From: Escherichia phage VEc33 | Length of the DNA stretch: 64,000 nt | Sequence record: NC_048818.1 | Reading direction: 5' to 3' (one strand) | Shown: one piece after another, positions 1-64,000 of the stretch | How positions within the stretch are numbered: the stretch's first letter is position 1 | Layout: every line of letters begins with the position of its first letter | Translations under genes and position numbers: made by a program | The notes under the pieces: generated by a model | What the model was told of the DNA's origin: nothing | The model's database searches: none | What the model saw: the letters and a program-made list of their open reading frames with translations, nothing else

Positions 1-112
1 TCTAGAACCTCTCCCAAATCGTAGGGATCGTGCTTTTTGGCAGCCAGTCCTAGGTCGAGCTAATACCTTAGTGAACTAAGATGAGGATTTCTCCTCATCA
101 ATTTATATAAAT

Positions 113-141
113 ATTATAACAAGAAATTAAGCATTAAGCAA
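113..141 (-). promoter_or_regulatory. sigma70-type early promoter (RC: TTGCTT-17nt-TATAAT)
   Basis: Plus strand shows attata at 113-118 and aagcaa at 136-141; same motif recurs upstream of most minus-strand genes. Confidence 0.5.
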
Positions 142-247
142 CTGCGTTTTTGAAATTTCTTGGACTTGGTACTCGGTGATAGAATCTAACTATCGCTACC
201 GCCGTGTAAAGACGGGGTTCTCTCATTAAACTAACCGAGCAAAAATT

Positions 248-325
248 TGGTGGATTGCCTGGGATTCGAACCCAGAACTGACGGATTAAAGGTCCGCTAC
301 TCTTATCCAGTTGAGCTAGCAATCC
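248..325 (-). tRNA. tRNA, anticodon loop CCUUUAA (UUU, Lys-type)
   Basis: RC gives acceptor GGATTGC/GCAATCC, D-arm GCTC..GAGT, T-arm CTGGG-TTCGAAT-CCCAG, encoded CCA. Confidence 0.6.
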
Positions 326-789
326 AAATTCTCTACTAATAGTTTAAAAGCGTCTAACAGAGGTACTTCAAACCATTCTCCTGATACTTTGTAGTCTTTC
401 AGAAGATTATGTAATGCTTTTTCAGTTCTTCTCTTGTCCGAGGAGAATCTAAAATGGTATAACTTGTAATCACGATAGGGCGAATATGTTTGATAACTAG
501 ACAGTCTTTCATTTACGTCTACTGTCATACCTATCTTATAGAGTCCAGGCCACGCTGGGTTACCTATTACATATACAAACCCTTCTGTTATAGGGATTTT
601 ATGCTCCCTTTTATACTTCAGTAAGTTTAACGCTGCCATTCTATAACAGAACTTAAACTCTGAGGATTTTAGTTTACCTTCTTTACCGGATATTTCGTTA
701 TACTTCTCCATATACCTACGTATTAAGGAGTCAGTAATAGTAAAGTGCTTTGGAAGATCCAGGGCTTGAAGTACACGGTTAATAAGCAT
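316..789 (-). CDS. T5orf172-domain (GIY-YIG-like) protein, possible homing endonuclease
   Basis: ORF 157 aa; motif GFVYVIGNPAWPGLYKIGMT...RLSSYQTYSPY typical of T5orf172/GIY-YIG fold; embedded in tRNA array. Confidence 0.6.
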   Translation of the reverse strand: MLINRVLQALDLPKHFTITDSLIRRYMEKYNEISGKEGKLKSSEFKFCYRMAALNLLKYKREHKIPITEGFVYVIGNPAWPGLYKIGMTVDVNERLSSYQTYSPYRDYKLYHFRFSSDKRRTEKALHNLLKDYKVSGEWFEVPLLDAFKLLVENLDC

Positions 790-963
790 AAACTTCCTTA
801 ATAGAATGGACTTTTAAGTAAGAATGATTAATCCCAAACTCCGCCATTACTTCTTTTTCATCTTTTCCATAATGTGCAAGTAAGGATCTTGAGGTATTAT
901 TACCTAAACGTTTGTCGCTTACTACTAATCGAAATACTTTCATTTCGAAATCCTCTATTAAAA

Positions 964-1041
964 TGGAAGCGGGTGCAGGAATCGAACCTACCTCTTTCTA
1001 GCTTATGAGACTAGCGATCTCTACCAGAGATCTAACCCGCA
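964..1041 (-). tRNA. tRNA, anticodon CAU (Met or Ile2)
   Basis: RC: acceptor AGCGGGT/ACCCGCT, anticodon stem CTAGT/GCTAG with loop CTCATAA, T-arm AGGTTCGATTCCT, CCA encoded. Confidence 0.6.
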
Positions 1042-1047
1042 ATTGTT

Positions 1048-1125
1048 TGGTCTCCGTGGGAGGATTTGAACCCCCGACCCTATCGCCCCAAACGAAACGC
1101 TCTGGCCAAACTGAGCTACACGGAG
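1048..1125 (-). tRNA. tRNA-Pro (anticodon UGG)
   Basis: RC: acceptor CTCCGTG/CACGGAG, D-arm GCTC-AGTTTGGCCA-GAGC, loop TTTGGGG, T-arm GGGGG-TTCAAAT-CCTCC, CCA. Confidence 0.6.
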
Positions 1126-1129
1126 AATA

Positions 1130-1288
1130 TTATCTTTTTAACCACAGTAAAGATAAGCCTAGCATAGTGAATCCAGTACCTAATCCAATACATTTCTCTA
1201 TAAGAGTAAATGTATCTATGTTGAATGCTGTTATAACAATTGGGATACACCACAATAGCATAAAGACTTCGGCTATCTTATACTTCAT
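1130..1288 (-). CDS. small hydrophobic peptide (52 aa, predicted membrane), below the ORF-track size cutoff
   Basis: ATG at 1288 preceded by GAAGGAAAG RBS and by promoter 1322-1350; translation MKYKIAEVFMLLWCIPIVITAFNIDTFTLIEKCIGLGTGFTMLGLSLLWLKR. Confidence 0.3.
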   Translation of the reverse strand: MKYKIAEVFMLLWCIPIVITAFNIDTFTLIEKCIGLGTGFTMLGLSLLWLKR

Positions 1289-1321
1289 TTAGCTTTCCTT
1301 CTCTTCACTTTATAAGATATA

Positions 1322-1350
1322 TTATACAGAGAATTAAGTAAAATAGCAAA
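1322..1350 (-). promoter_or_regulatory. sigma70-type early promoter (RC: TTGCTA-17-TATAAT)
   Basis: attata 1322-1327 and tagcaa 1345-1350 on plus strand. Confidence 0.5.
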
Positions 1351-1496
1351 TGAATTTTTAATAAATTTACTTATTGTGTAGGCCACCTGGAGGCTACCAA
1401 CCCCACGGCTGACAAAGAAGTTTGCGAGACCTCTCTTAAAAGCCAGAATAGACCCGCCGGTCTATCGGAACCTACATAATAAGTAAACTTTATAGT

Positions 1497-1619
1497 GTCA
1501 TTCTAGGCAGGATTCGAACCTGCTATCACTTGTGCGGACTTACGAGAACCATTCTTTCACTCGAATCGAACGAGCTTCTGCCCTAGCCAAGCTGGTTTCC
1601 CCATCAACCACGCTAGAAT
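1497..1619 (-). ncRNA. atypical tRNA-like element (about 120 nt, two T-arm-like motifs)
   Basis: RC contains GCAGGTTCGAATCCTGC and TCGAGTTCGATTCGA T-arm-like motifs; termini CATTCTAG / CTAGAATG are complementary; too long for a canonical tRNA. Confidence 0.3.
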
Positions 1620-1741
1620 GTTAGATTGTTTTCAGTGCAAGAGTCCGAGTCTTGGACACGACCGCTTCGCAAGTACATAGGCAGCTTATCATGAGTCAGC
1701 ACTTCCGAATTGCTAGCTCCGTGTTCTGCACTGAAATTTTA

Positions 1742-2089
1742 TTAGTTTAACCGTAAAGTATTATCTACTTCACCATTAATTGTTCGGCATTCCTCTGGGA
1801 ATGCCGGGGTGGCTTTGTATTCCCACCACTCAGCACCATCATATTCCCCACGTTCTAGCCAAGTTCCATCGGCAAACCATACATTACCATAAAGTAATTG
1901 TCCACCGTATCCAGAATCATATTCAAAGTCTAGGTTATTAAGAAAATCCTCAATATCTTCTTCTGTATAACCTAAAGGTAATACCCAAACTTTTTTATCC
2001 CCATAATACCCAAATTCTATTTTAATACACTTAACTTCAGAATTAGTATTTTTTAAGGCAAGTAACAACTCTTCTTTGGCATTACGCAT
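1742..2089 (-). CDS. hypothetical protein
   Basis: 115 aa ORF in minus-strand early block; no recognisable motif. Confidence 0.5.
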   Translation of the reverse strand: MRNAKEELLLALKNTNSEVKCIKIEFGYYGDKKVWVLPLGYTEEDIEDFLNNLDFEYDSGYGGQLLYGNVWFADGTWLERGEYDGAEWWEYKATPAFPEECRTINGEVDNTLRLN

Positions 2090-2114
2090 AGTATATTCTC
2101 ATACTGAATTAATT

Positions 2115-2191
2115 TGGCGCGACCGATGGGATTTGAACCCACATTCTCTCCCGTGACAGGGGAGTACCATTACCAAGCCAGCCCCGGTCGC
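2115..2191 (-). tRNA. tRNA-Asp (anticodon GUC)
   Basis: RC: acceptor GCGACCG/CGGTCGC, anticodon stem CTCCC/GGGAG with loop CTGTCAC, T-arm GTGGG-TTCAAAT-CCCAT, CCA. Confidence 0.7.
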
Positions 2192-2200
2192 ATAATTTAT

Positions 2201-2386
2201 TTACTCAGCTTTGAGTTTTTCAATAGCTGCATTAAGTTCTTTAAGAAACTCTTTTCGTACATTAAGACGATTGAGACTTACTAGTATATCATGTTTAAGT
2301 TCTTCGATATATTTCTTCTCAACTTCAATATTGTTGATAGTGCTATCACGATGAACTTCTAGCTGCGCAATCACATTCTTGGACAT
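2201..2386 (-). CDS. hypothetical small coiled-coil protein
   Basis: 61 aa ORF; RBS GAGGAAATAAGT before ATG. Confidence 0.45.
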   Translation of the reverse strand: MSKNVIAQLEVHRDSTINNIEVEKKYIEELKHDILVSLNRLNVRKEFLKELNAAIEKLKAE

Positions 2387-2468
2387 ACTTATTTCCTCAG
2401 TTATTAATGAAAATGGTATCTGTGGCTGAATTCGATGTCAGCAATGATAGCTGGTTGGCTACCGGTTT

Positions 2469-2546
2469 ACTTAACTCTACACAGAATTTGGCGGTTCCTG
2501 CTGGATTCGAACCAGCAACCCTCAACTTAACAAGATGCCGCTCTAA
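2469..2546 (-). tRNA. tRNA, anticodon loop UUGUUAA (GUU, Asn-type)
   Basis: RC: acceptor GGTTCCT/AGGAACC, D-arm GCTC-TAATTGGTTA-GAGC, T-arm GCTGG-TTCGAAT-CCAGC, CCA; anticodon stem imperfect. Confidence 0.55.
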
Positions 2547-3061
2547 CCAATTAGAGCTAAGGAACCATATAAGTCAGAACTAGAGTTAATACGTTCTAGA
2601 TATTTACTAAGATCTCTAGAATTTATACTAAACCACTCATGCTCTTTTAAATCTTTGAAATACCGGTGAATTAGTTTTTCACCTTTTCGTTTGTCAAACC
2701 AAAAAGACCAGTGCTCTAACTTATAATCCCTATAAGGGGAATAAGTCTGATATTGAGCTAATCTCTCTTTTGGATTTTGACTCATACCTATTTTATACTG
2801 ATTTTTCCATGCAGGATTACTAATACAGTATACAAAACCTTCAGAAATAGGAAGTTTATTTTCCTGCTTAAACTTTATAAAGGAAAGTGCAGCAAGTTTT
2901 CTCGAATACATAGTATTCGTATTCTTTTTGGTATTACCATTGGTTCCTGAAAGATTTATATATTCTTCCATAAATCTTTGGATTAGTTCTGCGGTTATAT
3001 AGAAGGGCTCATTAGTAACAACGCCTTTCTTTACCAAACTATCAAAAACTTTTGTATGCAC
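2543..3061 (-). CDS. T5orf172-domain (GIY-YIG-like) protein, paralog of 316-789
   Basis: 172 aa; ISEGFVYCISNPAWKNQYKIGMSQNPKERLAQYQTYSPY aligns with the 316-789 product. Confidence 0.6.
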   Translation of the reverse strand: MHTKVFDSLVKKGVVTNEPFYITAELIQRFMEEYINLSGTNGNTKKNTNTMYSRKLAALSFIKFKQENKLPISEGFVYCISNPAWKNQYKIGMSQNPKERLAQYQTYSPYRDYKLEHWSFWFDKRKGEKLIHRYFKDLKEHEWFSINSRDLSKYLERINSSSDLYGSLALIG

Positions 3062-3082
3062 TACTTCTTTCCTTTAGCAAAT

Positions 3083-3158
3083 TGGACGACCGCATGAGAT
3101 TTGAACTCACATAAAAAGGATTTGCAATCCTTCGCCTAAGCCATTCAGCCAACGGTCG
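3083..3158 (-). tRNA. tRNA-Cys (anticodon GCA)
   Basis: RC: anticodon stem AAGGA/TCCTT with loop TTGCAAA; T-arm GTGAG-TTCAAAT-CTCAT; CCA encoded. Confidence 0.65.
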
Positions 3159-3206
3159 GTTTATCTTGTTCTGTCATGTTGCTTCTCCAGTTCAATTTAT
3201 GTAATT

Positions 3207-3236
3207 ATTATACAGAACTTTTGGAAACTAAGCAAC
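3207..3236 (-). promoter_or_regulatory. sigma70-type early promoter
   Basis: attata 3207-3212 and agcaac 3231-3236 on plus strand (RC GTTGCT-18-TATAAT). Confidence 0.45.
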
Positions 3237-3514
3237 TACATTTTTAAGAATTTGATGCCTTTCTTTTTCTTCTTATATTTCCACGTTAATGGATTCTGCC
3301 GATTGTGAACGCTTGAGATCTTCGTCTCGTCAAAGTTCTTCAATATCATGTAATCACAAGATAATTGTTCTAATGGAATGTGATCACCGTCAAAAGCATA
3401 TACATAAGGTTGTTGACTAGCACGATAATGATAGACTTTGTTAATTCTACGTTTTAGCGACTTATCAGCGCAGTAAATAAAGAAGTTTTCAGGATGCATC
3501 AGCATCTCCTTCAA
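3236..3514 (-). CDS. hypothetical protein
   Basis: 92 aa ORF. Confidence 0.45.
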   Translation of the reverse strand: MKEMLMHPENFFIYCADKSLKRRINKVYHYRASQQPYVYAFDGDHIPLEQLSCDYMILKNFDETKISSVHNRQNPLTWKYKKKKKGIKFLKM

Positions 3515-3516
3515 TT

Positions 3517-3592
3517 TGGTGCACCCTGTTCGTATCGAACGAACCTCTCAAGCTCTTCAGGCAAGCGCTAATCCATCTCAGCTAAAGGTGCA
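3517..3592 (-). tRNA. tRNA, anticodon loop CUGAAGA (GAA, Phe-type; low confidence)
   Basis: RC: acceptor GCACCTT/AGGGTGC, perfect T-arm GTTCG-TTCGATA-CGAAC, CCA; anticodon stem pairs poorly. Confidence 0.5.
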
Positions 3593-3597
3593 AATTT

Positions 3598-3676
3598 TGG
3601 CAAACCTACTAGGACTCGAACCTAGACCGTACGGTTTTAGAGACCGACATGCTGTCCAGTAACACTCTAGGAATGC
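3598..3676 (-). ncRNA. tRNA-like element with anticodon-type stem-loop CGGU-CUCUAAA-ACCG (anticodon position CUA)
   Basis: T-arm CTAGG-TTCGAGT-CCTAG and 3' CCA present, but no canonical acceptor pairing found by hand; either pseudo-tRNA or non-canonical tRNA. Confidence 0.35.
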
Positions 3677-3682
3677 AGAAAT

Positions 3683-3759
3683 TGGCGTCCTGTGCGGGGA
3701 TCGAACCCGCAAATCCTACCTTGAAAGGGTAGTGACTTTACCAGTTTGTCTAACAGGAC
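3683..3759 (-). tRNA. tRNA-Glu (anticodon UUC)
   Basis: RC: acceptor GTCCTGT/ACAGGAC, anticodon stem CTACC/GGTAG with loop CTTTCAA, T-arm GCGGG-TTCGATC-CCCGC, CCA. Confidence 0.7.
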
Positions 3760-3766
3760 TTAAATT

Positions 3767-3856
3767 TGGTGTTGGATGATGGAGTCGAACCACCCGAGAC
3801 CCTTCCGAGTCGGCAGATTTACAGTCTGCTTCGCTACCTCTACGATACTAATCCAA
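3767..3856 (-). tRNA. tRNA-Tyr (anticodon GUA), type II with long variable arm
   Basis: RC: acceptor GTTGGAT/ATCCAAC, anticodon stem GCAGA/TCTGC with loop CTGTAAA, long variable arm, T-arm GTGG-TTCGACT-CCAT, CCA. Confidence 0.7.
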
Positions 3857-3985
3857 CATATTTAAAAGTATTCAAATACTAGTTTAAACACTTTTAAATA
3901 TGTTTCCGAATTAGATAACTATTATATCAAGTTTTAAGGCACTGAGCAAGTCAAATTTTAAAGAACTTGCTCAGTGCTGTATTAG

Positions 3986-4261
3986 TTAGTCGAACTTAGG
4001 AGTGACAGTTAAGGAGAACGGAAGTTCGAAAACTTCTTCGCCCTCATTACTAACGGTAACTACACGACCTTTAAGTTCAGACATTAAAATATCAATATCA
4101 GCTTTTGCATCTGGAGCCATGCCAGCTTCAATACATTTAGCTTTAACTTCCGGTAAAAGCTCTACGTTATAGAGATAGAGCCACTCAATCTCACCTTCCC
4201 AGTCTTCCCAGGATTTGCAGATTGCACTTTCAATACCAGTTGCTACAACACGATTTTGCAT
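3986..4261 (-). CDS. hypothetical acidic protein
   Basis: 91 aa ORF, Glu/Asp-rich; promoter 4292-4320 upstream. Confidence 0.5.
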   Translation of the reverse strand: MQNRVVATGIESAICKSWEDWEGEIEWLYLYNVELLPEVKAKCIEAGMAPDAKADIDILMSELKGRVVTVSNEGEEVFELPFSLTVTPKFD

Positions 4262-4291
4262 TAATTAACTCCTCCATCAATTTATATAATT

Positions 4292-4320
4292 ATTATATCA
4301 GAAATTTAAGGCAAAAGGCA
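4292..4320 (-). promoter_or_regulatory. sigma70-type early promoter
   Basis: attata 4292-4297 on plus strand with -35-like element about 17 nt away. Confidence 0.4.
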
Positions 4321-4351
4321 AGTACATTTTTAAAAATTCTGTTTGGAGGAG

Positions 4352-4558
4352 CTAAACTCCAGATTCTTCAGCTAAGTCTAGGCTAATAAGAGTTATAGCC
4401 ATAATTGCTGCACCGTGTTCTTTTTCTCCGGTGTTTTTAGCAGAGTCTATAATAGTCTTAATCTGTTCGTAATAGCCCTTTACTTCTTGTTCAATACCTG
4501 CCTCGGCTATCATGCCTTTAGTCATGATTCGTTGCATAGTAATTTCACGGTTAGCCAT
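4352..4558 (-). CDS. hypothetical protein
   Basis: 68 aa ORF; start ATGGCTAA overlaps the stop of the upstream small ORF. Confidence 0.45.
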   Translation of the reverse strand: MANREITMQRIMTKGMIAEAGIEQEVKGYYEQIKTIIDSAKNTGEKEHGAAIMAITLISLDLAEESGV

Positions 4559-4720
4559 GATGTTTCTCCAATTTCATCTTTAATAGTCTACAAATAAAAT
4601 CAATGTCTTCATCCGTGCCTAGATCTCTATCTTCAAGAGTTGCCTTGAAGTTTTTAGTCAATTCCATGAGGATAACTTCTCTAGAACGACGTGTTGGCGG
4701 AGGTGGATGTCTATACATCT
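4553..4720 (-). CDS. small ORF (about 55 aa), below the ORF-track size cutoff
   Basis: ATG at 4720 after GGAAATAAG; translation MYRHPPPPTRRSREVILMELTKNFKATLEDRDLGTDEDIDFICRLLKMKLEKHHG; stop overlaps next start. Confidence 0.3.
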
Positions 4721-4733
4721 TATTTCCTTAATT

Positions 4734-4810
4734 TGGTAGGGGTGGTGGGATTCGAACCCACAAAACCTGAATTTTAAGTCCAGTACCTATGCCAATTCGA
4801 TTACACCCCC
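4734..4810 (-). tRNA. tRNA with anticodon loop CUUAAAA (UAA, reads UUA Leu) but short variable arm
   Basis: RC: acceptor GGGGGTG/CACCCCT, anticodon stem CTGGA/TTCAG, T-arm GTGGG-TTCGAAT-CCCAC, CCA; 77 nt, type-I architecture. Confidence 0.55.
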
Positions 4811-4817
4811 GTGTAGT

Positions 4818-5006
4818 TTAGTCAATTACTTTTGAGGCTTCAAGGTAGTCGATATAGTGTATGTTTTCTACCGTAATCATATAATCTGCCACTTTATCCA
4901 TAGCTTGGGCTTCAGAGGTAGCTCTGGCTAACCTATATCCTTTTTTATATTCATCCTGGTATTCTCTATCTTGGATAAACACAACATAAACTATATATAG
5001 ATCCAT
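4818..5006 (-). CDS. hypothetical protein
   Basis: 62 aa ORF. Confidence 0.4.
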   Translation of the reverse strand: MDLYIVYVVFIQDREYQDEYKKGYRLARATSEAQAMDKVADYMITVENIHYIDYLEASKVID

Positions 5007-5023
5007 TTGTTACCTCTATTTAA

Positions 5024-5101
5024 TTTGGTGGCTCCCCGAGGATTCGAACCTACGTACCTTCCGGTTATGAGCCGGGTGCTCATACCATATGAGCTTGAGA
5101 A
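5024..5101 (-). tRNA. tRNA-Met-type (anticodon CAU; loop CUCAUAA)
   Basis: RC: acceptor GGTTCTC/GGGAGCC (two G-U pairs), D-arm GCTC-ATATGGTAT-GAGC, anticodon stem CCGG/CCGG, TTCGAAT T-loop, CCA. Confidence 0.6.
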
Positions 5102-5107
5102 CCAAAA

Positions 5108-5197
5108 TCTGGCGGAAGAAGTGGGAATCGAATCCACAAGGCTATATTTCAAACCGACAGATTAGCAATCTGCTGCAATACCGTTATGCTATTCTTC
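5108..5197 (-). tRNA. tRNA-Ser (anticodon GCU), type II
   Basis: RC: acceptor GGAAGAA/TTCTTCC, anticodon stem GCAGA/TCTGT with loop TTGCTAA, long variable arm, T-arm GTGGA-TTCGATT-CCCAC, CCA. Confidence 0.65.
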
Positions 5198-5219
5198 CGA
5201 ATTTATAAGATATATTATA

Positions 5220-5738
5220 TTAGAAATTTAGCTTCATAGCAAGAAAATTTTTCAAGTTTTCGGTAGACATCTCATCTACGTCTACAGGAGAAACAAAGCC
5301 GTTTAATTTTCTAGCAAATTTTTCACCCGCAGGATCATTATCCCCGACAGCTACCAATTTAAAAGGTAATAATTTCAGTTGCTTTAATAACGCTTTTCCT
5401 GGAGAAGAACCCAACATTGCTAGGGCTGGATAACCAGCGTTATGTAACGCAACTGCCTTAAATACAGATTCAGCGATCAATACTACTTTTTCATCTCCAT
5501 TGAGAGTTTCTAGTCCCCATACACACTGGGTAGTAGAATAAGTAAAGTATTTAGCTTCAAAAGGGCACTTACCATGACCTTTTGGAGCAGAAGGATTATA
5601 AGTTTGGTAGCCCCTCAACATCCCAGAGAAATCATATAACGGGACTGTTAGCCATCCTTCCGGACTTAACCAGCAATGATATTTTTCTGTATCAAATCCT
5701 CTAGATAAGAGGTGCTGTGTTAGCTCATCAACATTCAT
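5220..5738 (-). CDS. Toprim-domain protein (primase/topoisomerase-like fold)
   Basis: 172 aa; conserved Glu in VVLIAESVF and DxD in VAVGDNDPAGEKF. Confidence 0.5.
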   Translation of the reverse strand: MNVDELTQHLLSRGFDTEKYHCWLSPEGWLTVPLYDFSGMLRGYQTYNPSAPKGHGKCPFEAKYFTYSTTQCVWGLETLNGDEKVVLIAESVFKAVALHNAGYPALAMLGSSPGKALLKQLKLLPFKLVAVGDNDPAGEKFARKLNGFVSPVDVDEMSTENLKNFLAMKLNF

Positions 5739-5770
5739 ACCTGGTTCCTCTCTCTCAAATTTATAGATAT

Positions 5771-5799
5771 ATTATACAGAGAATTTAGCATTCAAGCAA
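5771..5799 (-). promoter_or_regulatory. sigma70-type early promoter
   Basis: attata 5771-5776 and aagcaa 5794-5799 on plus strand. Confidence 0.5.
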
Positions 5800-5915
5800 T
5801 CAAATTTTTTAACTTTTTAGAGGAAAATCATAGGGCACTTAAGGGTAGCAGATAAGTGGTGAGGACCAAAATTTGTGACCCCACTAAAAATCCGGGGGCA
5901 ATTTTTAAAGACCCC

Positions 5916-5944
5916 TTGACATTTTCGCTGGGGTAGTGTAAAGT
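5916..5944 (+). promoter_or_regulatory. strong sigma70 promoter (TTGACA, extended -10 TGnTAAAGT) for the plus-strand cassette
   Basis: TTGACATTTTCGC box at 5916; same -35 context recurs at 21943 and 34125. Confidence 0.5.
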
Positions 5945-6006
5945 ATATGTTATGGATGAGTGATCAAAGAGACACACATTTTCTATATACTAGGAGGTGT
6001 CAAAAA

Positions 6007-6978
6007 ATGACAGAAGAAGTAGCTAAGAGTCCTGAAACCGTCGCTAGCGTAGCAGCAGAACTGCATCGTCACGAGGAATCAGATAAGAAAAAGTGGGAGA
6101 AGGTCAGAGCCTACGAAGAAAAACATCGTGTTCACGATGAAGAAGATGATGATGAACATTGTCATAAATATGGAAAACATAAAATGCAAGAACCAGTAAA
6201 CGTATTCACTAGTGGCTTCCCTGGCCTACTGGGTGGTTACCCAGCAAACGCAAGTGCTTTCGGTGGTGAAGGTATGGGACTATTCGGAGCTATCCTAATC
6301 GGTGCTCTATTAACAGGCGGATTTGGTGGTTTTGGTGGTTTTGGCCGTGGTGCTGGCGTTGCCGCTGAAGGGACTGCTGTGGACGCGATCCTTTCTAACC
6401 AAGATACTGCAAGTATTCTAGCTGCAATCAATACTACTCGTACAGAAGCTAACCAGGGCACTGGGGCTGTTCTAAGCGCAGTAAACGGTGTGGGAGCTGC
6501 TCAAGCTGCTAGCACTCAGCAAGTTCTGACTACTATCTACGGTACAGGTGCTAATCTGTCAAACCAGATCTGTGCTGAAACTCGTAACGTTATTCAGGGT
6601 CAGTTCGATCTTTCTCGTCAGATGGATCAATCTTTCGCTGCTAACCAGATCGCACGTGCTCAAGATAAATTTGACTCTGCTCAGATTGCTTTCCAGCAGT
6701 CTATTCAGACCAATAACCAGTTTGCCGCTGTTCAGGCTCAGATGTGTGCTAACCAGAATGCTATCGAACGTCAGCTTGCCGAATGTTGCTGTGAGCTTCA
6801 GACTGCAATCGCTGGTGTAACTACTGCACGTATCCAGGACGAACTGAATGAATGCCGTCTGCGTGAAGCAATCGCTGCAGGTAGCGGTGCTAACGGTCAG
6901 GTAATTAATCAAATCGCTGTAAGTCTTGGTGCTATCACTCAGACTCTGGCTGGTCTGCAGGCTAAACTGCCGGCTTAA
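6007..6978 (+). CDS. low-complexity protein: His/acidic N-terminus, Gly-rich hydrophobic segment, Ala/Gln/Asn-rich region with Cys cluster
   Basis: ATG 6007 after TAGGAGGTG RBS; GLFGAILIGALLTGGFGGFGGFG; ECCCEL; GC-richer, codon usage of a highly expressed gene; opposite strand to neighbours. Confidence 0.55.
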   Translation: MTEEVAKSPETVASVAAELHRHEESDKKKWEKVRAYEEKHRVHDEEDDDEHCHKYGKHKMQEPVNVFTSGFPGLLGGYPANASAFGGEGMGLFGAILIGALLTGGFGGFGGFGRGAGVAAEGTAVDAILSNQDTASILAAINTTRTEANQGTGAVLSAVNGVGAAQAASTQQVLTTIYGTGANLSNQICAETRNVIQGQFDLSRQMDQSFAANQIARAQDKFDSAQIAFQQSIQTNNQFAAVQAQMCANQNAIERQLAECCCELQTAIAGVTTARIQDELNECRLREAIAAGSGANGQVINQIAVSLGAITQTLAGLQAKLPA

Positions 6979-6999
6979 TATTAAGGGGAGGAGCCCATT

Positions 7000-7416
7000 A
7001 TGAGTAAATATGGTTTTGTAAATAACGGACTTAATCAAAGTATGGGCTCCCAGCAGCCCGTTCCGGGACTGGATAACCCTTACCTACAACAGTTGCAACA
7101 GCGTTTAGCAGAAGCGCAACAGATGCAGCAACAACTCCAGCAAAACCCTGGAAGTGTGAGTCCTATGCAAATGATGCAGCAAATGAGCGGGCAGTCGCAA
7201 ATGCCTCAACAAATGCAGCAACAGGTGCCTCAGCAGCAAGTTCAGCAGCAAACCCAACAACCGCAGGTTTCTGCGGAAGGACAGGCAGTACTAGCCCTTT
7301 TCGAAGACTTCGCAAAGACAGAGGATGGGAAGCAGCTTGTATCACTTATGGGTAAGTTTAATAGCTTCTGCCAAAGCCAAGTTGCAAAAGCTCAAAATGG
7401 TGGTAATAACTCCTAA
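7000..7416 (+). CDS. Gln/Met-rich low-complexity protein
   Basis: 138 aa; RBS AAGGGGAGGAG; QQMQQQLQQNPGSVSPMQMMQQMSGQSQMPQQMQQQ. Confidence 0.55.
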   Translation: MSKYGFVNNGLNQSMGSQQPVPGLDNPYLQQLQQRLAEAQQMQQQLQQNPGSVSPMQMMQQMSGQSQMPQQMQQQVPQQQVQQQTQQPQVSAEGQAVLALFEDFAKTEDGKQLVSLMGKFNSFCQSQVAKAQNGGNNS

Positions 7417-7425
7417 GGAGGAATT

Positions 7426-7620
7426 ATGTGTTGCAGAAAATCTGTTTCGTGCTGCCCAATGCCTGTAGCACGTTGTTGCTCTCCAGCAATGTTTACGCAA
7501 ATACCGGCGTTCAATCCGTTTGCCTTTAAGCCTACTCTTATCCTGCCCCCTAGAGTAGATTTTCAGTCAAGATTGGCCTCCCGTATGGGTGGTTGCTGTA
7601 ACAAGAGTATATGGTTCTAA
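7426..7620 (+). CDS. small Cys-rich protein (CC motifs)
   Basis: 64 aa; RBS AAGGAGG; MCCRKSVSCCPMPVARCCSP...GGCCNK; followed by terminator. Confidence 0.5.
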   Translation: MCCRKSVSCCPMPVARCCSPAMFTQIPAFNPFAFKPTLILPPRVDFQSRLASRMGGCCNKSIWF

Positions 7621-7633
7621 AGAACCAAACAAT

Positions 7634-7672
7634 AAAGCCCCTAGTCGAAAGACTTAGGGGCTTTTTCTTTTG
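7634..7672 (+). terminator. rho-independent terminator of the plus-strand cassette
   Basis: hairpin AAGCCCCTAGTC-GAAA-GACTTAGGGGCTT followed by TTTTCTTTT. Confidence 0.7.
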
Positions 7673-7675
7673 CCT

Positions 7676-7716
7676 TAAATACAGAAAAGCCCGCGCTCTC
7701 GGAGGAAACGCGGGCT
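7676..7716 (-). terminator. rho-independent terminator after the SPFH gene
   Basis: hairpin AAGCCCGCG...CGCGGGCTT followed by U-run on minus strand; convergent with 7634-7672. Confidence 0.6.
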
Positions 7717-7740
7717 TGGTTCGAAGATTACGTGTAACTA

Positions 7741-8688
7741 TTACTTGTTACGCATATCCATGATCATTTGACCATCGTAACCAGTACCTACTACAGTCTG
7801 AGGCACACCACCTTGATATTTCTGAGCACGAATCATATCAACTTCCAGTTGTTTCCAACGAATCATCTCAGGAGTAATGGTACGTTGCAGTGCGGCGTTA
7901 GCTTCAGCTTCTTTCTTAGCTGCGTACAGTTTAGCATCTGCGTCACGTTCATTAGCGATAGCTTGGTTGTTGCGAGCTTCACGATCTGCTTCTGCTTGTT
8001 TAACTTTTTGCTGTGCTTCCTGTTCAACACGAGCTAATTCAGCTTTAGCAGCATTAGCCTGTTCTTCACGAACTTTGGTATTCTGTACCTGTTCCATGAT
8101 TACCGGTGGCAAAGTAATATCCTGAAGGAATACCTGCTTAACTGTGTAACCATATGGGCGTGCGTACTCTTCAACTTCCTGTTGAATTGCAGTTTGCAAT
8201 TGAGCCTGAATTTTAGCATCAAACAAATCTTGTGCTTTAGGTACAGACTTACCAAACTCACGAATAGTAGACAGTAATTTTTCAGTTACATATTTGTCTA
8301 ACGCTTGATCCTGAGTACCTGCATTAATACGGTTAATCGGTGCCTTAGAACCATCAAACTGCAACATAACAGTCAGATCAACAGTGGATTTAAACTTATC
8401 CTGACTAGGAACCTGAAGTTTATCTAATTTTACAGCAATATCTTTAGTACTAAAAGTATCGAAAGAAGCAAAAGGATTTACAATATGAAAGCCGGGTAAT
8501 ACTGGATTAGGGTCTACTTTACCCAGGAATGTTTGAGTTTTAACCGTACCATCAGAAACAATAGTATATGAATTAAAAGCTAGAATTAAACCTGCTAAAC
8601 CAACTACAGCACCAATCCCCCAACGTTTAATAGTACGAATTACTTTCTGCTCAGAAGTTAGTTCTTTCATATTTTTAGTATTAAACAT
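7741..8688 (-). CDS. SPFH/band-7 (HflC/prohibitin-like) membrane protein
   Basis: 315 aa; N-terminal TM WGIGAVVGLAGLILAF, SPFH core, Ala/Glu/Gln-rich coiled-coil. Confidence 0.65.
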   Translation of the reverse strand: MFNTKNMKELTSEQKVIRTIKRWGIGAVVGLAGLILAFNSYTIVSDGTVKTQTFLGKVDPNPVLPGFHIVNPFASFDTFSTKDIAVKLDKLQVPSQDKFKSTVDLTVMLQFDGSKAPINRINAGTQDQALDKYVTEKLLSTIREFGKSVPKAQDLFDAKIQAQLQTAIQQEVEEYARPYGYTVKQVFLQDITLPPVIMEQVQNTKVREEQANAAKAELARVEQEAQQKVKQAEADREARNNQAIANERDADAKLYAAKKEAEANAALQRTITPEMIRWKQLEVDMIRAQKYQGGVPQTVVGTGYDGQMIMDMRNK

Positions 8689-8720
8689 ATATTTCCTTTG
8701 TTTTAGTTACAGTTAATAAA

Positions 8721-8795
8721 ATTGGCCGAGGTGACAGGATTCGAACCTGCATAAAGGAATTTAGAAGACTCCTGCCTATCCCTTAGACTACACCC
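8721..8795 (-). tRNA. tRNA-Arg (anticodon UCU)
   Basis: RC: acceptor CGGGGTG/CACCTCG, anticodon stem GGAGT/ATTCC with loop CTTCTAA, T-arm GCAGG-TTCGAAT-CCTGT, CCA. Confidence 0.6.
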
Positions 8796-9299
8796 CGTTT
8801 AAGTATTTTTAAGAACTCTCGTAAAAACTCTTAAAAATACAGACGATACCGGGAGAGTCATAAGTCTCACTCATTAAGTATTTCAAGACAAAATACGGTA
8901 ACGTCTATTATTTTCCAGTTTAAGTCAGGGTGACTTAGTGGTTATGTCCTGCGGTATATTGAGGACTCGGTTAGGCTTGGGGTCATGACTTCCCGCCTTT
9001 TGCTGCTACTCAACAGGAGTTATCGCGAATTACCTGTGCTATTGTGCACCATTAGTGACATCTCTCATGTCAGCATTTCCCACTTTGTGGATAGCTTGAA
9101 AAACTACTCCGATATGGAGAAAGAACTTCACTACCCTAGAATACCTTCTAAAGTTCTTCTTTAGCCTGGACATAGTTAAATCGTAATAAAACTATTCAGC
9201 AGACTGGTTGGTTAGTCTGGAACCAACTACCGCGTGGTTTAGGCAGTGCGCAACTAACCTCGGAAGCTTTTACGTTAAAAGCATCAGTTATCCAGTTCT

Positions 9300-9372
9300 T
9301 ACCGACCGTAGGATTCGAACCTACATCTTCCACCAGTTACGGCTTGATAATACCAATTATACTAGGACGGCA
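9300..9372 (-). ncRNA. tRNA-like element (T-arm GTAGG-TTCGAAT-CCTAC; anticodon undetermined, no CCA)
   Basis: clear T-arm on minus strand; acceptor and anticodon stems could not be folded cleanly by hand. Confidence 0.4.
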
Positions 9373-9610
9373 GTGTTACTACATAAGTGATTTCCACACC
9401 CCACTATTTATAAATTAGAGAAGAGTTTAGGGGAGAGGTTTCAGACGCCTCATTTTACACGTTCTAGCCACTAACCGGGATTGCCGCCCCCCTGTGTACT
9501 AGTTTTACAACTAACCCACCGACTCTATTCAACGAATCTTAGTGCTCGACGCATCTTACATTAAGACAAGTTCAGCGTAATCGGCTCGCTGTTCCCTAAT
9601 TTATGAATAT

Positions 9611-9639
9611 ATTATACAGAATTTAAAGGCATTTAGCAA
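9611..9639 (-). promoter_or_regulatory. sigma70-type early promoter driving the ORF-free RNA region, tRNAs and the SPFH gene
   Basis: attata 9611-9616 and tagcaa 9634-9639 on plus strand. Confidence 0.5.
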
Positions 9640-9647
9640 ATAAATTT

Positions 9648-10091
9648 TTAATTAAATTCGCCAGCAATCTGAGCAGCAGTACCACCATCATAACGCCCAG
9701 AAAATTCTTCCTTAATCGCTTTCATCAGCATACCTTTTGTAATTCCAGGGTTTAGCTTAACTAATTCTGCAAAGTATTTACGAATCTCAGTATCAGATAA
9801 CTGAGGAGGCAGATACTCCTGCAACCACTTAGTTAGAATGTATTCATACTGAGCGGACTGCAAGCTATAACTATCAAGATCTTGACCATGAAGTTTAGCT
9901 TTCATCTGGTTAATGCTTTTTAGTTGAGCTTTGAGATAAGACACAAATTGTTCAGAAGTGATGAAATCTTTATCAATACGCTGAAGATCCCCGATTATGG
10001 TCTGATAGCTTTTAGCGACTTCTTTATCAGAACCATTAAACTTAGAATCCTGCAAAGCTCTACGCAAAACATCTAAAATATTCTCTTCCAT
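9648..10091 (-). CDS. GatB/YqeY-domain protein
   Basis: 147 aa; C-terminal LNPGITKGMLMKAIKEEFSGRYDGGTAAQIAGEF typical of YqeY. Confidence 0.6.
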   Translation of the reverse strand: MEENILDVLRRALQDSKFNGSDKEVAKSYQTIIGDLQRIDKDFITSEQFVSYLKAQLKSINQMKAKLHGQDLDSYSLQSAQYEYILTKWLQEYLPPQLSDTEIRKYFAELVKLNPGITKGMLMKAIKEEFSGRYDGGTAAQIAGEFN

Positions 10092-10094
10092 TAT

Positions 10095-10262
10095 TTCATT
10101 CCTAACGCTTGGTTAAAAGATTGTTCTGTCATAACTGCTGAGACTTTGGCGAAATCAAACTTTTTAGGGTTCGTAGTGATCTCAGCAACGTTAGAAGTTT
10201 TAACAGTTTTCGTAGTACGAATACCGCGAGTGTTAACGCCAATAATTACAACTGATTTCATA
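10095..10262 (-). CDS. small ORF (55 aa), below the ORF-track size cutoff
   Basis: ATG at 10262, stop overlaps next start (ATGAAATAATGG); MKSVVIIGVNTRGIRTTKTVKTSNVAEITTNPKKFDFAKVSAVMTEQSFNQALGMK; promoter 10293-10321 upstream. Confidence 0.35.
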
Positions 10263-10292
10263 TTTCGCTTCCTCTCATTAATTTATGAAAGT

Positions 10293-10321
10293 ATTATACA
10301 GAAATTTAAGTACTTAAGCAA
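10293..10321 (-). promoter_or_regulatory. sigma70-type early promoter
   Basis: attata 10293-10298 and aagcaa 10316-10321. Confidence 0.5.
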
Positions 10322-10329
10322 GTAAATTT

Positions 10330-10797
10330 TTAAGTTTTAGTGACAACAGGTTTATAAAACGTATGTCCCTTAATCTTAGTTGTTTTCTTAAACTTCTTTG
10401 TCCAGTAAGGTTTATCTTTACCACTATGGAAGTACAATGCTCCATGCGTAGGATCTTGTGGTAAATCAACGTAGTATATCACTCTAGCTAAATTCTTAGC
10501 GGTTTGCCAAGCCTCATCAGTTTTATCAACTTTTGGTCTCTTAGACACCCAAGAGAACTGGTTAGACTGATATACTACTTTACAGTAGGAATCTGGGAAT
10601 TTACCAGAGTTTACACGGTTTTTAGTAACGTGTGCAATCGCCGTCATTCCCTTTATGCCCTCACCACGACTTTCGAAATAGATATTTTTAGCAATGCAAT
10701 CTATTTCTTTTGCATCGTGCGATGCCTGACTACTAAAGCTGAAGGTAAGGGCAGCTACTAAAAGCAAAGCTGCCTTCATTCTTTTTACTCCTGCCAA
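10330..10797 (-). CDS. SleB-like cell-wall hydrolase with N-terminal signal peptide
   Basis: 155 aa; signal-like MKAALLLVAALTFSFSSQA; IDCIAKNIYFESRGE...AIAHVTKNRV...VVYQSNQFSWV resembles Hydrolase_2/SleB. Confidence 0.6.
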   Translation of the reverse strand: MAGVKRMKAALLLVAALTFSFSSQASHDAKEIDCIAKNIYFESRGEGIKGMTAIAHVTKNRVNSGKFPDSYCKVVYQSNQFSWVSKRPKVDKTDEAWQTAKNLARVIYYVDLPQDPTHGALYFHSGKDKPYWTKKFKKTTKIKGHTFYKPVVTKT

Positions 10798-11102
10798 TCA
10801 TATTCAACACGATTGGGGTTTTCTTTGTACCCTAAGTCAAGCAAATCATTACGCATATGTTGCTTAGCTACTGGGTTCGAGGTTACTAGTACCACTTTCT
10901 TTGGTCTCTGCCCAAATTCTAAGAGTAAACGAAGAATTTGATAACCTTCCATACCATCTACAGCCAAGTCATTATCCATATAAACGAAGTGGCCTGTGGT
11001 ATCAGTTTTATTCAGAAACTCTACAGCGGCTTCTGGGGTTCGAATGATAATGTCCATTCCGTGAAGATTACGCACATCATCAATCAAAATATGAAAAGTC
11101 AT
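10785..11102 (-). CDS. stand-alone CheY-like receiver (REC) domain protein
   Basis: 105 aa; HILIDDV (DD pair), FVYMDNDLAVDGMEGYQILRLL (phospho-acceptor region), VVLVTSNP (Thr), YKENP (Lys) align with CheY. Confidence 0.6.
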   Translation of the reverse strand: MTFHILIDDVRNLHGMDIIIRTPEAAVEFLNKTDTTGHFVYMDNDLAVDGMEGYQILRLLLEFGQRPKKVVLVTSNPVAKQHMRNDLLDLGYKENPNRVEYDWQE

Positions 11103-11132
11103 AATAGCCTCGTTTCATCAATTTAAAAATAT

Positions 11133-11161
11133 ATTATACAGATAACTTAATAAATTAGCAA
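11133..11161 (-). promoter_or_regulatory. sigma70-type early promoter
   Basis: attata 11133-11138 and tagcaa 11156-11161. Confidence 0.5.
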
Positions 11162-11544
11162 ATACATTTTTAAATTGTGAAACTAGTAAACCGATAAACA
11201 GCCTAGAGGCGCCACAGGCCATATCTTATGAGCCATGTACCTTTGATCTAGGGTTTGAATCATCAACGAATACTTTGCATCTTTTAGCTTTAGAAGTTTA
11301 GAAGTTTGAGTTCTTTAAACTTTTCAGCTTTCATACTTAAATGTTGATCTTTGAAGTTGTGTCGGTAATATCAACGACGCTTTGTTTTTACGTGTCAGAT
11401 TAAGTGTCTGATGTAATAAACATAATCTCCAATAGATTATACTTTATAGTATGGTCAGCGGTCTTATTTAACCTCGTATTTCAACCGCTGCTGCGAGGTA
11501 AGATGCTTGGGCTTTCGTCTACCGATTTACTAGCTTTTAAATTA

Positions 11545-12183
11545 TTACTCTACTTCAATGAAGGTAGAGGCGTTAGACTCGGACAGAACAAAGTCAACAT
11601 TTGTTGCAAAGTCCTGATATTCCTCGTCATGCTGCTTAATCAGCTTCTCCAGTTCCAGCGGATCAATCAAGAATGGAGTATTCTTGAGTTCCAGCAGGTT
11701 GAGCTGCATTTTAACTTCATCTTCGGAAGTTTTCTTATCGCGGGTAGCCATGCTATCCTGCAAACGCTCATATTTAGCATCAAACTGTGCTTTCTGCGTA
11801 TTAAACTTAACCGTAGCGGCATGGAACTGCTTACGCATGTTAGCCAGTAGCTGAGCTTTAAGCTCCATAGAACGCTTAGCTTCAATTGCTTCCGCAACAG
11901 TCATCTTACGAGAGCCAATCTCAACGATTGTTTCCGCATTGCTCTTAATCAGAGCAGCTTTGATACAATCACGCTGGGACATCATATCTAGGAGAGATTG
12001 GAAATCTGCCTTAATACGAGCAGATAGATCGTCTACTTCGATTGCAGCGCCAACTACAACCTTATTTTTATCCTTACCTTCACCAACAGCGATCAGAAGC
12101 TGTTGTTCAGTAGCTTTACGGATTTTAGCTTCCAGAGATTTGATAGTTGCCAGAGCGCGAGTTTTAGAAATACGAGTAGTCAT
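11545..12183 (-). CDS. hypothetical protein
   Basis: 212 aa ORF, coiled-coil-like; no catalytic motif recognised. Confidence 0.5.
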   Translation of the reverse strand: MTTRISKTRALATIKSLEAKIRKATEQQLLIAVGEGKDKNKVVVGAAIEVDDLSARIKADFQSLLDMMSQRDCIKAALIKSNAETIVEIGSRKMTVAEAIEAKRSMELKAQLLANMRKQFHAATVKFNTQKAQFDAKYERLQDSMATRDKKTSEDEVKMQLNLLELKNTPFLIDPLELEKLIKQHDEEYQDFATNVDFVLSESNASTFIEVE

Positions 12184-12236
12184 TATTTGCTTCCTTATAT
12201 GAAGTTTGAGATTTGAATTTGTTTAAATTTGATCTA

Positions 12237-12419
12237 TTACAGACCAATTGCCAGCAGAGTGCGCAGAACAGTATCATTACTGTTATCAATTTTAGGATTA
12301 GCACGATTTAACAGATCAAAGATTTTCTGGATACCTGATTGACGTTCAGCCATACGACGGATACCAAGATTACGAGTAGCTTTCTTACCATTTTTACGAA
12401 CATTTTTAGATACTGGCAT
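12237..12419 (-). CDS. hypothetical small basic protein
   Basis: 60 aa ORF; promoter 12460-12488 upstream. Confidence 0.4.
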   Translation of the reverse strand: MPVSKNVRKNGKKATRNLGIRRMAERQSGIQKIFDLLNRANPKIDNSNDTVLRTLLAIGL

Positions 12420-12459
12420 ATTTGTTTTCCTTTTATTGTTTTATCAAATTTATGAATAT

Positions 12460-12488
12460 ATTATACAGAATTTTGGGGACGGAAGCAA
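12460..12488 (-). promoter_or_regulatory. sigma70-type early promoter
   Basis: attata 12460-12465 and aagcaa 12483-12488. Confidence 0.5.
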
Positions 12489-12489
12489 A

Positions 12490-13191
12490 TCAAATTTTCA
12501 TTTTTTCGATCATAGCTGCAACACAATAGCTTTCAACTAAGGCATCAAATGCAGGATCATGCTTAACCGGATAGATCCCATAACGAATAGTGTCCATCTT
12601 CTCCATTTTAGCTATTGCCCAGCTAATACCTTCGGTCTCTAGAGCCTTATAACTGTATCCAGCTTGCATCCAGAGATTACGAAGAGATCGAACATTACCC
12701 AAATTCCAGAATTTCCACGGAACTACCTCTTCATTGGTTCCAGCATGGAACGTGTTTGCAGAGTAGATAGTCATATCAAACTCTGGGCCATTGCCATAAT
12801 ACAAAGCATTTTCGCCTAGAGCCAACTCCATAATATTTTGAGCCATAGAGAAGGCAGCATAGTTTGAGCCTAATTTATTAGTGCAATGATGTTTACCATT
12901 TTGGAAGGCAATCAGTTTTGGATTACGTTCCTTCATAGCTTCCATAATGTGGATAGCAGACGGGCTATTTTTAGCTTGATCCATCCAGAATGCTAGAGTA
13001 GATGCTGTAACTTTGGCACCAGAATTAAGCTGATCCTGCACATCCAAAGTAACAAATACTAGATCAGGGTCTTTATCAACCCCATGCATAGCCACAAAAG
13101 CGAAAGAAGGCATTACGATATGAGTAGTACCACAATCTCCTGGAGTTCCTAGAGATTCAATATCTAGCATACCAAATGGTTTTACTTTCAT
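12490..13191 (-). CDS. DEDDh-type 3'-5' exonuclease (DexA/Orn-like)
   Basis: 233 aa; Exo I MLDIESLGT (D-x-E), Exo III YPVKHDPAFDAL (H-x4-D). Confidence 0.55.
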   Translation of the reverse strand: MKVKPFGMLDIESLGTPGDCGTTHIVMPSFAFVAMHGVDKDPDLVFVTLDVQDQLNSGAKVTASTLAFWMDQAKNSPSAIHIMEAMKERNPKLIAFQNGKHHCTNKLGSNYAAFSMAQNIMELALGENALYYGNGPEFDMTIYSANTFHAGTNEEVVPWKFWNLGNVRSLRNLWMQAGYSYKALETEGISWAIAKMEKMDTIRYGIYPVKHDPAFDALVESYCVAAMIEKMKI

Positions 13192-13219
13192 AACTTATCC
13201 TTTATTGTGTAGAAAACTA

Positions 13220-13456
13220 TTAAAGAGCTGTCTCTTTAATAGACTCCCACTTCTTGGGGTCTTTAAAACCAGGAAGCATATCCTCACTGACATCCCAGTT
13301 CTCCTCCATAGAGAGGTCGGGCCATTCATTCCAGCTACCTTCCAGCTCTTCATAACAGGTATCCATTACCTCATGACTAGAAAGTCGTGTATAATCCCTA
13401 GCTGACTTATGGGTGCTAGCACGGTTAAAATCATTCTTTGCTACAAAATTACGCAT
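13220..13456 (-). CDS. hypothetical protein
   Basis: 78 aa ORF. Confidence 0.4.
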   Translation of the reverse strand: MRNFVAKNDFNRASTHKSARDYTRLSSHEVMDTCYEELEGSWNEWPDLSMEENWDVSEDMLPGFKDPKKWESIKETAL

Positions 13457-13497
13457 AGTTTCTCCAAATAAGAGGGGCTTTCGCCCCCTGATTTAAA

Positions 13498-13713
13498 TCA
13501 CTTGCCCAGCAGTTTAAGGATATTTTCCATAATAGTTTGGGCAGATTTTTCACTCTTGTTGGTTTCAGCCAACTTTAAAGCGAGTTCTTCCTGCTGTTTC
13601 TGAATATCCGCAGCAATTTTTTGATCAGCCTCAATACGAGCTTGAAGCTCATCAGTGATAGTGGTAAAGGAAGCAACGATTTCAGTAACAGAACGTGGTT
13701 TCTTAGAGAACAT
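13498..13713 (-). CDS. hypothetical protein
   Basis: 71 aa ORF; GC-rich hairpin (GGGGGCGAAAGCCCC) downstream at about 13468-13492. Confidence 0.4.
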   Translation of the reverse strand: MFSKKPRSVTEIVASFTTITDELQARIEADQKIAADIQKQQEELALKLAETNKSEKSAQTIMENILKLLGK

Positions 13714-13776
13714 AAAAATATCCTTGATTAGTTAGAGAATTAGTAGATTGTAGGGGCAGAAGCCCCTATTTATCTA

Positions 13777-14292
13777 TTACTTCGCTTTACGCTTGCGAGC
13801 TGGTTTAGCAGATTTACGAGCAGAATCACCAGTGAACTTAATGCCTACACCGTAACACAGAGCACGAACATTATCTTTACTATACTCTACGCCAAAGATA
13901 TTTGGCTTAACAGAACCAAACTGTCCACGAGTATCACGCAATACATCTGCTGTTGGTTTACGCTTCTGGTTAACTGCTTTCTCGTAATCTTTCATGGCCA
14001 TGCCATTACGAGGGAACAATTCTGCTCCAGCATTGAAACTCAGTACTACTGGAACAGATTTGTGACCGTAACCCTGTACATAGGTCACAAGGTGGGCTAC
14101 AGAACGAGTAGCGTTCTTAGCCTTCGGCTTTTGACGAATCGGAGCCGGATTATTTAGTGCTTGCGCAGCCTGAGTATCGGTAGGATGCTTACGCAGGTGG
14201 CGTTCCAGACGAGCTTTACGGTTAGCCTCAGTCTGAGGGAAAGTTTTAACTGTAGTAGCTGCTTGAGTTTTTGCGTTTTTCTGCTTAGCCAT
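13777..14292 (-). CDS. hypothetical basic protein (possible nucleic-acid binding)
   Basis: 171 aa, Lys/Arg-rich termini. Confidence 0.5.
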   Translation of the reverse strand: MAKQKNAKTQAATTVKTFPQTEANRKARLERHLRKHPTDTQAAQALNNPAPIRQKPKAKNATRSVAHLVTYVQGYGHKSVPVVLSFNAGAELFPRNGMAMKDYEKAVNQKRKPTADVLRDTRGQFGSVKPNIFGVEYSKDNVRALCYGVGIKFTGDSARKSAKPARKRKAK

Positions 14293-14324
14293 TATTTGTT
14301 TTCCTTTTTGTTTATCAATTTATG

Positions 14325-14353
14325 AAGTATATTATACGGTAATTTGAAGCGTT
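14325..14353 (-). promoter_or_regulatory. sigma70-type early promoter
   Basis: attata 14325-14330 and tagcaa 14348-14353. Confidence 0.5.
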
Positions 14354-14375
14354 TAGCAAATGAATTTTTTAAAAA

Positions 14376-14654
14376 TTATCTACCAACCATCTTGGCTTGT
14401 TCTGCATCGGAAACATATTGATACGCTCCTTTATTATACGCTGGAGCAGTACACATTTTCTTACGCTCAATCTCTTCTTGGGCTTTTCTTTCGCGTTCAG
14501 CTAATTCTTCATCCAGATAAACTAAACGTTGTTCTGGAGGAGGTGGAAGACGTGTTTCTGGCTCACCAATATTAGCCTTTCTTATTTGACGAGGTGATTG
14601 TGCACGTTTTCTCAACGGTTTAAATCCTAATGAATTTGAGTTATAAATTCGCAT
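14376..14654 (-). CDS. hypothetical protein
   Basis: 92 aa ORF. Confidence 0.4.
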   Translation of the reverse strand: MRIYNSNSLGFKPLRKRAQSPRQIRKANIGEPETRLPPPPEQRLVYLDEELAERERKAQEEIERKKMCTAPAYNKGAYQYVSDAEQAKMVGR

Positions 14655-14681
14655 AAAGCCCTCCTCACTTTCAATACGAAT

Positions 14682-14710
14682 ATTATACTAAATTAGAGGG
14701 CTTTAAGCAA
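14682..14710 (-). promoter_or_regulatory. sigma70-type early promoter
   Basis: attata 14682-14687 and aagcaa 14705-14710. Confidence 0.5.
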
Positions 14711-14730
14711 GAAGATTTTTAATTTATTTA

Positions 14731-15207
14731 TTACATCTCAGCCATTTCAGCTTCAGTAATAACTGTGTTACACAATGCATCTACAGCTTCATTACCACTA
14801 ATACCAGAATGTCCTTTAACCTTAATAAAGGTAGGATTAGTATTGTGAAAGTTGATATACTGCTGTGTTAATTTAAATGCTTCCTGCCAAAGTTCTAGAT
14901 TAAGAGGGACTTCACCATCTGCTTTCTTCCAGCCTTTCCTTTGCCAAGAAAACATCCAACTTTCCATACCATTTTTGCAATAAGCAGAGTCAGTATAGAT
15001 AGCAATTGGTCTATTATCTTTTTTAACAGACCAACGTAGGGCTTCTACGATAGCTGTGAGTTCCATCTCATTATTTGTAGTTTTAGGATTATAACCAGAT
15101 TTAGAACCTAAACGATCGTCGTTATCATCATAGACAATAAAACCCCAAGCACCTGGACCTGGATTAGACTTACAAGCACCATCTGTGTAAATGTGGAAAA
15201 CCGACAT
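14731..15207 (-). CDS. rnhA: ribonuclease HI
   Basis: YTDGACKSNPGPGAWGF...TNNEMELTAIVEAL...IYTDSAY...HSGISGNEAVDALC; ATG at 15207 overlaps upstream stop (TAATG) with GGAGGT RBS. Confidence 0.8.
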   Translation of the reverse strand: MSVFHIYTDGACKSNPGPGAWGFIVYDDNDDRLGSKSGYNPKTTNNEMELTAIVEALRWSVKKDNRPIAIYTDSAYCKNGMESWMFSWQRKGWKKADGEVPLNLELWQEAFKLTQQYINFHNTNPTFIKVKGHSGISGNEAVDALCNTVITEAEMAEM

Positions 15208-15488
15208 TATACCTCCCAACTAATTTTAAGACCCATGTCTACAAAGGTGGCTTCTCGGTAGTATTGTGAGAGATGATACCCCTTATCCGATAAGGTTTTT
15301 AGTACCGATTTAGCTGCTCCTGGCATTTCTCTAGGATTATATAGCCACCTAGCGTAAGGATTATCTCGAATAATTACTTCTGTATTTCCAGACTTAGCAG
15401 CTTCTACAATCTTTTCTTCTATAAACTTTAGAAATGCGGGTACTTCTGTTAATCCTGCAAGTTCTTGGGCTTCTTTGGCTGAAATCAT
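15207..15488 (-). CDS. hypothetical protein
   Basis: 93 aa ORF translationally coupled to rnhA. Confidence 0.45.
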   Translation of the reverse strand: MISAKEAQELAGLTEVPAFLKFIEEKIVEAAKSGNTEVIIRDNPYARWLYNPREMPGAAKSVLKTLSDKGYHLSQYYREATFVDMGLKISWEV

Positions 15489-15513
15489 TGTATACCTCCA
15501 ATTTATAAAATAT

Positions 15514-15542
15514 ATTATATTTAAATTTCACTAAATAAGCAA
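15514..15542 (-). promoter_or_regulatory. sigma70-type early promoter
   Basis: attata 15514-15519 and aagcaa 15537-15542. Confidence 0.5.
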
Positions 15543-15544
15543 AT

Positions 15545-15576
15545 GAAATTTAAATATAATAGCCCCGAAGGGCTAT
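15545..15576 (-). terminator. rho-independent terminator after the thymidylate synthase gene
   Basis: hairpin TAGCCCCGAAGGGCTA flanked by A/T-runs. Confidence 0.55.
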
Positions 15577-15581
15577 TTAAG

Positions 15582-16421
15582 TTAAGAGGACATTTTAGCT
15601 TTAAGAGCCGGATGCGGATCATATCCTTCAAGCTGGAAAGACCAAGCTGCCGTATTATTTTCTAATAAATCGTAAAGATCTACAAACTCTGGCATTACTA
15701 GAGTAGGTAAAGCACGAGGTTTACGTTTTACCTGTTCTTCTACCTGTTCCATGTGGTCATTATAGATATGAGTATCACCACCACTAAAGATAAGATAACG
15801 AGGTTTTAATCCTGTCAGTTTTGCTAATATATGCGTTAATAAAGCATAGCTAGCAATATTGAAAGGTAAACCGAGGAAACAATCCACCGAGCGTTGTGTC
15901 CATTTAAGATCTAGGTATCCATCGTTACTTACATAGCACTGGAAGCCATAGTGACAGGGTGGTAATGCCATTTTATCAAGTTCAGCTACATTCCATGCAG
16001 ATACTAGGTGTCTACGACCATGTGGATTATTCTTGAGACCCTCAATGAGTTCTAGGATCTGATCTCGTCCACCAAAGTTGCGCCATTGTTTACCATATAC
16101 TGGCCCTAGATTACCATTGTCATATCCCATACTTATGGCTTGGTCTTCATAATTTGGAGTCCAGATGGTCCACTGTCCTTCGTCACGCCCAAATGTGAAT
16201 ACTCGCAGATCATGGAGATTTGTAGATCCAGATAAAAACCATAAGAGTTCTCCAACTACCGACTTCCAAGCTAGACGTTTAGTGGTTACAGCTGGGAATC
16301 CCTCACGTAGATCGAACTTAGCATAGGAATCAAAAATTGAAACTGTGCCTGTTCCTGTACGATCGTTACGTGGTTCACCTAGTAGAATTACATCTGTTAG
16401 AATTTTTAAATATTGTTGCAT
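15582..16421 (-). CDS. thyA: thymidylate synthase
   Basis: 279 aa; NDRTGTGTVSIFD, PPCHYGFQCYV, LGLPFNIASYALLTHI. Confidence 0.9.
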   Translation of the reverse strand: MQQYLKILTDVILLGEPRNDRTGTGTVSIFDSYAKFDLREGFPAVTTKRLAWKSVVGELLWFLSGSTNLHDLRVFTFGRDEGQWTIWTPNYEDQAISMGYDNGNLGPVYGKQWRNFGGRDQILELIEGLKNNPHGRRHLVSAWNVAELDKMALPPCHYGFQCYVSNDGYLDLKWTQRSVDCFLGLPFNIASYALLTHILAKLTGLKPRYLIFSGGDTHIYNDHMEQVEEQVKRKPRALPTLVMPEFVDLYDLLENNTAAWSFQLEGYDPHPALKAKMSS

Positions 16422-16954
16422 TAATAAGTAACCAATTCCTGTACAAATCGCAGGCTGTTATCACTGTTTGCGCCAACTGCATAGACTAATCGAGTGGATT
16501 CATAGTTATAATCCAGTATCATACTATCTAGGTGTATATCTGCCTCTAGCTTCTGCTCGCTAAAGATTGTAGATACAAAAGCACTTTCAATATGCCCATG
16601 TTGGTACATTTCTAGAAGAAGATTAGCTCCACCTAGAACTACTGTTTGCTGATCTTTTAGAAAAGTAGGTAATGTATCACCTATCATTGATATGGGAGTG
16701 TAAATATCGTGTGTAATATCATCTGGCAGTGGACGATCAGCACGAATAAATAGGTCAGAAGCTCCAATCATACGTTCCCTAACGGCGTATGGAAGAGCTA
16801 AATAAGTACCTGCCCCAATAATAATATTATCAGGATTTAGTACATCTAATTGTGAATAAAAAGCATCTAGTTCTTCTTTAAAAGAACCCCAGGGAAGCTT
16901 ACCTCGGAGGCCGAACTCCCCATTCGGCCCAACTGCATACATTGCTGTAATCAT
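16421..16954 (-). CDS. frd: dihydrofolate reductase
   Basis: 177 aa; MITAMYAVGPNGEFGLRGKLPW, overlaps thyA start by 1 nt as in the T-even frd-td arrangement. Confidence 0.75.
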   Translation of the reverse strand: MITAMYAVGPNGEFGLRGKLPWGSFKEELDAFYSQLDVLNPDNIIIGAGTYLALPYAVRERMIGASDLFIRADRPLPDDITHDIYTPISMIGDTLPTFLKDQQTVVLGGANLLLEMYQHGHIESAFVSTIFSEQKLEADIHLDSMILDYNYESTRLVYAVGANSDNSLRFVQELVTY

Positions 16955-18096
16955 AGGAAATCTCCAAATTCATTGCCCAGATCTTTCAGAGTATCAGTAG
17001 AGGTCTCAGTTACCTGACCTACACGGTAAGCTGCACCAATCTGGATTTCTTGTGGAGCAGGCTGTAGAGAAGTAGTATCCAACCAGTTCATGATCCACGG
17101 AATAGGGTTTTTGGTGATTACTGGTAAGTGACTAGGCCATTCTACACCAATGTGTATAAATGCGTTACGTCCCACAAAGTACAAGTATTCTTCTAGAAGT
17201 TCTGCATTCAAACCAATCAGACTACGACCTTTGAAGATGAAATGACCCCATTCAATTTCAGTTTTCAGAGTTTTCAGGAGCTGTGCTGGTGCTTTAGCCA
17301 CTGCTTCATCTACCAGATCTTTGTCAAACTGCTGGAACATAATCTGGATGATTGTTTTAGACATCTGAGTATGTAGGGCTTCATCTTTAGCAATCAATTG
17401 CAGATTTTTAGCAATACCTTGCAGAATATCGTTCTCTGCTAACGCAAAGGTACATGCAAAGGATGCGTAGAACTGCATTGCTTCCAGACCGTAGATTGCA
17501 AAATAAGCATCTAACAGTTTAGCCTGAGTTTCACGCTTAACTTCAGGGAACTCAGTTTCTGGATATGTATTGTCACCACGATGATCACGTACTGCAATGA
17601 AATACTGACCTAACTGGTACAGTTCATCAAACAGTTCAACAGAATCTGCGATACGTGCAAATGCTTCTTGGTTTTTAGTTACAGAATCAATAAATTCTGC
17701 CGGATCAGTCAGCACATTACGGATAATGTTGCTATACGCACGGCTATGCAGGTCTTCGAAGTAGCTCCACTGTTTTAGCATTCCTTCCAGTTCAGGGCGG
17801 CTTACAAGTGGCATAATAGCTGCTTCAGGCGCTCGACTGATAAAGGAATCAGTTTGGGTCTGCCATGCTAAGTTCAGGAGTGTAATTTCCTGAATTTCAC
17901 GTGGGAGGTTGGGCCATTGTTTCTTATCTGCTTCCAGACTGATTTCAGTTTCAGTCCAAAATTGAGAGCGTTGCAGAAGTGCCAGACGCTCTAATTCTGG
18001 ATGGGCTACACGCACATAGTCTGCGATACCAAGAGAGTCTCCCAGGAAAAGATCAGCGTTAGTATGATCCCAGTTCAGGTTTAGTAAAGTAGTCAT
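16951..18096 (-). CDS. nrdB: ribonucleotide reductase class Ia beta subunit
   Basis: 381 aa; ferritin-like di-iron fold motifs, C-terminal tail; overlaps frd start. Confidence 0.85.
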   Translation of the reverse strand: MTTLLNLNWDHTNADLFLGDSLGIADYVRVAHPELERLALLQRSQFWTETEISLEADKKQWPNLPREIQEITLLNLAWQTQTDSFISRAPEAAIMPLVSRPELEGMLKQWSYFEDLHSRAYSNIIRNVLTDPAEFIDSVTKNQEAFARIADSVELFDELYQLGQYFIAVRDHRGDNTYPETEFPEVKRETQAKLLDAYFAIYGLEAMQFYASFACTFALAENDILQGIAKNLQLIAKDEALHTQMSKTIIQIMFQQFDKDLVDEAVAKAPAQLLKTLKTEIEWGHFIFKGRSLIGLNAELLEEYLYFVGRNAFIHIGVEWPSHLPVITKNPIPWIMNWLDTTSLQPAPQEIQIGAAYRVGQVTETSTDTLKDLGNEFGDFL

Positions 18097-18118
18097 TGAT
18101 TTTCCTCTTTCTCACTAT

Positions 18119-18147
18119 TTCAGGAATATTATAGCAAATCAGGTAGC
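18119..18147 (-). promoter_or_regulatory. sigma70-type promoter upstream of nrdB
   Basis: attata 18119-18124 and tagcaa 18142-18147. Confidence 0.5.
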
Positions 18148-18167
18148 GATTAGCAAGTAAAATTTCA

Positions 18168-18200
18168 AAGAAAAAGGAGACCCGAAGATCTCCTTGTTTT
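18168..18200 (-). terminator. hairpin terminator after nrdA (T-runs on both sides)
   Basis: AAGGAGA-CCCGAAGA-TCTCCTT stem-loop flanked by A-run and T-run. Confidence 0.5.
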
Positions 18201-18202
18201 TA

Positions 18203-20533
18203 TTATAACTGGCAACCACCAGAAGCACAACCCGCTGCTTCTTCTCCAGCCCCACCACCATTTGCAGTGTTGAAGTTTGCGTAGTACCAAGTTTTTATAC
18301 CGTACTTAACAGCAGTCATGAAATCACGAACTACTACTGGGCCAGGGATGATTTCATTCTCGAATTTAGAGTAATCATAATACATCTGGAAACTTGATGA
18401 CTGATTCAAGAATTTTTGGTAAACGGCGTTCCACTTGATCCACTCAGTGCGATCAATATCATAGGCCAGTTTATAGCTCATGAGAGTATCCCAATCGGTT
18501 GCACCTGGAGCAATTGCAATTACTTTATTCACTGCACTACCTTTGATAGATACAATCTTACGAGGTGGCTCAATTGAGTTGGTAACACCCAATAGTACAG
18601 AAGAGCTTTCTCCCGGCATCTGCGCAGTCAGAACAGAGTTACGCATACCGTATTTCAGAATATCTGCACGCAGAGATTCCCAGTCCATTTCTAGACCTAC
18701 GGATACCAGTTCATCAACAGTTTTCTTGTACGTGTCGATTACCAGAGTTCCTTTAGATGGTTTAGTACGATCGAACCATTCACATGCACCTTGCTCTTTG
18801 GCTAGACGTACAGAGGCTTTATGCAGGAAGTAAGACAGTTTTTCAGCCTCACGATGAATCCAGTTACGTGCTTCAACACCTTCGTAGGCCAAACCTTCCG
18901 CCGCCATTGCACCTGCTGCGTTCATCAGACCAATACCAACATTACGACGTTTCTTAGCCGTATATTCCATAGTTGGGAACGGATAATCCTGAATTTCAAT
19001 GATGGTATCAACGAATTTCAGAAGAATATAGCAAGTCTTTTCCCACTCAGCCAGAGATTCCATGCGTCCTAGTACAACACCACCTAAGTTACACAGAGAT
19101 ACTTCCCCAATATCCTCCGGCTTCATTTGATCAAGTTGTTCTTTTGTTTTATACAGTTCCGTGATATGATGGAACGGGCGTGTAGGCTGAGTAATTTCAA
19201 CACAAAGGTTTGTCATACGGATTGGATCAAGGAAGTTACCGTGACGATTAGATTCCCCGATGTGGTGTGCATACATACGTCCTGTTTCCATTCGGATACG
19301 TAGCCAAGTATCTAGGATTTCTTTTGCTGAGACTTTAGGAGCTGCTGGAACTGTTTTTCCTTCGTGGTCGATCTTTGTAAGAGATGCCACACGTTTCTCC
19401 GCTGCCACATAGATTTCTTCAAATTTAGCCTCGTCATCACTATAAAACGCTTCATGAACTTCTGGAGCATAGAAGTATGACATTAGCGTAATATCTTCAT
19501 TTTTCAGATAACGTTTTAACAAAAGATTGTTGAAGCTCAGAGAATAATCCATCTTATCGATTTTATTCTCATCTGTAGCACGTTGTTGCTTAACCTGCAT
19601 CAATTGAATGATTTCAGGGTCAAAGTATGGATAAGACACTGTAGCAGAACCACCACGAGTTTGCTGAGTATTGGCCTTTACTGAGCGGTCAATGTGTCGA
19701 TAATATGGCAGTTTTCCGGAATGCGGGAATGCCCCATTTCGCACCGGATCAGCAATTGATCGGCTTTCAAGATGATACCCGATTCCAGCTCTGGCTGCGA
19801 CCATTTTGAAGACGATGTGCTCGGCTGTGTCGATTGAATCCAACGTGTCAGTGGAATCCACGAGGCAGCAACTAGCAAATCCACGGTCACTAGAACGCAA
19901 ACCAACCAGTGGCGGCGTAGGAACGTTGATTTTGTGGAGCGACATTGCATTGTAGAGATCGATTGCATCTAGAATTGTCCAGTTGGGTTGAGATAACATC
20001 GCCATTGCCATGCCCATATAGGCAAATTGCGGGGTTTCGTAAATTTCGCCAGTTGCGATATTACGACGAGAATACTTATCAAAGAATTGTTTCAATCCTC
20101 CGCTAGTGAAAAGACGGTCGCGATCATGGTCGATAACCTGATTCAGAGCTTCAAATTGCTCATCGGTAATCCATGCACTCATGTCTTCCCATGCACCTAC
20201 ACTAACCATATGATCGTGGAAAAAGCGCAGAGAAGGTGGTTCGAAGGAATCATAAAGGCGTTTACGCATTTGCGCAAGACGTAATTCCTTTGCTGGCACG
20301 TCGTATGCTGGATTATCTTTGATAAGACTTTCAGCAGCCTTAATTAAAGCATCCATCAGAGTGTCGGAATCTACAATCCCCTTAGGTAGAGTTTTTTGAG
20401 CAGCCATAGTAATGGCTGACCAACTTACATCAACTGTTTTGCAACCATACTCTGCCCAACCATTGAGTTTTTCAGGAGCAAAGTCTTCTACAGTACCGTC
20501 ACGTTTAATTACTTTTTCGATGCGATGGCTCAT
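18203..20533 (-). CDS. nrdA: ribonucleotide reductase class Ia alpha subunit
   Basis: 776 aa from ATG 20533 (MSHRIEKVIKRDG, ATP-cone) with AGGAAAA RBS; track ORF extends 35 codons upstream without RBS. Confidence 0.9.
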   Translation of the reverse strand: MSHRIEKVIKRDGTVEDFAPEKLNGWAEYGCKTVDVSWSAITMAAQKTLPKGIVDSDTLMDALIKAAESLIKDNPAYDVPAKELRLAQMRKRLYDSFEPPSLRFFHDHMVSVGAWEDMSAWITDEQFEALNQVIDHDRDRLFTSGGLKQFFDKYSRRNIATGEIYETPQFAYMGMAMAMLSQPNWTILDAIDLYNAMSLHKINVPTPPLVGLRSSDRGFASCCLVDSTDTLDSIDTAEHIVFKMVAARAGIGYHLESRSIADPVRNGAFPHSGKLPYYRHIDRSVKANTQQTRGGSATVSYPYFDPEIIQLMQVKQQRATDENKIDKMDYSLSFNNLLLKRYLKNEDITLMSYFYAPEVHEAFYSDDEAKFEEIYVAAEKRVASLTKIDHEGKTVPAAPKVSAKEILDTWLRIRMETGRMYAHHIGESNRHGNFLDPIRMTNLCVEITQPTRPFHHITELYKTKEQLDQMKPEDIGEVSLCNLGGVVLGRMESLAEWEKTCYILLKFVDTIIEIQDYPFPTMEYTAKKRRNVGIGLMNAAGAMAAEGLAYEGVEARNWIHREAEKLSYFLHKASVRLAKEQGACEWFDRTKPSKGTLVIDTYKKTVDELVSVGLEMDWESLRADILKYGMRNSVLTAQMPGESSSVLLGVTNSIEPPRKIVSIKGSAVNKVIAIAPGATDWDTLMSYKLAYDIDRTEWIKWNAVYQKFLNQSSSFQMYYDYSKFENEIIPGPVVVRDFMTAVKYGIKTWYYANFNTANGGGAGEEAAGCASGGCQL

Positions 20534-20677
20534 TTGGTTTTCCTTTTTATAGTTATCAGGATTTAGGAAATAGTTTACTTTATTCTCAGTCATTTGGCAA
20601 ATAAAATTTTCTGATAGAAAAGGCCCGAGTATTTTCATACCCAGGCCTTCTGTGTTGTCAGTCTAGTTTTTGGCCAC

Positions 20678-20875
20678 TTAAGTTCTCAGCAGAATATCTA
20701 TTGAGGTACTTAGTTCATTATAATTGAAGGGCCGATTTGGATTTGAGGTTACAATTTTCCACGCTAGGGTAGTCTTAGGACTATCTTCCCCTTCCTTACG
20801 TGTAATCATATTAGCAGCACTCAGTGAAGTACGATGTATTTTTGTTTTACGGTGTAGATGTACGACGTTTCCCAT
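20678..20875 (-). CDS. hypothetical protein
   Basis: 65 aa from ATG 20875, coupled to phoH stop (TAATATG). Confidence 0.35.
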   Translation of the reverse strand: MGNVVHLHRKTKIHRTSLSAANMITRKEGEDSPKTTLAWKIVTSNPNRPFNYNELSTSIDILLRT

Positions 20876-20876
20876 A

Positions 20877-21638
20877 TTACACCTTCCCCATGTCTTTAAA
20901 AATATCGTAGAATGCTTTAGACTCAGCAGAACGAACGTTATCAATCAATTCGATCATTGAGAATGGAGCATTTTCATATTTCTCATAAACTTCCATAAGA
21001 AGAGCTAGACCTGAGTCACCTTTAATATCTTTCTGAGCTATATCTCCGCAGATAATTAAACGGCAGTCTTGTCCTACACGAGTTAGGAGACAAACCATTG
21101 CCTCAACGGAAATATTCTGAGCTTCATCGACAATTACATAGGAGTTGTTGAAAGTTCTGCCACGAGCATGTTCTATAGCCAAAAATTTAATTTTCTGACG
21201 TTCGACATATCCCTTATAGGCATGATCACCGATGGCCCATTTCATACCATCAGCTATTGGCTCCAACCAAGGCTCTAGCTTTTCTGCTAGATCACCAGGA
21301 AGCATACCAAGAGACTTACCTAGAGGTTCATTAGGACGTACGAGGATCACTTGCTCAATATCTGAGTGAATGTCTACGAGTTCCTGAGCTGCAAGAACAG
21401 ACGGGATAAAGGTTTTACCTGTACCTGGCTCACCGATACCCACAGTCACTGTGTTGTTCTTGATCATATTGATATATGATTTTTGCTCTCGGTTTTTACC
21501 TACTAGGGATTTAGCAACTGGGTTAGCGTAATCATTAGAAAAATCAGCCTGAATTACGTTATTCTCATATTTGTTGCCACGCTTTCTTGAACCATTGCGG
21601 TTCTCTCTTTTTTGACGTGCTTTTCCCATAAATAACAC
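20877..21638 (-). CDS. phoH: PhoH-like ATPase
   Basis: 253 aa; Walker A GEPGTGKTF, Walker B VIVDEAQN. Confidence 0.85.
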   Translation of the reverse strand: MLFMGKARQKRENRNGSRKRGNKYENNVIQADFSNDYANPVAKSLVGKNREQKSYINMIKNNTVTVGIGEPGTGKTFIPSVLAAQELVDIHSDIEQVILVRPNEPLGKSLGMLPGDLAEKLEPWLEPIADGMKWAIGDHAYKGYVERQKIKFLAIEHARGRTFNNSYVIVDEAQNISVEAMVCLLTRVGQDCRLIICGDIAQKDIKGDSGLALLMEVYEKYENAPFSMIELIDNVRSAESKAFYDIFKDMGKV

Positions 21639-21702
21639 TCCTATAGTGTACTTCGCTAACAGAGGATCAACAAAAAGATCTTGTTTATCAACTTACAAAT
21701 AT

Positions 21703-21731
21703 ATTATACCAGTATATGCAGTAAAAAGCAA
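21703..21731 (-). promoter_or_regulatory. sigma70-type promoter for the phoH operon
   Basis: attata 21703-21708 and aagcaa 21726-21731. Confidence 0.5.
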
Positions 21732-21843
21732 CTACAATTTTAAATAAGCCTATGATATTGCATTTAAATAAAAAATTTGCTTGCTTTTAACTGGAAATGT
21801 ATGGTATTAGATAATCATTTTATACCGCGTACATAGGCGCGTG

Positions 21844-21872
21844 ATTATACTATTTTAAGTACAAAATAGCAA
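21844..21872 (-). promoter_or_regulatory. second upstream minus-strand promoter in the divergent hub
   Basis: attata 21844-21849 and tagcaa 21867-21872. Confidence 0.45.
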
Positions 21873-21942
21873 ATAAATTTTTTAACAATTTGCTAACTTT
21901 TTAGCACAGATCAAAATACAATATCTAAGAGAAAAATTATAT

Positions 21943-21970
21943 TGACATTTGCCCTTGAATAAGCTATAAT
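21943..21970 (+). promoter_or_regulatory. consensus sigma70 promoter for nrdD (TTGACA-16-TATAAT)
   Basis: TTGACA 21943-21948, TATAAT 21965-21970, about 30 nt before the RBS AAAGGAGGG. Confidence 0.6.
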
Positions 21971-21999
21971 AGTAGTCTTAGTTAGAAAAGGAGGGTATA

Positions 22000-23874
22000 A
22001 TGAATCGCAATGATGAACTAAAATACAAGGAAATGCAGTCCTTGATTAGAAACTGCAAAGAAATTATTGAGGGTTCTGCTGATGAAGAGCTTCTCTTTAA
22101 TAATGCGAATAAACCCTCTGAGCGTTTCCCTACACAAAGGGATATGCTCGCAGGGGAATTGAGTAAATATCTGATTCTAGAAGAAATGCCAGTTCAGATT
22201 CGAAATGCTCATATGATTGGAGATATTCATTTCCATGATGCTGATTACGCTGCTTTAGGCATGACTAACTGTTGCCTAGTAGCCCTGGAAGATATGTTGA
22301 AAAATGGTATGAAAGTTGGTAATGCTGAAATTAGCACTCCAAACTCTATCACTACTGCGGCTGCTATTACAGCTCAGATTATCACACAGGTTAGCTCCCA
22401 TCAGTATGGGGGTACTTCTGTAGACCGATTAGATGAAGTATTGGCTCCTTATGTTCGTAAGTCTTATGATAAGAATCATGCGTTTGCAAAACGTTGGACT
22501 AAGGATGAAGCCAAAGCATCAGTAATGGCTACGGAGATGACTGAAAAAGAAGTCTATGATGCTTGTCAGGGTCTAGAGTATGAAATCAATACGATGTTCA
22601 ACTCTAATGGTCAGAGTCCATTTATTACCTTTGGTTTTGGTCTAGGAACTTCTTGGGAAGCACGTCTAGTACAGAAAGCAATACTGAAAGTACGTATGGA
22701 TGGCTTAGGTATCAATAAACGTACAGCTATCTTTCCGAAACTGGTGTTTGTTCTGCGTGATGGCGTAAATATGAAGCCAGGGGATGTTAATTATGACATC
22801 AAGAAGTTAGCTATGAAATGTACTGCTGAACGTATGTATCCAGACTATATCAGCTATGATAAGGTTGTGGAAGTTACTGGTGACTATAAAGTTTCTATGG
22901 GCTGCCGTTCATTCCTAGCTGCTGCAGAAGATGGTGAAACTGCCGGTCGTAATAACTTAGGTGTTGTTTCTGTAAACTTGCCTAGAATTGCTATCGAAGC
23001 TGAAGGGAATATTGATCTATTCTTTGATTTGCTTGAGCTACGTGTTGATACAGCGTTAAAAGCGTTGGAGTGGAGAGTTGATCGCTTAAAATACATTCAA
23101 GCTAAAGCCGCGCCCATCCTCTATATGTCAGGAGCCTTTGGGTTACGCTTAGGGCCTGATGAATATGTATTCGATCATTTCTATAACCGTGCTTCTGTAT
23201 CTCTGGGGTATATTGGTTGCCATGAAATGCTACAGTTCATGTTTGGCAAAGATGTAGACACAATGTCCGAGACTTGCATCAAGTTTGTTCAGCGTGTATT
23301 GCAGTACATGCGAGATAGAGTCGATCAGAAGAAGGAAGAGACTAAGTTAGGTTATAGCCTGTATGCTACACCGTCAGAGTCCCTATGCGATCGGTTTTGT
23401 CGTCTAGACCGTGAATATTTCCCGGAGCATGAAGATATTCTGTCTAAAGGATACTACACTAACTCGCACCACCTTGATGTAGAACGCAAAGTTGCTCCCA
23501 ATGTGAAATTTGATTATGAATCTAATTTTACTCCGATTGCTTCTGGTGGGTGCATTTCCTATGTAGAACTACCAGATATGAAACGATTCCCAGATGCACT
23601 GGAATGGGTTATTAATTATGCTGCTAGTAAAGTTCATTACTTCGGTATTAATACTCCAGTGGATTCTTGTAGTAAATGTGGATTCTTAGGTGAAACAATA
23701 GCATCTGAAGATGGATTTAAGTGCCCTATCTGTGGTAATCATGACCCCGAAACTCTTGAAGTAACTCGTCGAGTTTGTGGGTATCTTGGAAATCCGGGTG
23801 CTCGTCCATTTAACCCCGGCAAACAGCACGAGGTGATGGGCAGAGTGAAACATCAGGATATTCGAGCTAAATAA
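22000..23874 (+). CDS. nrdD: anaerobic ribonucleoside-triphosphate reductase (class III)
   Basis: 624 aa; C-terminal Zn ribbon CSKCGF...CPICG and glycyl-radical motif RVCGYLG. Confidence 0.9.
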   Translation: MNRNDELKYKEMQSLIRNCKEIIEGSADEELLFNNANKPSERFPTQRDMLAGELSKYLILEEMPVQIRNAHMIGDIHFHDADYAALGMTNCCLVALEDMLKNGMKVGNAEISTPNSITTAAAITAQIITQVSSHQYGGTSVDRLDEVLAPYVRKSYDKNHAFAKRWTKDEAKASVMATEMTEKEVYDACQGLEYEINTMFNSNGQSPFITFGFGLGTSWEARLVQKAILKVRMDGLGINKRTAIFPKLVFVLRDGVNMKPGDVNYDIKKLAMKCTAERMYPDYISYDKVVEVTGDYKVSMGCRSFLAAAEDGETAGRNNLGVVSVNLPRIAIEAEGNIDLFFDLLELRVDTALKALEWRVDRLKYIQAKAAPILYMSGAFGLRLGPDEYVFDHFYNRASVSLGYIGCHEMLQFMFGKDVDTMSETCIKFVQRVLQYMRDRVDQKKEETKLGYSLYATPSESLCDRFCRLDREYFPEHEDILSKGYYTNSHHLDVERKVAPNVKFDYESNFTPIASGGCISYVELPDMKRFPDALEWVINYAASKVHYFGINTPVDSCSKCGFLGETIASEDGFKCPICGNHDPETLEVTRRVCGYLGNPGARPFNPGKQHEVMGRVKHQDIRAK

Positions 23875-23881
23875 GCTAATC

Positions 23882-23916
23882 AGCCGGGTTGCTAGTCGAC
23901 CTGGCTTTTATTTTAT
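23882..23916 (+). terminator. rho-independent terminator after nrdD
   Basis: hairpin AGCCGGGT...ACCTGGCT followed by TTTTATTTTATTT. Confidence 0.6.
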
Positions 23917-23945
23917 TTGCTTTCAGCCAAAAATTTATATATAAT
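23917..23945 (+). promoter_or_regulatory. sigma70-type early promoter (TTGCTT-17-TATAAT)
   Basis: TTGCTT 23917-23922, TATAAT 23940-23945, then conserved TTTATAAATTTGAGAGGAG leader. Confidence 0.55.
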
Positions 23946-23973
23946 AGATTTATAAATTTGAGAGGAGAAAGCT

Positions 23974-24264
23974 ATGAGCGAGTTGCTTCCTAAAGTAGAT
24001 GTCTCCCATCTTGGGGAGCCTAGTGAAGAACGTAAGGCTCTAGATTGGTTGGGTGGATTTGATTATCGTCGTGTTGTTGCAACATGGAATGATAAGAATG
24101 ATAAGAAAGTTAAGAAGTTTCGGGTACATTATGTAGGTAAAGACAAGTGGCTCTGGATTGATTATGAAGAATCAAAGGGGTCTACTAAGGCTGTGAAAAT
24201 TTATTGTATGTATGGGTATTATTATGCTCACTGTGATAAGAATGAATTTACAGTACAGAACTAA
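23974..24264 (+). CDS. hypothetical protein
   Basis: 96 aa ORF downstream of promoter and RBS. Confidence 0.5.
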   Translation: MSELLPKVDVSHLGEPSEERKALDWLGGFDYRRVVATWNDKNDKKVKKFRVHYVGKDKWLWIDYEESKGSTKAVKIYCMYGYYYAHCDKNEFTVQN

Positions 24265-24273
24265 GGAACAAGA

Positions 24274-24477
24274 ATGAAAAACGTAAAACATCTTAAATAT
24301 CGCTTAATTTACAACGGACGTATGGAAACAGAAGATCTGGCCCAATTAGCTATTACTTCTAATGAGGTTACGGTGCGTGCTCTGGCAATTGAAAAGTTGC
24401 GTGCCTCTTATGAAAATCGTGTTATGGAACTGGAGGAGAAACTTTATGGACTTCTTGAATCAGAATCTAAAAAGTAA
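24274..24477 (+). CDS. hypothetical protein
   Basis: 67 aa; RBS AAGGAACAAGA. Confidence 0.45.
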   Translation: MKNVKHLKYRLIYNGRMETEDLAQLAITSNEVTVRALAIEKLRASYENRVMELEEKLYGLLESESKK

Positions 24478-24640
24478 TCCAGAAAACATGCTTATTGAGC
24501 AATGGAACTTTGGTTATAATGCTGGTGTAGCTACTTGTATTGCTAGATTGGATACGCTTATTAAGCAAGAAAAGGTACGCCCTGAGGAAGCAATTTTACT
24601 CCGAAATATTATCGAAGGATTTAAGCAAGGAATCGTATAG
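24446..24640 (+). CDS. hypothetical protein
   Basis: 64 aa from ATG 24446 with GGAGGAG RBS; overlaps previous ORF end. Confidence 0.4.
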   Translation: MDFLNQNLKSNPENMLIEQWNFGYNAGVATCIARLDTLIKQEKVRPEEAILLRNIIEGFKQGIV

Positions 24641-25476
24641 TGCGTAGATTAATTATTATTAGCGGTGCAGGTTTGAGTGTTGAAAGTGGTGTACGAGCTT
24701 TTCGTACTGATACTGCTAGTGGTAAAGCATTGTGGGATGATTATGATCTAGAAGAAGTATGTAATATTCATGCCTTTCGTGGTAATTTTTATCATAAAAC
24801 CCATATGTTTTACAACAAACGTCGTGAAGAGCTAAAAACTGTTGAACCCAATCTTGCACATTTGCGTATTGGTGAATGGTATAAACAATATCCAGGTCAA
24901 GTAGTAAACTTGACTACCAACGTTGATGACCTTATTGAGCGTGCTGGCGTTCCACATAGTGACATTCTGCACATTCACGGATATTTAAAAGAGGTTGTTG
25001 TAGCTGATAGCTACAATAGTAGCAATAAACGGATTATTGATGTAGGGTATAATTCTATTGATCCAGATGATTATAAATGGGTTAAACCTAATGTAATCTT
25101 CTTTGGAGAACATGCTCCTGCATACGCAGAAATGTATAATGTTTTTGATGGTATTACCAGTCAAGATATGATCATTGTGGTTGGTTGCTCTAATCAAGTA
25201 ATTAACTTCTACTGGGAATTATTTCCTGTTCTTAATTTGACTGCTGCCAAACTAATGGTAGTTAACTACTATGATAGTGCCATAGCAGCAGAGCCAGGCT
25301 ATCAAGGTATGACTCGTAGTGAGATGTACCAACTGGAAGATCGTGGTATTCCTTACTGGAGTAATGGTGCGGTAGATGCTTTTAGTGACCCTGATTTTAT
25401 TGCTCGTGTGGAAGCCCATTTAGAGGGTAGACCTTATGTGCCGGAGAGAAGGGGAAACAGATATGTCCATAGTTAA
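24640..25476 (+). CDS. Sir2-family (sirtuin-like) NAD-dependent enzyme lacking the canonical Cys4 zinc ribbon
   Basis: 278 aa, GTG start after AAGGAA; GAGLSVESGVRAFR, TTNVDDL, HIHG; no CxxC...CxxC. Confidence 0.65.
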   Translation: MRRLIIISGAGLSVESGVRAFRTDTASGKALWDDYDLEEVCNIHAFRGNFYHKTHMFYNKRREELKTVEPNLAHLRIGEWYKQYPGQVVNLTTNVDDLIERAGVPHSDILHIHGYLKEVVVADSYNSSNKRIIDVGYNSIDPDDYKWVKPNVIFFGEHAPAYAEMYNVFDGITSQDMIIVVGCSNQVINFYWELFPVLNLTAAKLMVVNYYDSAIAAEPGYQGMTRSEMYQLEDRGIPYWSNGAVDAFSDPDFIARVEAHLEGRPYVPERRGNRYVHS

Positions 25477-25645
25477 ATCTGTTTATACACATCCCGATGA
25501 TATATTTGTATGGGCGGACGGTAGTTGGTGCTATCGCTGTGAGCTATGGGAAATGGACTATAAATCCGATGATTATGGTGTCATATATGTTGATACGGTT
25601 GAGTATGATACGTTCTTAGAAAGGGACAAAAATGGAAATAAGTAA
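25463..25645 (+). CDS. hypothetical small protein
   Basis: 60 aa from ATG 25463 with AGGGGAAA RBS. Confidence 0.35.
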   Translation: MSIVKSVYTHPDDIFVWADGSWCYRCELWEMDYKSDDYGVIYVDTVEYDTFLERDKNGNK

Positions 25646-26138
25646 TACTCCAATTATTTTTCTAGATATTGATGGGGTGCTCAACTCGAGCATCTCCCAT
25701 CACCATGCACCTGATGATGAAAAGATTTTCTTTGGAAGTGACTGGGTTTTTAAACCGCTTCTCAAGGCTTTTCAGGATTTTATTCGTCCTTCTCCAATAA
25801 TGATTGTTGGGGTATCTTCATGGTTCTCTGTCAGGAATGAGATGGAGAACGTTCAGATTATGACCGGATTAGATCTTATCGATCGTTTTCTTGGTACAAC
25901 GGATTTTACTGGTGGTGGATTATCTAGGGGTAATTCTGTTCTTCGCTTCGTTGAAAAGCATAAGCTCAAACATTGGTGTGTGCTGGATGATGCTGGTGCT
26001 ATGATGTATCAGTATCCAACGGTTATAGTCAATGGTAGAACTGGAATAAATCTTCAAGATTTAAGAGCTGTTAGCTATATGTTAGAATTTAGTCCAGATC
26101 TTGAAATGTGTAAAGCCCTGCAACAATTTAAGGTGTAA
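25632..26138 (+). CDS. HAD-superfamily phosphatase-like protein
   Basis: 168 aa; HAD motif I FLDIDGVLN near the N-terminus, acidic motif CVLDDAG near the C-terminus. Confidence 0.55.
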   Translation: MEISNTPIIFLDIDGVLNSSISHHHAPDDEKIFFGSDWVFKPLLKAFQDFIRPSPIMIVGVSSWFSVRNEMENVQIMTGLDLIDRFLGTTDFTGGGLSRGNSVLRFVEKHKLKHWCVLDDAGAMMYQYPTVIVNGRTGINLQDLRAVSYMLEFSPDLEMCKALQQFKV

Positions 26139-26140
26139 AT

Positions 26141-26569
26141 ATGTTCAATAATGTATTCTCTAAAGAGGCTAACCCGATATTGGTTAATTTTTGGCGTACT
26201 CTTCCAGCCAACCTGTACAATGAGGCTATTAATGCTTTGAAAATATGGTGTGAGAATAATGAAATCTCCTTTGCTTTTAAAGGTGAGATTGAAGAGGCTC
26301 CCTGTATTGGTTTAATTGTGCAGGTGGAGGATGGTCTTGAAGAGATTGTCGGCTGGAAAGAGTTGGATGAAATGGGCTTGGTTTTTGCGTTAAACTATAA
26401 GCTGTTTATGCCCAATAAACACCGTATTGTTGTTAACTATAAAACCAATGAATCTCCTGGTTTTCAAGTTAATGAACGGTATGGTTGGTCTTACTCACCA
26501 GAAGAAGTAAATGATGGTATCCAAAAACTTCGTCGTTTTGGTTATCAAATTCCGGGTTTAACCGCCTAA
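26141..26569 (+). CDS. hypothetical protein, tandem paralog A
   Basis: 142 aa; shares PCIG, ELxxMGL(V/I)xALN(Y/F)xLF and (Q/Y)(I/V)PGL motifs with 26579-26971. Confidence 0.5.
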   Translation: MFNNVFSKEANPILVNFWRTLPANLYNEAINALKIWCENNEISFAFKGEIEEAPCIGLIVQVEDGLEEIVGWKELDEMGLVFALNYKLFMPNKHRIVVNYKTNESPGFQVNERYGWSYSPEEVNDGIQKLRRFGYQIPGLTA

Positions 26570-26578
26570 GGGGGCACA

Positions 26579-26971
26579 ATGGAACAAGTATATTGGCGTC
26601 AGATCGACCCTAGTTTGGTGAAGCGTGCAGAGAAGCTGCTACAACGTTGGTTGGGGGTAAGACAAGCCTCCTTCACTTTTCCGGAGCAGCAAATAGACGA
26701 TCCCTGTATTGGTGTTTTCCTATCAGGCTACGCTAGGGAATGGGAATTGGATTGGAATGAGTTGTCTGCTATGGGTTTAATTGTTGCCCTAAATTTCTCT
26801 TTGTTCCATACACGTGGTTTGGCTATATGTCGTGTGCCTGATGACGGTTGTTCGCCCCATCTTTTACAGGTGGAAGATGATATTTGGGAGTACACTCCAG
26901 ATATTCTCAAAGAAGCTAAAGAACAATTAAATCGTGCTGGGATTTATGTTCCAGGCCTGAACGATGAATGA
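26579..26971 (+). CDS. hypothetical protein, tandem paralog B
   Basis: 130 aa; paralogous to 26141-26569. Confidence 0.5.
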   Translation: MEQVYWRQIDPSLVKRAEKLLQRWLGVRQASFTFPEQQIDDPCIGVFLSGYAREWELDWNELSAMGLIVALNFSLFHTRGLAICRVPDDGCSPHLLQVEDDIWEYTPDILKEAKEQLNRAGIYVPGLNDE

Positions 26972-26987
26972 GTTTTATTAGCTGAAC

Positions 26988-27016
26988 TCTGATTACCGAG
27001 CCATTTTGACTCGGTT
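26988..27016 (+). terminator. hairpin terminator after the paralog pair
   Basis: ACCGAG-CCATTTTGA-CTCGGT followed by TTTCTC. Confidence 0.45.
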
Positions 27017-27062
27017 TTCTCTATGTTCAAAGACACTGGTAGCAGCTCCTGGAAAAATCTAC

Positions 27063-27091
27063 TTGCAGGATGCCCAAAATCTTGATATAAT
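27063..27091 (+). promoter_or_regulatory. sigma70-type promoter followed by an unusually long (about 500 nt) leader
   Basis: TTGCAG 27063-27068, TATAAT 27086-27091, conserved TATTTATATTGAATTGAGAG downstream element but no ORF start. Confidence 0.5.
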
Positions 27092-27590
27092 ATTTATATT
27101 GAATTGAGAGACATTAGTAAAAATTGATTTTGCTAATTTTTCTTGTTTACAATCCGCGATACGGAACAGTTAGGCTGCCCCATTAAGGGTTGTTTTAACT
27201 GTTACGTGTTAGTTTTTAAACAAATAGTTAATAGAATACTTAGCGATCTGCGTCCCGTAGGAACCCTGGTAAGGCCTCGAAGCAACCTAGATAGAGGTGG
27301 TTGTGAAGTGAGACGGGAGGAGTGAAAAACTCCGAGACGTGATTCTGTAAGTTATATTGCATCTAGTATGAGCTAGTATATGAAGCATTAGGTGAGCAAA
27401 TCTGGCTTAGCGGCCATCCTCAAGGATTTGTGCGGTATAGCAAAGCAGCAGCGCAGCGTGAAAGTGGAAGTTGCCACCCCACTTCAGTATTTGCGATTAA
27501 TTTGTTGAGAAATTGACAGTAACAGTTGTTCTATTCTTTCTGAATAGTCCTAAAGAAAACTTATTTCATTTCCAACACAGGAGTATTGTT

Positions 27591-30380
27591 GTGTTTTCAA
27601 TCCTACAAGGTCATGCAGGATTTCATCGCGATTTAGCCACAGGCAATTGGCGAGAAGTTAAAGCAGAAGATTATCTTTTTGCTAAAAGATTTTCCTCAAA
27701 GCATCCTGAAGGTAAACCAGCTTCAATGCCCTTCAAGTTTGATGTAATTGACGAAGTTGATCCTCAAACCCTAGTAGAAATGCTTCCCATTATGAGACGT
27801 TTAACGTCTGACCCTCATATCGTTGCGGTACGAGGTCGATGTCTTGCACCTAAAAATAATGTGCGGCGTAAGAAGGGCAACTTTAATGTATCTAACCCAA
27901 GTCATATAATCGCAATGGATGTGGATGGTATTGTAGATACAGGTGGTTGTAACAAGTTTGATCTTGTTGGCATGGCTCGACATATTATTAGAATGTTAAA
28001 TAGTATTAGTGAGGATATGTTCCCTCTTGATGCAGGGTTTATCGCTCATGCATCATCTTCGGCTGGGCTAAAACCAGGTATCCGAATGCACTTAATACTA
28101 GAATCTAATGTTAAAGTAACTCAGGGTCAAATCAAATTCTTATTTACATCTATCAACGAAAGTAGTAGACAAAAGTATGGCTTTGATATTGCCGACCTAG
28201 CTTATTACTCTTCCGTACAGCTTCATTATTTTGCAGATCCGTTATTTATCGATGGTATAGTAGATCCGTTTAAAGCGGAGGGTGCTTCACGTCTGGTATT
28301 TGTTAAGGGTTCTAAAGTAAATTTACCCAATAATCTGGTTGACTATGAAACAACTAGAGGAGAGTTTAAAGAGGAGTTCTACTCCTTACTCGATCAAATT
28401 AAAGGTAAAAAGGCTGCCTCTGATAAAGTAGAAGAAACCATCAGCGAGTTAGAAGAAGCCGAGGATGGAGTGTATCTACGTATTATTCCTAAACTCTATC
28501 ACAGAGCTTTAGAGGATGGTGTTGATTTTGCATGGCTAGAAAAAGAAATCCGCCCAGCCTTATCAGAATATATTGCAACTAAAGATAATAGTCGTAATAT
28601 TCAAGACTACTTTAATAACGGTCGTAAACAGGCTCTGAAAGCGTTTGTTAATAATTCTAAACGCGATATACCTGATGTTTTAAAAGGTATTCCACTTAAA
28701 AAGCTAGAAACTAATTCTCTAGAAACTGATAACTTCTTGAAATTAAACACTGTACCACCAGAAGGTTATATGACTTTTGTAAAAGCAAGTCTAGGTACAG
28801 GTAAAACCACGGCAGTTGTGCGTTGGTTAGATTCAGGGGTTATTAAAGGTAATTTCTTAGCAATTACCAATACTAGAGCACTGGTATCTTCAAATGCTAA
28901 GAAATTTAGTGCAGGACAGTATGATAAGTCTGTAGATATGCTTAATTTTAAGCGTGGTGCTATTGACCGTATGTCCACAACTATTCACTCTTTGCATAAA
29001 TTCAAGAGTTTTATTGGTCAAATTGACGCAATCTTTATCGATGAATGTGATGCAGTAATGAATGACCTATTATTCGCCCCGGTTGTTAAGCAACGTCGAG
29101 AGTGTATTCAGGTTCTTCGGGATATTCTTGCAACTGCAAAAATCATTATATTATCTGATGGGGATATTAGTGCAGAAACAATTGAAGCATATGGTTCTTT
29201 GATTGAGTTTGATAAACCGGTTGCATTTTATAATCATCACCGTAAAATGCTATCAAAAGCTCATGCTTATGAGTTTCCTGATGAATCCAGTATTTGGGTT
29301 GCACTTCAGACTTCCCTGGAGATGGGTGAGAAATCTATCCTAGTATCTGACTGTGGGCCAGATGAACTGAATGAGAAGGGCATGGCGTTGCGTCGTAATA
29401 CGGGTGCGTTAGTTAAGGAAATCCATTCAAATTCTACGTCTGATGTGGATATTAGACGTATCCTGGATTACACAACTAATGAGTTAATTGACCAACAAAT
29501 TGATTGCTTATTATGTAGTCCATCCGTAACGAGTGGTGTTGACTTCAACTATTTTGATAACGTATTCGTTATTACTAGAACCTCAAACCAAGCGCCAAAC
29601 ATGCGTTTCCAAGCAATCAGGCGCGACCGTGGTGCTCAGAATATCTATTATTTTATTGATAAATCCACTAGTGGATTCTCCGCAGGTTCTGAACAATATA
29701 ATATTGATGAAGGTTGGCTGGAGTTAGCACAGCAATTATATGCACGTCGCAGAGAGCTGGAATCTAGGAACTATACTAGTACTTTACGTTATTACTTGCT
29801 TGATCAGGGTGCAACTATTGATATTTTCAGCGAAAGCTGGGGAACTATTGAAGGTGCTGGTAAAGAGTACACAGAAGAGCGAATCAAAGCTATACTGTAT
29901 TCAACTCCTGATTATTGTGCTCCACGCCATGCAGATGCGTATGAAGCTAAACTACTTCTTGTTCGCTATTATCATCTTGAGTCTATTAAAGATGTAACAG
30001 TTGAGCATGTTGAACAATATATCAAGGATAAACCTAATGATCGAGCGGCATTCTTCCATAAAATGCACGAGATGTTTTGGGAAGATATTAAGAAGTGTTC
30101 AAATGTCACTATCAAACCATTCATAGAAGCTCTGAAAGGTAAGAAGAAAGATTTCTTCCTTAAAACAGGTCAGAGTGCTAACCCAAAATATGCGAGAATG
30201 TATCTTGGTATGATGGGTATTGGTAAGGATATGAACACTGAAAATATTGTAGACTGGTACAGAACCTATTGTAAAATCGAGTGTATGCCAATCCCGTATA
30301 AGTTTATGACTGATGAGGAGAAACATATGCATGATGAAGCAATGGCAGAGCTAGGTGCTAGAAATGACAGTGAAGAATAA
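27591..30380 (+). CDS. primase-polymerase-like / P-loop NTPase fusion (putative replication initiator, origin-binding type)
   Basis: GTG 27591 after ACAGGAGT RBS; N-terminal AEP-like IIAMDVDG...AHASSSAG; Walker A ASLGTGKTT, Walker B FIDECDAV. Confidence 0.6.
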   Translation: MFSILQGHAGFHRDLATGNWREVKAEDYLFAKRFSSKHPEGKPASMPFKFDVIDEVDPQTLVEMLPIMRRLTSDPHIVAVRGRCLAPKNNVRRKKGNFNVSNPSHIIAMDVDGIVDTGGCNKFDLVGMARHIIRMLNSISEDMFPLDAGFIAHASSSAGLKPGIRMHLILESNVKVTQGQIKFLFTSINESSRQKYGFDIADLAYYSSVQLHYFADPLFIDGIVDPFKAEGASRLVFVKGSKVNLPNNLVDYETTRGEFKEEFYSLLDQIKGKKAASDKVEETISELEEAEDGVYLRIIPKLYHRALEDGVDFAWLEKEIRPALSEYIATKDNSRNIQDYFNNGRKQALKAFVNNSKRDIPDVLKGIPLKKLETNSLETDNFLKLNTVPPEGYMTFVKASLGTGKTTAVVRWLDSGVIKGNFLAITNTRALVSSNAKKFSAGQYDKSVDMLNFKRGAIDRMSTTIHSLHKFKSFIGQIDAIFIDECDAVMNDLLFAPVVKQRRECIQVLRDILATAKIIILSDGDISAETIEAYGSLIEFDKPVAFYNHHRKMLSKAHAYEFPDESSIWVALQTSLEMGEKSILVSDCGPDELNEKGMALRRNTGALVKEIHSNSTSDVDIRRILDYTTNELIDQQIDCLLCSPSVTSGVDFNYFDNVFVITRTSNQAPNMRFQAIRRDRGAQNIYYFIDKSTSGFSAGSEQYNIDEGWLELAQQLYARRRELESRNYTSTLRYYLLDQGATIDIFSESWGTIEGAGKEYTEERIKAILYSTPDYCAPRHADAYEAKLLLVRYYHLESIKDVTVEHVEQYIKDKPNDRAAFFHKMHEMFWEDIKKCSNVTIKPFIEALKGKKKDFFLKTGQSANPKYARMYLGMMGIGKDMNTENIVDWYRTYCKIECMPIPYKFMTDEEKHMHDEAMAELGARNDSEE

Positions 30381-30597
30381 AAAATGGGAAACAAGGAAGT
30401 TCCCAGTAAAAGAGCGTAAAGTTCCTGTTTACGATACTTCGGAAAAGCTATGTAGGGTGGTACCGCACAGACTAGCTGGCATCCCTAACATATCCGAGTG
30501 GTTACTTAAACAACGGAGGACTAACGTATCTCTTCGCATAGGGTTTGAATTAGATAAAGTATATGCTGAACTTTCTTCTTTGCTCAAGGAATCGTAA
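30364..30597 (+). CDS. hypothetical protein (overlaps end of upstream gene)
   Basis: 77 aa from ATG 30364; weak RBS. Confidence 0.3.
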   Translation: MTVKNKKWETRKFPVKERKVPVYDTSEKLCRVVPHRLAGIPNISEWLLKQRRTNVSLRIGFELDKVYAELSSLLKES

Positions 30598-30604
30598 AAA
30601 TTTA

Positions 30605-30633
30605 TTTGCTTTCAGGAAAATTTTTCTGTATAA
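30605..30633 (+). promoter_or_regulatory. sigma70-type early promoter
   Basis: TTGCTT 30605-30610, TATAAT 30628-30633, conserved leader ATAAATTTGAGAGAGAGGAG. Confidence 0.55.
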
Positions 30634-30667
30634 TAGATTCATAAATTTGAGAGAGAGGAGTTTAAAT

Positions 30668-31372
30668 ATGGCTGGTTCTCGCAGAAAGAAACATATCCAT
30701 GAAATCCCGGATGAAGTCTTTAAAAAAGTTATAGAGCATCTGGAGAACGGTGGTACTAAGAAAGCAGCATGTGAAATGCTTGGCGTATCATCCAACCCAA
30801 CTATGGAAAGGATGATAGAAGAGTGGCAAGATCGCCAAATTCAAGTTGCCGAGATGAAGAAAAAGAAACGTGGCACACTCATTGAAGGCATTGAGTTAGC
30901 TAACGTTATTGAGCAGTATTTATCTGGTGATTCTTTTGAAGAAATTGCCGATCGTAATTACCGCTCTGTAGCAATGGTTAAATCTGTTCTGGAACGATAT
31001 GGTGCTCTACTTCGTTTGAACGATATTGTAGATCCATTGAATCCTCCAATTATTCCTGATGATGCTGTAGCAGAAGAATTTGCAGTTGGTGAGCTTGTTT
31101 GGGTTCCTGGGTACCAGTGTATCGGTGAAATCAAAAAAGCAATGGATAACCCTGTTGGTTGTTACCGTGTATGGCTTCTATCAGAAGGCAAACAACAGAA
31201 CGTTCATTATATGAATTATGAGTTGGCTTCTGTAAAGCATTTGGAAAAGCTAGGAGTAGACGTAAAATCTCTGGGGTATAAATGGACTCGGGAAGAAGTC
31301 ATTACGTTGATTAACGAAGCTGTTAAGGCCGCCTTGAAACTTGATAAAGAAAAAGGAAAACGCCGTGAGTAG
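30668..31372 (+). CDS. putative HTH DNA-binding protein
   Basis: 234 aa from ATG 30668; N-terminal HTH-like NGGTKKAACEMLGVSSNPTMERMIEEW. Confidence 0.5.
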   Translation: MAGSRRKKHIHEIPDEVFKKVIEHLENGGTKKAACEMLGVSSNPTMERMIEEWQDRQIQVAEMKKKKRGTLIEGIELANVIEQYLSGDSFEEIADRNYRSVAMVKSVLERYGALLRLNDIVDPLNPPIIPDDAVAEEFAVGELVWVPGYQCIGEIKKAMDNPVGCYRVWLLSEGKQQNVHYMNYELASVKHLEKLGVDVKSLGYKWTREEVITLINEAVKAALKLDKEKGKRRE

Positions 31373-31616
31373 ACTAACTGATTTACTTAAAGATGGGGAA
31401 GTAAAAACACTATATCGTAGAAGCTGGGATAACGATAATAACGGCTTAGTGTTACTAACTTTAGATGCTGACTCGGATGTAGCTACTCAGCATACCTGGG
31501 TAGCCGGTAACTATCCATACAGCGAGGTTGTTTCATTAACGGTATGCGAAGCTATTGCTGATGATTGGGAGATTGCCAGCATTGATGATATGCTCGCTGT
31601 TGGCCTGGTGGAGTAA
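31365..31616 (+). CDS. hypothetical protein
   Basis: 83 aa from GTG 31365 after AAAAAGGAAAA RBS; overlaps upstream stop. Confidence 0.4.
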   Translation: MSRLTDLLKDGEVKTLYRRSWDNDNNGLVLLTLDADSDVATQHTWVAGNYPYSEVVSLTVCEAIADDWEIASIDDMLAVGLVE

Positions 31617-31633
31617 CTACTTAAAAATTTCAG

Positions 31634-31662
31634 TTGCTTAATCCTACAATTCTTGATATAAT
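31634..31662 (+). promoter_or_regulatory. sigma70-type early promoter
   Basis: TTGCTT 31634-31639, TATAAT 31657-31662. Confidence 0.55.
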
Positions 31663-31719
31663 ATTCTCATAGTTTGAAAGAACTATTCTGTTTAATTCTT
31701 AATTAAGGAAATATAAAAT

Positions 31720-32130
31720 ATGACTACTCCAACTCAGTGGACTGATGAACTGTTTGAAAAAATGTCTTCCGAATATGTTGCTCGTATGGAGCAATTCCCA
31801 GAGGATGAACGTCCGGGCGTTAGCATGGAAATTGTTAGTGAAATTGCCCAGGAAAATGGTGTAACTCCGAACGGTTTTCGTATGAAGCTGACTAAAGCAG
31901 GTTTGTATATCAAGAAAGCTGCTGGTTCTACTTCTAAATCTAGTGCATCTACTGGAGAAAAAGCTTCCGGTGGTTCTCGTACCTCCAAAGCCCAAGCTCA
32001 TGCTGATCTTCGTTCAGCGTTCTCTGATGCTGGCTTAGCACCAGATTTTCTGGATGATGCAATTATCGACAAACTGACCGGTAAAGCGGCTGCTCATCTG
32101 GCCGAAGCAATCCGAGCTATCACTAAGTAA
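31720..32130 (+). CDS. hypothetical protein
   Basis: 136 aa; RBS TTAAGGAAATA. Confidence 0.5.
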   Translation: MTTPTQWTDELFEKMSSEYVARMEQFPEDERPGVSMEIVSEIAQENGVTPNGFRMKLTKAGLYIKKAAGSTSKSSASTGEKASGGSRTSKAQAHADLRSAFSDAGLAPDFLDDAIIDKLTGKAAAHLAEAIRAITK

Positions 32131-32167
32131 TATTTAGATAAATCCACCAACAAAAGGAACTACAGTT

Positions 32168-32464
32168 ATGACCAAAGCTGAAATTATCGCACAGTGTGAA
32201 AAATTTGGTGAGTTTTATCTTCATTACGAGAAACTTCGTCAGAAAGGAACCACATACCTTCAGGGTACAATGGAATTTGATCCAGCCCAGGATAAATATC
32301 TGGCTGAGCGTATTAAACGTGAACGTATTCGTAAAGCGAAAGATGATGAAATCCTTGTCTTCTCTCGTACTAATGATAGCTTCCGTTTTATTCCTGTCGA
32401 GAAAGTTCGTCGTGTGACTAGCCTTCAATCAGAGTTAGATCGTGCTTCTCCAGTAGGCCGATAA
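32168..32464 (+). CDS. hypothetical protein
   Basis: 98 aa; followed by terminator. Confidence 0.5.
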   Translation: MTKAEIIAQCEKFGEFYLHYEKLRQKGTTYLQGTMEFDPAQDKYLAERIKRERIRKAKDDEILVFSRTNDSFRFIPVEKVRRVTSLQSELDRASPVGR

Positions 32465-32473
32465 GAAAACAAT

Positions 32474-32497
32474 TAGCCCCTATATGGGGCTTTTTGT
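32474..32497 (+). terminator. rho-independent terminator
   Basis: AGCCCC-TATAT-GGGGCT followed by TTTTTG. Confidence 0.6.
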
Positions 32498-32514
32498 GTA
32501 TTTGGGATACGTAA

Positions 32515-32823
32515 ATGAGCGAACAGGTAAATCAAAACTATGAAGGACACGTTGATGACCAGTCCATCATACTTTGGGAGAAGGAGGGAGAACAAGTAAG
32601 ATTAACAGTATCTGAATTTCGTGGGAATCTATACATGGGTATTCGTTACTGGCTTCTTGATATTAATGATGAATGGTTTCCAACGAAATCTGGCTTCTCT
32701 TTTCCTTACACCCTAGAAACAACATCACAGCTTTTCTATGCGTTTACACAGATTCTTAGCGAATCTGAGGTTTTACATGAAGTACAGAAACGAGCTGAAG
32801 AACTCAAAGCCAAGAATGCCTAG
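32515..32823 (+). CDS. hypothetical protein
   Basis: 102 aa ORF bracketed by two terminators. Confidence 0.5.
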   Translation: MSEQVNQNYEGHVDDQSIILWEKEGEQVRLTVSEFRGNLYMGIRYWLLDINDEWFPTKSGFSFPYTLETTSQLFYAFTQILSESEVLHEVQKRAEELKAKNA

Positions 32824-32840
32824 TTCTTGGCTTTTTCTTT
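32810..32840 (+). terminator. rho-independent terminator
   Basis: CCAAGAA-TGCCTAG-TTCTTGG followed by CTTTTTCTTT. Confidence 0.55.
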
Positions 32841-32849
32841 ATAAATGTA

Positions 32850-32878
32850 TTTGCTTTCAACTCAGTTTTGTTATATAA
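32850..32878 (+). promoter_or_regulatory. sigma70-type early promoter
   Basis: TTGCTT 32850-32855, TATAAT 32873-32878. Confidence 0.55.
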
Positions 32879-32908
32879 TATTTATATAAATTAATGAGAG
32901 GATTAATC

Positions 32909-33109
32909 ATGGCAATGACAGTAACACTTCCCAAGATTCAAGCAAAACTTAATCTACTTTCCACAGCACGCATTAATTATCAGGATAACATAGGCACAGT
33001 AAATCAAAAGGTGTACAAAGATGCGTTTCTGAAAGAATCTGCTGATTTGATGGATATGGTTACACAATATAATAAAGAACTCAAGATGGAAATCGCCGAT
33101 GATGAATAA
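32909..33109 (+). CDS. hypothetical small protein
   Basis: 66 aa from ATG 32909 (GAGAGG RBS); stop overlaps ligase start (ATGATGAATAA). Confidence 0.4.
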   Translation: MAMTVTLPKIQAKLNLLSTARINYQDNIGTVNQKVYKDAFLKESADLMDMVTQYNKELKMEIADDE

Positions 33110-34073
33110 TATAAAAGACTTTATTAAGCGTTGTCAAGAAGCATATTATCAAGGCATGTCTTTAATCTCTGACGAAGAATATGATCGTCTGATTAAAAGA
33201 TTTCCACTAGAAGAAGAGATCGGGCCTAAGGGTGATATTCCACACCTGTATCGTATGTATTCTTTACAGAAAGTTTATTATAATCGTGGAGATAAACCTC
33301 CGTTTAACCCATTAGGTCAGGTAGAAACTGATAAGTTAGATGGTTGTGCGATTTCTCTGCTATATATTAATGGCGATTTTGTTCAAGCACTAACTCGTGG
33401 TAGCGGTATTTTAGGAAATGATGTCACAAGCAACGTAAGATTGCTGAACATCCCCAAAAAGATTTCCCAAAAAGTACCTACTCAAATCACTGGTGAAGTT
33501 CTAATTACAAAAGAAGTAGAAAATAAACGTAACTTTGCCTCTGGTGCTATTAACCTCAAAGATAGCGATGATTTCGTACAACGTATCGGGGAAGGTGGTT
33601 TAATCTTCGTTGCATATGGTATCCAGTGTTCTGCTGAATCTGTAGGTATTACAGAAGCGTATTTAAAAGATATGCTTTGGCTGGAGAATGAGAACTTCTT
33701 AACAGTTGTTAATGTGCGTTCCTTCTTTAAATGGATTCCGACTGATGGTAAAGTTGTTCGTATTAATGACAACAACAAATTCTTCCGAGAAGGCTGGACT
33801 AATAAATTCCCTCGCGGGGCATTCGCTATTAAAGAGGATGAAGAAGGCGAGATTACAACTCTTACTAAAGTTGAATGGCAGGTAGGGGCTTCTGGTAAAG
33901 TAACTCCAGTTGGTTATTTCGAACCGGTAATTATTGATGATGCTACAATTGTTAAGGCGACTCTTAATAACGTTGATTATATTAACTCTCTTGATCTAGA
34001 GATCGGTTGCCAGATTCGAGTGATTCGTGCTGGTGGTGTAATCCCGTGCATAGTAGAGCGAGTATACGATTAA
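33099..34073 (+). CDS. ligA: NAD-dependent DNA ligase, N-terminal fragment (adenylation and OB domains)
   Basis: 324 aa; KxDG adenylation motif ETDKLDGCAISL; ends at the OB/Zn-finger junction (IRVIRAGGVIPCIVERV). Confidence 0.8.
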   Translation: MMNNIKDFIKRCQEAYYQGMSLISDEEYDRLIKRFPLEEEIGPKGDIPHLYRMYSLQKVYYNRGDKPPFNPLGQVETDKLDGCAISLLYINGDFVQALTRGSGILGNDVTSNVRLLNIPKKISQKVPTQITGEVLITKEVENKRNFASGAINLKDSDDFVQRIGEGGLIFVAYGIQCSAESVGITEAYLKDMLWLENENFLTVVNVRSFFKWIPTDGKVVRINDNNKFFREGWTNKFPRGAFAIKEDEEGEITTLTKVEWQVGASGKVTPVGYFEPVIIDDATIVKATLNNVDYINSLDLEIGCQIRVIRAGGVIPCIVERVYD

Positions 34074-34124
34074 TACATAACCCTTTGCTACCCATCTACC
34101 ATATCGGAATTATAAAGTGGTTAT

Positions 34125-34152
34125 TGACATTTTCGCCGCTTAGGTATATACT
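34125..34152 (+). promoter_or_regulatory. consensus-like sigma70 promoter inside the ligase gap
   Basis: TTGACATTTTCGCCGCTTAGGTATATACT. Confidence 0.5.
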
Positions 34153-34216
34153 ATTATCATTCAGTTGAGGGATAGAAAGTTATGGCGAGGGTAAGCAAAG
34201 TTAGTTAAAATTGTAG

Positions 34217-34245
34217 TTGCTAAATGCTTAAATACTTGCTATAAT
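34217..34245 (+). promoter_or_regulatory. sigma70-type early promoter driving the ligase C-terminal fragment
   Basis: TTGCTA 34217-34222, TATAAT 34240-34245, then TTTATATAAATTGATAAGGAAG RBS. Confidence 0.55.
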
Positions 34246-34275
34246 ATTTATATAAATTGATAAGGAAGAAATTTG

Positions 34276-35055
34276 ATGAAAATCGAAATTCCAACACAAT
34301 GTCCCTCTTGTGGTTCTAAGCTAGATCTTGTCAACGGACAATTATTCTGTCGGAATAAGTCCAACTGCCCAGCGCAATCAAGTAAGTTAATTGAGAACTT
34401 CTGTACAAAAATGAAGTTAAAGGGCTTTGGCCCAAAAACTATTGAGAAGCTGGAGCTGACGAAGATTTCAGAACTATTTTACCTAACCGAAGAAGATTTG
34501 GTTAGAGCCGTGGGTAGCAAGGTTGCCGCTAAGTTAATTAGCGAATTAAATACTAAAGTTCGCGGAGACATTGACTTTGGTTCAGTTCTCGGTTCTTTAG
34601 GAATCCCTCTAATTGGAGAGGTTGCAGCAAAGAAATTATCCCAAAATTGCACTAGCTTCCATGATGTGAAGGCTGACGGCAAAGCTGGAGAAAATTATAA
34701 AGCCTGGCTAAATTCCCCACAAGGCAAGGATGTTATCGAATTACCGTGGAAATTCACAACGGGTATTAAAGGTGCTAAAGCTGAGGTCATCATCACTGAT
34801 GGTCTAGTAGCCCAACCAAACGGAATAACGGTATGTATTACCGGATCTTTGCAAGATTTTGCAAATAGAACGGATGCAACAAACTATTTAGAAGGTCTAG
34901 GATATACGGTTAAGAAATCCGTTACCAAAGACGTCAAATACCTAATCTGTGAGGATGAATCGAAGCGTTCTTCCTCATCTTATAAGAAAGCCGAAACGAA
35001 TGGGATAGAAATCCTGTCGATTAAAGAACTATTGGAGAAAAATAATAATGTCTAA
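34276..35055 (+). CDS. ligA: NAD-dependent DNA ligase, C-terminal fragment (Zn finger, HhH, BRCT-like)
   Basis: 259 aa from ATG 34276; CPSCGSKL...CRNKSNCPAQ zinc-finger motif directly continuing the N-fragment. Confidence 0.8.
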   Translation: MKIEIPTQCPSCGSKLDLVNGQLFCRNKSNCPAQSSKLIENFCTKMKLKGFGPKTIEKLELTKISELFYLTEEDLVRAVGSKVAAKLISELNTKVRGDIDFGSVLGSLGIPLIGEVAAKKLSQNCTSFHDVKADGKAGENYKAWLNSPQGKDVIELPWKFTTGIKGAKAEVIITDGLVAQPNGITVCITGSLQDFANRTDATNYLEGLGYTVKKSVTKDVKYLICEDESKRSSSSYKKAETNGIEILSIKELLEKNNNV

Positions 35056-35815
35056 ACTGAACTGGAACGTAGAAGGTGTAACCGAGTCTCTGAAAGCAAA
35101 AGCCACTGCCCTGGGTGTTGCTGTAATCTCTCAAGAACAAGTAGCTGCTATTGCTGCTGAACTGGCTGCTGAAACTGGCAAAGACGTTACCGCTCGCTCT
35201 GTTGGCTCTAAGCTGCGTAAAGAAGGTTTTGAAGTACAGAAAGCTAACGAAGTACAGAAATCCCCGTGGACTCCTGAGCAGGAAGCTGAACTGGTTGATT
35301 TCCTGAACGCTCATGCTGGTCAGTATACCTATGCTGAAATCGCTGCTGCTGTAGCTGGTGGTCAGTTCGGTGCTAAGCAGGTACAGGGTAAGATTCTGAG
35401 TCTGGAAATGACCGCTTCTGTTAAACCAACCGAAAAAGCTGCTGCTGTTCGTTCCTTCACTCCGGATGAAGAAACTGATTTTGTTAATCAGGTTGTTGCT
35501 GGTGCTACTATTGAAGCTATCGCTGCTCACTTCGGTCGTAATATCAAGCAGATCCGCGGTAAAGCTCTGAGCCTGCTTCGTGAAGGTCGTATCGCCGCTA
35601 TGCCGGTACAGGAAACCTCAAGTGCTAAAACTCGTGAAGATCTGTTAGAAGGTCTGGATCTGGTTAACATGACTGTTGCTGAGATCGCTGAGAAAACTGG
35701 TAAATCTGAGCGCGGTGTTAAATCTATGCTGTCTCGTCGTGGTCTGGTTGCTAAGGACTATGATGGTGCCGCTAAGCGTGCTAAACTGGATGCAAAAGCT
35801 GCGGCTGCTGAATAA
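35048..35815 (+). CDS. Ala-rich hypothetical protein with high-expression codon usage (possible abundant DNA-binding protein)
   Basis: 255 aa; strong bias to GCT/CTG/CGT/GGT codons; internal repeats (VISQEQVAAIAAELAAETGK / VAGATIEAIAAHFGRNIK). Confidence 0.5.
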   Translation: MSKLNWNVEGVTESLKAKATALGVAVISQEQVAAIAAELAAETGKDVTARSVGSKLRKEGFEVQKANEVQKSPWTPEQEAELVDFLNAHAGQYTYAEIAAAVAGGQFGAKQVQGKILSLEMTASVKPTEKAAAVRSFTPDEETDFVNQVVAGATIEAIAAHFGRNIKQIRGKALSLLREGRIAAMPVQETSSAKTREDLLEGLDLVNMTVAEIAEKTGKSERGVKSMLSRRGLVAKDYDGAAKRAKLDAKAAAAE

Positions 35816-35832
35816 TCTGGTAAATTAAACCT

Positions 35833-35868
35833 AAGGGGAGGGGGCTATGCTCCTTCCCCTTTTTGCAT
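35833..35868 (+). terminator. rho-independent terminator
   Basis: AAGGGGAGGG-GGCTATGC-TCCTTCCCCTT followed by TTTGCATTT. Confidence 0.65.
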
Positions 35869-35897
35869 TTAGAAGGCACGAAAGCGTGCAAAGGAGA

Positions 35898-37370
35898 ATG
35901 ACCTTGTTTAACGTGCAAGCTGTAGTGTTGAAGATGCTTCTAGCTTCCGAACAGAAGCAAATAGCATTGGAAACATTCTCAAAACTGCATAAAGATCATT
36001 TTAATGACGCTTTCTCCTCAATTTACCAAGCCGTCCAGAATTATTATAAAAAATATAACACAATGCCGTCCATTGACGCACTTATGCTTGAAGCTAATAG
36101 GAACGCCCGCCTTTCTCAAGCTCTAGTCGTCTTAGCTAACACTCAAATTCCAGAAGTGAGCATGGAACAGGCACTTGAAGTCCTAGAAGCCGAATATACA
36201 CAGGATTTATTCCTGAAGCTTCTAGAAACAGACGTGCTTCAAGATTTAACAATGCTGGATCAGGGAGAAATTCTCAACCGAGTTGCCTCCCTTCACTTAA
36301 AATTAGAAGAGAAAGTAACGAATACTGGAAAAGTATTCAACGCAGATAACATGCGTATTTTCCAGAGAGAAGAAGATACCAAACTGAACTTAATCGCTCT
36401 TGGTATTTGTAATGAGTTCGACGCTCAAATCGGTTTAGCTCGCACAGAAACGTTACTGCTTGGTGGTTGGCGTGGTACTGGTAAATCCATTATCTGTTCA
36501 AACATACAGGTTCAGCAATATTTGAATGGGGATATTGCTCCATACTTCTCAATTGAGATGAAAGAACATGAAGTATTTAGACGTAATCTAGCCATGTTAG
36601 CTGGTGTATCGGCATTAGCAATGCGTAATAATACTCTAGAAGGTGCAGCTCTGTTGAGATTAGCCAGAACTAGAGCTAGAATGTTTAATGGTGGTGAAGA
36701 GCTTTTCGACAACTTCGTTAAACAGTACACAATGGCTAAGATGAGTGATTTCTACGATATGGAGAGTAAGCTAATAGAGGGATATGAACTACATACTCCT
36801 ATGATTATCGTTTATGACCCTGAACTGTCCATTACAACAGTTGACGTAGAATTAAATAAATTAGTTGCTAGATATGGGGATAAAGTTACAGTAGCTTTAC
36901 TGGACTATATTAACCAAACCCGACTTCCAGACTCTAAAACCATTGATATGTATGACTGGAAAGAACAGATGGTTGTTAGCTCGTCTTTCAAATCTATCTG
37001 CCAGAAACATAACGTGGCTGGTGTAGCTCCTTACCAGATTGATCAAGATGGTAGAACACGTATGTCAAAGGGGATTCTTGATTCCGCAGACATGGCTGCT
37101 AATCTTAATGCTGCAAAAGCTGATAATGGTCAAGGTGCTATTATGTTTGACTTCGTTAAGACTCGTTCTTCTGATAGCGTGAAGTTTATGCCTAAAATGA
37201 ACTGGGAAACCCTGCGGATGGATAACACTACCAACCTAGCAATGGAAGATATATCTCAAATGGAAGCTGAGTTCGTTATCCCTATTGAGAAGGATAAGCC
37301 GGCTCAATCTAAACGTGCTAAGAAAGACAAAGCTGAAAATTCAACAGGTGAACAGGCCAGCGATATATGA
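35898..37370 (+). CDS. DnaB-like replicative helicase
   Basis: 490 aa from ATG 35898 (AAGGAG RBS; track start 35847 lies inside the terminator hairpin); RecA-like core with GGWRGTGKS P-loop. Confidence 0.6.
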   Translation: MTLFNVQAVVLKMLLASEQKQIALETFSKLHKDHFNDAFSSIYQAVQNYYKKYNTMPSIDALMLEANRNARLSQALVVLANTQIPEVSMEQALEVLEAEYTQDLFLKLLETDVLQDLTMLDQGEILNRVASLHLKLEEKVTNTGKVFNADNMRIFQREEDTKLNLIALGICNEFDAQIGLARTETLLLGGWRGTGKSIICSNIQVQQYLNGDIAPYFSIEMKEHEVFRRNLAMLAGVSALAMRNNTLEGAALLRLARTRARMFNGGEELFDNFVKQYTMAKMSDFYDMESKLIEGYELHTPMIIVYDPELSITTVDVELNKLVARYGDKVTVALLDYINQTRLPDSKTIDMYDWKEQMVVSSSFKSICQKHNVAGVAPYQIDQDGRTRMSKGILDSADMAANLNAAKADNGQGAIMFDFVKTRSSDSVKFMPKMNWETLRMDNTTNLAMEDISQMEAEFVIPIEKDKPAQSKRAKKDKAENSTGEQASDI

Positions 37371-37900
37371 TAACACAGGAAAGGCTAAAAGAGTTATTTG
37401 ATTACTCCCCAGAAACTGGGGAGTTTACTAGAAAAGTATCTAGAGGTAATCAGAAAGCTGGTAGTATAATAACCAGAAAAGACTCTAACGGTTATATAAT
37501 TATTGGTATAGATGGCAAGGATTACAAAGCCCATCGGATGGCTTTTCTATTTATGGAAAATACATTGCCGAAAAAAGTAGACCATGTAAACAGAATACCT
37601 TTTGATAATAGGTGGTGTAATCTAAGAGACGCCACAGCTCAGGAAAATAGTAGAAATAAAACCGCATGTAGTAAGTCTGGATATTTGGGAGTTGCTTGGG
37701 ATATCGAAAAACAAAGATGGAGAGTTCAAGTAAGAGACTCTAATAGCACTCTTAAAAATGGTGGCAGATTTAAGCATGAAGAGCTAGAGCTAGCTGTAAA
37801 TTCAGCAAATATATTAAGGACTAAGTTACATGGAGAACGTGCTGTTATAGAAATTTTTGATACATCTAATTATCCTTCACTGGAGGAGTTAAATTCATGA
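37367..37900 (+). CDS. HNH homing endonuclease
   Basis: 177 aa; HVNRIPFDNRWCNLRDATAQENSRNK HNH motif; ATGA overlaps with both neighbours. Confidence 0.7.
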   Translation: MITQERLKELFDYSPETGEFTRKVSRGNQKAGSIITRKDSNGYIIIGIDGKDYKAHRMAFLFMENTLPKKVDHVNRIPFDNRWCNLRDATAQENSRNKTACSKSGYLGVAWDIEKQRWRVQVRDSNSTLKNGGRFKHEELELAVNSANILRTKLHGERAVIEIFDTSNYPSLEELNS

Positions 37901-38787
37901 GTCGAATAACAGAATTACTTGATCTTAAGGGAATTGAGTATAAAGATACTGGTGGAGATATTTTAATCTGTTGTCTCAATCCAGATCATGACGATAAACA
38001 CCCGAGTTTGCGTATTGACCCTGAAACAGGTATTATGCACTGCTTGAGTTGTGGCTTCGGTAAAGGTATACCGAGCATTTACCATTATTTTAATGAGACC
38101 CAGTACCGACAGTCCCCAAGGCTATCACAAGTACGTAAAAAAATTTCTGAGATTAGAAATGGATCTACGAATCTTGCAATCCCAGAATCTGCCTTTCTTT
38201 TTGAAGGTGATTTCCGAGGTATCAGTTCTAAGACCTTGAAGAAATATTTTGCTTTCCAACATCAAGAGAACTGGGAAGGCAGAATTGTATTCCCAATCAC
38301 AGATGCTGTTGGACGCAATATCCTATTTTTGGGTCGTTCTATAAACAGTTCTGCCCCTCCTAAATACTTAGTAAAACCAAAACAAGTTTCACCACCGATT
38401 TTCCCTGTACGATATAATACTCCAGTTCTTGTTCTAGTTGAAGGTATCTTTGATATGCTGAACCTAGAGGATAATGGTATAGACTATGCTTCTTGCTGCT
38501 TTGGTACACATCAGTTTACCTCGGATAACATTGCAGATAAGTTCAGTCCTTATATTATTGCTGGTGTTAAAGTTGTTGTTATCTTACTAGATAATGATGC
38601 TTCTGGTAATAAGGCCGCACAAGCATTGGCCAAGTTAATTCGTACAAAAACGCGTTTAACACCTGTAGTTGCTAATTTTCTTCTGCCTGAAGGTAAAGAC
38701 CCGGGTGACTTAAATAAAGAAGAGATCGATATGTTAGCAAAACGTATTGAAATTTTAGTTGCTGAATCGCTTAAAGATTTGGTATAA
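37897..38787 (+). CDS. DnaG-like DNA primase (zinc-binding and Toprim domains)
   Basis: 296 aa; CLNPDHDDKHPSLRIDPETGIMHCLSCGFGKG zinc ribbon; Toprim VLVEGIFDML...LLDNDASGNKAA. Confidence 0.75.
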   Translation: MSRITELLDLKGIEYKDTGGDILICCLNPDHDDKHPSLRIDPETGIMHCLSCGFGKGIPSIYHYFNETQYRQSPRLSQVRKKISEIRNGSTNLAIPESAFLFEGDFRGISSKTLKKYFAFQHQENWEGRIVFPITDAVGRNILFLGRSINSSAPPKYLVKPKQVSPPIFPVRYNTPVLVLVEGIFDMLNLEDNGIDYASCCFGTHQFTSDNIADKFSPYIIAGVKVVVILLDNDASGNKAAQALAKLIRTKTRLTPVVANFLLPEGKDPGDLNKEEIDMLAKRIEILVAESLKDLV

Positions 38788-38849
38788 TATATTGGTAAGT
38801 TAGAGAAGAAACACTGAAGTTATACTTACTTACCAAGAGGAGATTAAAT

Positions 38850-41417
38850 TTGAAAATCGCAGTAGTTGATAAAGCCCTAAATAACACTCGTTATGATAAA
38901 CATTTCCAGCTATATGGCGAGGAAGTTGATGTATTCCATATGTGTAACGAGAAGTTGTCCGGTCGTTTGCTCAAAAAGCATATTACTATCGGGACTCCGG
39001 AAAACCCATTTGACCCGAATGATTATGATTTTGTTATACTGGTAGGTGCCGAACCTTTTCTGTACTTTGCAGGTAAGAAAGGTATTGGTGATTATACCGG
39101 TAAACGTGTAGAGTATAATGGATATGCTAACTGGATTGCGAGTATCAGCCCAGCCCAGCTACACTTTAAACCTGAAATGAAACCAGTTTTTGATGCAACA
39201 GTAGAGAATATCCACGATATTATCAATGGTCGTGAGAAGATTGCAAAAGCTGGTGATTACCGTCCTATTACTGACCCTGACGAGGCGGAAGAATATATCA
39301 AGATGGTGTATAATATGGTTATCGGACCTGTCGCATTCGACTCCGAAACCTCAGCACTATACTGTCGAGATGGTTATCTGCTTGGTGTTTCTATATCTCA
39401 CCAAGAGTATCAGGGTGTGTATATTGATTCTGATTGTCTCACAGAGGTTGCAGTATATTATCTCCAGAAAATTCTGGATAGTGAAAACCACACTATTGTT
39501 TTTCACAACTTGAAGTTTGATATGCACTTTTATAAGTACCATCTGGGACTTACCTTTGATAAAGCACATAAAGAACGCAGGCTCCATGATACCATGTTGC
39601 AGCATTATGTTCTAGATGAGCGTCGTGGTACTCATGGCTTGAAATCTCTAGCAATGAAGTACACCGATATGGGTGACTATGACTTTGAACTAGATAAGTT
39701 CAAGGATGATTACTGCAAAGCACATAAAATCAAGAAAGAAGATTTCACCTATGATTTAATTCCGTTTGATATTATGTGGCCTTACGCTGCAAAAGATACC
39801 GATGCAACCATACGTTTGCACAACTTCTTCTTACCAAAAATTGAGAAGAATGAAAAACTTTGCAGTCTATACTACGATGTTTTGATGCCTGGTTGTGTGT
39901 TCCTGCAACGTGTTGAAGATCGTGGTGTACCAATTTCTATTGATCGCTTGAAAGAAGCACAGTACCAGTTAACCCATAACCTGAATAAGGCTCGTGAGAA
40001 ACTGTATACTTATCCAGAAGTCGTTCAGCTAGAAAAAGACCAGAACGAGGCGTTTAACCCAAACTCTGTTAAGCAGCTGCGTGTTCTTCTGTTTGATTAT
40101 GTTGGCTTAACTCCAACAGGTAAATTGACAGATACGGGAGCGGACTCTACAGATGCAGAAGCTCTGAACGAACTGTCTACGCAGCATCCAATTGCTAAAA
40201 CTCTGCTAGAGATTCGTAAGCTGACTAAGCTGATCTCTACTTACGTTGAGAAGATTCTTCTGAGCATTGATGCTGATGGTTGCATTCGTACTGGCTTCCA
40301 CGAACACATGACTACTTCTGGTCGTCTGAGTTCTTCTGGTAAACTGAACCTTCAACAGTTACCGCGTGATGAATCTATTATCAAGGGTTGTGTAGTAGCT
40401 CCTCCCGGGTATCGTGTAATCGCGTGGGACTTAACAACTGCGGAAGTTTATTATGCTGCTGTTCTATCTGGTGATAGAAATATGCAACAAGTATTTATCA
40501 ACATGAGAAATGAACCTGATAAATACCCTGACTTCCACTCTAACATCGCACACATGGTATTTAAGCTCCAATGCGAACCTCGTGATGTTAAAAAGTTATT
40601 CCCAGCTCTGCGTCAAGCAGCTAAAGCAATTACCTTTGGTATTTTGTACGGTTCTGGCCCAGCTAAAGTAGCTCATTCTGTTAACGAAGCTCTTCTGGAG
40701 CAGGCTACTAAGACAGGCGAACCGTTTGTAGAGTGTACTGTTGCAGATGCTAAAGAGTACATTGAAACTTACTTCGGTCAGTTCCCACAGCTTAAGCGTT
40801 GGATTGATAAGTGCCACGATCAGATCAAGAATCATGGATTTATCTACAGTCACTTTGGTCGTAAACGTCGTCTACATAATATCCACTCCGAAGATCGTGG
40901 TGTTCAGGGTGAAGAAATCCGTTCTGGATTTAACGCAATCATTCAGTCTGCTTCTTCTGATAGTCTCCTTTTAGGTGCTGTAGATGCAGATAATGAGATC
41001 ATTTCTCTTGGCCTAGAACAAGAGATGAAGATTGTTATGCTGGTTCATGACTCCGTAGTTGCTATTGTTCGTGAAGACTTGATCGACCAATACAATGAAA
41101 TCCTGATTCGTAATATTCAGAAAGACCGTGGTATCAGTATTCCTGGTTGTCCGATTGGTATTGATTCTGATTCTGAAGCTGGAGGTTCTCGTGACTACTC
41201 TTGTGGTAAGATGAAGAAGCAGCATCCATCAATCGCTTGTATTGATGATGATGAATATACTCGTTATGTCAAAGGTGTGTTACTTGACGCAGATTTCGAG
41301 TATAAGAAACTAGCTGCAATGGATAAAGAGCATCCAGATCATAGCAAATACAAGGATGATAAGTTTATTGCTGTATGTAAAGATTTGGATAACGTGAGAA
41401 GGATTCTCGGTGCTTGA
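38850..41417 (+). CDS. family-A DNA polymerase (T5-type, with 3'-5' exonuclease domain)
   Basis: 855 aa, TTG start after AAGAGGAG RBS; exo motifs AFDSETSALY; pol motif B RQAAKAITFGILYGSG, motif C LVHDSVV. Confidence 0.9.
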   Translation: MKIAVVDKALNNTRYDKHFQLYGEEVDVFHMCNEKLSGRLLKKHITIGTPENPFDPNDYDFVILVGAEPFLYFAGKKGIGDYTGKRVEYNGYANWIASISPAQLHFKPEMKPVFDATVENIHDIINGREKIAKAGDYRPITDPDEAEEYIKMVYNMVIGPVAFDSETSALYCRDGYLLGVSISHQEYQGVYIDSDCLTEVAVYYLQKILDSENHTIVFHNLKFDMHFYKYHLGLTFDKAHKERRLHDTMLQHYVLDERRGTHGLKSLAMKYTDMGDYDFELDKFKDDYCKAHKIKKEDFTYDLIPFDIMWPYAAKDTDATIRLHNFFLPKIEKNEKLCSLYYDVLMPGCVFLQRVEDRGVPISIDRLKEAQYQLTHNLNKAREKLYTYPEVVQLEKDQNEAFNPNSVKQLRVLLFDYVGLTPTGKLTDTGADSTDAEALNELSTQHPIAKTLLEIRKLTKLISTYVEKILLSIDADGCIRTGFHEHMTTSGRLSSSGKLNLQQLPRDESIIKGCVVAPPGYRVIAWDLTTAEVYYAAVLSGDRNMQQVFINMRNEPDKYPDFHSNIAHMVFKLQCEPRDVKKLFPALRQAAKAITFGILYGSGPAKVAHSVNEALLEQATKTGEPFVECTVADAKEYIETYFGQFPQLKRWIDKCHDQIKNHGFIYSHFGRKRRLHNIHSEDRGVQGEEIRSGFNAIIQSASSDSLLLGAVDADNEIISLGLEQEMKIVMLVHDSVVAIVREDLIDQYNEILIRNIQKDRGISIPGCPIGIDSDSEAGGSRDYSCGKMKKQHPSIACIDDDEYTRYVKGVLLDADFEYKKLAAMDKEHPDHSKYKDDKFIAVCKDLDNVRRILGA

Positions 41418-41907
41418 TTTCAAATTGCCCGTATATGCTTTACGGGCGTTTGTATCAATTGAGCAAGAAGGTGATTATTCCGTAATTACAACAAGGTATA
41501 ATAAATATGTGCTAGATAACAGGAAGTTGCCTGGCACTTTTTCTCAACGTAGGCTTATTCTATTTGAGAAACGGAAAGAATTACCATACAAGCTCTATCC
41601 TATTAGGGGTAGAATATCAATGTTGTCTCAATTAGTTGGGTCAAAGCGTAACCAATTTATAGATTCTGATGGAAATCTTATTAATTGGAAGAAAACTACG
41701 TTCTATGATGTTGTCACCTCTAAAGTTTTGCATTCAGCTAGAATTTATAATGGAAAATACCAATGCTATGTGGCTAAAGTCCCTTATCCATTTGTATTAT
41801 CCTATGTTCCAGCATATATAAGCTATATTCTGGTAAATAATAGCCCTGTTATTTACCAAGTCCATCAAGAGGAGCCTGAAATTCCTAGACTTAGAATAAA
41901 ATTATGA
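41410..41907 (+). CDS. hypothetical protein (AT-rich, atypical codon usage)
   Basis: 165 aa ORF overlapping the polymerase stop and the helicase start. Confidence 0.45.
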   Translation: MLDFKLPVYALRAFVSIEQEGDYSVITTRYNKYVLDNRKLPGTFSQRRLILFEKRKELPYKLYPIRGRISMLSQLVGSKRNQFIDSDGNLINWKKTTFYDVVTSKVLHSARIYNGKYQCYVAKVPYPFVLSYVPAYISYILVNNSPVIYQVHQEEPEIPRLRIKL

Positions 41908-43256
41908 AGGTTGTTATATCTAATAAAGCCTATTTCAAGCCCGATGATGAACTTTGGGATTATTGTAGTAAGCAAACCACTTATCACATAGAGACAATGA
42001 CTAGTAAATACCCTATTATGTATAAGAATAGTGGTGTTGTTGCCAAAGAGATTAAGTGGATTCCTATTACGCGTCTGGACTTACTGGATGCCAAAGGAGT
42101 AAAATACGAATTAGTCGATAAACGCACATTAGCACCGGTAGATATACCAAAACCGTCGTTTAAACTGCGTGAAGAAGATCAGCTTCCAATATACGAAGAA
42201 TGCGATGATACCTGTATTATTAATGGTAAGCCTGGATTTGGTAAAACTATCCTAGCTCTTGCACTTGCGTATAAATTTGGCCAGAAAACTTTGGTAATCT
42301 GTACGAATACATCCATCCGTGAAATGTGGGCGGCAGAAGTTCGTAAATGGTTTGGGTTTGAACCAGGTATCATAGGTTCTGGAAAGTACAATATTGATCC
42401 ACCAATTGTAGTCAGTAATATTCAAACAGTGAATAAACATGCGAATAATCTTTCTAAAGTATTCGGTACTGTTATAGTTGATGAAGTTCACCATTGTGTG
42501 GCTACAACTTTCACTAATTTCCTAGAAATATCATGTGCTCGCTATAAAATTGGACTATCCGGTACACTAAAACGAAAAGATGGTCTACAAGTTATGTTCA
42601 AAGACTTCTTTGGATATAAGATCTTTAGCCCACCGGTTAATAATACTGTTGCACCTACAATCCATAGGTACTCCGTGCCTGTTGAGCTATCAGGAAACCA
42701 AAACGTACCGTGGGCATTACGTGCTAACGATGTGTATAACCATCCTGAATATCGAGAGACTATTATAAACCTAGCACATTTATATGTGAATATGGGGCAT
42801 AAAGTACTCATTGTAAGTGATAGAACAGAGTTAATCCAAACAGTACTAGAAGCTCTTGCACAGCGTGGTGTTACAACATATGAAATTATAGGGGCGACCC
42901 ACTTAGATGACCGATTAAAAATTCAGGAAGATATAGCAAAAGGTGGACCTTGTGTACTTGCAGCAGCTCAAAGTATATTCTCTGAAGGTATTTCTCTTAA
43001 TGAGTTGTCTTGTTTAATAATGGGAAGCCTCATTAATAATGAATCTCTCATTGAACAGCTTGCAGGACGTGTTCAACGTATTGTCGATGGTAAACTCGAT
43101 CCTATTGTTGTAGATCTAATTATGAAAGGTGGCACTGGACTAAGACAGGCTTCTGGACGTATGGCAGTATATCGTAACAATGGGTGGAAAACTATTACCA
43201 TGACTCCGGAGAAAGCAGTTCAATTAGCTAAAATTGCATTTGGCAACAGCTCATAA
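41904..43256 (+). CDS. SF2 DNA helicase (D10-like)
   Basis: 450 aa; Walker A GKPGFGKT, Walker B VIVDEVHH, helicase C-domain motifs. Confidence 0.8.
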   Translation: MKVVISNKAYFKPDDELWDYCSKQTTYHIETMTSKYPIMYKNSGVVAKEIKWIPITRLDLLDAKGVKYELVDKRTLAPVDIPKPSFKLREEDQLPIYEECDDTCIINGKPGFGKTILALALAYKFGQKTLVICTNTSIREMWAAEVRKWFGFEPGIIGSGKYNIDPPIVVSNIQTVNKHANNLSKVFGTVIVDEVHHCVATTFTNFLEISCARYKIGLSGTLKRKDGLQVMFKDFFGYKIFSPPVNNTVAPTIHRYSVPVELSGNQNVPWALRANDVYNHPEYRETIINLAHLYVNMGHKVLIVSDRTELIQTVLEALAQRGVTTYEIIGATHLDDRLKIQEDIAKGGPCVLAAAQSIFSEGISLNELSCLIMGSLINNESLIEQLAGRVQRIVDGKLDPIVVDLIMKGGTGLRQASGRMAVYRNNGWKTITMTPEKAVQLAKIAFGNSS

Positions 43257-43267
43257 ATGATGTATAA
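43239..43267 (+). promoter_or_regulatory. sigma70-type promoter (TTGGCA-17-TATAAT)
   Basis: first of two tandem promoters; followed by hairpin TTCGGA-N12-TCCGAA at 43295-43318. Confidence 0.5.
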
Positions 43268-43339
43268 TATATACATAAATTTGAGAGAGAAAGTTTCGGA
43301 TTGATAAGGAAGTCCGAAGCAGAAAAATAAAAATTTTAG

Positions 43340-43369
43340 TTGCTAAATTCTCTCGAAATCTAGTATAAT
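43340..43369 (+). promoter_or_regulatory. sigma70-type promoter (TTGCTA-18-TATAAT)
   Basis: second tandem promoter upstream of 43477. Confidence 0.5.
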
Positions 43370-43476
43370 ATATACATAAATTCGAGGAGAAAACAAAAAT
43401 TAAATTCTTCGATTATGAAAAGCTATACTTACTAGCTAGAGGAAATTCCGACCTAATTATTAAGCTATTCAAAAGA

Positions 43477-43761
43477 ATGATTGCAGAGCCTGATGCTCAC
43501 CAATTATTGGTCGGTTCCTCATTCATTTTGAATGAATCAACAATAGTTGATAATCCAAATAAATTGTCTAATAGACAACTGGCAGAATATCTAGGAATTT
43601 TAAGTCTACGAAATTATGCCGAATACAAGTTTACAAACGATCCTAGTTTGGACATACAATATGTTCCAGTATGGATACCACGTTTAGTAATCGACACTAA
43701 CCCACTAATCGCAATTAACAAATCGAAATTAATCTTTAAAGAGGAAATAAAATATGGCTAA
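43477..43761 (+). CDS. hypothetical protein
   Basis: 94 aa ORF; weak RBS. Confidence 0.4.
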   Translation: MIAEPDAHQLLVGSSFILNESTIVDNPNKLSNRQLAEYLGILSLRNYAEYKFTNDPSLDIQYVPVWIPRLVIDTNPLIAINKSKLIFKEEIKYG

Positions 43762-44527
43762 GTCTTGGGGCGAAACTACTGGCGGTTCTAACGATAAAAT
43801 CGAATTCCTGAAGTTCAACAACGGTATCACTCGTGTTCGTATCGTTTCTGGTGTTCTTCCACGTTATGTCTATTGGCTGACTAATAAAGAGGGTAGCGTA
43901 GCTCCTTTCGAATGTCTTCGTTTCAACCGTGACAAAGAGAGCTTTGTTCGTGGTAAAGCTGATCCGGTTCATGAGATGGGCTTCTTTGAGAAAGAGCTGG
44001 ATAAAGATGGTAATCGCGTTCCGCTGAAACCGAAGAAAAACTATATCGCTTTTGTTATCGACCGTTCTGATAACAAACTGAAAGTAATGGAAGTCAAAGC
44101 TACTATTCTGAAAGGCATCCAATCTATTATGAAGCAGTTGAATCTGGCAACTCCATTTGATATTGATATTTCTATCGAGAAAAAAGGCAAAGGTTTCGAT
44201 ACTGAGTATGATGTACAGCAGATTGCTGCTATGCAGTTCCAGATTAAGCTGCAAGATCCTAACAGTGCAGAATCTAAGCAATATGCTGCGGATGTAGATC
44301 TGATTGGTGAAGCTATGTGTGATGAAGATGGCGACATCATTAAGTTCGAAAAAGTTCCTTCTCTGGAACAAACCTATCCGGTTCCTACCTATGAAGAGCA
44401 GAAAGAAGCAATTCTAGCCTTCATGGAAGGTCGTGAGAATAAAGATGATGATGCCAAATCTGGTAATAGCAATGCAGGTTCCCAGAAAGGTATTGACTCA
44501 GAAGCTGCAAGCGATCTGGACGACTAA
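43754..44527 (+). CDS. hypothetical protein with acidic C-terminal tail (possible ssDNA-binding protein)
   Basis: 257 aa; high-expression codon usage; C-terminus ...DSEAASDLDD; followed by terminator. Confidence 0.45.
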   Translation: MAKSWGETTGGSNDKIEFLKFNNGITRVRIVSGVLPRYVYWLTNKEGSVAPFECLRFNRDKESFVRGKADPVHEMGFFEKELDKDGNRVPLKPKKNYIAFVIDRSDNKLKVMEVKATILKGIQSIMKQLNLATPFDIDISIEKKGKGFDTEYDVQQIAAMQFQIKLQDPNSAESKQYAADVDLIGEAMCDEDGDIIKFEKVPSLEQTYPVPTYEEQKEAILAFMEGRENKDDDAKSGNSNAGSQKGIDSEAASDLDD

Positions 44528-44532
44528 TAAAT

Positions 44533-44558
44533 AGAGGGGCTTCGGCCCCTTTCTTTTT
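44533..44558 (+). terminator. rho-independent terminator
   Basis: GAGGGGC-TTCG-GCCCCT followed by TTCTTTTT. Confidence 0.65.
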
Positions 44559-44563
44559 AACCA

Positions 44564-45541
44564 ATGAGAATATTATTTAGTGCTGATCATCATATCAAAC
44601 TAGGACAAGATAAAGTTCCAAAGGAATGGCAGAAGCGTCGTTTCCTGATGCTAGGAGAACGGTTAAATGATATATTCCATAATCATAACTGTGATCTTCA
44701 TATTGCTGGTGGTGATATTCTTGATGTTGCCGACCCGTCGTCAGAAGAAATAGAACTGCTTGAACAGTTCATGTCAAGACTTGACCACCCAGGTAAAATC
44801 TTTACTGGAAATCATGAAATGTTAACTAAAACGATTTCATGTCTATATCATTATGCAGGAGTTATTAATAAGGTAACGAGTGGTAAGTGGGAAGTAATTA
44901 CCAAACCATATCGTTCCCCTGAATTTGATATTGTTCCGTATGATGAGATCCATAAATCCAAATGGAAACCGTCTGAATCAAAACTATGTTTCACGCATGT
45001 TCGTGGTGAAATCCCTCCACATGTAAAACCAGAAATTGATCTAACTAAGTATAACTGTTATGATACTGTAATTGCTGGCGATTTACATTCTTATACTAAT
45101 AGCCAGACTATCGGATCTACTAGACTTCTCTACCCAGGGTCTCCATTAACTACATCGTTCCATAGAGAACGCACAAAAGGTACAAATGGTTGCTTTATCG
45201 TTGATACCGACACATTAAAAGTAGAATGGATTGAACTAGGTGATTTACCACAACTGATTCGTAAAACAATCGGAGCCGGTGAAGAGATGGAACCTAGTGA
45301 TTATGATCGTGTAGTCTATGAAGTTACTGGTGACGTTGTTCAATTAAAGTCTATCAAAGACTCTGATTTATTAGATAAGAAGATTAACCATCGAGTTACT
45401 AAAGACGCTAAGTTAAATCTTGTTGATCTTGATATGTTAGGTGAACTTGAACTTTACTTCCGTGAAGTCGAGAAGCTATCTCAAGGCGACATTGATAGAA
45501 TCTTGGCTAGAGCTGCGAAATATGTCAAAGATTACAATTAA
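44564..45541 (+). CDS. SbcD/Mre11-like nuclease subunit (D12-like)
   Basis: 325 aa; calcineurin-like phosphoesterase motifs ADHH, GDILD, GNHE. Confidence 0.8.
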   Translation: MRILFSADHHIKLGQDKVPKEWQKRRFLMLGERLNDIFHNHNCDLHIAGGDILDVADPSSEEIELLEQFMSRLDHPGKIFTGNHEMLTKTISCLYHYAGVINKVTSGKWEVITKPYRSPEFDIVPYDEIHKSKWKPSESKLCFTHVRGEIPPHVKPEIDLTKYNCYDTVIAGDLHSYTNSQTIGSTRLLYPGSPLTTSFHRERTKGTNGCFIVDTDTLKVEWIELGDLPQLIRKTIGAGEEMEPSDYDRVVYEVTGDVVQLKSIKDSDLLDKKINHRVTKDAKLNLVDLDMLGELELYFREVEKLSQGDIDRILARAAKYVKDYN

Positions 45542-47360
45542 GACACTAAAATTTAGTAACGTTATGTCTTACGGTAAGGACATCGTAATTCATTTCGATA
45601 AGAATCCAGTTACTCAACTAATTGGTGGCAATGGGCTAGGGAAATCCACCATCGCTACGGTTATCGAGGAATTGTTTTATAACAAGAACTCACGTGGTAT
45701 TAAGAAGGATGCTCTGTTCTCCTGGTCTACTCCGAAAAAAGAGTATGATATGCACGCTTACTTCTCAAAAGATGAAGATGAGTATGAATTGCATAAAGTA
45801 GTTAAATCCACTGCTAAAGTAACCCTTATTAAGAATGGAGAGGATATTAGTGGACACACGGCAACCCAAACATACAAGATGATTGAAGAGATTATGGGTG
45901 GTGACTTCCAAACATTCACCAAACTGATCTATCAATCGGTGGGTTCCAATCTAGATTTTCTAAAGGCAACGGATGCAACACGTAAGGCTTTTCTTGTTAA
46001 CTTGTTCAATCAAGAACAGTACAAAGAAATGTCAGAAACTATTAAGGCTGATCGTAAAGAAATAGCAAATACCTTAAATAATTTGCAGGGCCAAATGGCT
46101 GTAATTACGAAAATTCTTAATGGAAAGAATAATCTGGGAACTTTGCAGGAACCTGTAGAAGTACCGGAGTTTGATGAAGAGCCATTAGCACAAGAACTTA
46201 CTGAATCGAAAATTAAGGCGGCATTAGCCAAGTCTCAAGAGGCTAATATTACTAAATTGCGTAATTTGGACAAAGCTGTACAAGTTGCCGAACAATCTTT
46301 CGAACCTTTCAAAAATTTACCCGCGCCCACCGACCAAAATGAAGAGATCTCGAGTGTTACGCGTGACCTAACGATTGTGACCTCACGTGCGGGCGAAGTT
46401 AAGAAACGTTATCAGAAGTTCAAGCAAGAGGCTTCAAATACTGAATGTCCTACTTGTGGTACTCATCTGGATACAACTGCTGCTCAAAAAGCAATGGATA
46501 TGGCTAGAGTAGAATATGATCCTCTGTTCAAAGAGAAGCAATCTCTTGAAGCTAAGCTAGAACAGTTGAAGAAAGAACAACTTGAGTACGTTGCGTATAC
46601 TAGAGCAAAGGATGCTTTGGATAAAGCAGTGGTAGCTAGAGACGAGTTCAAAAATTCAATGAGTGATGCTTCTTTTGAAGAACTCAATGTGCAAATCCTA
46701 CAGGTGCAAATCCGACAATTAGAACAGGAAATCGCTGATGGCCGTTCTAAGGTTGCAATTGCCAAAGAGCATAATGCAAATGTCGAATTAGCCAATGCAA
46801 AATATAAAGCAAAGCTAGAACAGATTGAGAAAGCAGAAGCAGAAATGACTGAGATTACTTCCAAACTGGATGGAGTATCAGAAGCTGTTGCTGATCTCGA
46901 TATTCTAATTGCTGCATTGAAAAATCTGGTTGGATATAAACTAGAGCATAGTGTGAAAGTATTTGAAGAGCTAATTAATAAATATCTTTCTATTATGACT
47001 GGTGGTAAATTCGCACTTGGATTTGAACTAGATGAAACTAAATTACAAGTAGTAATCTTCAATGATGGAAACCGTACCAGTATGGAAAACTGCTCTACTG
47101 GTCAGCAAAGTCGAATTAATCTAGCAACCCTGTTAGCTATTCGGATGCTGTTAACATCTATTAGTAAAGTTAATATTAATCTTCTATTCCTTGATGAAGT
47201 AATTAGCTTTATTGATACGAAGGGACTTGATACTCTCGTTGAGCTATTAAATGAGGAAGAAAGTCTAAATTCTATCATTGTTTCTCATGGGCATACGCAT
47301 CCATTAGCTCATAAGATTACTGTCAAAAAAGATGCAGAAGGATTTTCCTACTTAGAATAA
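45522..47360 (+). CDS. SbcC/Rad50-like ATPase subunit (D13-like)
   Basis: 612 aa from ATG 45522 (20-nt overlap with SbcD gene); Walker A GGNGLGKST, coiled-coil with CPTCG zinc hook, Walker B LLFLDEV. Confidence 0.8.
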   Translation: MSKITIKTLKFSNVMSYGKDIVIHFDKNPVTQLIGGNGLGKSTIATVIEELFYNKNSRGIKKDALFSWSTPKKEYDMHAYFSKDEDEYELHKVVKSTAKVTLIKNGEDISGHTATQTYKMIEEIMGGDFQTFTKLIYQSVGSNLDFLKATDATRKAFLVNLFNQEQYKEMSETIKADRKEIANTLNNLQGQMAVITKILNGKNNLGTLQEPVEVPEFDEEPLAQELTESKIKAALAKSQEANITKLRNLDKAVQVAEQSFEPFKNLPAPTDQNEEISSVTRDLTIVTSRAGEVKKRYQKFKQEASNTECPTCGTHLDTTAAQKAMDMARVEYDPLFKEKQSLEAKLEQLKKEQLEYVAYTRAKDALDKAVVARDEFKNSMSDASFEELNVQILQVQIRQLEQEIADGRSKVAIAKEHNANVELANAKYKAKLEQIEKAEAEMTEITSKLDGVSEAVADLDILIAALKNLVGYKLEHSVKVFEELINKYLSIMTGGKFALGFELDETKLQVVIFNDGNRTSMENCSTGQQSRINLATLLAIRMLLTSISKVNINLLFLDEVISFIDTKGLDTLVELLNEEESLNSIIVSHGHTHPLAHKITVKKDAEGFSYLE

Positions 47361-47363
47361 AAC

Positions 47364-47846
47364 ATGGCTGTAGATAGTAGAGAGAAAGGTAAACGTGGTG
47401 AATATCAGGTAAGAGATATTCTACGTGAGCGTACAGGTCTTGAGTGGGAACGTGTTCCAGGCTCTGGTGCTTTTGGCCAGAGTCATGGACTAAAGGGTGA
47501 TATCTACCTTCCCCCACAAAGTGGACATATTAGTAAATACTGCTTCGAAGTTAAGTGGTATAAAGATGATAATATTTCAAGCAATTTATTTAATGTTGGT
47601 GAATCCACTCTAGAGAAATGGTGGCAGCAATGCTCGCGTGAAGGTGAGCAAATGAACTCTAAACCAGCATTAATATTCAAAAAAGACAGAGGACAGTGGC
47701 TAATTGCTTTAGATAGTTCTGACCCAATGGTGGATAACCTAATGAGTCGTACACATATGGTGTTAAATAAGAAAGATATGGAAATTGTAATAGGGTTGTT
47801 TGAGCCGTGGCTACATCATGCATCTGTTGAGGACTTAATTAAATAA
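47364..47846 (+). CDS. D14-like protein (putative nuclease)
   Basis: 160 aa, conserved position between the SbcC-like and flap endonuclease genes. Confidence 0.45.
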   Translation: MAVDSREKGKRGEYQVRDILRERTGLEWERVPGSGAFGQSHGLKGDIYLPPQSGHISKYCFEVKWYKDDNISSNLFNVGESTLEKWWQQCSREGEQMNSKPALIFKKDRGQWLIALDSSDPMVDNLMSRTHMVLNKKDMEIVIGLFEPWLHHASVEDLIK

Positions 47847-48721
47847 TGAGCAAATCCTGGGGAAAATTTATTGAAGAGGAAGAGGCTGAAATGGCCTCTC
47901 GTCGTAATCTAATGATCGTTGACGGAACTAACTTAGGTTTTCGATTCAAACATAATAATAGTAAGAAACCCTTTGCCTCAAGTTATGTTTCAACTATTCA
48001 ATCTCTGGCAAAATCCTACTCCGCAAGAACTACGATTGTTTTAGGCGATAAAGGTAAATCTGTATTTCGTCTAGAACATCTACCAGAGTATAAAGGTAAT
48101 CGTGATGAAAAATACTCACAACGTACAGAGGAAGAGAAAGCACTGGATGGACAGTTCTTTGAGTACCTGCGTGATGCTTTCGAGTTGTGTGAAACTACAT
48201 TCCCAACTTTCACTATTCGTGGTGTAGAAGCAGATGATATGGCGGCTTATATTGTTAAACTCATTGGGCATCTATATGATCATGTTTGGTTAATCTCTAC
48301 AGATGGTGACTGGGATACTTTATTAACAGATAAAGTTTCTCGTTTTTCTTTCACAACACGTCGTGAATACCATCTTCGTGATATGTATGAGCATCATAAT
48401 GTTGACGATGTAGAGCAGTTTATCTCTCTAAAAGCAATTATGGGTGATTTAGGGGATAATATCCGTGGTGTTGAAGGTATTGGGGCAAAACGCGGGTATA
48501 ACATTATTCGTGAATTCGGTAACGTTCTGGATATTATTGATCAGCTTCCACTACCTGGAAAACAGAAATATATACAGAATTTAAATGCTTCGGAAGAATT
48601 GCTTTACCGAAACCTAATTCTGGTTGATTTACCTACCTACTGTGTAGACGCTATTGCTGCGGTAGGTCAAGACGTATTAGATAAGTTTACAAAAGATATT
48701 TTGGAGATTGCAGAACAATGA
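47846..48721 (+). CDS. 5'-3' exonuclease / flap endonuclease (T5 D15-type)
   Basis: 291 aa; N-terminus MSKSWGKFIEEEEAEMASRRNLMIVDGTNLGFRF; conserved acidic residues (VEADDMAAY, LISTDGD, GDLGDNIRGVEGIGAK). Confidence 0.9.
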   Translation: MSKSWGKFIEEEEAEMASRRNLMIVDGTNLGFRFKHNNSKKPFASSYVSTIQSLAKSYSARTTIVLGDKGKSVFRLEHLPEYKGNRDEKYSQRTEEEKALDGQFFEYLRDAFELCETTFPTFTIRGVEADDMAAYIVKLIGHLYDHVWLISTDGDWDTLLTDKVSRFSFTTRREYHLRDMYEHHNVDDVEQFISLKAIMGDLGDNIRGVEGIGAKRGYNIIREFGNVLDIIDQLPLPGKQKYIQNLNASEELLYRNLILVDLPTYCVDAIAAVGQDVLDKFTKDILEIAEQ

Positions 48722-49164
48722 TTAAAATTAAATTAACTCATCCAGATTGTATGCCTAAGATTGGTTCCGAAGATGCCGCAGGTATGGATCTACGAGCATT
48801 CTTTGGTACTAATCCTGCCGCAGACTTACGCGCTATTGCACCAGGCAAATCCCTAATGATTGACACCGGTGTCGCGGTAGAAATTCCGCGAGGTTGGTTT
48901 GGTTTGGTGGTTCCTCGTAGTTCTTTAGGAAAGCGTCATCTGATGATTGCAAACACCGCAGGAGTGATCGACTCAGATTATCGTGGCACTATTAAGATGA
49001 ACCTCTATAATTACGGTTCTGAAATGCAAACTCTGGAGAATTTCGAGAGACTTTGTCAACTAGTGGTACTCCCACATTATTCAACCCATAACTTTAAAAT
49101 CGTTGACGAACTAGAGGAGACTATTCGTGGAGAAGGTGGATTTGGAAGCTCAGGAAGCAAGTAA
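48718..49164 (+). CDS. dut: dUTPase
   Basis: 148 aa; dUTPase motifs DAAGMDLRA, VVPRSSLG, IANTAGVIDSDYRG. Confidence 0.9.
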   Translation: MIKIKLTHPDCMPKIGSEDAAGMDLRAFFGTNPAADLRAIAPGKSLMIDTGVAVEIPRGWFGLVVPRSSLGKRHLMIANTAGVIDSDYRGTIKMNLYNYGSEMQTLENFERLCQLVVLPHYSTHNFKIVDELEETIRGEGGFGSSGSK

Positions 49165-49180
49165 TTTTGTTCATCATAAT

Positions 49181-49384
49181 ATGGTAGGTATTGATACTAA
49201 TATGTCAACTTATCAGATTAAAACTACTGAACCAGAAAAGATTGTATTAAAAATAGATAAAGAAGGTAACGTTATTTTCTGGGATCCTGAAGGTTTTGTA
49301 GAGCTTTGTACTAATACAGATAATGAGCAGTTAAAATTACTATTAATTATTTATAATCTTGGTATTATAGAAGGCAGTAAATAA
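49181..49384 (+). CDS. hypothetical small protein (start uncertain)
   Basis: ORF 49127-49384 overlaps dut; internal ATG 49181 chosen; no clear RBS. Confidence 0.3.
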   Translation: MVGIDTNMSTYQIKTTEPEKIVLKIDKEGNVIFWDPEGFVELCTNTDNEQLKLLLIIYNLGIIEGSK

Positions 49385-49387
49385 ATA

Positions 49388-49428
49388 GTAAAACCCCAGT
49401 GGATTTTGTCCACTGGGGTTTCTTTTTA
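49388..49428. terminator. bidirectional rho-independent terminator at the convergence of early (plus) and late (minus) transcription
   Basis: AACCCCAGTGG-ATTTTGT-CCACTGGGGTT flanked by A-run and T-run. Confidence 0.7.
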
Positions 49429-49439
49429 CTATGTATACA

Positions 49440-52262
49440 TTATGAGTTATTTGGCTTAATGAGCTCGCTCACAAGTTTTTTCAGTTCAGTTAATTCTTGC
49501 TCAAGTTTGTTAACTTTGTCAGCTTGATAACGAAATGCACAAGCTAAATCAGCCATAATTACGTTATTATCAAGAGCTAATGTATCGTCCGCTTTATCAA
49601 CAACAATTTGACGGTCTACATATTCTTCACCTTCTTCATTAACACCTATAACGTCTGCAAAGATGTCCCCGCCAGGAATTAATTTTACATATTCCGGGTC
49701 TATTTTTAGTAGGTCTTGGGCTATTAAACCAAATCGCTGGATGTTGCTTCCATTGTACTTAAACATTGTAGGCAGCCACTGCATAACGCGATCATAGCTT
49801 TCTTTTCCATCTGTATAGATGATATCGTGCTTTAAATCTCTGTCAGAGTTAGCGGCCTTTTGAAAAATGAAATTTCCACTTGATGACCATGTAGTTATAT
49901 CATTTGATGCTGGCTGGAACTGGAAGTTACAGAAAAAATTACCATCACCACGAAGCCTTAACGAGCAAAAAGGCCATGCATTATTTCCCTGTGGAATAAG
50001 ACCCCAAGTTGCGCGAATAGGATAGCCACCGGTGGACTGGGTTCCCCATGAAAGACCCGGTGCCCAACCACCGTCATTGTTAGCAATAATCTCACCCCAA
50101 ACAAGAGCATTACCCCAATAGTTAGGATCGTCCCAGCCCATCTGTTGTGTCTTCCCTGTGTATTGGGCAGAATGCGTTCTGCCGTCCGGGTAAAACTTGT
50201 GCATATAGGCCTGTATCCCTGCTTGATACAATTCTATTCCAAAAGATTCAACGTGTGTATCGCCTCTTCTGATTAAACCAGCGATAGCGTAATCGTCATA
50301 CCAGTTGTAACGACTTACACCAGTCCATGTGTTGATTGGTGGATTCATAATTGAAAACAATTGCGACGCATTTCGCTCATTTCCGTCTACATAAATACCA
50401 GCCCCAGGAGCTAAGGAAATACTTTTCGCTCCTGAAAAAGTACCATTTTCATTAAACTGATAATAGTGAGACAAGTTATTATGAAATACACCTATAGTAT
50501 GTTTTCCTACGCCAAGTTGAGTTTCAAAGTAAGACTGAGAAGAACCAATATCCTCGCCTTGTGTATTCTTTAATTTTGAATGGTATATACCTGCGTTTGC
50601 AGTAGTTGCATTTTCAGTTTCATTTTCAACAGTAAGACTTAGGAACTTTGGCGCATGTTTTTCCCCGAGTCCTATATTATTTCTAATACCATTCGCATCC
50701 TTAGCACCCGTACCACCAAATTGAATACCTAGGGGTAGCCATTGCTCGGTTGTAGCATCATAAACGCCCCAATGATCCCCACCATCTGGAATGGTTAGAT
50801 ACTTGTTTTTATTTGGGGAATATAAAACTGTTTCACCAGAATTCTGAAACAGCCTATCAACTCCTAAATTATATCTAGCACCTTCAAGTGTATCCGCTCC
50901 AGTACCACCAGCAATAATTGATAATGGAAGAGATTCCCATGAGATACCATCACCATTTATGTTTTTCTGGAGTACAATAAGCCCATCATCTCTCATAACA
51001 AATCTATATAATCTATTATGCGAGTATAAAAAAGTATGAGCCCCATCCTGCACAAGTGAGTCTATAAGGAGCGTCTGACGAGAAGCATTAATATCCGACA
51101 GATCTGAAAGATTATTTTCTTTTAGTAACGATTTACCAATAATACCTTCAGCTTTTCCAGCAGCCACTTCTGCACGTCCAGCGTCGGTAGATGCGCTTTG
51201 TGCGCTACTAGCAGCATTACTAGCTTGTTGCCCAGCCTCAACAGCACTGTTACCCGCTTGTGTAGCGGAAATAGCAGCGGCGTCTTTTAGCACGGTAGTT
51301 TCGGACACAGCGGCATCCTTAATTGCTTGCGTCTCGCTTACTGCACTATCCTTAATAGTCTGTGTATCAGACTTTAATTTTTCAACATCTGCTTTTAAAG
51401 CTGTTGTTTCACCTACAGCGCTATCTTTAATTAGTTGAGTATCTGATTTTAGTTGCTCAACATCTGATTTTAAGCCTTGAATAGTGGTTACTGACTGACT
51501 AGCTGAGGTTGCAGAACTAGCTGCGTTAGTCTCACTATCTTTGGCTTTAGTCTCACTAGTTTTAGCATTTGTTTCACTAGTTTTAGCATTTGTTTCACTA
51601 GTTTTAGCATTTGTTTCAGAGGTTTTTGCAGCAGACGCTGATGTAGCAGCTTGTGTAGAGAATGTTTCCGCCTCATTCCTAAAACCACTGGAATCCGCAG
51701 CGGAAGCGGCAGCATTAGTCTCACTGATTTTTGCTTTATCTTCACTAATTTTTGCAGCAGCAGCAGATGCAGCAGCATTAGTCTCACTGATTTTTGCTTT
51801 ATCTTCACTAGCCTTTGCATTAATTTCGCTAGTTTTAGCTTTATCTTCACTAGCCTTTGCATTAATTTCGCTAGTTTTAGCTTTATCTTCACTAGTCTTT
51901 GCATTAGTTTCGGATATTTTAGCTGCTGCAGCGGATTCTGCAGATCTATCCGCTGATGCAGCAGATTGAGTAGCAGATGTAGCGGACTGAGCGGCAGAGG
52001 CTTCAGAAGCTCCAGCAGAAATAGCAGCTTCCTGTTCAGAGTTCTTAGCGTTAAGTTCTGAAGTCTTAGCAGCTATTTCAGAATCTTTTGCAGCCGCAGC
52101 AGATTTAGCAGCGGCCTCTATAGAAGATACTAACTCATTAGCAGTAATAGAGCTAATAGAATTTCCAAGAGTTACTGTGTATCTAGGAAATTTACTAGCA
52201 GTAGCTTTAGTATCATCAATATTTAATATTTGTTGTACAATAATCTTAGTAGTTATTGCCAT
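49440..52262 (-). CDS. ltf: L-shaped tail fibre protein with C-terminal intramolecular chaperone (peptidase S74-like) domain
   Basis: 940 aa; N-terminal repetitive Ala/Ser/Thr/Glu/Lys region; C-terminal DLKHDIIYTDGKESYDRVMQWLPTMFKYNGSNIQRFGLIAQDL. Confidence 0.75.
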   Translation of the reverse strand: MAITTKIIVQQILNIDDTKATASKFPRYTVTLGNSISSITANELVSSIEAAAKSAAAAKDSEIAAKTSELNAKNSEQEAAISAGASEASAAQSATSATQSAASADRSAESAAAAKISETNAKTSEDKAKTSEINAKASEDKAKTSEINAKASEDKAKISETNAAASAAAAKISEDKAKISETNAAASAADSSGFRNEAETFSTQAATSASAAKTSETNAKTSETNAKTSETNAKTSETKAKDSETNAASSATSASQSVTTIQGLKSDVEQLKSDTQLIKDSAVGETTALKADVEKLKSDTQTIKDSAVSETQAIKDAAVSETTVLKDAAAISATQAGNSAVEAGQQASNAASSAQSASTDAGRAEVAAGKAEGIIGKSLLKENNLSDLSDINASRQTLLIDSLVQDGAHTFLYSHNRLYRFVMRDDGLIVLQKNINGDGISWESLPLSIIAGGTGADTLEGARYNLGVDRLFQNSGETVLYSPNKNKYLTIPDGGDHWGVYDATTEQWLPLGIQFGGTGAKDANGIRNNIGLGEKHAPKFLSLTVENETENATTANAGIYHSKLKNTQGEDIGSSQSYFETQLGVGKHTIGVFHNNLSHYYQFNENGTFSGAKSISLAPGAGIYVDGNERNASQLFSIMNPPINTWTGVSRYNWYDDYAIAGLIRRGDTHVESFGIELYQAGIQAYMHKFYPDGRTHSAQYTGKTQQMGWDDPNYWGNALVWGEIIANNDGGWAPGLSWGTQSTGGYPIRATWGLIPQGNNAWPFCSLRLRGDGNFFCNFQFQPASNDITTWSSSGNFIFQKAANSDRDLKHDIIYTDGKESYDRVMQWLPTMFKYNGSNIQRFGLIAQDLLKIDPEYVKLIPGGDIFADVIGVNEEGEEYVDRQIVVDKADDTLALDNNVIMADLACAFRYQADKVNKLEQELTELKKLVSELIKPNNS
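51548..51910 (-). repeat. in-frame tandem DNA repeats (21-bp and about 42-bp units) inside the tail fibre gene
   Basis: TTTCACTAGTTTTAGCATTTG x3 at about 51554-51620; repeated CTTTATCTTCACTAGCCTTTGCATTAATTTCGCTAGTTTTAG units at about 51700-51900; encode (K/E)TSE(T/I)NAK repeats. Confidence 0.7.
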
Positions 52263-52684
52263 TATCTAGTTACCCCATCACTGATAAATACTTTACCCTC
52301 CATTATACGAAAAGAACTAATAGCTGATCCTATGACGTCTCGTGTCATAATTATATCATAGTATCCTGCAAAACGTTGGCGAGGGTTATACTTATCTCTC
52401 TCTTTGGTAGCTTTTTCGCCAATATTATCTACTGCCTCTACAGGTAAACTTATAGCTATAGCACCTTGAGCAGCATCAATAATTTTAGTAGTAAAAGATG
52501 CCAAAGTTTCCGCATTCTCATCAAGCCCGGCCTTTATAGTACCCCTTAGGGAATACCCTGTTAAGTTAACAGGGGTATTTGTAGGTGGATAAGTACTATC
52601 ATCAACATCTAAGAATTGCATCATTAGACCATAAGGTACTTTCTCATCTATCACTAAGTCTATAACTCTATTTTCAGTACTCAT
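52262..52684 (-). CDS. tail collar protein (T5 p132-like)
   Basis: 140 aa; conserved position between pb4-like and tail fibre genes. Confidence 0.55.
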
Positions 52685-52690
52685 TATTTA

Positions 52691-54748
52691 TTACCTTATA
52701 TGGATATACCCACTATTTAGGTCTATCTTCATCTTGTAGTATGCCTCAGGATTTCCTGATAACGCAGCGTTCCTATCATAAATGATGTTAACACCGATCT
52801 GAGATAAGAAAGCATTTCCTGCTACAATTTTATCTGCCGTCACCGTCCCGTTAACAATCATGTTTCCGTGGAGAACCATTGCAGGGTTAACCCAACCAGA
52901 CCCGTTCCATTGCCTTGTAAATGCTGATTGTGGGGCATTACTGTTAAATTCAGTTAATACATCATATTTAACTGGGGGAGAACCGAAGTTACTTTGAAAG
53001 AAGGAATTAGCTTGTCCATCATCCCAATCACCTAAACCTGCTATACCTACAGAGTACATCCCAGGACCACGTTGTCCATCATGCCCTATAGTACCTTCAG
53101 TACCACTCCACTGAACCACATCTGACCAGCTAGTACCCTCTAATAACCTATTAGTAACTGGATCAAGTGTACCCGTAGTCGCATAGATATTTTGTGTCAT
53201 ATCTGTACGGTTAGGTGGAGTTTTTGACCAACCAGGAGGTGGATAATCTTGTTCTAGTGGTTTAGCAGGTAGAGATGTTGCTAACTTATAAACAAATACT
53301 GTCTGTTTACCTTGTAAACCAGTTTCAATATCTACGTCACCATTTGGTGTCCCAATTACTACACCACTAGAGATACGCAAGGTAGTACCATCATAACGTA
53401 TCCATTGTGTAGCGTTACCAATGTCTAATTTAGCTTTGGCAGAGGTATTATCCATACCCATCCAAATACCGGAGTTATTATCCCCCCAAGATTTACCTTG
53501 AGTGTAAATTGCTGGGTTATCCTTACCAGATAAGTTAGTCATGATAAAGTTCGCAGCATTAATATCTCTAGTAATTACTTTACCATCAACGTTAACAACA
53601 CGGTTTATAGGGTCGAAAGAAATAGGTGCTTTTCCTTCTTCATCCAGTAGACCAATGTTAATAGCACCAGTAGCTGCGTCGATTAAGAATGTCTGTCTCC
53701 AGATTTCTCCATCTTTCATGCTACCCTTAATAAAGGCATAATTAACGTCAATACCTGTCTCATTGACAAAGCTATTGTCTAGAGGAGTATCTTCATTCAA
53801 TATAAATGTTACAGGAGCTGATTCTGTTATATCTTGCTTATTTGGTCCCCAGGCAATTGATGATACCTTAAAAGTATGCTCAACTTTCCATGGGAATGAT
53901 ATAATCGTTGCAGCTCTAGCAGCCCCAACGTTTATCTTTTGAGCTTTATCCCAGCCAGTCTTAGCGTATTCTTCAGAGTTTATATAAGTAACCAGAAATT
54001 CACGGACATTAGCACCCGCACCACGTTCCCAGTCCCACTCTATTCTGACATCATATCGTTCCTTACCATCTGCAATTCGTGCAGCTTTAAAGGCAATGTT
54101 AGTAGGTGCAGTAGGTGGTACAAAATTATAAGCTACAGTGAAAACGCTAGGATATTCATAATAACCAGATGAGTCAACTGTAACACCATCTGGCATCGTA
54201 ACTTGACCAGATATTCTGATCTTATAGTCGCCAACGGGAACACCACCAAATTTGATAGTAGGTCCCAGCGCGCCTATATAGTATTTAACCCATTCACTAT
54301 CTTCTGATGCAGTACTTTTTAATTCAATAGTGCAGTAACTAGCTTCACCAGTAGTCTCTACAACAACTATTGGAGCACCAACACCAACGTCAACGGGTTC
54401 TGATTCAGATCTTGCTGCAGTAATTATTGGCTTTTCCTTTGTTCTAAAGTTAGTTTCATTAGAGAGGTTTATACCAATTTTTGCATTTAAAAGTTCTGAG
54501 TCGATAATTGAATCATAGAAAGCCCCCTGAACCTGGTAGGTGGTTGAGGGGGTTAAATTATTAATCATTACGAAGAAAGTATCTATACCGGTATAATCAC
54601 GTCTATCTATACTTTCTCCTATTTTTAACCAAAAAGATCTACCAATAACATCATAATCAGTATAAATGGAGTGCTGGACATAAGCCAAAGTATATCCAGT
54701 CATTATACTATTTAAGACCATTTTGGCTGGTGCATTATTTGAAATCAT
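52691..54748 (-). CDS. baseplate/central fibre protein (T5 pb4-like)
   Basis: about 685 aa from ATG 54748 (TAATG overlap with upstream stop; alternative GTG at 54763); size and position match pb4. Confidence 0.65.
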   Translation of the reverse strand: MISNNAPAKMVLNSIMTGYTLAYVQHSIYTDYDVIGRSFWLKIGESIDRRDYTGIDTFFVMINNLTPSTTYQVQGAFYDSIIDSELLNAKIGINLSNETNFRTKEKPIITAARSESEPVDVGVGAPIVVVETTGEASYCTIELKSTASEDSEWVKYYIGALGPTIKFGGVPVGDYKIRISGQVTMPDGVTVDSSGYYEYPSVFTVAYNFVPPTAPTNIAFKAARIADGKERYDVRIEWDWERGAGANVREFLVTYINSEEYAKTGWDKAQKINVGAARAATIISFPWKVEHTFKVSSIAWGPNKQDITESAPVTFILNEDTPLDNSFVNETGIDVNYAFIKGSMKDGEIWRQTFLIDAATGAINIGLLDEEGKAPISFDPINRVVNVDGKVITRDINAANFIMTNLSGKDNPAIYTQGKSWGDNNSGIWMGMDNTSAKAKLDIGNATQWIRYDGTTLRISSGVVIGTPNGDVDIETGLQGKQTVFVYKLATSLPAKPLEQDYPPPGWSKTPPNRTDMTQNIYATTGTLDPVTNRLLEGTSWSDVVQWSGTEGTIGHDGQRGPGMYSVGIAGLGDWDDGQANSFFQSNFGSPPVKYDVLTEFNSNAPQSAFTRQWNGSGWVNPAMVLHGNMIVNGTVTADKIVAGNAFLSQIGVNIIYDRNAALSGNPEAYYKMKIDLNSGYIHIR

Positions 54749-57597
54749 TAAATGGATGCCCACTCCACAGACTGTTCTCCATCATCCCCTTCTGCCCTAA
54801 TACGAAAATACAATTTTCTATTTATACCTAGAGCACCGCTGTTCTGGAGAGCAAAGTCTGCCTTATTATATGTTAATAAATAGTCATAAGTATACTGATT
54901 TTCAATACGTACACTTCTTAACATCCTATTTTGCGAATCGTGTATTTCAAGTGTATAAAATATACTCTCTATTATATCTTCTTCAGGTATTCTATCCCAA
55001 GCTAGTTTTACATCTGGGCCAACAAACTCAGTTACATCTCCAGAAGCAGTATTAGTTACCCTAAAATTAGATACTACACTAAGGTTTTTAGCAGAGTTAA
55101 GTTCTATAGACAGAGTCACCGGGGAACTTCTTCTACCATTAATATCTACTGCTCTTATCTCAAATATAGCCAGACCTGCTGGTTCCCCAATTATTTCTTG
55201 GATCATACGTTCGTTAGGATTGGTCTCTAACTGTTGTACTATGTAAGGTTCGGCATGGCCTGAGTGCACAATAGAGTAATAAACTACATTATTGGTTAGA
55301 CTCGGAAGCCAGGATAACTCACCATTTTTACCTATAGAGCCTACTAAACCGCCAGGAGTAGGGGTATACTTAAAGTCCCTAGGAGGAAGGACATTATTAC
55401 TAATATCGGGAATATCATTACCGCTATTATCAACCTGCTCAGAGTTGATGAATACATCTTCTCCATACTCCTGTAAGGTAACATTTATCTTACCCTCTCT
55501 AGAGTTTTCAACCTCATCAACTAGGAAATACTTTTTGTTCCACCCGTAACGGTCATACGTGAATGCAATAGCATCATTGGGTTCAATCCCTATGAACTGG
55601 TATGGTAATGAGAATGAAAGTGTTCTTGAGTATCTGGATTTCTTAAGTTCTCTATCCGCAAAACTTCTTGCAGTATAGTAGTTAGTAATATTAGCAAAAG
55701 ATAGTTGTAATTTTTTATCTAGGTTCTTGTCCTGTTCCTTATACTTGGAATTATAGAATGTAATAGAATTAGTTTTCCAGCTAAGGGCGGGATCTACGAT
55801 AGATGCTTGAACTGAGTTGAATTTATTTCTACCAGTAGTATCTGATAGCTCCAAATCACCGTAAGTATCTAGAAAATTAATCTCTAAGGGAGTATTAGAG
55901 TATTTTTCTACAGTAACCCTATACTGGCCAGATAAATTGTTAATAGCCCCACCATAGGACTCTAACAAACCTTGCACATTTTTAAATACTGATTCAGATG
56001 TATCCAAAATAGTATTCATTTGTACTATTTGTCTATTTTCTGCTAGTGGATCAGTCCACCCAACGTATCTCCAATATGGCTGCCAAGATACCTGATAGGA
56101 TTCATCTATAATATCTAAAATAGCTGCCTCCTGTATTAATTGCTGAAGAGGGAACTGATCAATGGTAATATTAGCGCCATATCTATCAGAGGTTAAGTAA
56201 TCAAGTGTTTGCCAAATACCATTTAAACTAGTACTATTAGCAGTTACTCTACCATCAGAATGATAGACTTTTACTTTTTTACCTTGAATTTCAGCACTAA
56301 CTTCTGGAATCTCAGTCCTATTTTCATTAATAGTGAAGCGCACCACTGCGTATGCAGTATCTAGTAGCTTATATCTAGCATCCCAGTACTCCGGCCCATT
56401 GCCATTCATATTCTGAAGGTAGAATCCACGTTCTTTAGCTATATCTACTAGTACTTCAGAGGCTGTTTGATCAGATTTTCCGTGATAAGTCCAAATCCTT
56501 ATGTCACCATTTCCATCATTATACTTATACTCTTGACCATGGACGGATGGACTACTAGAAGAGGTTCCAGATGCTATCCTCTGCATTGTATCTCCTGCTA
56601 TTTTTTTAGTACCAAAGCAGGTTCTAGCGGAGCTGTCATTAGCATCTACGCAGATCATAGGGTTATCACCAAAGGAGAAATCAAGAAAACCATCAATCTC
56701 CCCCTCAGCAAAGGCGTATACGACATAAACTATGTTGGGATTGTGTAGTTCTGTATCAGCAAAAATGGGTATTCCAGGAATTTTTTGAACTCCATAAACC
56801 ACCGGTATGTATTTAGCAGCAAGGTTAAAATCTATATCCACTTCCTTAGTGACAGTTTCATAGTATTTTTTAAGGCTGTAGCTTCTAGATAAACCAAATA
56901 ATTTTTTCTTTGATTTTAGCTTGTATCTTTCTTCTTGAACCTGATATTTTGCTAGGATAGAGATACTTTTATTAGAGTGGAAGAACCCATAGTCTTCTTG
57001 GTACTCAGGTCTTTTAGCCCCGTTAGATGGAACTAATTGTCCTGCTACAACTTCAAGCCCCCTATGGGAAGCGTCATCAGTATATCTACCATTAACTCTA
57101 TCAAAGTCATAGAATTGGTTAGAACAATTCCAGGTAATTGTAGAGGTTCCTACTCCAGAGGTACTAATGTTATCTTTAATACCCCCTCCAGTAATCCTCC
57201 CCCTAAAGTATAGTAAAGGACCATTTGTATCTGGGTCTACTGGCAGAATAGAACCATCTTCAGTAATAATTGCTTGATGAATTGATACGGTTCTATCTAA
57301 GAAGGATACACCATTTTGTACTAGTTTTAGTACTTCATCCTGTGCTGTACCAGTAATAGTAAAAGATAGACTACCAATAGATAAATCTCTATTTTGTTTA
57401 TGTGAGCTAATAGACTTAACTTTACCCGCCTGGTATAAGATGCCATTATATAGTACATCTCTAAAATAATCAGTTAAATAGATAAAAGCAGTACTAGTAC
57501 CAGTAGAGCCAGGTAATTCTAGGGAAATTAGACTAGCAGTTTTTATTCTGCTATTATTTTTTAAGTAGTTTCTAGCACTATCTAGTATTTTCTTCAT
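54748..57597 (-). CDS. baseplate hub protein (T5 pb3-like)
   Basis: 949 aa; position downstream of the pb9-like gene. Confidence 0.7.
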   Translation of the reverse strand: MKKILDSARNYLKNNSRIKTASLISLELPGSTGTSTAFIYLTDYFRDVLYNGILYQAGKVKSISSHKQNRDLSIGSLSFTITGTAQDEVLKLVQNGVSFLDRTVSIHQAIITEDGSILPVDPDTNGPLLYFRGRITGGGIKDNISTSGVGTSTITWNCSNQFYDFDRVNGRYTDDASHRGLEVVAGQLVPSNGAKRPEYQEDYGFFHSNKSISILAKYQVQEERYKLKSKKKLFGLSRSYSLKKYYETVTKEVDIDFNLAAKYIPVVYGVQKIPGIPIFADTELHNPNIVYVVYAFAEGEIDGFLDFSFGDNPMICVDANDSSARTCFGTKKIAGDTMQRIASGTSSSSPSVHGQEYKYNDGNGDIRIWTYHGKSDQTASEVLVDIAKERGFYLQNMNGNGPEYWDARYKLLDTAYAVVRFTINENRTEIPEVSAEIQGKKVKVYHSDGRVTANSTSLNGIWQTLDYLTSDRYGANITIDQFPLQQLIQEAAILDIIDESYQVSWQPYWRYVGWTDPLAENRQIVQMNTILDTSESVFKNVQGLLESYGGAINNLSGQYRVTVEKYSNTPLEINFLDTYGDLELSDTTGRNKFNSVQASIVDPALSWKTNSITFYNSKYKEQDKNLDKKLQLSFANITNYYTARSFADRELKKSRYSRTLSFSLPYQFIGIEPNDAIAFTYDRYGWNKKYFLVDEVENSREGKINVTLQEYGEDVFINSEQVDNSGNDIPDISNNVLPPRDFKYTPTPGGLVGSIGKNGELSWLPSLTNNVVYYSIVHSGHAEPYIVQQLETNPNERMIQEIIGEPAGLAIFEIRAVDINGRRSSPVTLSIELNSAKNLSVVSNFRVTNTASGDVTEFVGPDVKLAWDRIPEEDIIESIFYTLEIHDSQNRMLRSVRIENQYTYDYLLTYNKADFALQNSGALGINRKLYFRIRAEGDDGEQSVEWASI

Positions 57598-58208
57598 AAA
57601 CTTTCCCGTAAATTTAATGAGATGCCGGAATATGTTCCGTTATTATTTAGTGTAGATCCGAAAGCATCACCATTCATGAGTTTTGTTCTAAATAGTATTC
57701 CGTTAAACACTGGTTTCTCAGCCCCAGTAGTAGTTATAAATAAATCAGGATATAAGTTTATAGACCACGTATTGCCTGATTTATTGAATGATGTTATTTT
57801 ATATACTTTTGGGTGGTTAGATAGCTTAAATAGATCCCCAGGTTTTGGAGTACCTGTTAGGAGCCCTTTTGTATCCATAGTTATAGTAGAACCCTTCTGC
57901 CCCGCAGGTATGTTTACTAGACTAGTATTACCTCTAACCCTGAAGGCCTCATATTGTGGTAGTATAACATCTATATAACCACCGGTCCTTTTGTACTCTA
58001 GAATAAAAGCATCTAGAACACTATATTCATCTGGAAATAATTCTGGGTAGGAAATATTTATACCCCAGTACTGAGCAGATACCTTAACTTCGTTAACTTT
58101 ACCATTAGGTAACTCATCACGAATTACTGGGTCATTATCAATCAGGTTAACACTTTCGAATCCTAATCCTGAAAGTTCTGGATTCGTGTATGGGTCTGGT
58201 AGTCTCAT
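57594..58208 (-). CDS. distal tail protein (T5 pb9-like, Dit)
   Basis: 204 aa; immediately downstream of the tape measure gene, overlaps pb3-like start. Confidence 0.6.
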   Translation of the reverse strand: MRLPDPYTNPELSGLGFESVNLIDNDPVIRDELPNGKVNEVKVSAQYWGINISYPELFPDEYSVLDAFILEYKRTGGYIDVILPQYEAFRVRGNTSLVNIPAGQKGSTITMDTKGLLTGTPKPGDLFKLSNHPKVYKITSFNKSGNTWSINLYPDLFITTTGAEKPVFNGILFRTKLMNGDAFGSTLNNNGTYSGISLNLRESL

Positions 58209-58235
58209 AGTTAATTTCTCCTCTTAGATACAATT

Positions 58236-58264
58236 ATTATAATAGTATTAGAAAATTTTATCAA
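58236..58264 (-). promoter_or_regulatory. sigma70-like promoter inside the tail gene cluster (RC: TTGATA-17-TATAAT)
   Basis: attata 58236-58241 and tatcaa 58259-58264 on plus strand, between the tape measure terminator and the pb9-like gene. Confidence 0.4.
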
Positions 58265-58271
58265 GAAATTT

Positions 58272-58313
58272 TTATTTTTCCATAAAGAAAAGGAGGACTC
58301 AAAGTCCTCCTCC
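58272..58313 (-). terminator. rho-independent terminator after the tape measure gene
   Basis: AGGAGGACT-CAAA-GTCCTCCT hairpin followed by U-run on minus strand. Confidence 0.6.
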
Positions 58314-58317
58314 AGTT

Positions 58318-61300
58318 TTAAGAATTTCCTAGTGTTTTTAGGCTAGCACCATTCTCATTCAGAGCTAATTCTACTGCATCCCTCAGAGCACCGCTATTAC
58401 TAGAGGCGAACTCTCTAAAACTAGCAGCATCCATAGCACTAATATTCAGGATGATAGGTCTTCCTGAGGTTGAATTAGAGGAATTTTTTAACTCATCATT
58501 AGGTGTAGCTTTCATAGGAATCATAGGTGTAATTACTTCTGTACCATGTTCTCCCATCTGATAGCTAACCCCTGGGTACATATTACCACCTTCGGCACGC
58601 GGCACAAATGAATTAGCATTACCAATACCTTGATCACCACGTACATAGGATAGTTCCCCAGCATTAGCAGACATAGATACATCAATGTTCTTCTGACGCT
58701 CTCCAAGAGTTAAATAACTAGTAGTATCCGCTCCAGAATCTGCAATACTTGACATACTAGAGGCAGAGGATGCCTGCGCTAATGCCAGAGCACCTGCTAA
58801 TCCTGCCGCTACCATCAGAGGGATAGAGAACGGGTATGGTACAGCTGTTGCTGCCTGCATAACTGCTACTGCAGTTTGGATGATAATCTGCTTCTTAGCT
58901 GCATCTTGTTGAATCTTCAGCTTTTCAGCTTCTAGCTTCTTCAATTTAGCTTTAGATGCTTCTGATTTACCATCACGTTTCTGCTCCGCTGCGATAGCTG
59001 CATCAATAGCACTAACCTGTTGACTAGTACTATACTGAATCATAGAAGATACAGTTTGCATGCCAGAAGCAATCAAGGAGGTAGTATCTAGGGATCCCTG
59101 AGAGAACTGAATCATGGCGTTAGTTAAGTTACCCATACTTTGAGCCACAGCGGTTGCTTCAGAATTTAATTCAGATAGCTTAGAGATTGCCTGATCATAA
59201 GAAGCCATTCTATTTTGCATATCTGCAAAATCTTTGTCTTCCCCAGATAGTCCAGTTGTAGGAGTGTACACAGCACCCACAGAAGACCCTACCTGTTGCT
59301 GCATTTGGCCTTCTCTTTGCTTTCTAAGTTGCTCTAGAGCAGCAGCAGTTTTATAGATCTCATTACGATATTTGATCTCTTCTTCGGTATTGCCCTTAGA
59401 TAGTTCTAGCTGTTCTTGCAAAACAGATAATCTTTCTGTAAGAATCTGGGCTTGGCCAGTAACATTTCTTTGTGTTTGGCTGACTTCTAATGCATCCATA
59501 AGAGCTGATACATGTGATGCAGTTGCCTGCTTCTCAGCCTCCCATAACTCCCGGCTTATTTGTGCTTGCGCACGTCTAGACTGTTCCGCCTCTTTCTGTT
59601 TGTCCGCTTGTTTTGTATACCATTCGTACTTCTCTTTCTCTACAGTTAGTTCTAGTTTTAGCTGAGCTAATCTATATTGAGTAGTAGTCATAGTACGGTC
59701 ATTCAGAAGAGCTATCTCACGATCTACACCAAGAATTTTATCTGTGTAATCCTTGACCTTCTTCTGAGCTTCCATACCCTGATTGGTAAGTTTAAGTTTC
59801 TCCAGCTGAATTTTTTCAATTTCTTTTTCAACAGCTTTATTCCCCTGGTTTGTTTGAAGAACACGGCGTAAAGCAGCTTCTTGCTCTTCTAACTGTTGCA
59901 ACTCTAAACGTCTACCAGCTTCCTGAGCCTTTTCCTTATCCTTAGTTTGATTATACACATCAGCTATTTTCTGTTGAACTGCTAATTGATTTTTAGTTTC
60001 ATTACCAGTTAGTTTAACATACTCAGATAGAGCCTGAGATGCAGTTTTCATTTCAGACAGGGTGTTATAGCCCAGGTTAAGGTTTTTAACATACTCATCG
60101 GCACTCTTACCAGTGCCTAAGGATAGAGATTCTATGTTTTTTATAGCATCTGCTAAAGTAGCACTAGTTTTAGCAGCAGTATCTGTATTCTGAGCAACGT
60201 TCTGTATATCATTAGCTAAGTCACTAGCAGTTTTCTTAGTTTGATTATATGCTTTCTGTTGTTCAGTTAGTCCTTTTAATACTGTGGAGTTAAAGTCATA
60301 TACAGCACCAGGATCAGTAGTATCCCTCTGTAGATTAATCTGTTTTTGGAATTCTGGATTAGCTTTTGCAGCAGCAGCACCCGCAGCTTGATAGGCTGAC
60401 TTCCAAGCATTAAGGTTTTCAGTAGAATCTTCTACTTCCTTACCTAGTCTGGTTACTTGTAGACCCATAGCCGCAGTTTCTTCTACGAACTTTTTATTAG
60501 CTTCGGAAGCACCAGCAGCAGCAAGACCAACAGGAATACCTTCACCAACTTGACGTATGGCTAATCTTGTATAGAAATCCGCTTGCTCCATTCGTTTATC
60601 GAATTCGGATTTTAGCTTATTACGCTTATCAAGAGATTCCTTATACATATCTAGAGCTTTATTATAACCTTCTTCAGAAGCGGCCAAACTTAAAGCAACA
60701 GCACCAACGTTGGTAGGATCTATCTGTCTATTGGTTTTTTCTTGAGCTCTAGCTGCTTCAGCAGATACAGAAGCCTGAGAAGTATAAAATACTGTGTTGA
60801 TAGCATCAATTACCGGCCCTAAATACTTAGCAGCAGCCTGCTGAATCTTTCTCAGCGCGGCATCAGCATTAGCGGCAAATTGCTCCCATGGAGTAGCACG
60901 TAAAACTTCATCTAAGTAACCAAAACGTTTAGTAGACTCTGCTATAACAGCATTAGCATACGCTTGCTGTTTCTGGAAGGTAGTAAGGCTATTAATATTA
61001 TACGTTATACCTGTGTTTGCAGCATTTAACTGTTTAACGTAATCAGCATAAGCATCATTAAGACGAATAGTAACACCAAGTTCATCCAGAAGTTCGATTT
61101 CCTGTTTAGATACACCCTTAATTACACGGTTAAGTGCATCAGTCATATCAACGCCAAGAACAGCAGCAGCACGACGAGCTACTAGACCAAATTTATTAAG
61201 TTGTTCAGCATCAAAACCGTATGCAGAAGCAGAGGATGCTTGTCTCATAGCTTCTTCAAAGGAAATAGCGTACCCGGCTGCTTCTTGTAGGGATCTAGCA

Positions 61301-61998
61301 AGGGACTGAACAGGAGTACCTGTCTGAGTACCTACTATAACACCAAATTTTTCTAGACGATTTAGCTGATCACCTAACTTAAGTTGTTCGAATGCAGATT
61401 GCAAAACGAAGATGTTGGAAGCAAGAGCTGCATACATAATAGGTAAACTACCACCTATCTTAGCCATTGCCGCAAAATCACGAGTTGCACCACGTGCTGA
61501 ACCAGAAGTATTACCAATAGCTCTAGAAGCTCTGCCAGCAGCACCAGTAGTATCATTAAAGCCCTTAGTTGTACCACCTAAAGCTCTATTAGTATCGTAT
61601 AACCTATCTTGAACTTTCTCTGTTGCAGCTGCAACATCATTGCCCATTGTTTTAACAGATCTAGAAACTCCATCAAATCCAACTTCTAGTTTATCTGCTA
61701 CTTCAATCATTGTAATAGCTAGGTCATCCAGCTTAGTCCCTATATCATTAATAGATTTAGTAATACCAAGCATGCCCCTACTAGCCTGCATTTTAGTAAG
61801 ACTTTTTGCTGCTCTATCTGCTGCCCTCTCAATGGAGTATAGAGTTTTGGGCATTTTACCTAACTGTTCATTCGTTAGCTCAGAAGCCGCAGCAGCATTC
61901 TCTAATGCATCAGATACGTTTTCAATAGACTTTGCAGTACGAGTTGCCCCCTTCTGTTTAACGTCTATCAGTAATTCTCGTATTAGCTTATCAGTCAT
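58318..61998 (-). CDS. tail tape measure protein (T5 pb2-like)
   Basis: 1226 aa; long Ala/Gln/Glu/Lys-rich coiled-coil, hydrophobic segment near the C-terminus. Confidence 0.8.
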   Translation of the reverse strand: MTDKLIRELLIDVKQKGATRTAKSIENVSDALENAAAASELTNEQLGKMPKTLYSIERAADRAAKSLTKMQASRGMLGITKSINDIGTKLDDLAITMIEVADKLEVGFDGVSRSVKTMGNDVAAATEKVQDRLYDTNRALGGTTKGFNDTTGAAGRASRAIGNTSGSARGATRDFAAMAKIGGSLPIMYAALASNIFVLQSAFEQLKLGDQLNRLEKFGVIVGTQTGTPVQSLARSLQEAAGYAISFEEAMRQASSASAYGFDAEQLNKFGLVARRAAAVLGVDMTDALNRVIKGVSKQEIELLDELGVTIRLNDAYADYVKQLNAANTGITYNINSLTTFQKQQAYANAVIAESTKRFGYLDEVLRATPWEQFAANADAALRKIQQAAAKYLGPVIDAINTVFYTSQASVSAEAARAQEKTNRQIDPTNVGAVALSLAASEEGYNKALDMYKESLDKRNKLKSEFDKRMEQADFYTRLAIRQVGEGIPVGLAAAGASEANKKFVEETAAMGLQVTRLGKEVEDSTENLNAWKSAYQAAGAAAAKANPEFQKQINLQRDTTDPGAVYDFNSTVLKGLTEQQKAYNQTKKTASDLANDIQNVAQNTDTAAKTSATLADAIKNIESLSLGTGKSADEYVKNLNLGYNTLSEMKTASQALSEYVKLTGNETKNQLAVQQKIADVYNQTKDKEKAQEAGRRLELQQLEEQEAALRRVLQTNQGNKAVEKEIEKIQLEKLKLTNQGMEAQKKVKDYTDKILGVDREIALLNDRTMTTTQYRLAQLKLELTVEKEKYEWYTKQADKQKEAEQSRRAQAQISRELWEAEKQATASHVSALMDALEVSQTQRNVTGQAQILTERLSVLQEQLELSKGNTEEEIKYRNEIYKTAAALEQLRKQREGQMQQQVGSSVGAVYTPTTGLSGEDKDFADMQNRMASYDQAISKLSELNSEATAVAQSMGNLTNAMIQFSQGSLDTTSLIASGMQTVSSMIQYSTSQQVSAIDAAIAAEQKRDGKSEASKAKLKKLEAEKLKIQQDAAKKQIIIQTAVAVMQAATAVPYPFSIPLMVAAGLAGALALAQASSASSMSSIADSGADTTSYLTLGERQKNIDVSMSANAGELSYVRGDQGIGNANSFVPRAEGGNMYPGVSYQMGEHGTEVITPMIPMKATPNDELKNSSNSTSGRPIILNISAMDAASFREFASSNSGALRDAVELALNENGASLKTLGNS

Positions 61999-62007
61999 AT
62001 TTTATTT

Positions 62008-62046
62008 TTCCCAATAAAAAAGGCTCTGGGCAAATCACCCAGAGCC
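62008..62046 (-). terminator. hairpin terminator/attenuator between the chaperone genes and the tape measure gene
   Basis: GGCTCTGGG-CAAATCA-CCCAGAGCC with U-run on minus strand. Confidence 0.5.
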
Positions 62047-62081
62047 AAGCCTCATCGTGGAACGCCCATTGGAGGAAACTT

Positions 62082-62450
62082 TTATCGTGCACGAGATCTA
62101 GCATGTGGCTTAACGTTAGGAATCCTTCCGTTTTGCGGTTTATGCTTCTCAGCACGTTTACGTGCAGCATCTACAGCTTTAGCATCAAATATATTGATAA
62201 TGTGTAGAACAAATTCTTTCTCTATAGGATCAGTAATCCCATAAATATCAAATAAAACACCTAGAGCAGCCTTATCTTTACCTATAAAGATAGGAAAGTC
62301 ACCTGGTATGAAGCAGTCAATTAGACTGTTATAAATATTCATACTAATAGATACAATAGGTGGAAAATCTTCGAGTTCAACAGGCATAGCCTTAGGATCA
62401 GGTTCTATACCCATTGACTCACAAAGTATTAAATATTGTTGTTTGGTCAT
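62082..62450 (-). CDS. tail assembly chaperone-like protein (downstream ORF)
   Basis: 122 aa; frame stays open 29 codons upstream of its ATG into the end of ORF 62512-62916. Confidence 0.45.
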   Translation of the reverse strand: MTKQQYLILCESMGIEPDPKAMPVELEDFPPIVSISMNIYNSLIDCFIPGDFPIFIGKDKAALGVLFDIYGITDPIEKEFVLHIINIFDAKAVDAARKRAEKHKPQNGRIPNVKPHARSRAR

Positions 62451-62511
62451 TTTAGATGCTGAGCTTTTAATACATTTATCTGCAAAATCAGCAACAGCAT
62501 CTAGGAGTTCT

Positions 62512-62916
62512 TTACGCTTTTGGGCTACGAAAAGTGTCTAAGTGGAACACTGTCTGGTTGATCCAAGAATCAAACGCAGCAGAGTTCTGCATGAGCATTA
62601 CAGCATTATCGCGGCTAAAAGGAACTTCAGTAGCAGGATCAGCATCTGTTTCAATCAGCATCAGTTTTTCAACGTCACCTACAGTCAAACCGGTCCAACC
62701 TTTAATAGCTGCGTCAACGAAGGCTTCAATGAACTTATCATCATCCTGTACCTGAATCAAAGTACCATTAACCCATTCATCGCGTTTAGCAGAAGAAATA
62801 ACACGTTTAGAGGTAGCACGAGACATATAGTTAAGTTCTAGTTTAAAGTTCGGCATACCCGGGTAGGAAAGAGTAATAGTACGAGTATCGAGAGTAATAT
62901 CTTTTAAATTAATCAT
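62512..62916 (-). CDS. tail assembly chaperone-like protein (upstream ORF)
   Basis: 134 aa; between the p140-like and tape measure genes. Confidence 0.5.
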   Translation of the reverse strand: MINLKDITLDTRTITLSYPGMPNFKLELNYMSRATSKRVISSAKRDEWVNGTLIQVQDDDKFIEAFVDAAIKGWTGLTVGDVEKLMLIETDADPATEVPFSRDNAVMLMQNSAAFDSWINQTVFHLDTFRSPKA

Positions 62917-63812
62917 TTTTTAATTTCTCCAAAGAAATCTATTCTCACTGGGTCTGAAGAAGCAGTAGGTATAATATCCCACTCAACTCTATACACATCT
63001 GAGAAATCTAGGCGTTTTGTAATACGTGCTGAAGGAAAATCTATAGAAATATTATTATTTCTTATCATTAAAGGTACATCTGTCTCCGGTTCTATATTAT
63101 AAACCATATCTCCTGCAAAACGTTTTAAGTAGTATAGAGAAATGGTTGCCGAAGCATTCATTTCAGTTACATAGGCTCTTTTATTATTATAAATTTTATT
63201 TATATCAAAAACACTCTTATCTTCTCTCCAAGAGCACTGCTGCTGGAAGGATAAAGAGGCAGAAATAAGACCAGGTAAGATACTACCATTAGTAGAAGCT
63301 ATTACTGGGCTATAAGACATAACTTCACCCTGTATAATAGAAGCTGCTTCTCTATATGTAGATACTTCGGAGAATTTCCCTGACTCAATACCAACGTTAA
63401 GAATTGGTATATTCTTATCTAAAGAAAAATCTACCGTAGATACATAACAGTTTTCAAAATATACACAGTTGTTATCTTTATTTACTATATAGATATTAAA
63501 CATAGTAGGTTCAATATTGTTACTATATAGTGGTAGTAAGAAAGTATTACCTTTTCTGTCAAAACCTAGCCATTCAAAAAAGTTAGCTTCAGTAAGTGTA
63601 TTACTAAAATTTATTGCTAATGATATAGAAGAAGGGGTTTGAGCATTTATAATAGAGTCTGCATAGTTAGTTCTACGATGAATAGTCCTACGAAGGGTCT
63701 TAAATTCTTCGTAGGAGGTTTGTACATCATAGTTTGATAGGGCATCAAAATGAAATGCCCTACCATCATACTCAACTATAACTTTTGACTCTCGCATTAG
63801 AGAGTAGTACAT
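62913..63812 (-). CDS. tail tube-associated protein (T5 p140-like)
   Basis: 299 aa; downstream of the tail tube gene. Confidence 0.55.
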   Translation of the reverse strand: MYYSLMRESKVIVEYDGRAFHFDALSNYDVQTSYEEFKTLRRTIHRRTNYADSIINAQTPSSISLAINFSNTLTEANFFEWLGFDRKGNTFLLPLYSNNIEPTMFNIYIVNKDNNCVYFENCYVSTVDFSLDKNIPILNVGIESGKFSEVSTYREAASIIQGEVMSYSPVIASTNGSILPGLISASLSFQQQCSWREDKSVFDINKIYNNKRAYVTEMNASATISLYYLKRFAGDMVYNIEPETDVPLMIRNNNISIDFPSARITKRLDFSDVYRVEWDIIPTASSDPVRIDFFGEIKK

Positions 63813-63816
63813 TTAT

Positions 63817-64000
63817 TTAACCACCAGCACTAACTGTGATAGTTTTAGTACCTTCTACACCAGAACCGTCTTTAGCTACAGCCTTCACAGTAACTGCACC
63901 AGTTTTAGAAGCATCAGCTGTTAATAACCCAGATTCTGCATCAATCGTAGCTGCGTTACCACTAGAAATAGACCAAGTTACAGCCTTATTAGTAGCTTCT
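63817..64000 (-). CDS. major tail tube protein, C-terminal Ig-like domain (5' end outside window)
   Basis: RC translation ends ...VTWSISSGNAATIDAESGLLTADASKTGAVTVKAVAKDGSGVEGTKTITVSAGG*, a Big_2-like Ig domain. Confidence 0.55.
   Translation of the reverse strand, partial: EATNKAVTWSISSGNAATIDAESGLLTADASKTGAVTVKAVAKDGSGVEGTKTITVSAGG

What the first reader, a model, noticed from the sequence alone, without database searches (positions are those of the whole stretch)
24640..26971. Sir2-like enzyme without zinc ribbon, followed by a HAD phosphatase and a tandem pair of unknown paralogs
The 24640-25476 product has the sirtuin NAD-binding signature (GAGLSVESGVRAFR, TTNVDDL, HIHG) but lacks the CxxC...CxxC zinc ribbon of classical deacetylases. 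That architecture is more typical of Sir2 NADases or ADP-ribosyltransferases seen in prokaryotic immune and counter-immune contexts. It is followed by a small ORF, a HAD-family phosphatase (FLDIDGVLN) and two adjacent paralogs (26141-26569, 26579-26971) that share PCIG, ELxxMGL-ALN and PGL motifs and belong to no family I recognise. The cluster could be an NAD+/ADP-ribose-related host-takeover or anti-defence module.
Basis: partly seen in the sequence, partly recalled or inferred. Interest (0 to 1): 0.55.

Follow-up and report, generated by a model that had tools for sequence, protein, structure and literature searches.

The report
T5 phage sirtuin–phosphatase early operon
This is the well-conserved early-gene block of T5-like phages: a zinc-less CobB-like sirtuin, a HAD phosphatase of an RNA-repair type, and two small proteins of unknown function; it was already annotated and already predicted to repair RNA, but nobody has tested it.

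Summary
The window is a T5-like phage (96.6% nt identity to Escherichia phage JLBYU40). Five tightly packed + strand genes at 24640-26971 encode a Sir2-family protein with no possible zinc site, a 60-aa ORF, a HAD phosphatase (Pfam HAD_SAK_2) and two paralogs (31% identical).

By sequence and by predicted fold the Sir2 is closest to deacylase-type class III sirtuins (E. coli CobB, SIRT5). It matches no defence-type Sir2 model. The paralogs belong to a catalogued but uncharacterised family, Pfam DUF7415, which has no recognisable fold relative.

The sirtuin + HAD neighbourhood in T5-like phages was described by Iyer et al. 2022, who predicted Tpt1/KptA-like removal of RNA 2'-phosphates. I confirmed that orthologous sirtuins in Vequintavirinae sit beside an RNA ligase, a cREC domain protein, a P-loop kinase and a MazG-type enzyme. 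T5-like genomes carry none of these.

Phage DT57C has lost Sir2 and HAD but keeps both DUF7415 genes, so Sir2 and HAD are dispensable and the two units are separable. Function remains untested.

Verdict: already known, and ordinary for this phage group. The biochemistry is still an open question.

The parts
21942..21970 (+). Perfect sigma-70 consensus promoter (TTGACA-17-TATAAT) upstream of nrdD; context
   Evidence: 12/12 match.
22000..23874 (+). nrdD, anaerobic ribonucleotide reductase; upstream neighbour, conserved synteny in T5-like phages
23882..23906 (+). Terminator-like hairpin after nrdD. T5 itself has a terminator followed by early promoter T5P31 at the equivalent place.
23974..24264 (+). 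96-aa ORF, function unknown (phrog_7953); first gene of the transcription unit
24274..24477 (+). 67-aa ORF, function unknown (phrog_5236)
24446..24640 (+). 64-aa ORF, function unknown (phrog_5827). Start taken from the JLBYU40 annotation. Its stop overlaps the Sir2 GTG start by one base (ATAGTG).
24640..25476 (+). Phage-clade sirtuin (T5 'cobb'/T5.102): Sir2 catalytic core, no zinc ligands, class III-like Y58-x-x-R61
25463..25645 (+). 60-aa acidic ORF (phrog_5116). It overlaps the end of Sir2 and the start of HAD, which suggests translational coupling.
25632..26138 (+). HAD-superfamily phosphatase, Pfam HAD_SAK_2 ('Swiss Army Knife' RNA-repair HAD). The DxD motif I and DD motif IV are intact.
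26141..26569 (+). DUF7415 paralog A (142 aa; T5 ORF098). Divergent copy: the consensus HP..R of the core is lost.
26579..26971 (+). DUF7415 paralog B (130 aa; T5 'Aeh1ORF298c-like'). Its core is close to the family consensus. AF2 model pLDDT 96.
26996..27021 (+). Hairpin CCGAG-N9-CTCGG followed by a T-run, read by eye. It corresponds to the annotated T5 terminator that ends the unit. A TTGCAG-17-TATAAT promoter follows at 27063-27091.
   Evidence: The scan did not list it because the loop exceeds 8 nt.

Best explanation
This is an early transcription unit of a T5-like phage (T5 promoter P31 to the terminator after parB). It holds two separable accessory units.

Unit 1 is Sir2 + a 60-aa ORF + a HAD phosphatase. 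The Sir2 belongs to a phage-specific clade derived from class III (CobB/SIRT5-like) sirtuins. This clade has lost the zinc ligands but keeps the full NAD+ ribosyl-transfer machinery. The most likely role, as predicted by Iyer et al. 2022, is healing of RNA ends after cleavage by host anticodon nucleases or other metal-independent RNases. In that scheme the sirtuin transfers ADP-ribose from NAD+ onto an RNA 2'-phosphate and so removes it (analogous to Tpt1/KptA). The HAD enzyme removes a terminal phosphate or processes the ADP-ribose phosphate by-product. Sealing would be left to a host ligase such as RtcB.

Unit 2 is the pair of DUF7415 proteins. These are small and acidic and carry a widespread phage accessory domain. 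They more likely bind a protein or a nucleotide-handling enzyme than nucleic acid. They are not obligate partners of the sirtuin.

Shown here: gene identities, conserved catalytic residues, neighbourhoods, separability. Inferred: substrate, reaction and biological role.
For: Identity and operon: (overlapping starts and stops; T5 annotation of promoter and terminator).

Active enzyme: GAGxS..FR, Y58, R61/R62, N94, D96, H113-G114 and KPNVxFFGE are invariant in 29 homologs at 54-86% identity. The HAD catalytic Asp residues are invariant.

RNA-repair context:
- The HAD falls in Pfam HAD_SAK_2.
- In 13 Vequintavirinae-like loci the orthologous sirtuin (49-64% identity) lies in a block of phosphoesterase, RNA ligase, cREC (PF20274) or AAA_33 kinase, Sir2, DNA ligase and MazG.
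- A 607-kb phage contig has a T4 Rnl1-type ligase 2.4 kb upstream of its sirtuin.
- Aeh1 has HAD_SAK_2 and DUF7415 homologs flanking rnlA, with a CCA-adding enzyme nearby.
- Iyer et al. 2022 (PMC9503650, section 3.7.3) describe all three neighbourhood types and name the T5-like phage SP15.
- The window itself carries 14 tRNA genes, which are the obvious substrates to protect.

Clade-wide departures from deacylases: TQNxD is TTNVD, and the strand after GxS reads V-I-N-F where CobB has V-Y-P.

Separability: HAD is absent from L003, L017, L067, L069 and L070. DT57C lacks Sir2 and HAD but keeps both DUF7415 genes at 95% identity.
Against: - I found no biochemical or genetic test of any phage sirtuin in the library.
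- The window and the complete genome of its closest relative contain no homolog of the RNA ligases, cREC, AAA_33 kinase, phosphoesterase, MazG or CCA enzyme found next to the sirtuin elsewhere (phmmer E<=0.01). A T5 pathway would therefore be incomplete without host enzymes.
- The protein is acidic (pI 5.5, net -10), unlike typical RNA-end enzymes.
- Every residue that defines a class III protein deacylase, including Y-x-x-R, is retained. Plain lysine deacylation fits the sequence equally well.
- About 14 of 58 sirtuin loci have neighbours that say nothing.
- Synteny in T5-like phages may reflect shared descent rather than function.
Confidence: 0.4

Rival explanations
1. The sirtuin is an ordinary NAD+-dependent protein lysine deacylase. 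It would be a CobB-like de-acetylase or de-succinylase that resets acylation of host or phage proteins during infection. The HAD gene and the DUF7415 genes would be unrelated neighbours.
For: Best sequence and fold relatives are E. coli CobB, Sir2-Af1/2, SIRT5 and Sir2Tm. The catalytic His, N/D, the FGE loop and the class III Y-x-x-R pair are invariant. The predicted small domain keeps a three-stranded sheet despite the loss of zinc. Skliros et al. 2016 (PMC5107563) argued this for Vibrio phage Sir2 and noted salt bridges in place of the zinc ligands.
Against: The protein fails all NCBIfam CobB equivalog cut-offs (90-100 bits against 243-320). The conserved Gln of TQNxD is replaced, and the strand after GxS reads V-I-N-F where CobB has V-Y-P, across the clade. 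The gene repeatedly lies next to RNA-end-processing genes in unrelated phage lineages, which a general protein deacylase would not explain.
Confidence: 0.3
2. The zinc-less Sir2 is an NADase or a macromolecular ADP-ribosyltransferase used for host takeover or to counter NAD+-based defence, and the whole five-gene cluster is one NAD+/ADP-ribose module.
For: The zinc ligands are absent. Sirtuins can ADP-ribosylate. The block is early-expressed and dispensable, as anti-defence genes often are.
Against: There is no similarity to defence-type Sir2 models. None of the 60 best solved relatives is a defence Sir2. No macrodomain, Nudix or NAD+ salvage gene lies in the unit. T5-like phages depend on an NAD+-dependent DNA ligase, so bulk NAD+ hydrolysis would work against the phage. 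The cluster is separable in nature.
Confidence: 0.1
3. The two DUF7415 proteins are functional partners of the sirtuin, for example a heterodimeric regulator or substrate adaptor, so that Sir2 + DUF7415 is the true core and HAD is optional.
For: All 30 T5-like loci in the IMG/VR sample have one or two DUF7415 genes directly after Sir2, while HAD is present in only 27. Klebsiella and Serratia T5-like phages keep Sir2 + DUF7415 without HAD. Elsewhere DUF7415 is fused to a MazG-like dATP/dGTP pyrophosphohydrolase and to a thymidylate-kinase-like domain. Those are enzyme types that also neighbour the sirtuin in Vequintavirinae.
Against: None of the 28 non-T5 sirtuin loci has DUF7415 within 6 kb. 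The seven standalone DUF7415 genes sampled in other phages and prophages sit in unrelated contexts: between terminase genes, near rIIA/B, after the P2 rep gene, after nrdD, after rnlA, near Dam, and among early genes near YfdP/DUF2303. DT57C keeps both DUF7415 genes intact with Sir2 destroyed. The linkage within T5-like phages may be inherited synteny.
Confidence: 0.15

Closest known systems
Phage sirtuin + 'Swiss-army-knife' HAD neighbourhood of T5-like phages (Iyer, Burroughs, Anantharaman & Aravind 2022, Viruses 14:1977, PMC9503650, section 3.7.3; example Escherichia phage SP15)
   Same: It is the same gene pair in the same phage group. SP15's DUF7415 protein appears among my hits (P0027). 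The same clade of sirtuins neighbours RNA ligase, cREC, kinase and MazG genes in V5-like phages, which I re-verified.
   Different: Nothing material for Sir2 + HAD. In the passages I read, that paper does not discuss the DUF7415 pair, the loss of HAD in some T5-like lineages, or the DT57C deletion.
E. coli CobB / human SIRT5 (class III sirtuins, NAD+-dependent lysine deacylases)
   Same: Same fold (TM 0.85 to 1s5p on the target). Shared GAGxS, the catalytic His, N/D, the FGE loop and the Y-x-x-R pair.
   Different: No zinc ligands. Gln is replaced by Thr in TQNxD. The strand after GxS reads V-I-N-F where CobB has V-Y-P. There is an extra C-terminal helical extension (residues ~215-262). Only ~24% identity. 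It falls below the NCBIfam CobB cut-offs.
Tpt1/KptA RNA 2'-phosphotransferase
   Same: Proposed reaction only: NAD+-dependent removal of an RNA 2'-phosphate through an ADP-ribosylated intermediate. A similar genomic company of RNA ligases and end-healing enzymes in some phages (PMC9503650).
   Different: By established knowledge the folds are unrelated, so there is no homology. This is a functional analogy, it is untested, and it is not a family membership.
Defence-type Sir2 NADases (ThsA, DSR1/2, Sir2-HerA, Sir2-pAgo)
   Same: Sir2 superfamily, and no classical Cys4 zinc ribbon.
   Different: No PADLOC model matches. There is no SLOG, HerA or pAgo partner. It is phage-encoded, early-expressed and standalone. 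Its nearest relatives are deacylases.
Pfam DUF7415 (PF24187) / PHROG 2502 and 3954
   Same: Both paralogs score far above the gathering threshold. The conserved core is W..S.(L/M)GL...(I/L)N....HP.G.A..R.P..G.S......W.Y.
   Different: T5-like versions carry an extra ~55-residue N-terminal half and come as a tandem gene pair. Most family members are standalone proteins of 73-81 aa.

Membership tests
Sir2/sirtuin superfamily (Pfam PF02146) | Profile match above the curated threshold | tested here: met
   88.2 bits against a cutoff of 24, residues 9-187 covering profile positions 1-178 of 180.
Sir2/sirtuin superfamily (Pfam PF02146) | Rossmann NAD+ site (GAGxS..FR), N/D of TQNxD, catalytic His in HG | tested here: met
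   G9-A10-G11, S13, F21, R22, N94, D96 and H113-G114 are invariant in 29 homologs. The Gln of TQN is Thr across the clade.
Sir2/sirtuin superfamily (Pfam PF02146) | Cys4 zinc ribbon in the small domain | tested here: not met
   No Cys or His in residues 114-152. No conserved Cys column in the clade. The AF2 model still predicts a small three-stranded sheet there.
Class III sirtuins (CobB/SIRT5 type) | Y-x-x-R pair that recognises acidic acyl groups | tested here: met
   FYNKRR aligns with CobB FYNARR. Y58 and R61 are invariant.
Class III sirtuins (CobB/SIRT5 type) | Orthology to CobB (NCBIfam equivalog cut-offs) | tested here: not met
   Best scores are 99.9 and 90.1 bits against cut-offs of 243 and 320. 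It is a distinct phage clade.
Class III sirtuins (CobB/SIRT5 type) | NAD+-dependent lysine deacylase activity | not testable with these tools
   Needs an enzyme assay.
Defence-associated Sir2 NADases (ThsA, DSR, Sir2-HerA, Sir2-pAgo) | Match to defence-system Sir2 profiles, and a sensor or partner gene | tested here: not met
   No PADLOC Sir2 model matched at E<=1. The neighbours are HAD, DUF7415, nrdD and the origin-binding protein.
Macrodomain-linked sirtuins (SirTM-type toxin-antitoxin-like pairs) | Adjacent macrodomain gene | tested here: not met
   No Macro hit in any of the eight ORFs of the unit. Iyer et al. also note the absence of a Macro partner for this clade.
Phage RNA-repair sirtuin neighbourhoods (Iyer et al. 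2022) | Sirtuin of the phage clade next to RNA-end-processing genes (type 3: SAK-type HAD) | tested here: met
   HAD_SAK_2 lies one small ORF downstream. 27 of 30 T5-like loci show it. The type 2 neighbourhood was re-verified.
Phage RNA-repair sirtuin neighbourhoods (Iyer et al. 2022) | A complete heal-and-seal enzyme set (ligase, kinase) in the same genome | tested here: not met
   No homolog in the window or in the whole JLBYU40 genome. None is annotated.
Phage RNA-repair sirtuin neighbourhoods (Iyer et al. 2022) | 2'-phosphotransferase activity on RNA | not testable with these tools
   It is a prediction only. I found no experiment.
HAD superfamily, HAD_SAK_2 (PF18143) | Profile match above threshold, with motif I DxD and motif IV acidic pair | tested here: met
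   74.2 bits against 27.5. D12, D14, S62/S63, D119 and D120 are invariant. There is no solved homolog by sequence.
DUF7415 (PF24187) | Profile match above threshold | tested here: met
   110.9 and 107.2 bits against 27.
DUF7415 (PF24187) | Relationship to any fold or domain of known function | tested here: not met

The most novel reading that the evidence does not exclude
The zinc-less phage sirtuin clade would be the first sirtuin that acts on nucleic-acid ends. It would be an NAD+-dependent RNA 2'-phosphotransferase that, together with the SAK-type HAD phosphatase, restores tRNAs cut by host anticodon nucleases. DUF7415 would be a new small domain that docks onto or regulates nucleotide-handling enzymes. 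That second part rests on its fusions to a MazG-like dATP/dGTP pyrophosphohydrolase and to a thymidylate-kinase-like domain, with T5 using a consensus copy plus a degenerate copy as a heterodimer.
Probability: 0.2. Interest if true: 0.65.

Novelty: already known. Interest (0 to 1): 0.3.

Why it matters
If the predicted activity is real, sirtuins would gain a new substrate class (RNA 2'-phosphates). T5-like and V5-like phages would then have an NAD+-dependent answer to tRNA-cleaving defences, and these phages are widely used in phage therapy and defence-system screens. The genes and their association are already in the literature and in hundreds of annotated genomes. What this window adds is therefore a clean test case rather than a discovery. 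Phage DT57C supplies a natural mutant lacking Sir2 and HAD. The DUF7415 family (about 300 clusters at 50% identity) remains a true unknown with a confidently predicted but unmatched fold.

Tried and rejected
1. Defence-type Sir2: rejected. There is no PADLOC hit, and the fold and sequence neighbours are deacylases.
2. Hidden zinc site: rejected. There is no Cys or His in the small-domain segment.
3. Paralogs as fragments of a known domain: rejected. Each is a complete member of DUF7415, and the model has pLDDT 96.
5. Internal duplication of DUF7415 inside each paralog: unproven. Pfam reports two matched stretches per protein. However, an HMM built from standalone members does not detect the N-terminal half, and hhalign of the N-halves against the C-halves gives only 8% probability. 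An earlier apparent hit was an artefact of a parA fragment (P0115) in my seed.
6. DUF7415 as a consistent RNA-repair neighbour: suggested by Aeh1 but rejected after sampling other contexts.
7. Search for an RNA ligase, kinase or cREC gene in T5-like genomes: none found.
8. Rfam scan of the 540-nt spacer after parB: nothing significant.
9. Burroughs & Aravind 2016 could not be read.
10. GenBank product names 'exonuclease', 'tail tube protein' and a second 'Sir2' for these ORFs: no family search supports them. PHROG 18062, labelled 'Sir2', actually matches the C-terminal part of the HAD. It probably stems from chimeric Sir2/HAD remnants such as the one in DT57C.
Full report
**Observation.**
- Sir2 is at 24640-25476 (278 aa, GTG start).
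- The small ORF is listed as 25436-25645. Its better-supported start is ATG 25463, giving 60 aa.
- The HAD phosphatase is at 25632-26138.
- The two paralogs are at 26141-26569 and 26579-26971.

The quoted motifs are at the stated places. The paralogs are 31% identical (E 5e-18). The Sir2 has two cysteines in total. It has no Cys or His at all between residues 114 and 152, where sirtuins carry their zinc module. The genes are packed with overlapping or nearly abutting stops and starts.

**What the window is.** The stretch is 96.6% identical to Escherichia phage JLBYU40 (Tequintavirus) and matches more than 500 T5-like records. In T5 itself the block is annotated as follows:
- nrdD, a terminator, then early promoter T5P31;
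- ORF094, ORF095, and 'cobb, putative transferase';
- an 'Aeh1ORF302c-like' gene (the HAD), ORF098, and an 'Aeh1ORF298c-like' gene;
- a terminator, early promoter T5P32, then the origin-binding protein.

In the window I find a perfect consensus promoter ahead of nrdD, a hairpin after nrdD, and a hairpin plus T-run at 26996-27021. The block is therefore an early transcription unit of an ordinary T5-like phage.

**The sirtuin.** The evidence places it among deacylase-type sirtuins, not defence-type ones.
- It matches Pfam SIR2 across the whole profile (E 8e-25) and phrog_2162 (E 4e-121).
- No PADLOC defence model matches it.
- The best solved relatives by sequence are E. coli CobB (E 2e-17; with a clade profile E 2e-30), Sir2-Af1/Af2, SIRT5 and Sir2Tm.
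- An AlphaFold2 model (pLDDT 88) superposes best on CobB 1s5p (TM 0.85 on the target). All 50 best Foldseek hits are deacylase-type sirtuins.
- Across 29 phage homologs at 54-86% identity these residues are invariant: G9-A10-G11, S13, F21-R22, Y58, R61-R62, N94, D96, H113-G114, K149-P150, F154-F155, E157, G182 and S184. The enzyme is therefore under selection as an active NAD+-ribosyl-transfer catalyst. It retains the Y-x-x-R pair of class III sirtuins.

It also departs from CobB in ways shared by the whole clade:
- there are no zinc ligands;
- TQNxD reads TTNVD;
- the strand after GxS reads V-I-N-F where CobB has V-Y-P;
- it falls far below the NCBIfam CobB equivalog cut-offs.

The loss of zinc ligands in phage Sir2/CobB proteins was already noted for Vibrio phages, where salt bridges were proposed to replace them (PMC5107563).

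**The HAD.** It matches Pfam HAD_SAK_2, 'HAD domain in Swiss Army Knife RNA repair proteins' (E 2e-20). Motif I (D12-x-D14), S62/S63 and D119-D120 are invariant in distant homologs from T4-like phages. It has no solved relative by sequence.

**The paralogs.** Both are members of Pfam DUF7415 (E 3e-32 and 5e-31) and of phrog_2502.
- The family core is about 55 residues: W..S.(L/M)GL...(I/L)N....HP.G.A..R.P..G.S......W.Y.
- Most members are standalone proteins of 73-81 aa in prophages and phages. An exhaustive profile search finds about 300 clusters at 50% identity.
- The T5-type proteins add an N-terminal half of about 55 residues. Paralog B keeps the consensus core, whereas paralog A has lost the HP..R positions.
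- The AlphaFold2 model of paralog B is very confident (pLDDT 96, pTM 0.89). It is a small alpha/beta fold.
- The proteins are acidic (pI 4.4-5.2). This argues against nucleic-acid binding and for protein or ligand binding.
- A few family members are fused to other domains: a MazG-like dATP/dGTP pyrophosphohydrolase (two clusters, one of them a confirmed single ORF in a temperate-phage early region), a thymidylate-kinase-like domain, an ASCH/DUF3850 domain and a ClpX zinc finger.

**Comparative genomics.** I fetched 58 IMG/VR loci that encode the phage sirtuin clade and annotated them with local profiles.
- Thirty are T5-like, with the origin-binding protein downstream. All 30 have one or two DUF7415 genes directly after Sir2, and 27 have the HAD.
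- HAD-less variants also occur in a Klebsiella phage (Sir2, small ORF, two DUF7415 genes) and in Serratia phage Slocum (Sir2, one DUF7415 gene).
- Thirteen Vequintavirinae-like loci instead show a block of phosphoesterase, RNA ligase, cREC (PF20274) or AAA_33 kinase, Sir2, DNA ligase and MazG.
- One 607-kb contig has a T4 Rnl1-type ligase 2.4 kb upstream of its sirtuin.
- About 14 loci have uninformative neighbours.
- None of the 28 non-T5 loci has DUF7415 nearby.

Standalone DUF7415 genes sit in unrelated places: between terminase genes, near rIIA/B, after the P2 rep gene, after nrdD, near Dam, among early genes near YfdP/DUF2303, and in Aeh1 directly after RNA ligase 1 with a HAD_SAK_2 gene and a CCA-adding enzyme close by.

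Phage DT57C is a viable T5-like phage that carries a chimeric 90-aa remnant. The window coordinates 24640-25132 and 25276-26029 have no counterpart in it, so Sir2, the small ORF and most of the HAD are gone. Both DUF7415 genes are intact at 95% identity. Sir2 and HAD are therefore dispensable for growth, and the DUF7415 pair is maintained without them.

**Mechanism.** The best-supported reading is the published one (PMC9503650, section 3.7.3). In it the phage sirtuin clade works in RNA-end healing, using NAD+ to remove 2'-phosphates as Tpt1/KptA does, with the HAD acting as an end or by-product phosphatase.

My independent checks support the neighbourhood argument. The window also carries 14 tRNA genes that would benefit from such repair.

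Three things weigh against this reading:
- T5-like genomes encode no RNA ligase, kinase, cREC or MazG homolog, so sealing would need a host enzyme;
- the protein is acidic;
- every deacylase feature is kept.

I put RNA-end healing at about 0.4, plain protein deacylation at about 0.3, an NADase or ADP-ribosyltransferase anti-defence role at about 0.1, and an obligate Sir2-DUF7415 partnership at about 0.15. I found no experimental work on any phage sirtuin.

**Verdict.** The genes have been annotated since the T5 genome. The sirtuin-HAD association and its RNA-repair prediction were published in 2022, and the paralogs are a catalogued DUF. What is new here is minor:
- the DUF7415 pair tracks the sirtuin across T5-like lineages more faithfully than the HAD does, yet survives the loss of Sir2;
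- DUF7415 has an unmatched, confidently predicted fold and occasional fusions to nucleotide enzymes;
- DT57C is a ready-made natural mutant.

I rate interest at 0.3 and novelty as already known.

Noticed in passing
window 3598-3674 (- strand): A tRNA with anticodon CUA, which ARAGORN labels 'Pyl'. It differs by a single anticodon base (CCA to CTA) from the tRNA-Trp(CCA) of the close relative JLBYU40 and is otherwise identical, so it looks like an amber-suppressor derivative of the phage tRNA-Trp.
   Followed up: partly
window 26972-27512; L001 6103-6555: JLBYU40 has a 453-nt HNH endonuclease gene inserted between paralog B and the origin-binding protein. This window lacks it and has a ~540-nt spacer with a terminator hairpin (26996-27021) and a TTGCAG-17-TATAAT promoter (27063-27091). 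Rfam finds nothing there.
   Followed up: partly
L080 3480-3752 (Escherichia phage DT57C, NC_027356): A natural deletion leaves a 90-aa chimera of Sir2 residues ~165-212 fused to the last ~35 residues of the HAD. Both DUF7415 genes downstream are intact. Shigella phage SHSML-45 also retains only the C-terminal part of the HAD (residues 64-168), under a 'Sir2' annotation.
   Followed up: yes
window 25632-26971 and public records: Public annotations appear to carry propagated errors. Paralog A is called 'exonuclease', paralog B 'tail tube protein', and the HAD is often a second 'Sir2 (NAD-dependent deacetylase)'. PHROG 18062, labelled Sir2, actually matches HAD residues 77-168 (E 2e-58).
   Followed up: partly
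L008 3958-6519 (Aeromonas phage Aeh1, NC_005260): In this T4-like phage a 77-aa DUF7415 gene abuts RNA ligase 1 (rnlA). A HAD_SAK_2 homolog lies three genes away and a CCA-adding enzyme about 2.5 kb further on. It is the only DUF7415 context I saw with a clear RNA-repair flavour.
   Followed up: partly
L079 5001-5864; proteins P0332, P0334, P0341: Single ORFs fuse a dATP/dGTP pyrophosphohydrolase domain (PF04447) to a C-terminal DUF7415 domain; the sampled case lies in a temperate-phage early region. Another protein combines DUF7415 with a thymidylate-kinase-like domain.
   Followed up: partly
L002 3980-4213 (Klebsiella phage Phi_KR1) and similar T4-like Klebsiella phages: A 77-aa DUF7415 gene overlaps the 3' end of nrdD. 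In T5-like phages the DUF7415 pair also lies about 2.3 kb downstream of nrdD. This recurrent proximity to the anaerobic ribonucleotide reductase is unexplained.
   Followed up: no
window 21942-21970: A 12/12 match to the sigma-70 consensus (TTGACA-17-TATAAT) lies 30 nt upstream of nrdD, typical of strong T5 early promoters.
   Followed up: no

What the first reader, a model, noticed from the sequence alone, without database searches (positions are those of the whole stretch)
26975..27590. About 500-nt leader between a promoter and the primase-helicase gene: candidate regulatory RNA or origin
A promoter with the conserved downstream element (27063-27091) is followed not by an RBS and start codon, as elsewhere, but by about 500 nt without a credible ORF before the GTG start of the 929-aa primase-helicase at 27591. 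The leader contains local hairpins (for example GGAGT-GAAAAA-ACTCC around 27318-27336) and short direct repeats (CTAGTATGAG / CTAGTATATG at 27363-27385). Because the downstream gene looks like an origin-binding replication initiator, this region could be a replication origin, an autoregulatory leader, or a non-coding RNA.
Basis: partly seen in the sequence, partly recalled or inferred. Interest (0 to 1): 0.45.

Follow-up and report, generated by a model that had tools for sequence, protein, structure and literature searches.

The report
Large structured leader RNA before T5 helicase
The 500-base gap in front of the replication helicase gene of this T5-like phage encodes a large, intricately folded RNA that is conserved across the T5 phage family, matches no catalogued RNA family in the libraries searched, and has an unknown job.

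Summary
The window is a T5-like phage (Tequintavirus). After a terminator (26995-27020), an early promoter (-35 27063-27068, -10 27086-27091) is followed by about 490 nt with no conserved ORF before the GTG (27591) of the 929-aa T5 D2 helicase ('replication origin binding protein').

The gap is not a spacer or an iteron origin. It encodes a folded RNA of at least 13 helices:
- a 5' hairpin;
- an invariant hairpin, AUACGGAACAGUUAGGCUGCCCCAU;
- two long-range helices that close a roughly 320-nt core;
- a three-way junction;
- a stem that differs in eight lineages but always carries the loop CUUAGCGG.

On 17 leaders, 41 of 80 pairs show compensatory double changes. Shuffles give 16.9 and slid controls give 9-17. 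About one pair in eight is G-U, so only the + strand folds.

A gap of similar length, headed by a promoter, precedes the gene throughout Demerecviridae. I found no Rfam, E. coli, plasmid or literature match.

Function is inferred, not shown. My estimates are a cis-acting leader controlling D2 expression (about 0.4), a co-transcribed trans-acting RNA (about 0.3), and an origin or primer RNA (about 0.15). No repeats or DnaA boxes support a classical origin. A primase domain could not be confirmed.

The parts
26995..27020 (+). Rho-independent terminator of the upstream operon (stem CCGAG/CTCGG followed by TTTT). It insulates the leader promoter.
   Evidence: Inverted repeat I22. Annotated as a terminator in T5 and Lindwurm. 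The stem covaries in Sugarland (CCAGGGG/CCTCTGG) and L033 (CCAAG/CTTGG).
27050..27110 (+). T5-type early sigma-70 promoter: A-tract, -35 TTGCAG 27063-27068, -10 TATAAT 27086-27091, predicted start near 27098, downstream element TTGAGAGA.
   Evidence: The TATAAT..TGAGAG pattern occurs 7 times against 0.28 expected. In L015, L020 and L042 a different promoter is fused at the same point, so the conserved unit starts at the transcript.
27105..27145 (+). P1: 5'-proximal hairpin (UGAGAGA.AUUAGUAAAA / UUUUGCUAAU.UUUUCUU).
   Evidence: RNAfold of each lineage gives the same hairpin from different sequences in Sugarland, L033 and L034. 27101-27200 is 99-100% identical even to phages whose flanking genes are 62-85% identical.
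27158..27184 (+). P2 / motif M1: invariant hairpin AUACGGAACAGUUAGGCUGCCCCAU with an AA bulge and an internal loop.
   Evidence: Invariant in 28 Tequintavirus and Epseptimavirus-type loci, with 1-5 changes in Sugarland, L033 and L034. The G-C to A-U compensation occurs in Sugarland, and 100% of cells are paired. In IMG/VR the motif occurs only at this locus of T5-like contigs.
27197..27205 (+). P3, 5' arm (AACUGUUAC) of the long-range helix that closes the roughly 320-nt core. It extends to about 27234 as an irregular helix.
   Evidence: 6 of 9 pairs have changes on both sides. Variants seen: window G-C, T5 G-U, L024 A-U, L033 AUUAUUAUACA/UGUAUAAUAAU, L034 GGUUAUUAUAUA/UAUAUAAUAACC. RNAalifold extends it to about 37 pairs in the T5 type.
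27519..27527 (+). P3, 3' arm (GUAACAGUU). The extension starts at about 27497.
   Evidence: As for the 5' arm (I3/I19, 34, 63, 71).
27248..27252 (+). P4, 5' arm (CUGCG), pairing with CGCAG at 27452-27456.
   Evidence: CUGCG/CGCAG in the window; CUACA/UGUAG in L002, L012, L014, L033 and L034; CUGUG/CACAG in T5; CUAGAA/UUCUAG in Sugarland.
27452..27456 (+). P4, 3' arm (CGCAG).
27253..27318 (+). Three-way junction: P5 (UCCCGU 27253-27258 / ACGGGA 27313-27318), P6 (27265-27274) and P7 (GCAACC 27282-27287 / GGUUGU 27299-27304, with the conserved loop UAGAU.GAGGU).
   Evidence: Independent RNAfold runs give the same junction for the window, L012, L013, L033, L034, Sugarland and the T5/Epsept type. 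P5 variants: CCCG/CGGG, CCCA/UGGG, UUCG/CGAA. P7 variants: CAACC/GGUUG, CAAUC/GAUUG, GGCA/UGCC.
27319..27341 (+).
   Evidence: Compensated to AGAGU/ACUCU in L002, L012 and L014. GGUC/GACC in Sugarland, GGGG/CCCU in L034. GAGAAGUG is conserved in all non-T5 types.
27351..27441 (+). P9 (27351-27360 / 27432-27441), which encloses P10 (27363-27376, weak) and P11 (27396-27403 / 27424-27431). The apical region of P11 carries invariant motif M2, GCUUAGCGGC (27405-27414).
   Evidence: P9 and P11 each have 7 pairs changed on both sides. The P11 stem differs in 8 lineages (window, T5, Epsept type, Sugarland, L033, L034, Providencia, Proteus) while the loop CUUAGCGG is kept. P10 has no covariation.
27462..27484 (+). 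P12 / motif M3: hairpin AAGUGG / CCACUU with the conserved 11-nt loop AAGUUGCCACC.
   Evidence: Compensated to AAGGGG/CCCCUU in L012, L014 and L031. The loop is conserved in Sugarland, L033 and L034. The T5 type has a different hairpin at this place. A similar motif, GAGGAAG..CACCCC, occurs in Vibrio-phage leaders.
27531..27547 (+). P13 hairpin (CUAUUC UUUCU GAAUAG). No U-tract follows, so it is not an intrinsic terminator.
   Evidence: CUAUC/GAUAG in Sugarland and CUUUCC/GGAAAG in L033. No terminator-like site lies between 27021 and 27590.
27548..27593 (+). A/U-rich spacer with little predicted structure, Shine-Dalgarno AGGAG 27579-27583 and GTG start 27591 of the D2 helicase gene (27591-30380).
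   Evidence: Only a weak local pairing (UUCC/GGAG) is not kept in all lineages.

Best explanation
The gap is the template of a large structured RNA that is the 5' leader of the D2 helicase mRNA. The RNA runs about 450 nt from the start near 27098 to helix P13 at 27547.

Shown:
- A strong early promoter, insulated by an upstream terminator, drives transcription into the gap.
- No ORF is conserved in the gap.
- The + strand folds into at least 13 helices maintained by compensatory substitutions. Three loop or hairpin motifs are invariant or nearly so: M1 27158-27184, M2 GCUUAGCGGC 27405-27414, and M3 AAGUUGCCACC.
- No terminator or sigma-70 promoter separates the fold from the D2 start in the Escherichia/Salmonella phages.

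Inferred: the RNA acts in cis on the D2 message. Hairpin P1 and the compact core would protect a 490-nt untranslated stretch from 5'-end-dependent decay and from Rho. The invariant loops would be docking sites for a protein (a phage early protein, D2 itself, or a host factor) that sets how much D2 is made from a very strong promoter. The A/U-rich spacer with AGGAG and GTG would be the regulated ribosome entry site.

The selected entity is the RNA, not a duplex-DNA site.
For: - Identity of the locus: T5-like phage, homologous gap in T5 annotated with only a terminator and a promoter.
- Structure on 17 leaders: 90% of cells paired; 41 of 80 pairs changed on both sides, against 16.9 in shuffles (0 of 500 reach 41) and 9-17 when partners are slid; covariation score 0.275 against 0.057-0.098.
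- An unsupervised RNAalifold run on 16 T5 and Epsept-type leaders gives the same architecture. It has 7 double compensations, about 20 one-sided G-U changes and 3 broken cells.
- Single-sequence folds of divergent lineages give the same three-way junction.
- The P11 stem differs in 8 lineages under an invariant loop.
- In my structure the commonest pair is G-U or U-G at 10 of 80 positions, and these would be A-C mismatches on the other strand. Fold z-score is -3.2 on the + strand.
- No ORF is conserved.
- The unit starts at the transcription start: a different promoter is fused at the same point in L015, L020 and L042.
- The leader's 5' 100 nt are 99-100% identical where flanking genes are 62-85% identical.
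- Most Demerecviridae loci examined, including Klebsiella, Proteus, Providencia and Vibrio phages, have an upstream stretch of roughly 530-940 nt; in most of them a sigma-70-like promoter lies at its start.
- No terminator lies inside the leader.
Against: - No expression platform was found. The Shine-Dalgarno region has no conserved alternative pairing with the fold, and there is no attenuator terminator.
- Known translational operators of phage replication genes are tens of nucleotides long, not about 450.
- Proteus phages have a consensus promoter (TTGACA-18-TATAAT) between the fold and the gene, so there D2 need not be read through the RNA.
- Module insertions (97 nt) and a tandem duplication are tolerated, which fits free-standing large RNAs better.
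- There are no transcript data, so the 5' end, the 3' end and any processing are predictions.
Confidence: 0.42

Rival explanations
1. A trans-acting or structural non-coding RNA that is only co-transcribed with D2. The RNA would be made in large amounts from a strong early promoter, perhaps processed from the mRNA. It would work elsewhere, for example by sequestering or scaffolding a host or phage protein, in the manner of other large phage-borne RNAs of unknown function.
For: - Size, number of helices and invariant loops resemble free-standing large RNAs more than operators.
- Optional 97-nt module insertion and tandem module duplication in VspSw_1.
- The core was swapped or diverged (32-55% identity) between phages whose flanks are 93-100% identical, while the architecture is kept.
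- Proteus phages have a separate promoter for the gene.
- No expression platform was found.
Against: - No terminator or recognisable processing site lies between the fold and D2 in the Escherichia/Salmonella phages.
- The element was found only in front of this gene in the loci examined.
- No similarity to any host RNA or to GOLLD/ROOL.
Confidence: 0.3
2. A transcription-dependent replication origin. The leader transcript would form an R-loop or be processed into a primer, as with ColE1 RNA II or the T4 ori(uvsY)/ori(34) origins. The D2 helicase, made next to it, would load there.
For: - Promoter followed by a long untranslated structured transcript directly upstream of the putative initiator helicase.
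- D2 amber mutants make no DNA, and D2 is proposed as an initiator.
- The element sits at about 48.5% of the T5 genome (58,999-59,545 of 121,750). From memory, Bourguignon et al. 1976 placed an early origin near the centre; that paper could not be read here.
- RNA G+C skew is positive in the core.
Against: - No iterons, no DnaA boxes, and no AT-rich unwinding element downstream of the fold.
- The GC-skew minimum is at 21-22 kb, not here.
- Recombitron strand bias suggests dominant unidirectional replication from one genome end in T5.
- The positive skew is no larger than in neighbouring coding DNA.
- Transcription continues into a translated gene, which is unlike RNA II.
Confidence: 0.15
3. 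A structure formed by single-stranded DNA, such as a single-strand initiation or helicase-loading signal, rather than by RNA.
For: Covariation alone cannot distinguish RNA from single-stranded DNA of the same strand. The loop TAGCGG recalls, from memory only, the CS-6 TAGCGT loop of plasmid ssoA origins.
Against: - About 12% of pairs are G-U, which are weak as G-T in DNA.
- The conserved unit begins exactly at a transcription start and tolerates promoter replacement.
- Helices span up to about 320 nt, and T5 is not known to pass through a single-stranded stage.
Confidence: 0.04
4. Small protein-coding genes, as annotated in several GenBank records (3-5 'hypothetical proteins' in the gap), or a non-functional spacer.
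For: ORFs of 60, 38 and 28 aa exist in the window. PMBT29, SCF and other records annotate them.
Against: - None of these ORFs is conserved in position or frame across leader types, and the Epsept-type leader has none of 25 aa or more.
- They lack ribosome-binding sites.
- Substitutions follow base pairing, not codons.
- The leader is more conserved than flanking genes.
Confidence: 0.03

Closest known systems
Long structured autoregulatory 5' leaders, such as the 361-nt rne leader of E. coli, and the translational operators of phage replication genes such as T4 genes 32 and 43 (from general knowledge)
   Same: An untranslated, conserved, folded RNA between a promoter and the gene it precedes. 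It has a 5'-terminal hairpin and invariant loops that could bind a protein.
   Different: Phage operators are tens of nucleotides long. No regulator, no feedback and no helix occluding the Shine-Dalgarno sequence is shown here. There is no sequence or covariance-model similarity to any catalogued leader.
GOLLD and ROOL, large ornate RNAs found in phages and prophages (Rfam families)
   Same: More than 400 nt, many helices, phage-borne, function unknown, and tolerant of inserted modules.
   Different: No match even at E=10 with permissive filters. Those RNAs usually lie near tRNA genes as separate genes. This one is a leader of a helicase gene and is restricted to Demerecviridae.
ColE1 RNA II and the T4 R-loop origins ori(uvsY) and ori(34)
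   Same: A promoter drives a long untranslated, structured transcript in a replication module. Such a transcript could prime or open DNA.
   Different: No downstream unwinding element, no evidence of a hybrid or of RNase H processing, and the transcript runs into a translated gene. The T5 origin is unmapped.
Iteron-type origins next to initiator genes (lambda ori, plasmid oriV, herpesvirus oriS bound by UL9)
   Same: It lies next to a gene whose helicase core resembles UL9.
   Different: No iterons, DnaA boxes or palindromic initiator boxes. Conservation follows RNA pairing.

Membership tests
Any Rfam 15 family (including riboswitches, GOLLD, ROOL, RNase P, tmRNA, 6S and group I/II introns) | Covariance-model score at or above the family's gathering threshold | tested here: not met
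   The whole window at gathering thresholds gives only 16 tRNA hits. The region 26800-27800 at E<=10 gives only chance hits of 12-16 bits against thresholds of 34-80.
Conserved structured RNA (generic) | Base pairs maintained by compensatory substitutions beyond controls | tested here: met
   41 of 80 pairs changed on both sides, against 16.9 in shuffles (0 of 500) and 9-17 in slid controls. Independent RNAalifold on the T5 type.
Riboswitch or attenuator leader | Expression platform: an intrinsic terminator, or a conserved alternative helix that occludes the Shine-Dalgarno sequence | tested here: not met
   No terminator-like site between 27021 and 27590. Only a weak UUCC/GGAG pairing that is not kept in L033 or L034.
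Riboswitch or attenuator leader | Ligand or effector binding | not testable with these tools
   Needs in-line probing or binding assays.
Iteron-type replication origin | Three or more direct repeats (iterons) for the initiator | tested here: not met
   Only short two-copy families. The CTAGTAT 10-mers occur twice.
Iteron-type replication origin | DnaA boxes and/or an AT-rich unwinding element beside the binding sites | tested here: not met
   No TTWTNCACA in the leader, and 8 in the window against 7.1 expected. The only AT-rich stretch (27050-27149, 25% G+C) is the promoter and P1.
Transcription-primed origin (ColE1 RNA II or T4 ori type) | Promoter followed by an untranslated transcript | tested here: met
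Transcription-primed origin (ColE1 RNA II or T4 ori type) | Persistent RNA-DNA hybrid, primer 3' end, and DNA synthesis starting at the site | not testable with these tools
   Needs DRIP, primer mapping and marker-frequency analysis. Published data on the T5 origin conflict.
Protein-coding gene | Reading frame conserved among relatives | tested here: not met
Primase-helicase (the label given to the downstream gene) | A recognisable primase domain (AEP or Toprim) N-terminal to the helicase | tested here: inconclusive
   Pfam gives only Herpes_ori_bp at 394-533. PDB searches with the N-terminal 390 aa and with a 5-sequence profile find nothing N-terminal. The invariant D110-x-D112 and H167 are suggestive only. 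No structure prediction was run.

The most novel reading that the evidence does not exclude
This may be a previously unrecognised class of large ornate RNA, present throughout the T5 family, that is the RNA component of replication initiation. The folded leader would form or guide an R-loop or primer, or would recruit the D2 initiator helicase made beside it. Its swappable core would set initiator-origin specificity. That would locate the long-sought T5 origin and describe an RNA-dependent initiation mode not known for tailed phages.
Probability: 0.13. Interest if true: 0.88.

Novelty: new variant of a known kind. Interest (0 to 1): 0.68.

Why it matters
T5 has been a model phage for seventy years, and its early promoters are standard laboratory tools. 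Its genome records nevertheless show only a terminator and a promoter here, or spurious small ORFs.

A covariation-supported RNA of about 450 nt with invariant loops sits in front of an essential replication helicase. A long promoter-headed gap occupies the same position from Escherichia to Vibrio phages, although RNA homology is shown only as far as Proteus and Providencia phages. The element would add a new family to the short list of large structured bacterial and phage RNAs.

It gives a concrete, mutable handle on two open questions: how T5 sets the level and timing of its replication proteins, and where and how T5 replication starts. It also corrects annotation, because the 'hypothetical proteins' placed in this gap in many records are very probably not genes.

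Tried and rejected
- **Rfam.** The scan at gathering thresholds and a permissive scan found nothing in the leader.
- **Metagenome scan.** The pattern ACRGAACAGTNNGGCTGC was too loose. Recurrent look-alikes (ACGGAACAGTCGGGCTGC) had no Rfam identity and were treated as chance.
- **Covariance model R1.** Built on the P5-P8 domain, it recovered only the window and its two seed relatives. It did not reach Sugarland, T5-type, Proteus or Vibrio leaders, so it neither extended the family nor found a second copy in the window.
- **Vibrio-phage leaders.** MAFFT and RNAalifold gave a noisy alignment of 4-6 sequences. Shared motifs and a few covarying hairpins are suggestive only.
- **Coding hypothesis.** Rejected.
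- **Classical origin features.** Repeats and DnaA boxes are absent. GC skew points elsewhere and mainly tracks transcription direction.
- **Host mimicry.** No similarity in 5,426 E. coli genomes or 72,556 plasmids.
- **Loop-loop pseudoknots.** M1-M2, M3-P7 and P8 against the Shine-Dalgarno sequence were examined by eye. None was consistent across lineages, so none is claimed.
- **N-terminal domain of D2.** Sequence searches gave nothing.
- **Literature.** No paper in the library mentions this leader. Bourguignon et al. 1976 is not held.
- **RNase P and ssoA resemblances.** Similarities of M1 and M2 to RNase P conserved regions, and of TAGCGG to the ssoA CS-6 loop, were recalled from memory and are not supported by any test.

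Full report
**What the locus is.** The window is a T5-like phage. The 800 bases around the finding match 524 phage records, chiefly Escherichia, Salmonella and Klebsiella phages of the Demerecviridae. Identity is 95-99% in 73 records. The finding lies between the homologue of T5.107 (stop at 26971) and the homologue of T5.108 (GTG at 27591, 929 aa).

In the T5 reference records the same gap carries only a rho-independent terminator and a promoter, named 'putative early promoter T5P32' in AY587007. It is followed by about 470 unannotated bases. Other records fill the gap with three to five 'hypothetical proteins'.

The downstream protein is the one characterised biochemically as the T5 D2 bipolar helicase. 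That protein has its Walker A motif at residues 399-406, its amber mutants make no DNA, and it was proposed but not shown to be an initiator (PMC3632103). Here only a UL9-like helicase core is detectable: Pfam Herpes_ori_bp at 394-533 and PDB herpesvirus origin-binding proteins at 388-528. The N-terminal 390 residues match nothing by sequence, so 'primase' remains unverified.

**Checking the observation.** The downstream element is real and specific. TATAAT-N6-16-TGAGAG occurs seven times in the window against 0.28 expected. In at least two of the other copies (23940 and 30629) an ATG-initiated reading frame begins within about 10-15 nt of the match.

With ORFs of at least 80 aa as the criterion, 26972-27512 is one of the two longest ORF-free stretches outside the tRNA cluster. 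The short ORFs inside it are not conserved across leader types, and one type has none of 25 aa or more.

**A long gap in front of this gene is a family trait.** I used tblastn with the protein and a scan of IMG/VR with a five-sequence protein alignment. I then measured the distance from the gene's start back to the nearest ORF of at least 75 aa, or to the nearest annotated CDS in the annotated records.

| Phage group | Upstream ORF-free distance |
|---|---|
| Escherichia/Salmonella phages | 530-890 nt |
| Klebsiella phage Sugarland | about 600 nt |
| Proteus and Providencia phages | 710-820 nt |
| Several Vibrio-phage groups | 640-940 nt |

A strong sigma-70 promoter lies at the upstream end in most lineages. 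A minority of distant relatives (34% protein identity) have an ORF directly upstream instead.

**The conserved thing is an RNA fold.** An alignment of divergent leaders shows invariant blocks separated by variable stretches that stay complementary. Three sets of results support this.

1. I wrote a structure of 80 pairs in 14 helices and counted it on a MAFFT alignment of 17 leaders. The set was twelve of the window's type, three Sugarland-like, and two contigs whose D2 is 74% identical.
   - 90% of cells are paired.
   - 41 pairs have changes on both sides. Shuffles give a mean of 16.9 (0 of 500 reach 41), and controls with partners slid by 1-3 columns give 9-17.
   - The covariation score is 0.275 against 0.057-0.098.
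   - The structure was derived partly from the window's own fold. The percentage paired is therefore biased, but the both-sides counts are not.
2. An unsupervised RNAalifold run on 16 T5-type and Epseptimavirus-type leaders gave the same architecture. It has seven double compensations, about twenty one-sided G-U transitions and only three broken cells.
3. Single-sequence folds of the central domain from seven lineages independently give the same three-way junction followed by a hairpin.

Examples of compensation:

| Helix | Variants seen |
|---|---|
| P3 | AACUGUUAC/GUAACAGUU in the window; AUUAUUAUACA/UGUAUAAUAAU and GGUUAUUAUAUA/UAUAUAAUAACC in two relatives |
| P4 | CUGCG/CGCAG; CUACA/UGUAG; CUGUG/CACAG; CUAGAA/UUCUAG |
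| P12 | AAGUGG/CCACUU; AAGGGG/CCCCUU |

The P11 stem has a different sequence in eight lineages, including the Providencia and Proteus phages. It always presents the loop CUUAGCGG. In my structure the commonest pair is G-U or U-G at ten of the 80 positions, so only the + strand, the strand downstream of the promoter, can form the fold. The minimum-free-energy z-score is -3.2 for that strand.

**Boundaries and evolution.**
- The conserved unit begins at the transcription start. In three contigs a different promoter is fused at the same point, and one contig carries both promoters in tandem.
- The first 100 nt of the leader (P1, P2, and the start of P3) are 99-100% identical between the window and phages whose flanking genes are only 62-85% identical. 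This is the most conserved stretch of the locus.
- The core (27201-27500) is only 32-55% identical between the window and T5, although their flanks are 93-100% identical. Both cores have the same length and helix plan.
- A 97-nt module flanked by TTTTTCTT repeats is inserted between P1 and P2 in four relatives of both core types.
- One Vibrio phage has a tandem duplication of a module.
- The M1 motif occurs in IMG/VR only at this locus of T5-like contigs.
- Nothing similar exists in E. coli genomes or plasmids.

**What it is not.**
- It matches no Rfam family, even with permissive thresholds.
- It has no iterons and no DnaA boxes. The only AT-rich part is the promoter and P1.
- The cumulative GC-skew minimum lies at 21-22 kb, in a divergent promoter region, not at the leader.
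- There is no intrinsic terminator in the leader.
- I found no conserved helix that would hide the Shine-Dalgarno sequence.

**How it most likely works.** What is shown is a selected RNA structure at the 5' end of the D2 message. What it does is inference. I rank the options as follows.
- **A cis-acting leader (about 0.4).** In the Escherichia/Salmonella phages the gene has no other promoter, no terminator separates fold and gene, and the element was found only in front of this gene in the loci examined.
- **A co-transcribed trans-acting or scaffolding RNA (about 0.3).** This is favoured by the size, the module plasticity, the lack of an expression platform, and the separate gene promoter in Proteus phages.
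- **An RNA-dependent origin (about 0.15).** The position beside the putative initiator is suggestive, and so is the location near the middle of the T5 genome (about 48.5%). No DNA feature supports it. Published data on T5 origins conflict: one report describes multiple internal bidirectional origins, while recombineering strand bias points to replication from one end.

**Novelty.** I found no description of this RNA in Rfam or in the searchable literature. It belongs to a known kind, large structured leader or non-coding RNAs. It has no detectable relationship to any catalogued family, and it sits in an unusual place.

**Limits.**
- The alignments rest on about 35 distinct leaders.
- Homology of the Vibrio-phage leaders is only suggested, by a shared GAGGAAG..CACCCC motif and covarying hairpins.
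- The covariance model I built did not generalise.
- No expression data were available.

Noticed in passing
L002 (DT57C) about 1700-1800; also L014, L031, L041 (insert about 4456-4545 in L014): A 97-nt insertion between helices P1 and P2 of the leader, flanked by TTTTTCTT direct repeats. It is present in both window-type and T5-type leaders and folds into its own hairpins (AUUUACGG/CCGUAAAU). It is either an optional RNA domain or a tiny mobile element with a target-site duplication.
   Followed up: partly
L011 (Vibrio phage VspSw_1) 1881-2105: Tandem duplication inside the leader: 42-43-nt blocks repeated at 147-168 nt, 74-93% identical. The blocks include hairpins capped by UUCG or CUCG loops.
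   Followed up: partly
L008, L037, L038 (Proteus phages), about 66 nt upstream of the helicase gene: A second, consensus promoter (TTGACA-18-TATAAT) lies between the long structured leader and the gene. These leaders (about 760 nt) also carry two CTTAGC(G/C)G motifs.
   Followed up: no
window 27201-27500 and 27601-28800, compared with T5 (L028): Mosaic boundary. Identity to T5 drops from 100% to 32-55% inside the leader and stays at 77-90% through the first half of the helicase gene, returning to 94-96% after about 29500. The leader core and the N-terminal half of D2 may be exchanged together.
   Followed up: partly
window 3598-3674 (- strand): One of the tRNA genes in the cluster (16 by Rfam, 14 by ARAGORN) at 167-9371 has a CTA anticodon, which reads amber codons. 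ARAGORN labels it 'tRNA-Pyl'.
   Followed up: no
window 21639-21999: A 360-nt AT-rich divergent intergenic region between a - strand gene (20877-21638) and a + strand gene (22000-23874). It coincides with the cumulative GC-skew minimum and has 20-28-nt inverted repeats. A published skew analysis of a related phage put the 'origin' in a similar area.
   Followed up: partly
window 13192-13776: Another stretch of about 585 nt with no ORF of 80 aa or more. It has G+C-rich hairpin-like inverted repeats (AAGAGGGGCTTTCGCCCC / GGGGCAGAAGCCCCTATT) 265 nt apart. Not examined further.
   Followed up: no
window 26141-26569 and 26579-26971: The two genes just upstream of the leader (T5.106 and T5.107 homologues) are paralogues; both hit phrog_2502, of unknown function. 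A Sir2-like gene lies at 24640-25476.
   Followed up: no
GenBank records of T5 relatives: Gene naming is inconsistent. The 929-aa protein is 'D2' in Wong et al. 2013, 'D1/repA' in DT57C, 'replication origin binding' in most records, and 'DNA primase' in some. NC_005859 gives the name D2 to the next helicase gene (T5.111).
   Followed up: no
H57 (Salmonella phage Kenya-K16): The leader region spans 1,136 nt instead of 628, so it carries an insertion of about 500 nt. The record annotates a hypothetical protein there.
   Followed up: no

What the first reader, a model, noticed from the sequence alone, without database searches (positions are those of the whole stretch)
37367..37900. HNH homing endonuclease between the replicative helicase and primase genes
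A 177-aa HNH endonuclease overlaps both neighbours by ATGA, the typical footprint of a free-standing homing endonuclease inserted between essential genes. Together with the two T5orf172 genes it indicates several selfish elements in this genome.
Basis: partly seen in the sequence, partly recalled or inferred. Interest (0 to 1): 0.28.

Follow-up and report, generated by a model that had tools for sequence, protein, structure and literature searches.

The report
T5 hegJ: mobile HNH nuclease gene
This is the already-annotated phage T5 gene hegJ, a small selfish DNA-cutting (homing endonuclease) gene wedged precisely between the helicase and primase genes.

Summary
The window is a T5-like phage (Tequintavirus, 97-98% identical to T5). 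ORF 37367-37900 (+, 177 aa) is real and overlaps both neighbours by ATGA. It is 97.7% identical to T5 hegJ/T5.120, annotated "putative H-N-H endonuclease P-TflX".

- **Presence/absence:** only about 16% of T5-like records carry an HNH here (70 of 427). The rest, including BF23, join helicase and primase through a single ATGA, so the element is a precise 530-bp insertion.
- **Selection:** all ten copies examined are intact, with dN/dS 0.03-0.35 between diverged alleles.
- **New detail:** HNH+ genomes carry a cluster of silent substitutions in the first ~75 nt of the primase gene. Positions 51, 66 and 69 differ in all 16 HNH+ haplotypes and in none of 22 HNH- haplotypes. I predict the cleavage/immunity site lies there.

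This is a known kind and a known gene, never tested biochemically as far as I could find. Interest is low.

The parts
37367..37900 (+). HNH-AP2 endonuclease gene (177 aa), orthologue of T5 hegJ / T5.120 'putative H-N-H endonuclease P-TflX'
   Evidence: ORF. It is 97.7% aa identical to T5 hegJ and annotated as such in NC_005859. Pfam HNH_3 and PHROG 99 both match.
37367..37896 (+). The 530-bp insertion relative to HNH-less genomes. The boundary is ambiguous by 4 nt because ATGA is repeated at both ends.
   Evidence: Alignment of 16 loci. Empty sites read ...GCCAGCGATAT|ATGAGTAGA...; filled sites carry the 530 bp between these.
37367..37370 (+). ATGA overlap: helicase stop / HNH start. This is the same junction that serves the primase start in HNH-less phages.
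37897..37900 (+). ATGA overlap: HNH stop / primase start
37367..37666 (+). N-terminal half (aa 1-100): beta-hairpin region plus HNH (beta-beta-alpha-metal) nuclease domain, I-HmuI-like
37523..37654 (+). HNH_3 motif (aa 53-96), with H56, D72, H73, N81, N85, N94 conserved; N97 lies just beyond the Pfam match
   Evidence: Pfam match. Conserved columns in an 86-sequence alignment. The residues are retained in all ten alleles examined at this site.
37679..37846 (+). C-terminal AP2/ERF-type DNA-binding domain (aa ~105-160)
37882..37888 (+). GGAGGAG Shine-Dalgarno-like sequence inside the HNH 3' end, 8 nt upstream of the primase ATG. The insertion brings its own ribosome-binding site for the displaced primase (inference).
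   Evidence: Read from the sequence. The HNH 3' end LEE(L/I)NS is conserved in all alleles.
37903..37965 (+). Tract of 13 synonymous substitutions in primase nt 7-69, compared with the allele of HNH-less phages. The primase protein is unchanged.
   Evidence: Codon-by-codon comparison. Window versus phiLLS: 13 mismatches in primase nt 1-75 against a 1.9% background, P = 1.6e-9.
37947..37971 (+). Predicted core of the homing-site / immunity region (primase nt 51-75). Diagnostic positions are nt 51, 66 and 69 (window 37947, 37962, 37965).
   Evidence: These are the only 3 of 1,491 compared positions at which all 16 HNH+ haplotypes differ from the empty-site consensus, and 0 of 22 HNH- haplotypes differ there. 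Differences per site are 0.278 (HNH+) against 0.004 (HNH-).
35847..37370 (+). D6 DnaB-like replicative helicase (upstream neighbour). Its 3' end shows no HNH-linked substitutions.
37897..38787 (+). DnaG-type primase (downstream neighbour, and host gene of the predicted target)

Best explanation
The ORF is a free-standing homing endonuclease gene of the HNH-AP2 type. It is the orthologue of phage T5 hegJ.

**Shown here**
- It is a precise 530-bp insertion at the helicase/primase ATGA junction, and about 84% of T5-like phages lack it.
- It encodes an intact protein under purifying selection.
- The protein has an I-HmuI-like HNH nuclease half and a C-terminal AP2 DNA-binding fold.
- HNH-carrying genomes have a distinct, purely synonymous allele of the first ~75 nt of the primase gene.

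**Inferred mechanism**
1. The gene is co-transcribed with the helicase and primase. It is translated by coupling at the ATGA that normally starts the primase.
2. It supplies a GGAGGAG ribosome-binding site for the displaced primase, so it costs the phage little.
3. In a mixed infection with an HNH-less relative, the enzyme binds the conserved, GC-richer primase sequence of the empty allele, GACACAGGTGGGGACATCCTCATCTGT (primase nt 49-75).
4. It then nicks or cuts nearby. A strand-specific nick is most likely, as with I-HmuI.
5. Replication and recombination repair using the HNH+ genome as template copies the gene and the adjacent silent markers into the recipient.
6. The carrier's own genome is protected by the silent changes, at minimum GAC>GAT, ATC>ATT and CTC>TTA/CTT at primase nt 51, 66 and 69.
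For: - **Identity:** 97-98% nt identity to T5 across the locus. T5 annotates the gene as hegJ, a putative H-N-H endonuclease.
- **Sporadic distribution:** 70 of 427 records carry the HNH 3' end joined to the primase start, while 357 matches fall short of 80% coverage, and all 50 of those listed begin at or just inside the primase ATG (49 at query position 28, one at 35). Full-length HNH DNA is in 75 records, against 515-516 for the flanks. In IMG/VR, 8 of 27 close loci are HNH+, and none of about 50 distant loci are.
- **Precise empty sites:**
- **Functional constraint:** all 10 examined copies are intact. dN/dS is 0.03-0.35 between diverged alleles; pairs of near-identical copies carry too few changes for a meaningful ratio.
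- **Target/immunity signature:** 13 silent changes in primase nt 7-69. Perfect association at nt 51/66/69, 16/16 against 0/22, Fisher 4.5e-11. No such cluster on the helicase side.
- **Other HEGs also vary:** the same phage lacks T5's other HNH genes hegA, hegH and hegI.
- **Recurrent landing spot:** a distant metagenomic phage has a GIY-YIG ORF at the equivalent position just upstream of its primase.
- **Literature:** homing endonucleases, including the F-Tfl H-N-H enzymes of T5, are described as the main source of differences among T5-like genomes (PMC10644984). HEGs cluster next to replisome and other essential genes (PMC10448857). I-HmuI is a nicking HNH homing enzyme (PMC3017599).
Against: - No cleavage or homing assay exists for this protein. 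I found no paper on hegJ itself.
- The silent-substitution tract could be a co-conversion scar from a diverged donor rather than selected immunity, so the exact target position is inferred.
- The association test is not corrected for shared ancestry of the haplotypes.
- One AP2 type occurs with two or three different primase alleles, and one primase allele occurs with three HNH types. The allele-to-enzyme correspondence is therefore not one-to-one.
- Pfam AP2 is below threshold on this sequence.
Confidence: 0.8

Rival explanations
1. The gene is a decaying or already inactive homing endonuclease remnant. It no longer cuts anything and simply hitch-hikes in the replication operon.
For: HEGs commonly degenerate after fixation. 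No activity data exist. Window versus Gostya9 and SP15 gives dN/dS near or above 1, but on very few substitutions.
Against: All ten copies examined are full length with no frameshift or stop, and all keep D72, H73, N81, N85, N94 and N97. dN/dS is 0.03-0.35 between diverged alleles. The gene is far from fixed (about 16% of records), which is the phase when activity is expected.
Confidence: 0.08
2. The HNH is a domesticated accessory nuclease that benefits the phage. It might exclude or degrade competing T5-like genomes, or create nicks/primers for recombination-dependent replication next to the replisome genes. On this view it is not a purely selfish element.
For: It lies inside the replication operon and is translationally coupled to helicase and primase. 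It is under purifying selection. Homing endonucleases can give their host phage a competitive or anti-defence advantage (SegB, PMC13096335; marker exclusion, PMC2330249).
Against: About 84% of close relatives replicate without it, and BF23 lacks it. Mechanistically this reading overlaps with homing: cutting the competitor's allele is the same act. It is more an added consequence than a distinct mechanism.
Confidence: 0.08
3. The HNH is the enzyme that introduces the characteristic single-strand interruptions (nicks at PuGCGC) into T5 virion DNA.
For: I-HmuI-like HNH enzymes are nickases (PMC3017599). T5 DNA carries site-specific nicks, annotated in NC_005859.
Against: BF23 carries the same kind of nicks (PMC10644984) but has no HNH at this locus; its helicase and primase overlap directly and it has the exact empty-site allele. 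Most T5-like phages lack the gene. A two-domain protein with an AP2 module is expected to read a long site, not a 4-5-nt motif (inference).
Confidence: 0.02
4. It is a packaging-associated HNH that works with the terminase, as in many cos-type siphoviruses.
For: HNH endonucleases next to terminase genes are common in phages (PMC3592412).
Against: The gene sits in the early replication operon between helicase and primase, not next to a terminase. It is absent from most relatives. It has an AP2 domain rather than the zinc-ribbon/CxxC HNH architecture.
Confidence: 0.01

Closest known systems
Phage T5 hegJ (T5.120, YP_006948.1, 'putative H-N-H-endonuclease P-TflX')
   Same: It is the same gene. 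It has 97.7% aa identity, the same length (177 aa), the same position between D6 helicase and primase, and the same ATGA overlaps.
   Different: There are four amino-acid differences. The T5 annotation is a prediction only, and I found no biochemical study.
I-HmuI / I-BasI (intron-encoded HNH nicking homing endonucleases of Bacillus phages SPO1 and Bastille; PDB 1u3e)
   Different: I-HmuI is intron-encoded inside the DNA polymerase gene and has helical/HTH C-terminal DNA-binding modules. The T5 protein is free-standing between two genes and has an AP2 domain instead. Nicking by the T5 protein is inferred, not shown.
HNH-AP2 homing endonucleases (Magnani et al. 2004 family, as cited in PMC10448857; IPA-HNH HEGs of ICP1-like phages)
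   Same: It has the same N-terminal HNH plus C-terminal AP2 architecture. These genes also sit next to replisome and other essential phage genes (PMC10448857).
   Different: The ICP1 IPA-HNH domains are too divergent to hit Pfam HNH_3 (PMC10448857), whereas this protein hits HNH_3 above threshold. Sequence relatedness to those proteins was not tested here.
[quoted passage not shown] 2004, cited in PMC2330249 and PMC10644984)
   Same: They belong to the same phage and the same enzyme superfamily, and are also free-standing homing-type genes that vary among T5-like phages.
   Different: They sit at different loci (the tRNA cluster). Their sequences were not compared here. T5's other annotated HNH genes were: hegH is 37% and hegI 36% identical to hegJ over partial alignments, and hegA shows no significant similarity. 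F-TflI/II/IV were characterised biochemically, while hegJ was not.
Free-standing HEGs of T4-like phages (SegB, MobE, etc.)
   Same: They insert between conserved genes, cut the HEG-less allele at a distance from the insertion point, co-convert flanking markers, and protect the carrier through target polymorphisms (PMC2330249, PMC2790892).
   Different: The nuclease family or architecture differs (GIY-YIG for Seg; HNH without AP2 for MobE), and so does the phage lineage.

Membership tests
HNH (His-Me finger) endonucleases, Pfam HNH_3 / I-HmuI-like | Profile match above the curated threshold | tested here: met
   PF13392 scores 32.6 bits against a cutoff of 24.8, E 6.1e-8, residues 53-96.
HNH (His-Me finger) endonucleases, Pfam HNH_3 / I-HmuI-like | Catalytic His and metal-ligand Asp/Asn residues present | tested here: met
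   H73 is invariant. D72, N81, N85, N94, N97 and H56 are at least 90% conserved among 86 homologues, and all are present here. They are retained in all site alleles.
HNH (His-Me finger) endonucleases, Pfam HNH_3 / I-HmuI-like | Beta-beta-alpha-metal fold resembling a solved HNH homing enzyme | tested here: met
HNH (His-Me finger) endonucleases, Pfam HNH_3 / I-HmuI-like | Metal-dependent DNA nicking or cleavage | not testable with these tools
   This needs purified protein and a DNA substrate.
HNH-AP2 homing endonucleases | C-terminal AP2/ERF DNA-binding domain | tested here: met
Free-standing homing endonuclease genes | Sporadic presence/absence among close relatives, with precise insertion boundaries and undisrupted neighbours | tested here: met
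   70 of 427 records are HNH+. The indel is exactly 530 bp with ATGA at both ends, and both neighbours are intact.
Free-standing homing endonuclease genes | Gene is intact and under purifying selection while polymorphic in the population | tested here: met
   Ten intact copies, with dN/dS 0.03-0.35 between diverged alleles.
Free-standing homing endonuclease genes | Target site in the HEG-less allele, with protective polymorphism in the HEG+ allele | tested here: inconclusive
   There is a strong comparative signature. Primase nt 51/66/69 differ in 16/16 HNH+ and 0/22 HNH- haplotypes, and all changes are synonymous. Cleavage of the empty allele and resistance of the filled allele were not measured, and a co-conversion scar would look similar.
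Free-standing homing endonuclease genes | Unidirectional gene conversion (super-Mendelian inheritance) in mixed infection | not testable with these tools
   This needs T5 x BF23 (or phiLLS) co-infection crosses.
T5 genome-nicking enzyme (single-chain interruptions) | Present in every phage that carries the nicks | tested here: not met
   BF23 has nicks (PMC10644984) but lacks the gene.
Terminase-associated packaging HNH | Encoded next to terminase/cos and conserved in the lineage | tested here: not met
   It is located between helicase and primase in the early region, and about 84% of relatives lack it.

The most novel reading that the evidence does not exclude
The helicase/primase junction of T5-like phages may be a contested homing site. 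At least three deeply diverged HNH-AP2 alleles occupy it (T5-type, Daisy/NR01-type and 3sent1-type, about 60-65% aa identity). There are also mosaics that swap the AP2 half, such as JLBYU43. Several different synonymous 'immunity' alleles of the primase 5' end occur alongside them. The variants might have different specificities and displace one another. That would be an arms race among competing homing endonucleases, played out in the silent sites of an essential gene.
Probability: 0.2. Interest if true: 0.45.

Novelty: already known. Interest (0 to 1): 0.18.

Why it matters
It matters little for discovery. The gene has been annotated in T5 for years, and homing endonucleases next to replisome genes are a well-described pattern in phages.

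There are two practical points:
- The comparative data give a specific, cheap prediction for an uncharacterised T5 enzyme. The target should lie within primase nt ~49-75 of HNH-less phages, with immunity conferred by silent changes at nt 51, 66 and 69. The classical T5 x BF23 cross can test this.
- Anyone engineering or comparing T5-like therapeutic phages should expect biased inheritance and local mosaicism around the helicase-primase junction.

Tried and rejected
- **Foldseek against PDB:** it found the AP2 domain but not I-HmuI.
- **NCBIfam:** no match.
- **Paralogue search:** phmmer of the protein against all window ORFs of at least 80 aa found no paralogue. tblastn with T5 hegA, hegH and hegI found only the hegJ locus itself, so those three T5 HEGs are absent from this phage.
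- **First census attempt:** the 3.1-kb megablast could not detect absence, because losing the ORF still leaves 83% coverage. I replaced it with separate searches of the ORF and each flank, and with a 101-nt junction probe.
- **Is the HNH N-terminus derived from the primase N-terminus?** Both begin M..IT.E.L. I rejected this because MITQERLKEL..Y.PETG.F is the consensus of the whole HNH family.
- **T5 nickase idea:** rejected using BF23.
- **Promoter/terminator scan:** promoter-like sites were no more frequent than in shuffles. One weak terminator-like hairpin lies inside the ORF (37526-37545; 6 pairs, 3 of them G-C), and I treat it as chance.
- **Literature:** searches for hegJ, TflX and F-Tfl found no study of this particular protein.

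Full report
**What the window is.** The 3.1 kb around the finding is 97-98% identical to Escherichia phage T5 and to close relatives such as SP15, FGS017 and GEC_vB_N7. All belong to Tequintavirus, Demerecviridae. Gene order matches T5: ligA, ligB, D5, D6 helicase, HNH, primase, DNA polymerase.

**Observation check.** ORF 37367-37900 (+) encodes 177 aa.
- The sequence reads ...GATATATGATAACA... at 37367-37370 and ...AAATTCATGAGTCGA... at 37897-37900. Both ATGA stop/start overlaps are therefore real.
- The upstream ORF is a DnaB-like helicase and the downstream ORF is a DnaG-type primase.
- The ORF passes Pfam HNH_3 (32.6 bits, cutoff 24.8) and matches PHROG 99 'HNH endonuclease' at 2.6e-58.
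- In the T5 reference record the same ORF is hegJ / T5.120, 'putative H-N-H-endonuclease P-TflX'. The window's protein is 97.7% identical to it.

**The protein.**
- A search of public proteins found 112 homologues, many carrying both PF13392 (HNH_3) and PF00847 (AP2).
- In an 86-sequence alignment H73 is invariant. H56, D72, N81, N85, N94 and N97 are at least 90% conserved, and all are present here.
- An AlphaFold2 model built on that alignment is confident (mean pLDDT 94.7, pTM 0.78).
- The architecture is therefore an I-HmuI-like N-terminal DNA-contact plus HNH nuclease half (aa 1-100), joined to a C-terminal AP2 DNA-binding domain (aa ~105-160). This is the known HNH-AP2 class of homing endonucleases (PMC10448857, citing Magnani et al. 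2004).
- Pfam AP2 on this sequence alone is sub-threshold (E 0.075).

- Separate blastn searches of the phage collection found the helicase 3' end in 528 records and the primase 5' end in 534. Full-length HNH DNA was found in only 75.
- A 101-nt probe spanning the last 27 nt of the HNH and the first 74 nt of the primase matched 427 records. Of these, 70 covered the HNH part. The other 357 fell short of 80% coverage, and of the 50 of them listed, 49 began exactly at the primase ATG and one seven bases inside it. About 16% of T5-like records therefore carry an HNH here. The counts include RefSeq/GenBank duplicates.
- Annotated HNH-less genomes include phiLLS, AKFV33, NBSal002, TrudiGerster, phiR2-01, Sugarland and BF23. 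In all of them helicase and primase overlap by a single ATGA.
- In a 16-locus alignment the difference is a clean 530-bp block bounded by ATGA on both sides.
- In IMG/VR, 8 of 27 close loci are HNH+. None of about 50 distant relatives (37-72% primase identity) has an HNH homologue in the ±2.5 kb fetched around the primase, although helicase-then-primase order is kept. The direct junction is thus ancestral and the HNH is an insertion.

**Is the gene functional?** Ten copies at this site were compared.
- All are intact and keep the catalytic residues.
- They fall into at least three deeply diverged types (T5-type, DaisyDussoix-type and 3sent1/mar003J3-type, about 60-65% aa identity). There are also mosaics, such as JLBYU43 with a T5-like N-half and a diverged AP2 half.
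- The flanks stay 97-100% identical.
- Between diverged alleles dN/dS is 0.03-0.35, which indicates purifying selection. Pairs of near-identical copies carry too few changes to give a meaningful ratio.

**Where it probably cuts.** This part is inference from comparison.
- The window differs from its closest HNH-less relatives (phiLLS, AKFV33, BF23) by 13 substitutions within primase nt 7-69.
- All 13 are synonymous, and the first 50 primase residues are identical.
- The background divergence is 1.9%, which gives P = 1.6e-9 for 13 or more differences in 75 nt.
- The helicase side of the junction shows no such cluster.
- Across 16 distinct HNH+ and 22 distinct HNH- haplotypes, 1,491 positions were compared. 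The only positions where every HNH+ haplotype differs from the empty-site consensus are primase nt 51, 66 and 69 (window 37947, 37962, 37965).
- No HNH- haplotype differs at those three positions. Fisher's test gives 4.5e-11, uncorrected for shared ancestry.
- Within nt 51-75 the HNH+ set averages 0.278 differences per site, against 0.004 for the HNH- set.
- The empty allele here reads GACACAGGTGGGGACATCCTCATCTGT (56% GC). The window reads GATACTGGTGGAGATATTTTAATCTGT (33% GC).
- This is the pattern expected if the enzyme recognises the conserved primase 5' sequence of HNH-less phages, and carriers are protected by silent changes and/or co-converted markers. Free-standing HEGs of T4-like phages behave this way (PMC2330249, PMC2790892).
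- The correspondence between HNH type and primase allele is not one-to-one. I therefore cannot separate immunity from co-conversion history.

**Fit into the operon.** This part is read from the sequence plus inference.
- The HNH start uses the very ATGA junction that starts the primase in empty genomes.
- The HNH 3' end carries GGAGGAG (37882-37888), 8 nt before the displaced primase ATG. This end (LEE[L/I]NS) is conserved in all alleles.
- The insertion therefore preserves translational coupling through the helicase-HNH-primase string, consistent with a low-cost selfish insertion.

**Rivals.**
- *T5 nick-introducing enzyme.* Rejected. BF23 has the nicks (PMC10644984) but lacks the gene and carries the exact empty allele.
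- *Packaging HNH.* The genomic position and the architecture both argue against it.
- *Dead remnant.* Intactness and dN/dS argue against it.
- *Benefit to the phage.* A competitive advantage from excluding HNH-less co-infecting relatives is possible, but it uses the same mechanism.

**Context.**
- The same phage lacks T5's other HNH genes hegA, hegH (between nrdA and nrdB) and hegI; clean gaps sit where T5 has them.
- It has two T5orf172 genes in the tRNA region, one of them absent from T5.
- A distant metagenomic relative has a GIY-YIG ORF directly upstream of its primase. This junction appears to be a recurrent landing place for homing genes.
- The literature already states that homing endonuclease genes, including the F-Tfl H-N-H enzymes of T5, are the main source of differences among T5-like genomes (PMC10644984). 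It also states that such genes cluster next to replisome genes (PMC10448857).
- I found no study of hegJ itself.

**Verdict.** The feature is a known gene of a known kind. The only added value is a concrete, testable prediction of the target/immunity region. Interest is low.

Noticed in passing
window 4740-5015, 18110-18123, 30321-30360: T5's other HNH genes are absent from this otherwise 88-96% identical phage: hegA, hegH (between nrdB and nrdA) and hegI (after the origin-binding protein gene). The alignment to T5 shows gaps of about 700, 531 and 541 nt at these points.
   Followed up: partly
window 316-789 (-) and 2543-3061 (-): Two T5orf172/MUG113-domain genes lie in the tRNA region (Pfam E 1.6e-14 and 2.3e-12). 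The first lies in a window-specific insertion (322-788) that T5 lacks.
   Followed up: partly
window 38788-38849 (primase-polymerase spacer): SP15, slur09, phiLLS, DaisyDussoix, JLBYU43 and BF23 carry an extra 330-nt ORF ('hypothetical protein') between primase and DNA polymerase. This window and T5 lack it, so it is a second presence/absence polymorphism next to the primase.
   Followed up: no
window 35833-35861: A strong terminator-like hairpin (13-bp stem, 8 G-C pairs, then a T run) lies between D5 and the helicase. It overlaps the helicase start codon at 35847. Several records annotate a shorter helicase starting about 57 nt downstream.
   Followed up: no
window 37897-37971 versus HNH-less relatives: Among HNH-less haplotypes the first 75 nt of the primase are unusually invariant, even at synonymous sites: 0.004-0.016 differences per site against 0.02-0.12 elsewhere. 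This spans two genera. It suggests a nucleotide-level constraint, or that the homing enzyme has picked an exceptionally conserved target.
   Followed up: partly
window 38097-38196 (primase nt ~200-300): This is a local divergence hot spot. Identity is 86-93% to every relative, including T5 and SP15, while neighbouring bins are 96-100%. It is not linked to HNH presence.
   Followed up: no
L013 (Salmonella phage Shivani) 1-545: Shivani carries an additional annotated HNH homing endonuclease between D5 and the helicase. Its helicase is therefore bracketed by two HNH genes.
   Followed up: no
L074 1744-2526; also L083, L085, L086, L088: A distant metagenomic relative (38% primase identity) has a 260-aa GIY-YIG ORF ending inside the primase start. 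The Pfam match is exactly at the cutoff (E 1.3e-4). L085 has a 71-aa ORF with no Pfam match in its 350-nt gap between helicase and primase; the similar gaps in L083, L086 and L088 were not examined.
   Followed up: partly
window 32894-33109: A 71-aa ORF lies in a ~200-nt window-specific insertion just upstream of ligA. It is absent from T5 and has no Pfam match.
   Followed up: no
other T5-like genomes (one search hits H57-H69, e.g. oldekolle 103372-103725, HildyBeyeler 91800-92153): DNA similar to only the N-terminal/HNH two-thirds of this gene (query nt 1-354, 64-71% identity) occurs at unrelated genome positions in other T5-like phages. This suggests the same nuclease module is paired with different C-terminal DNA-binding modules at other homing sites.
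   Followed up: no
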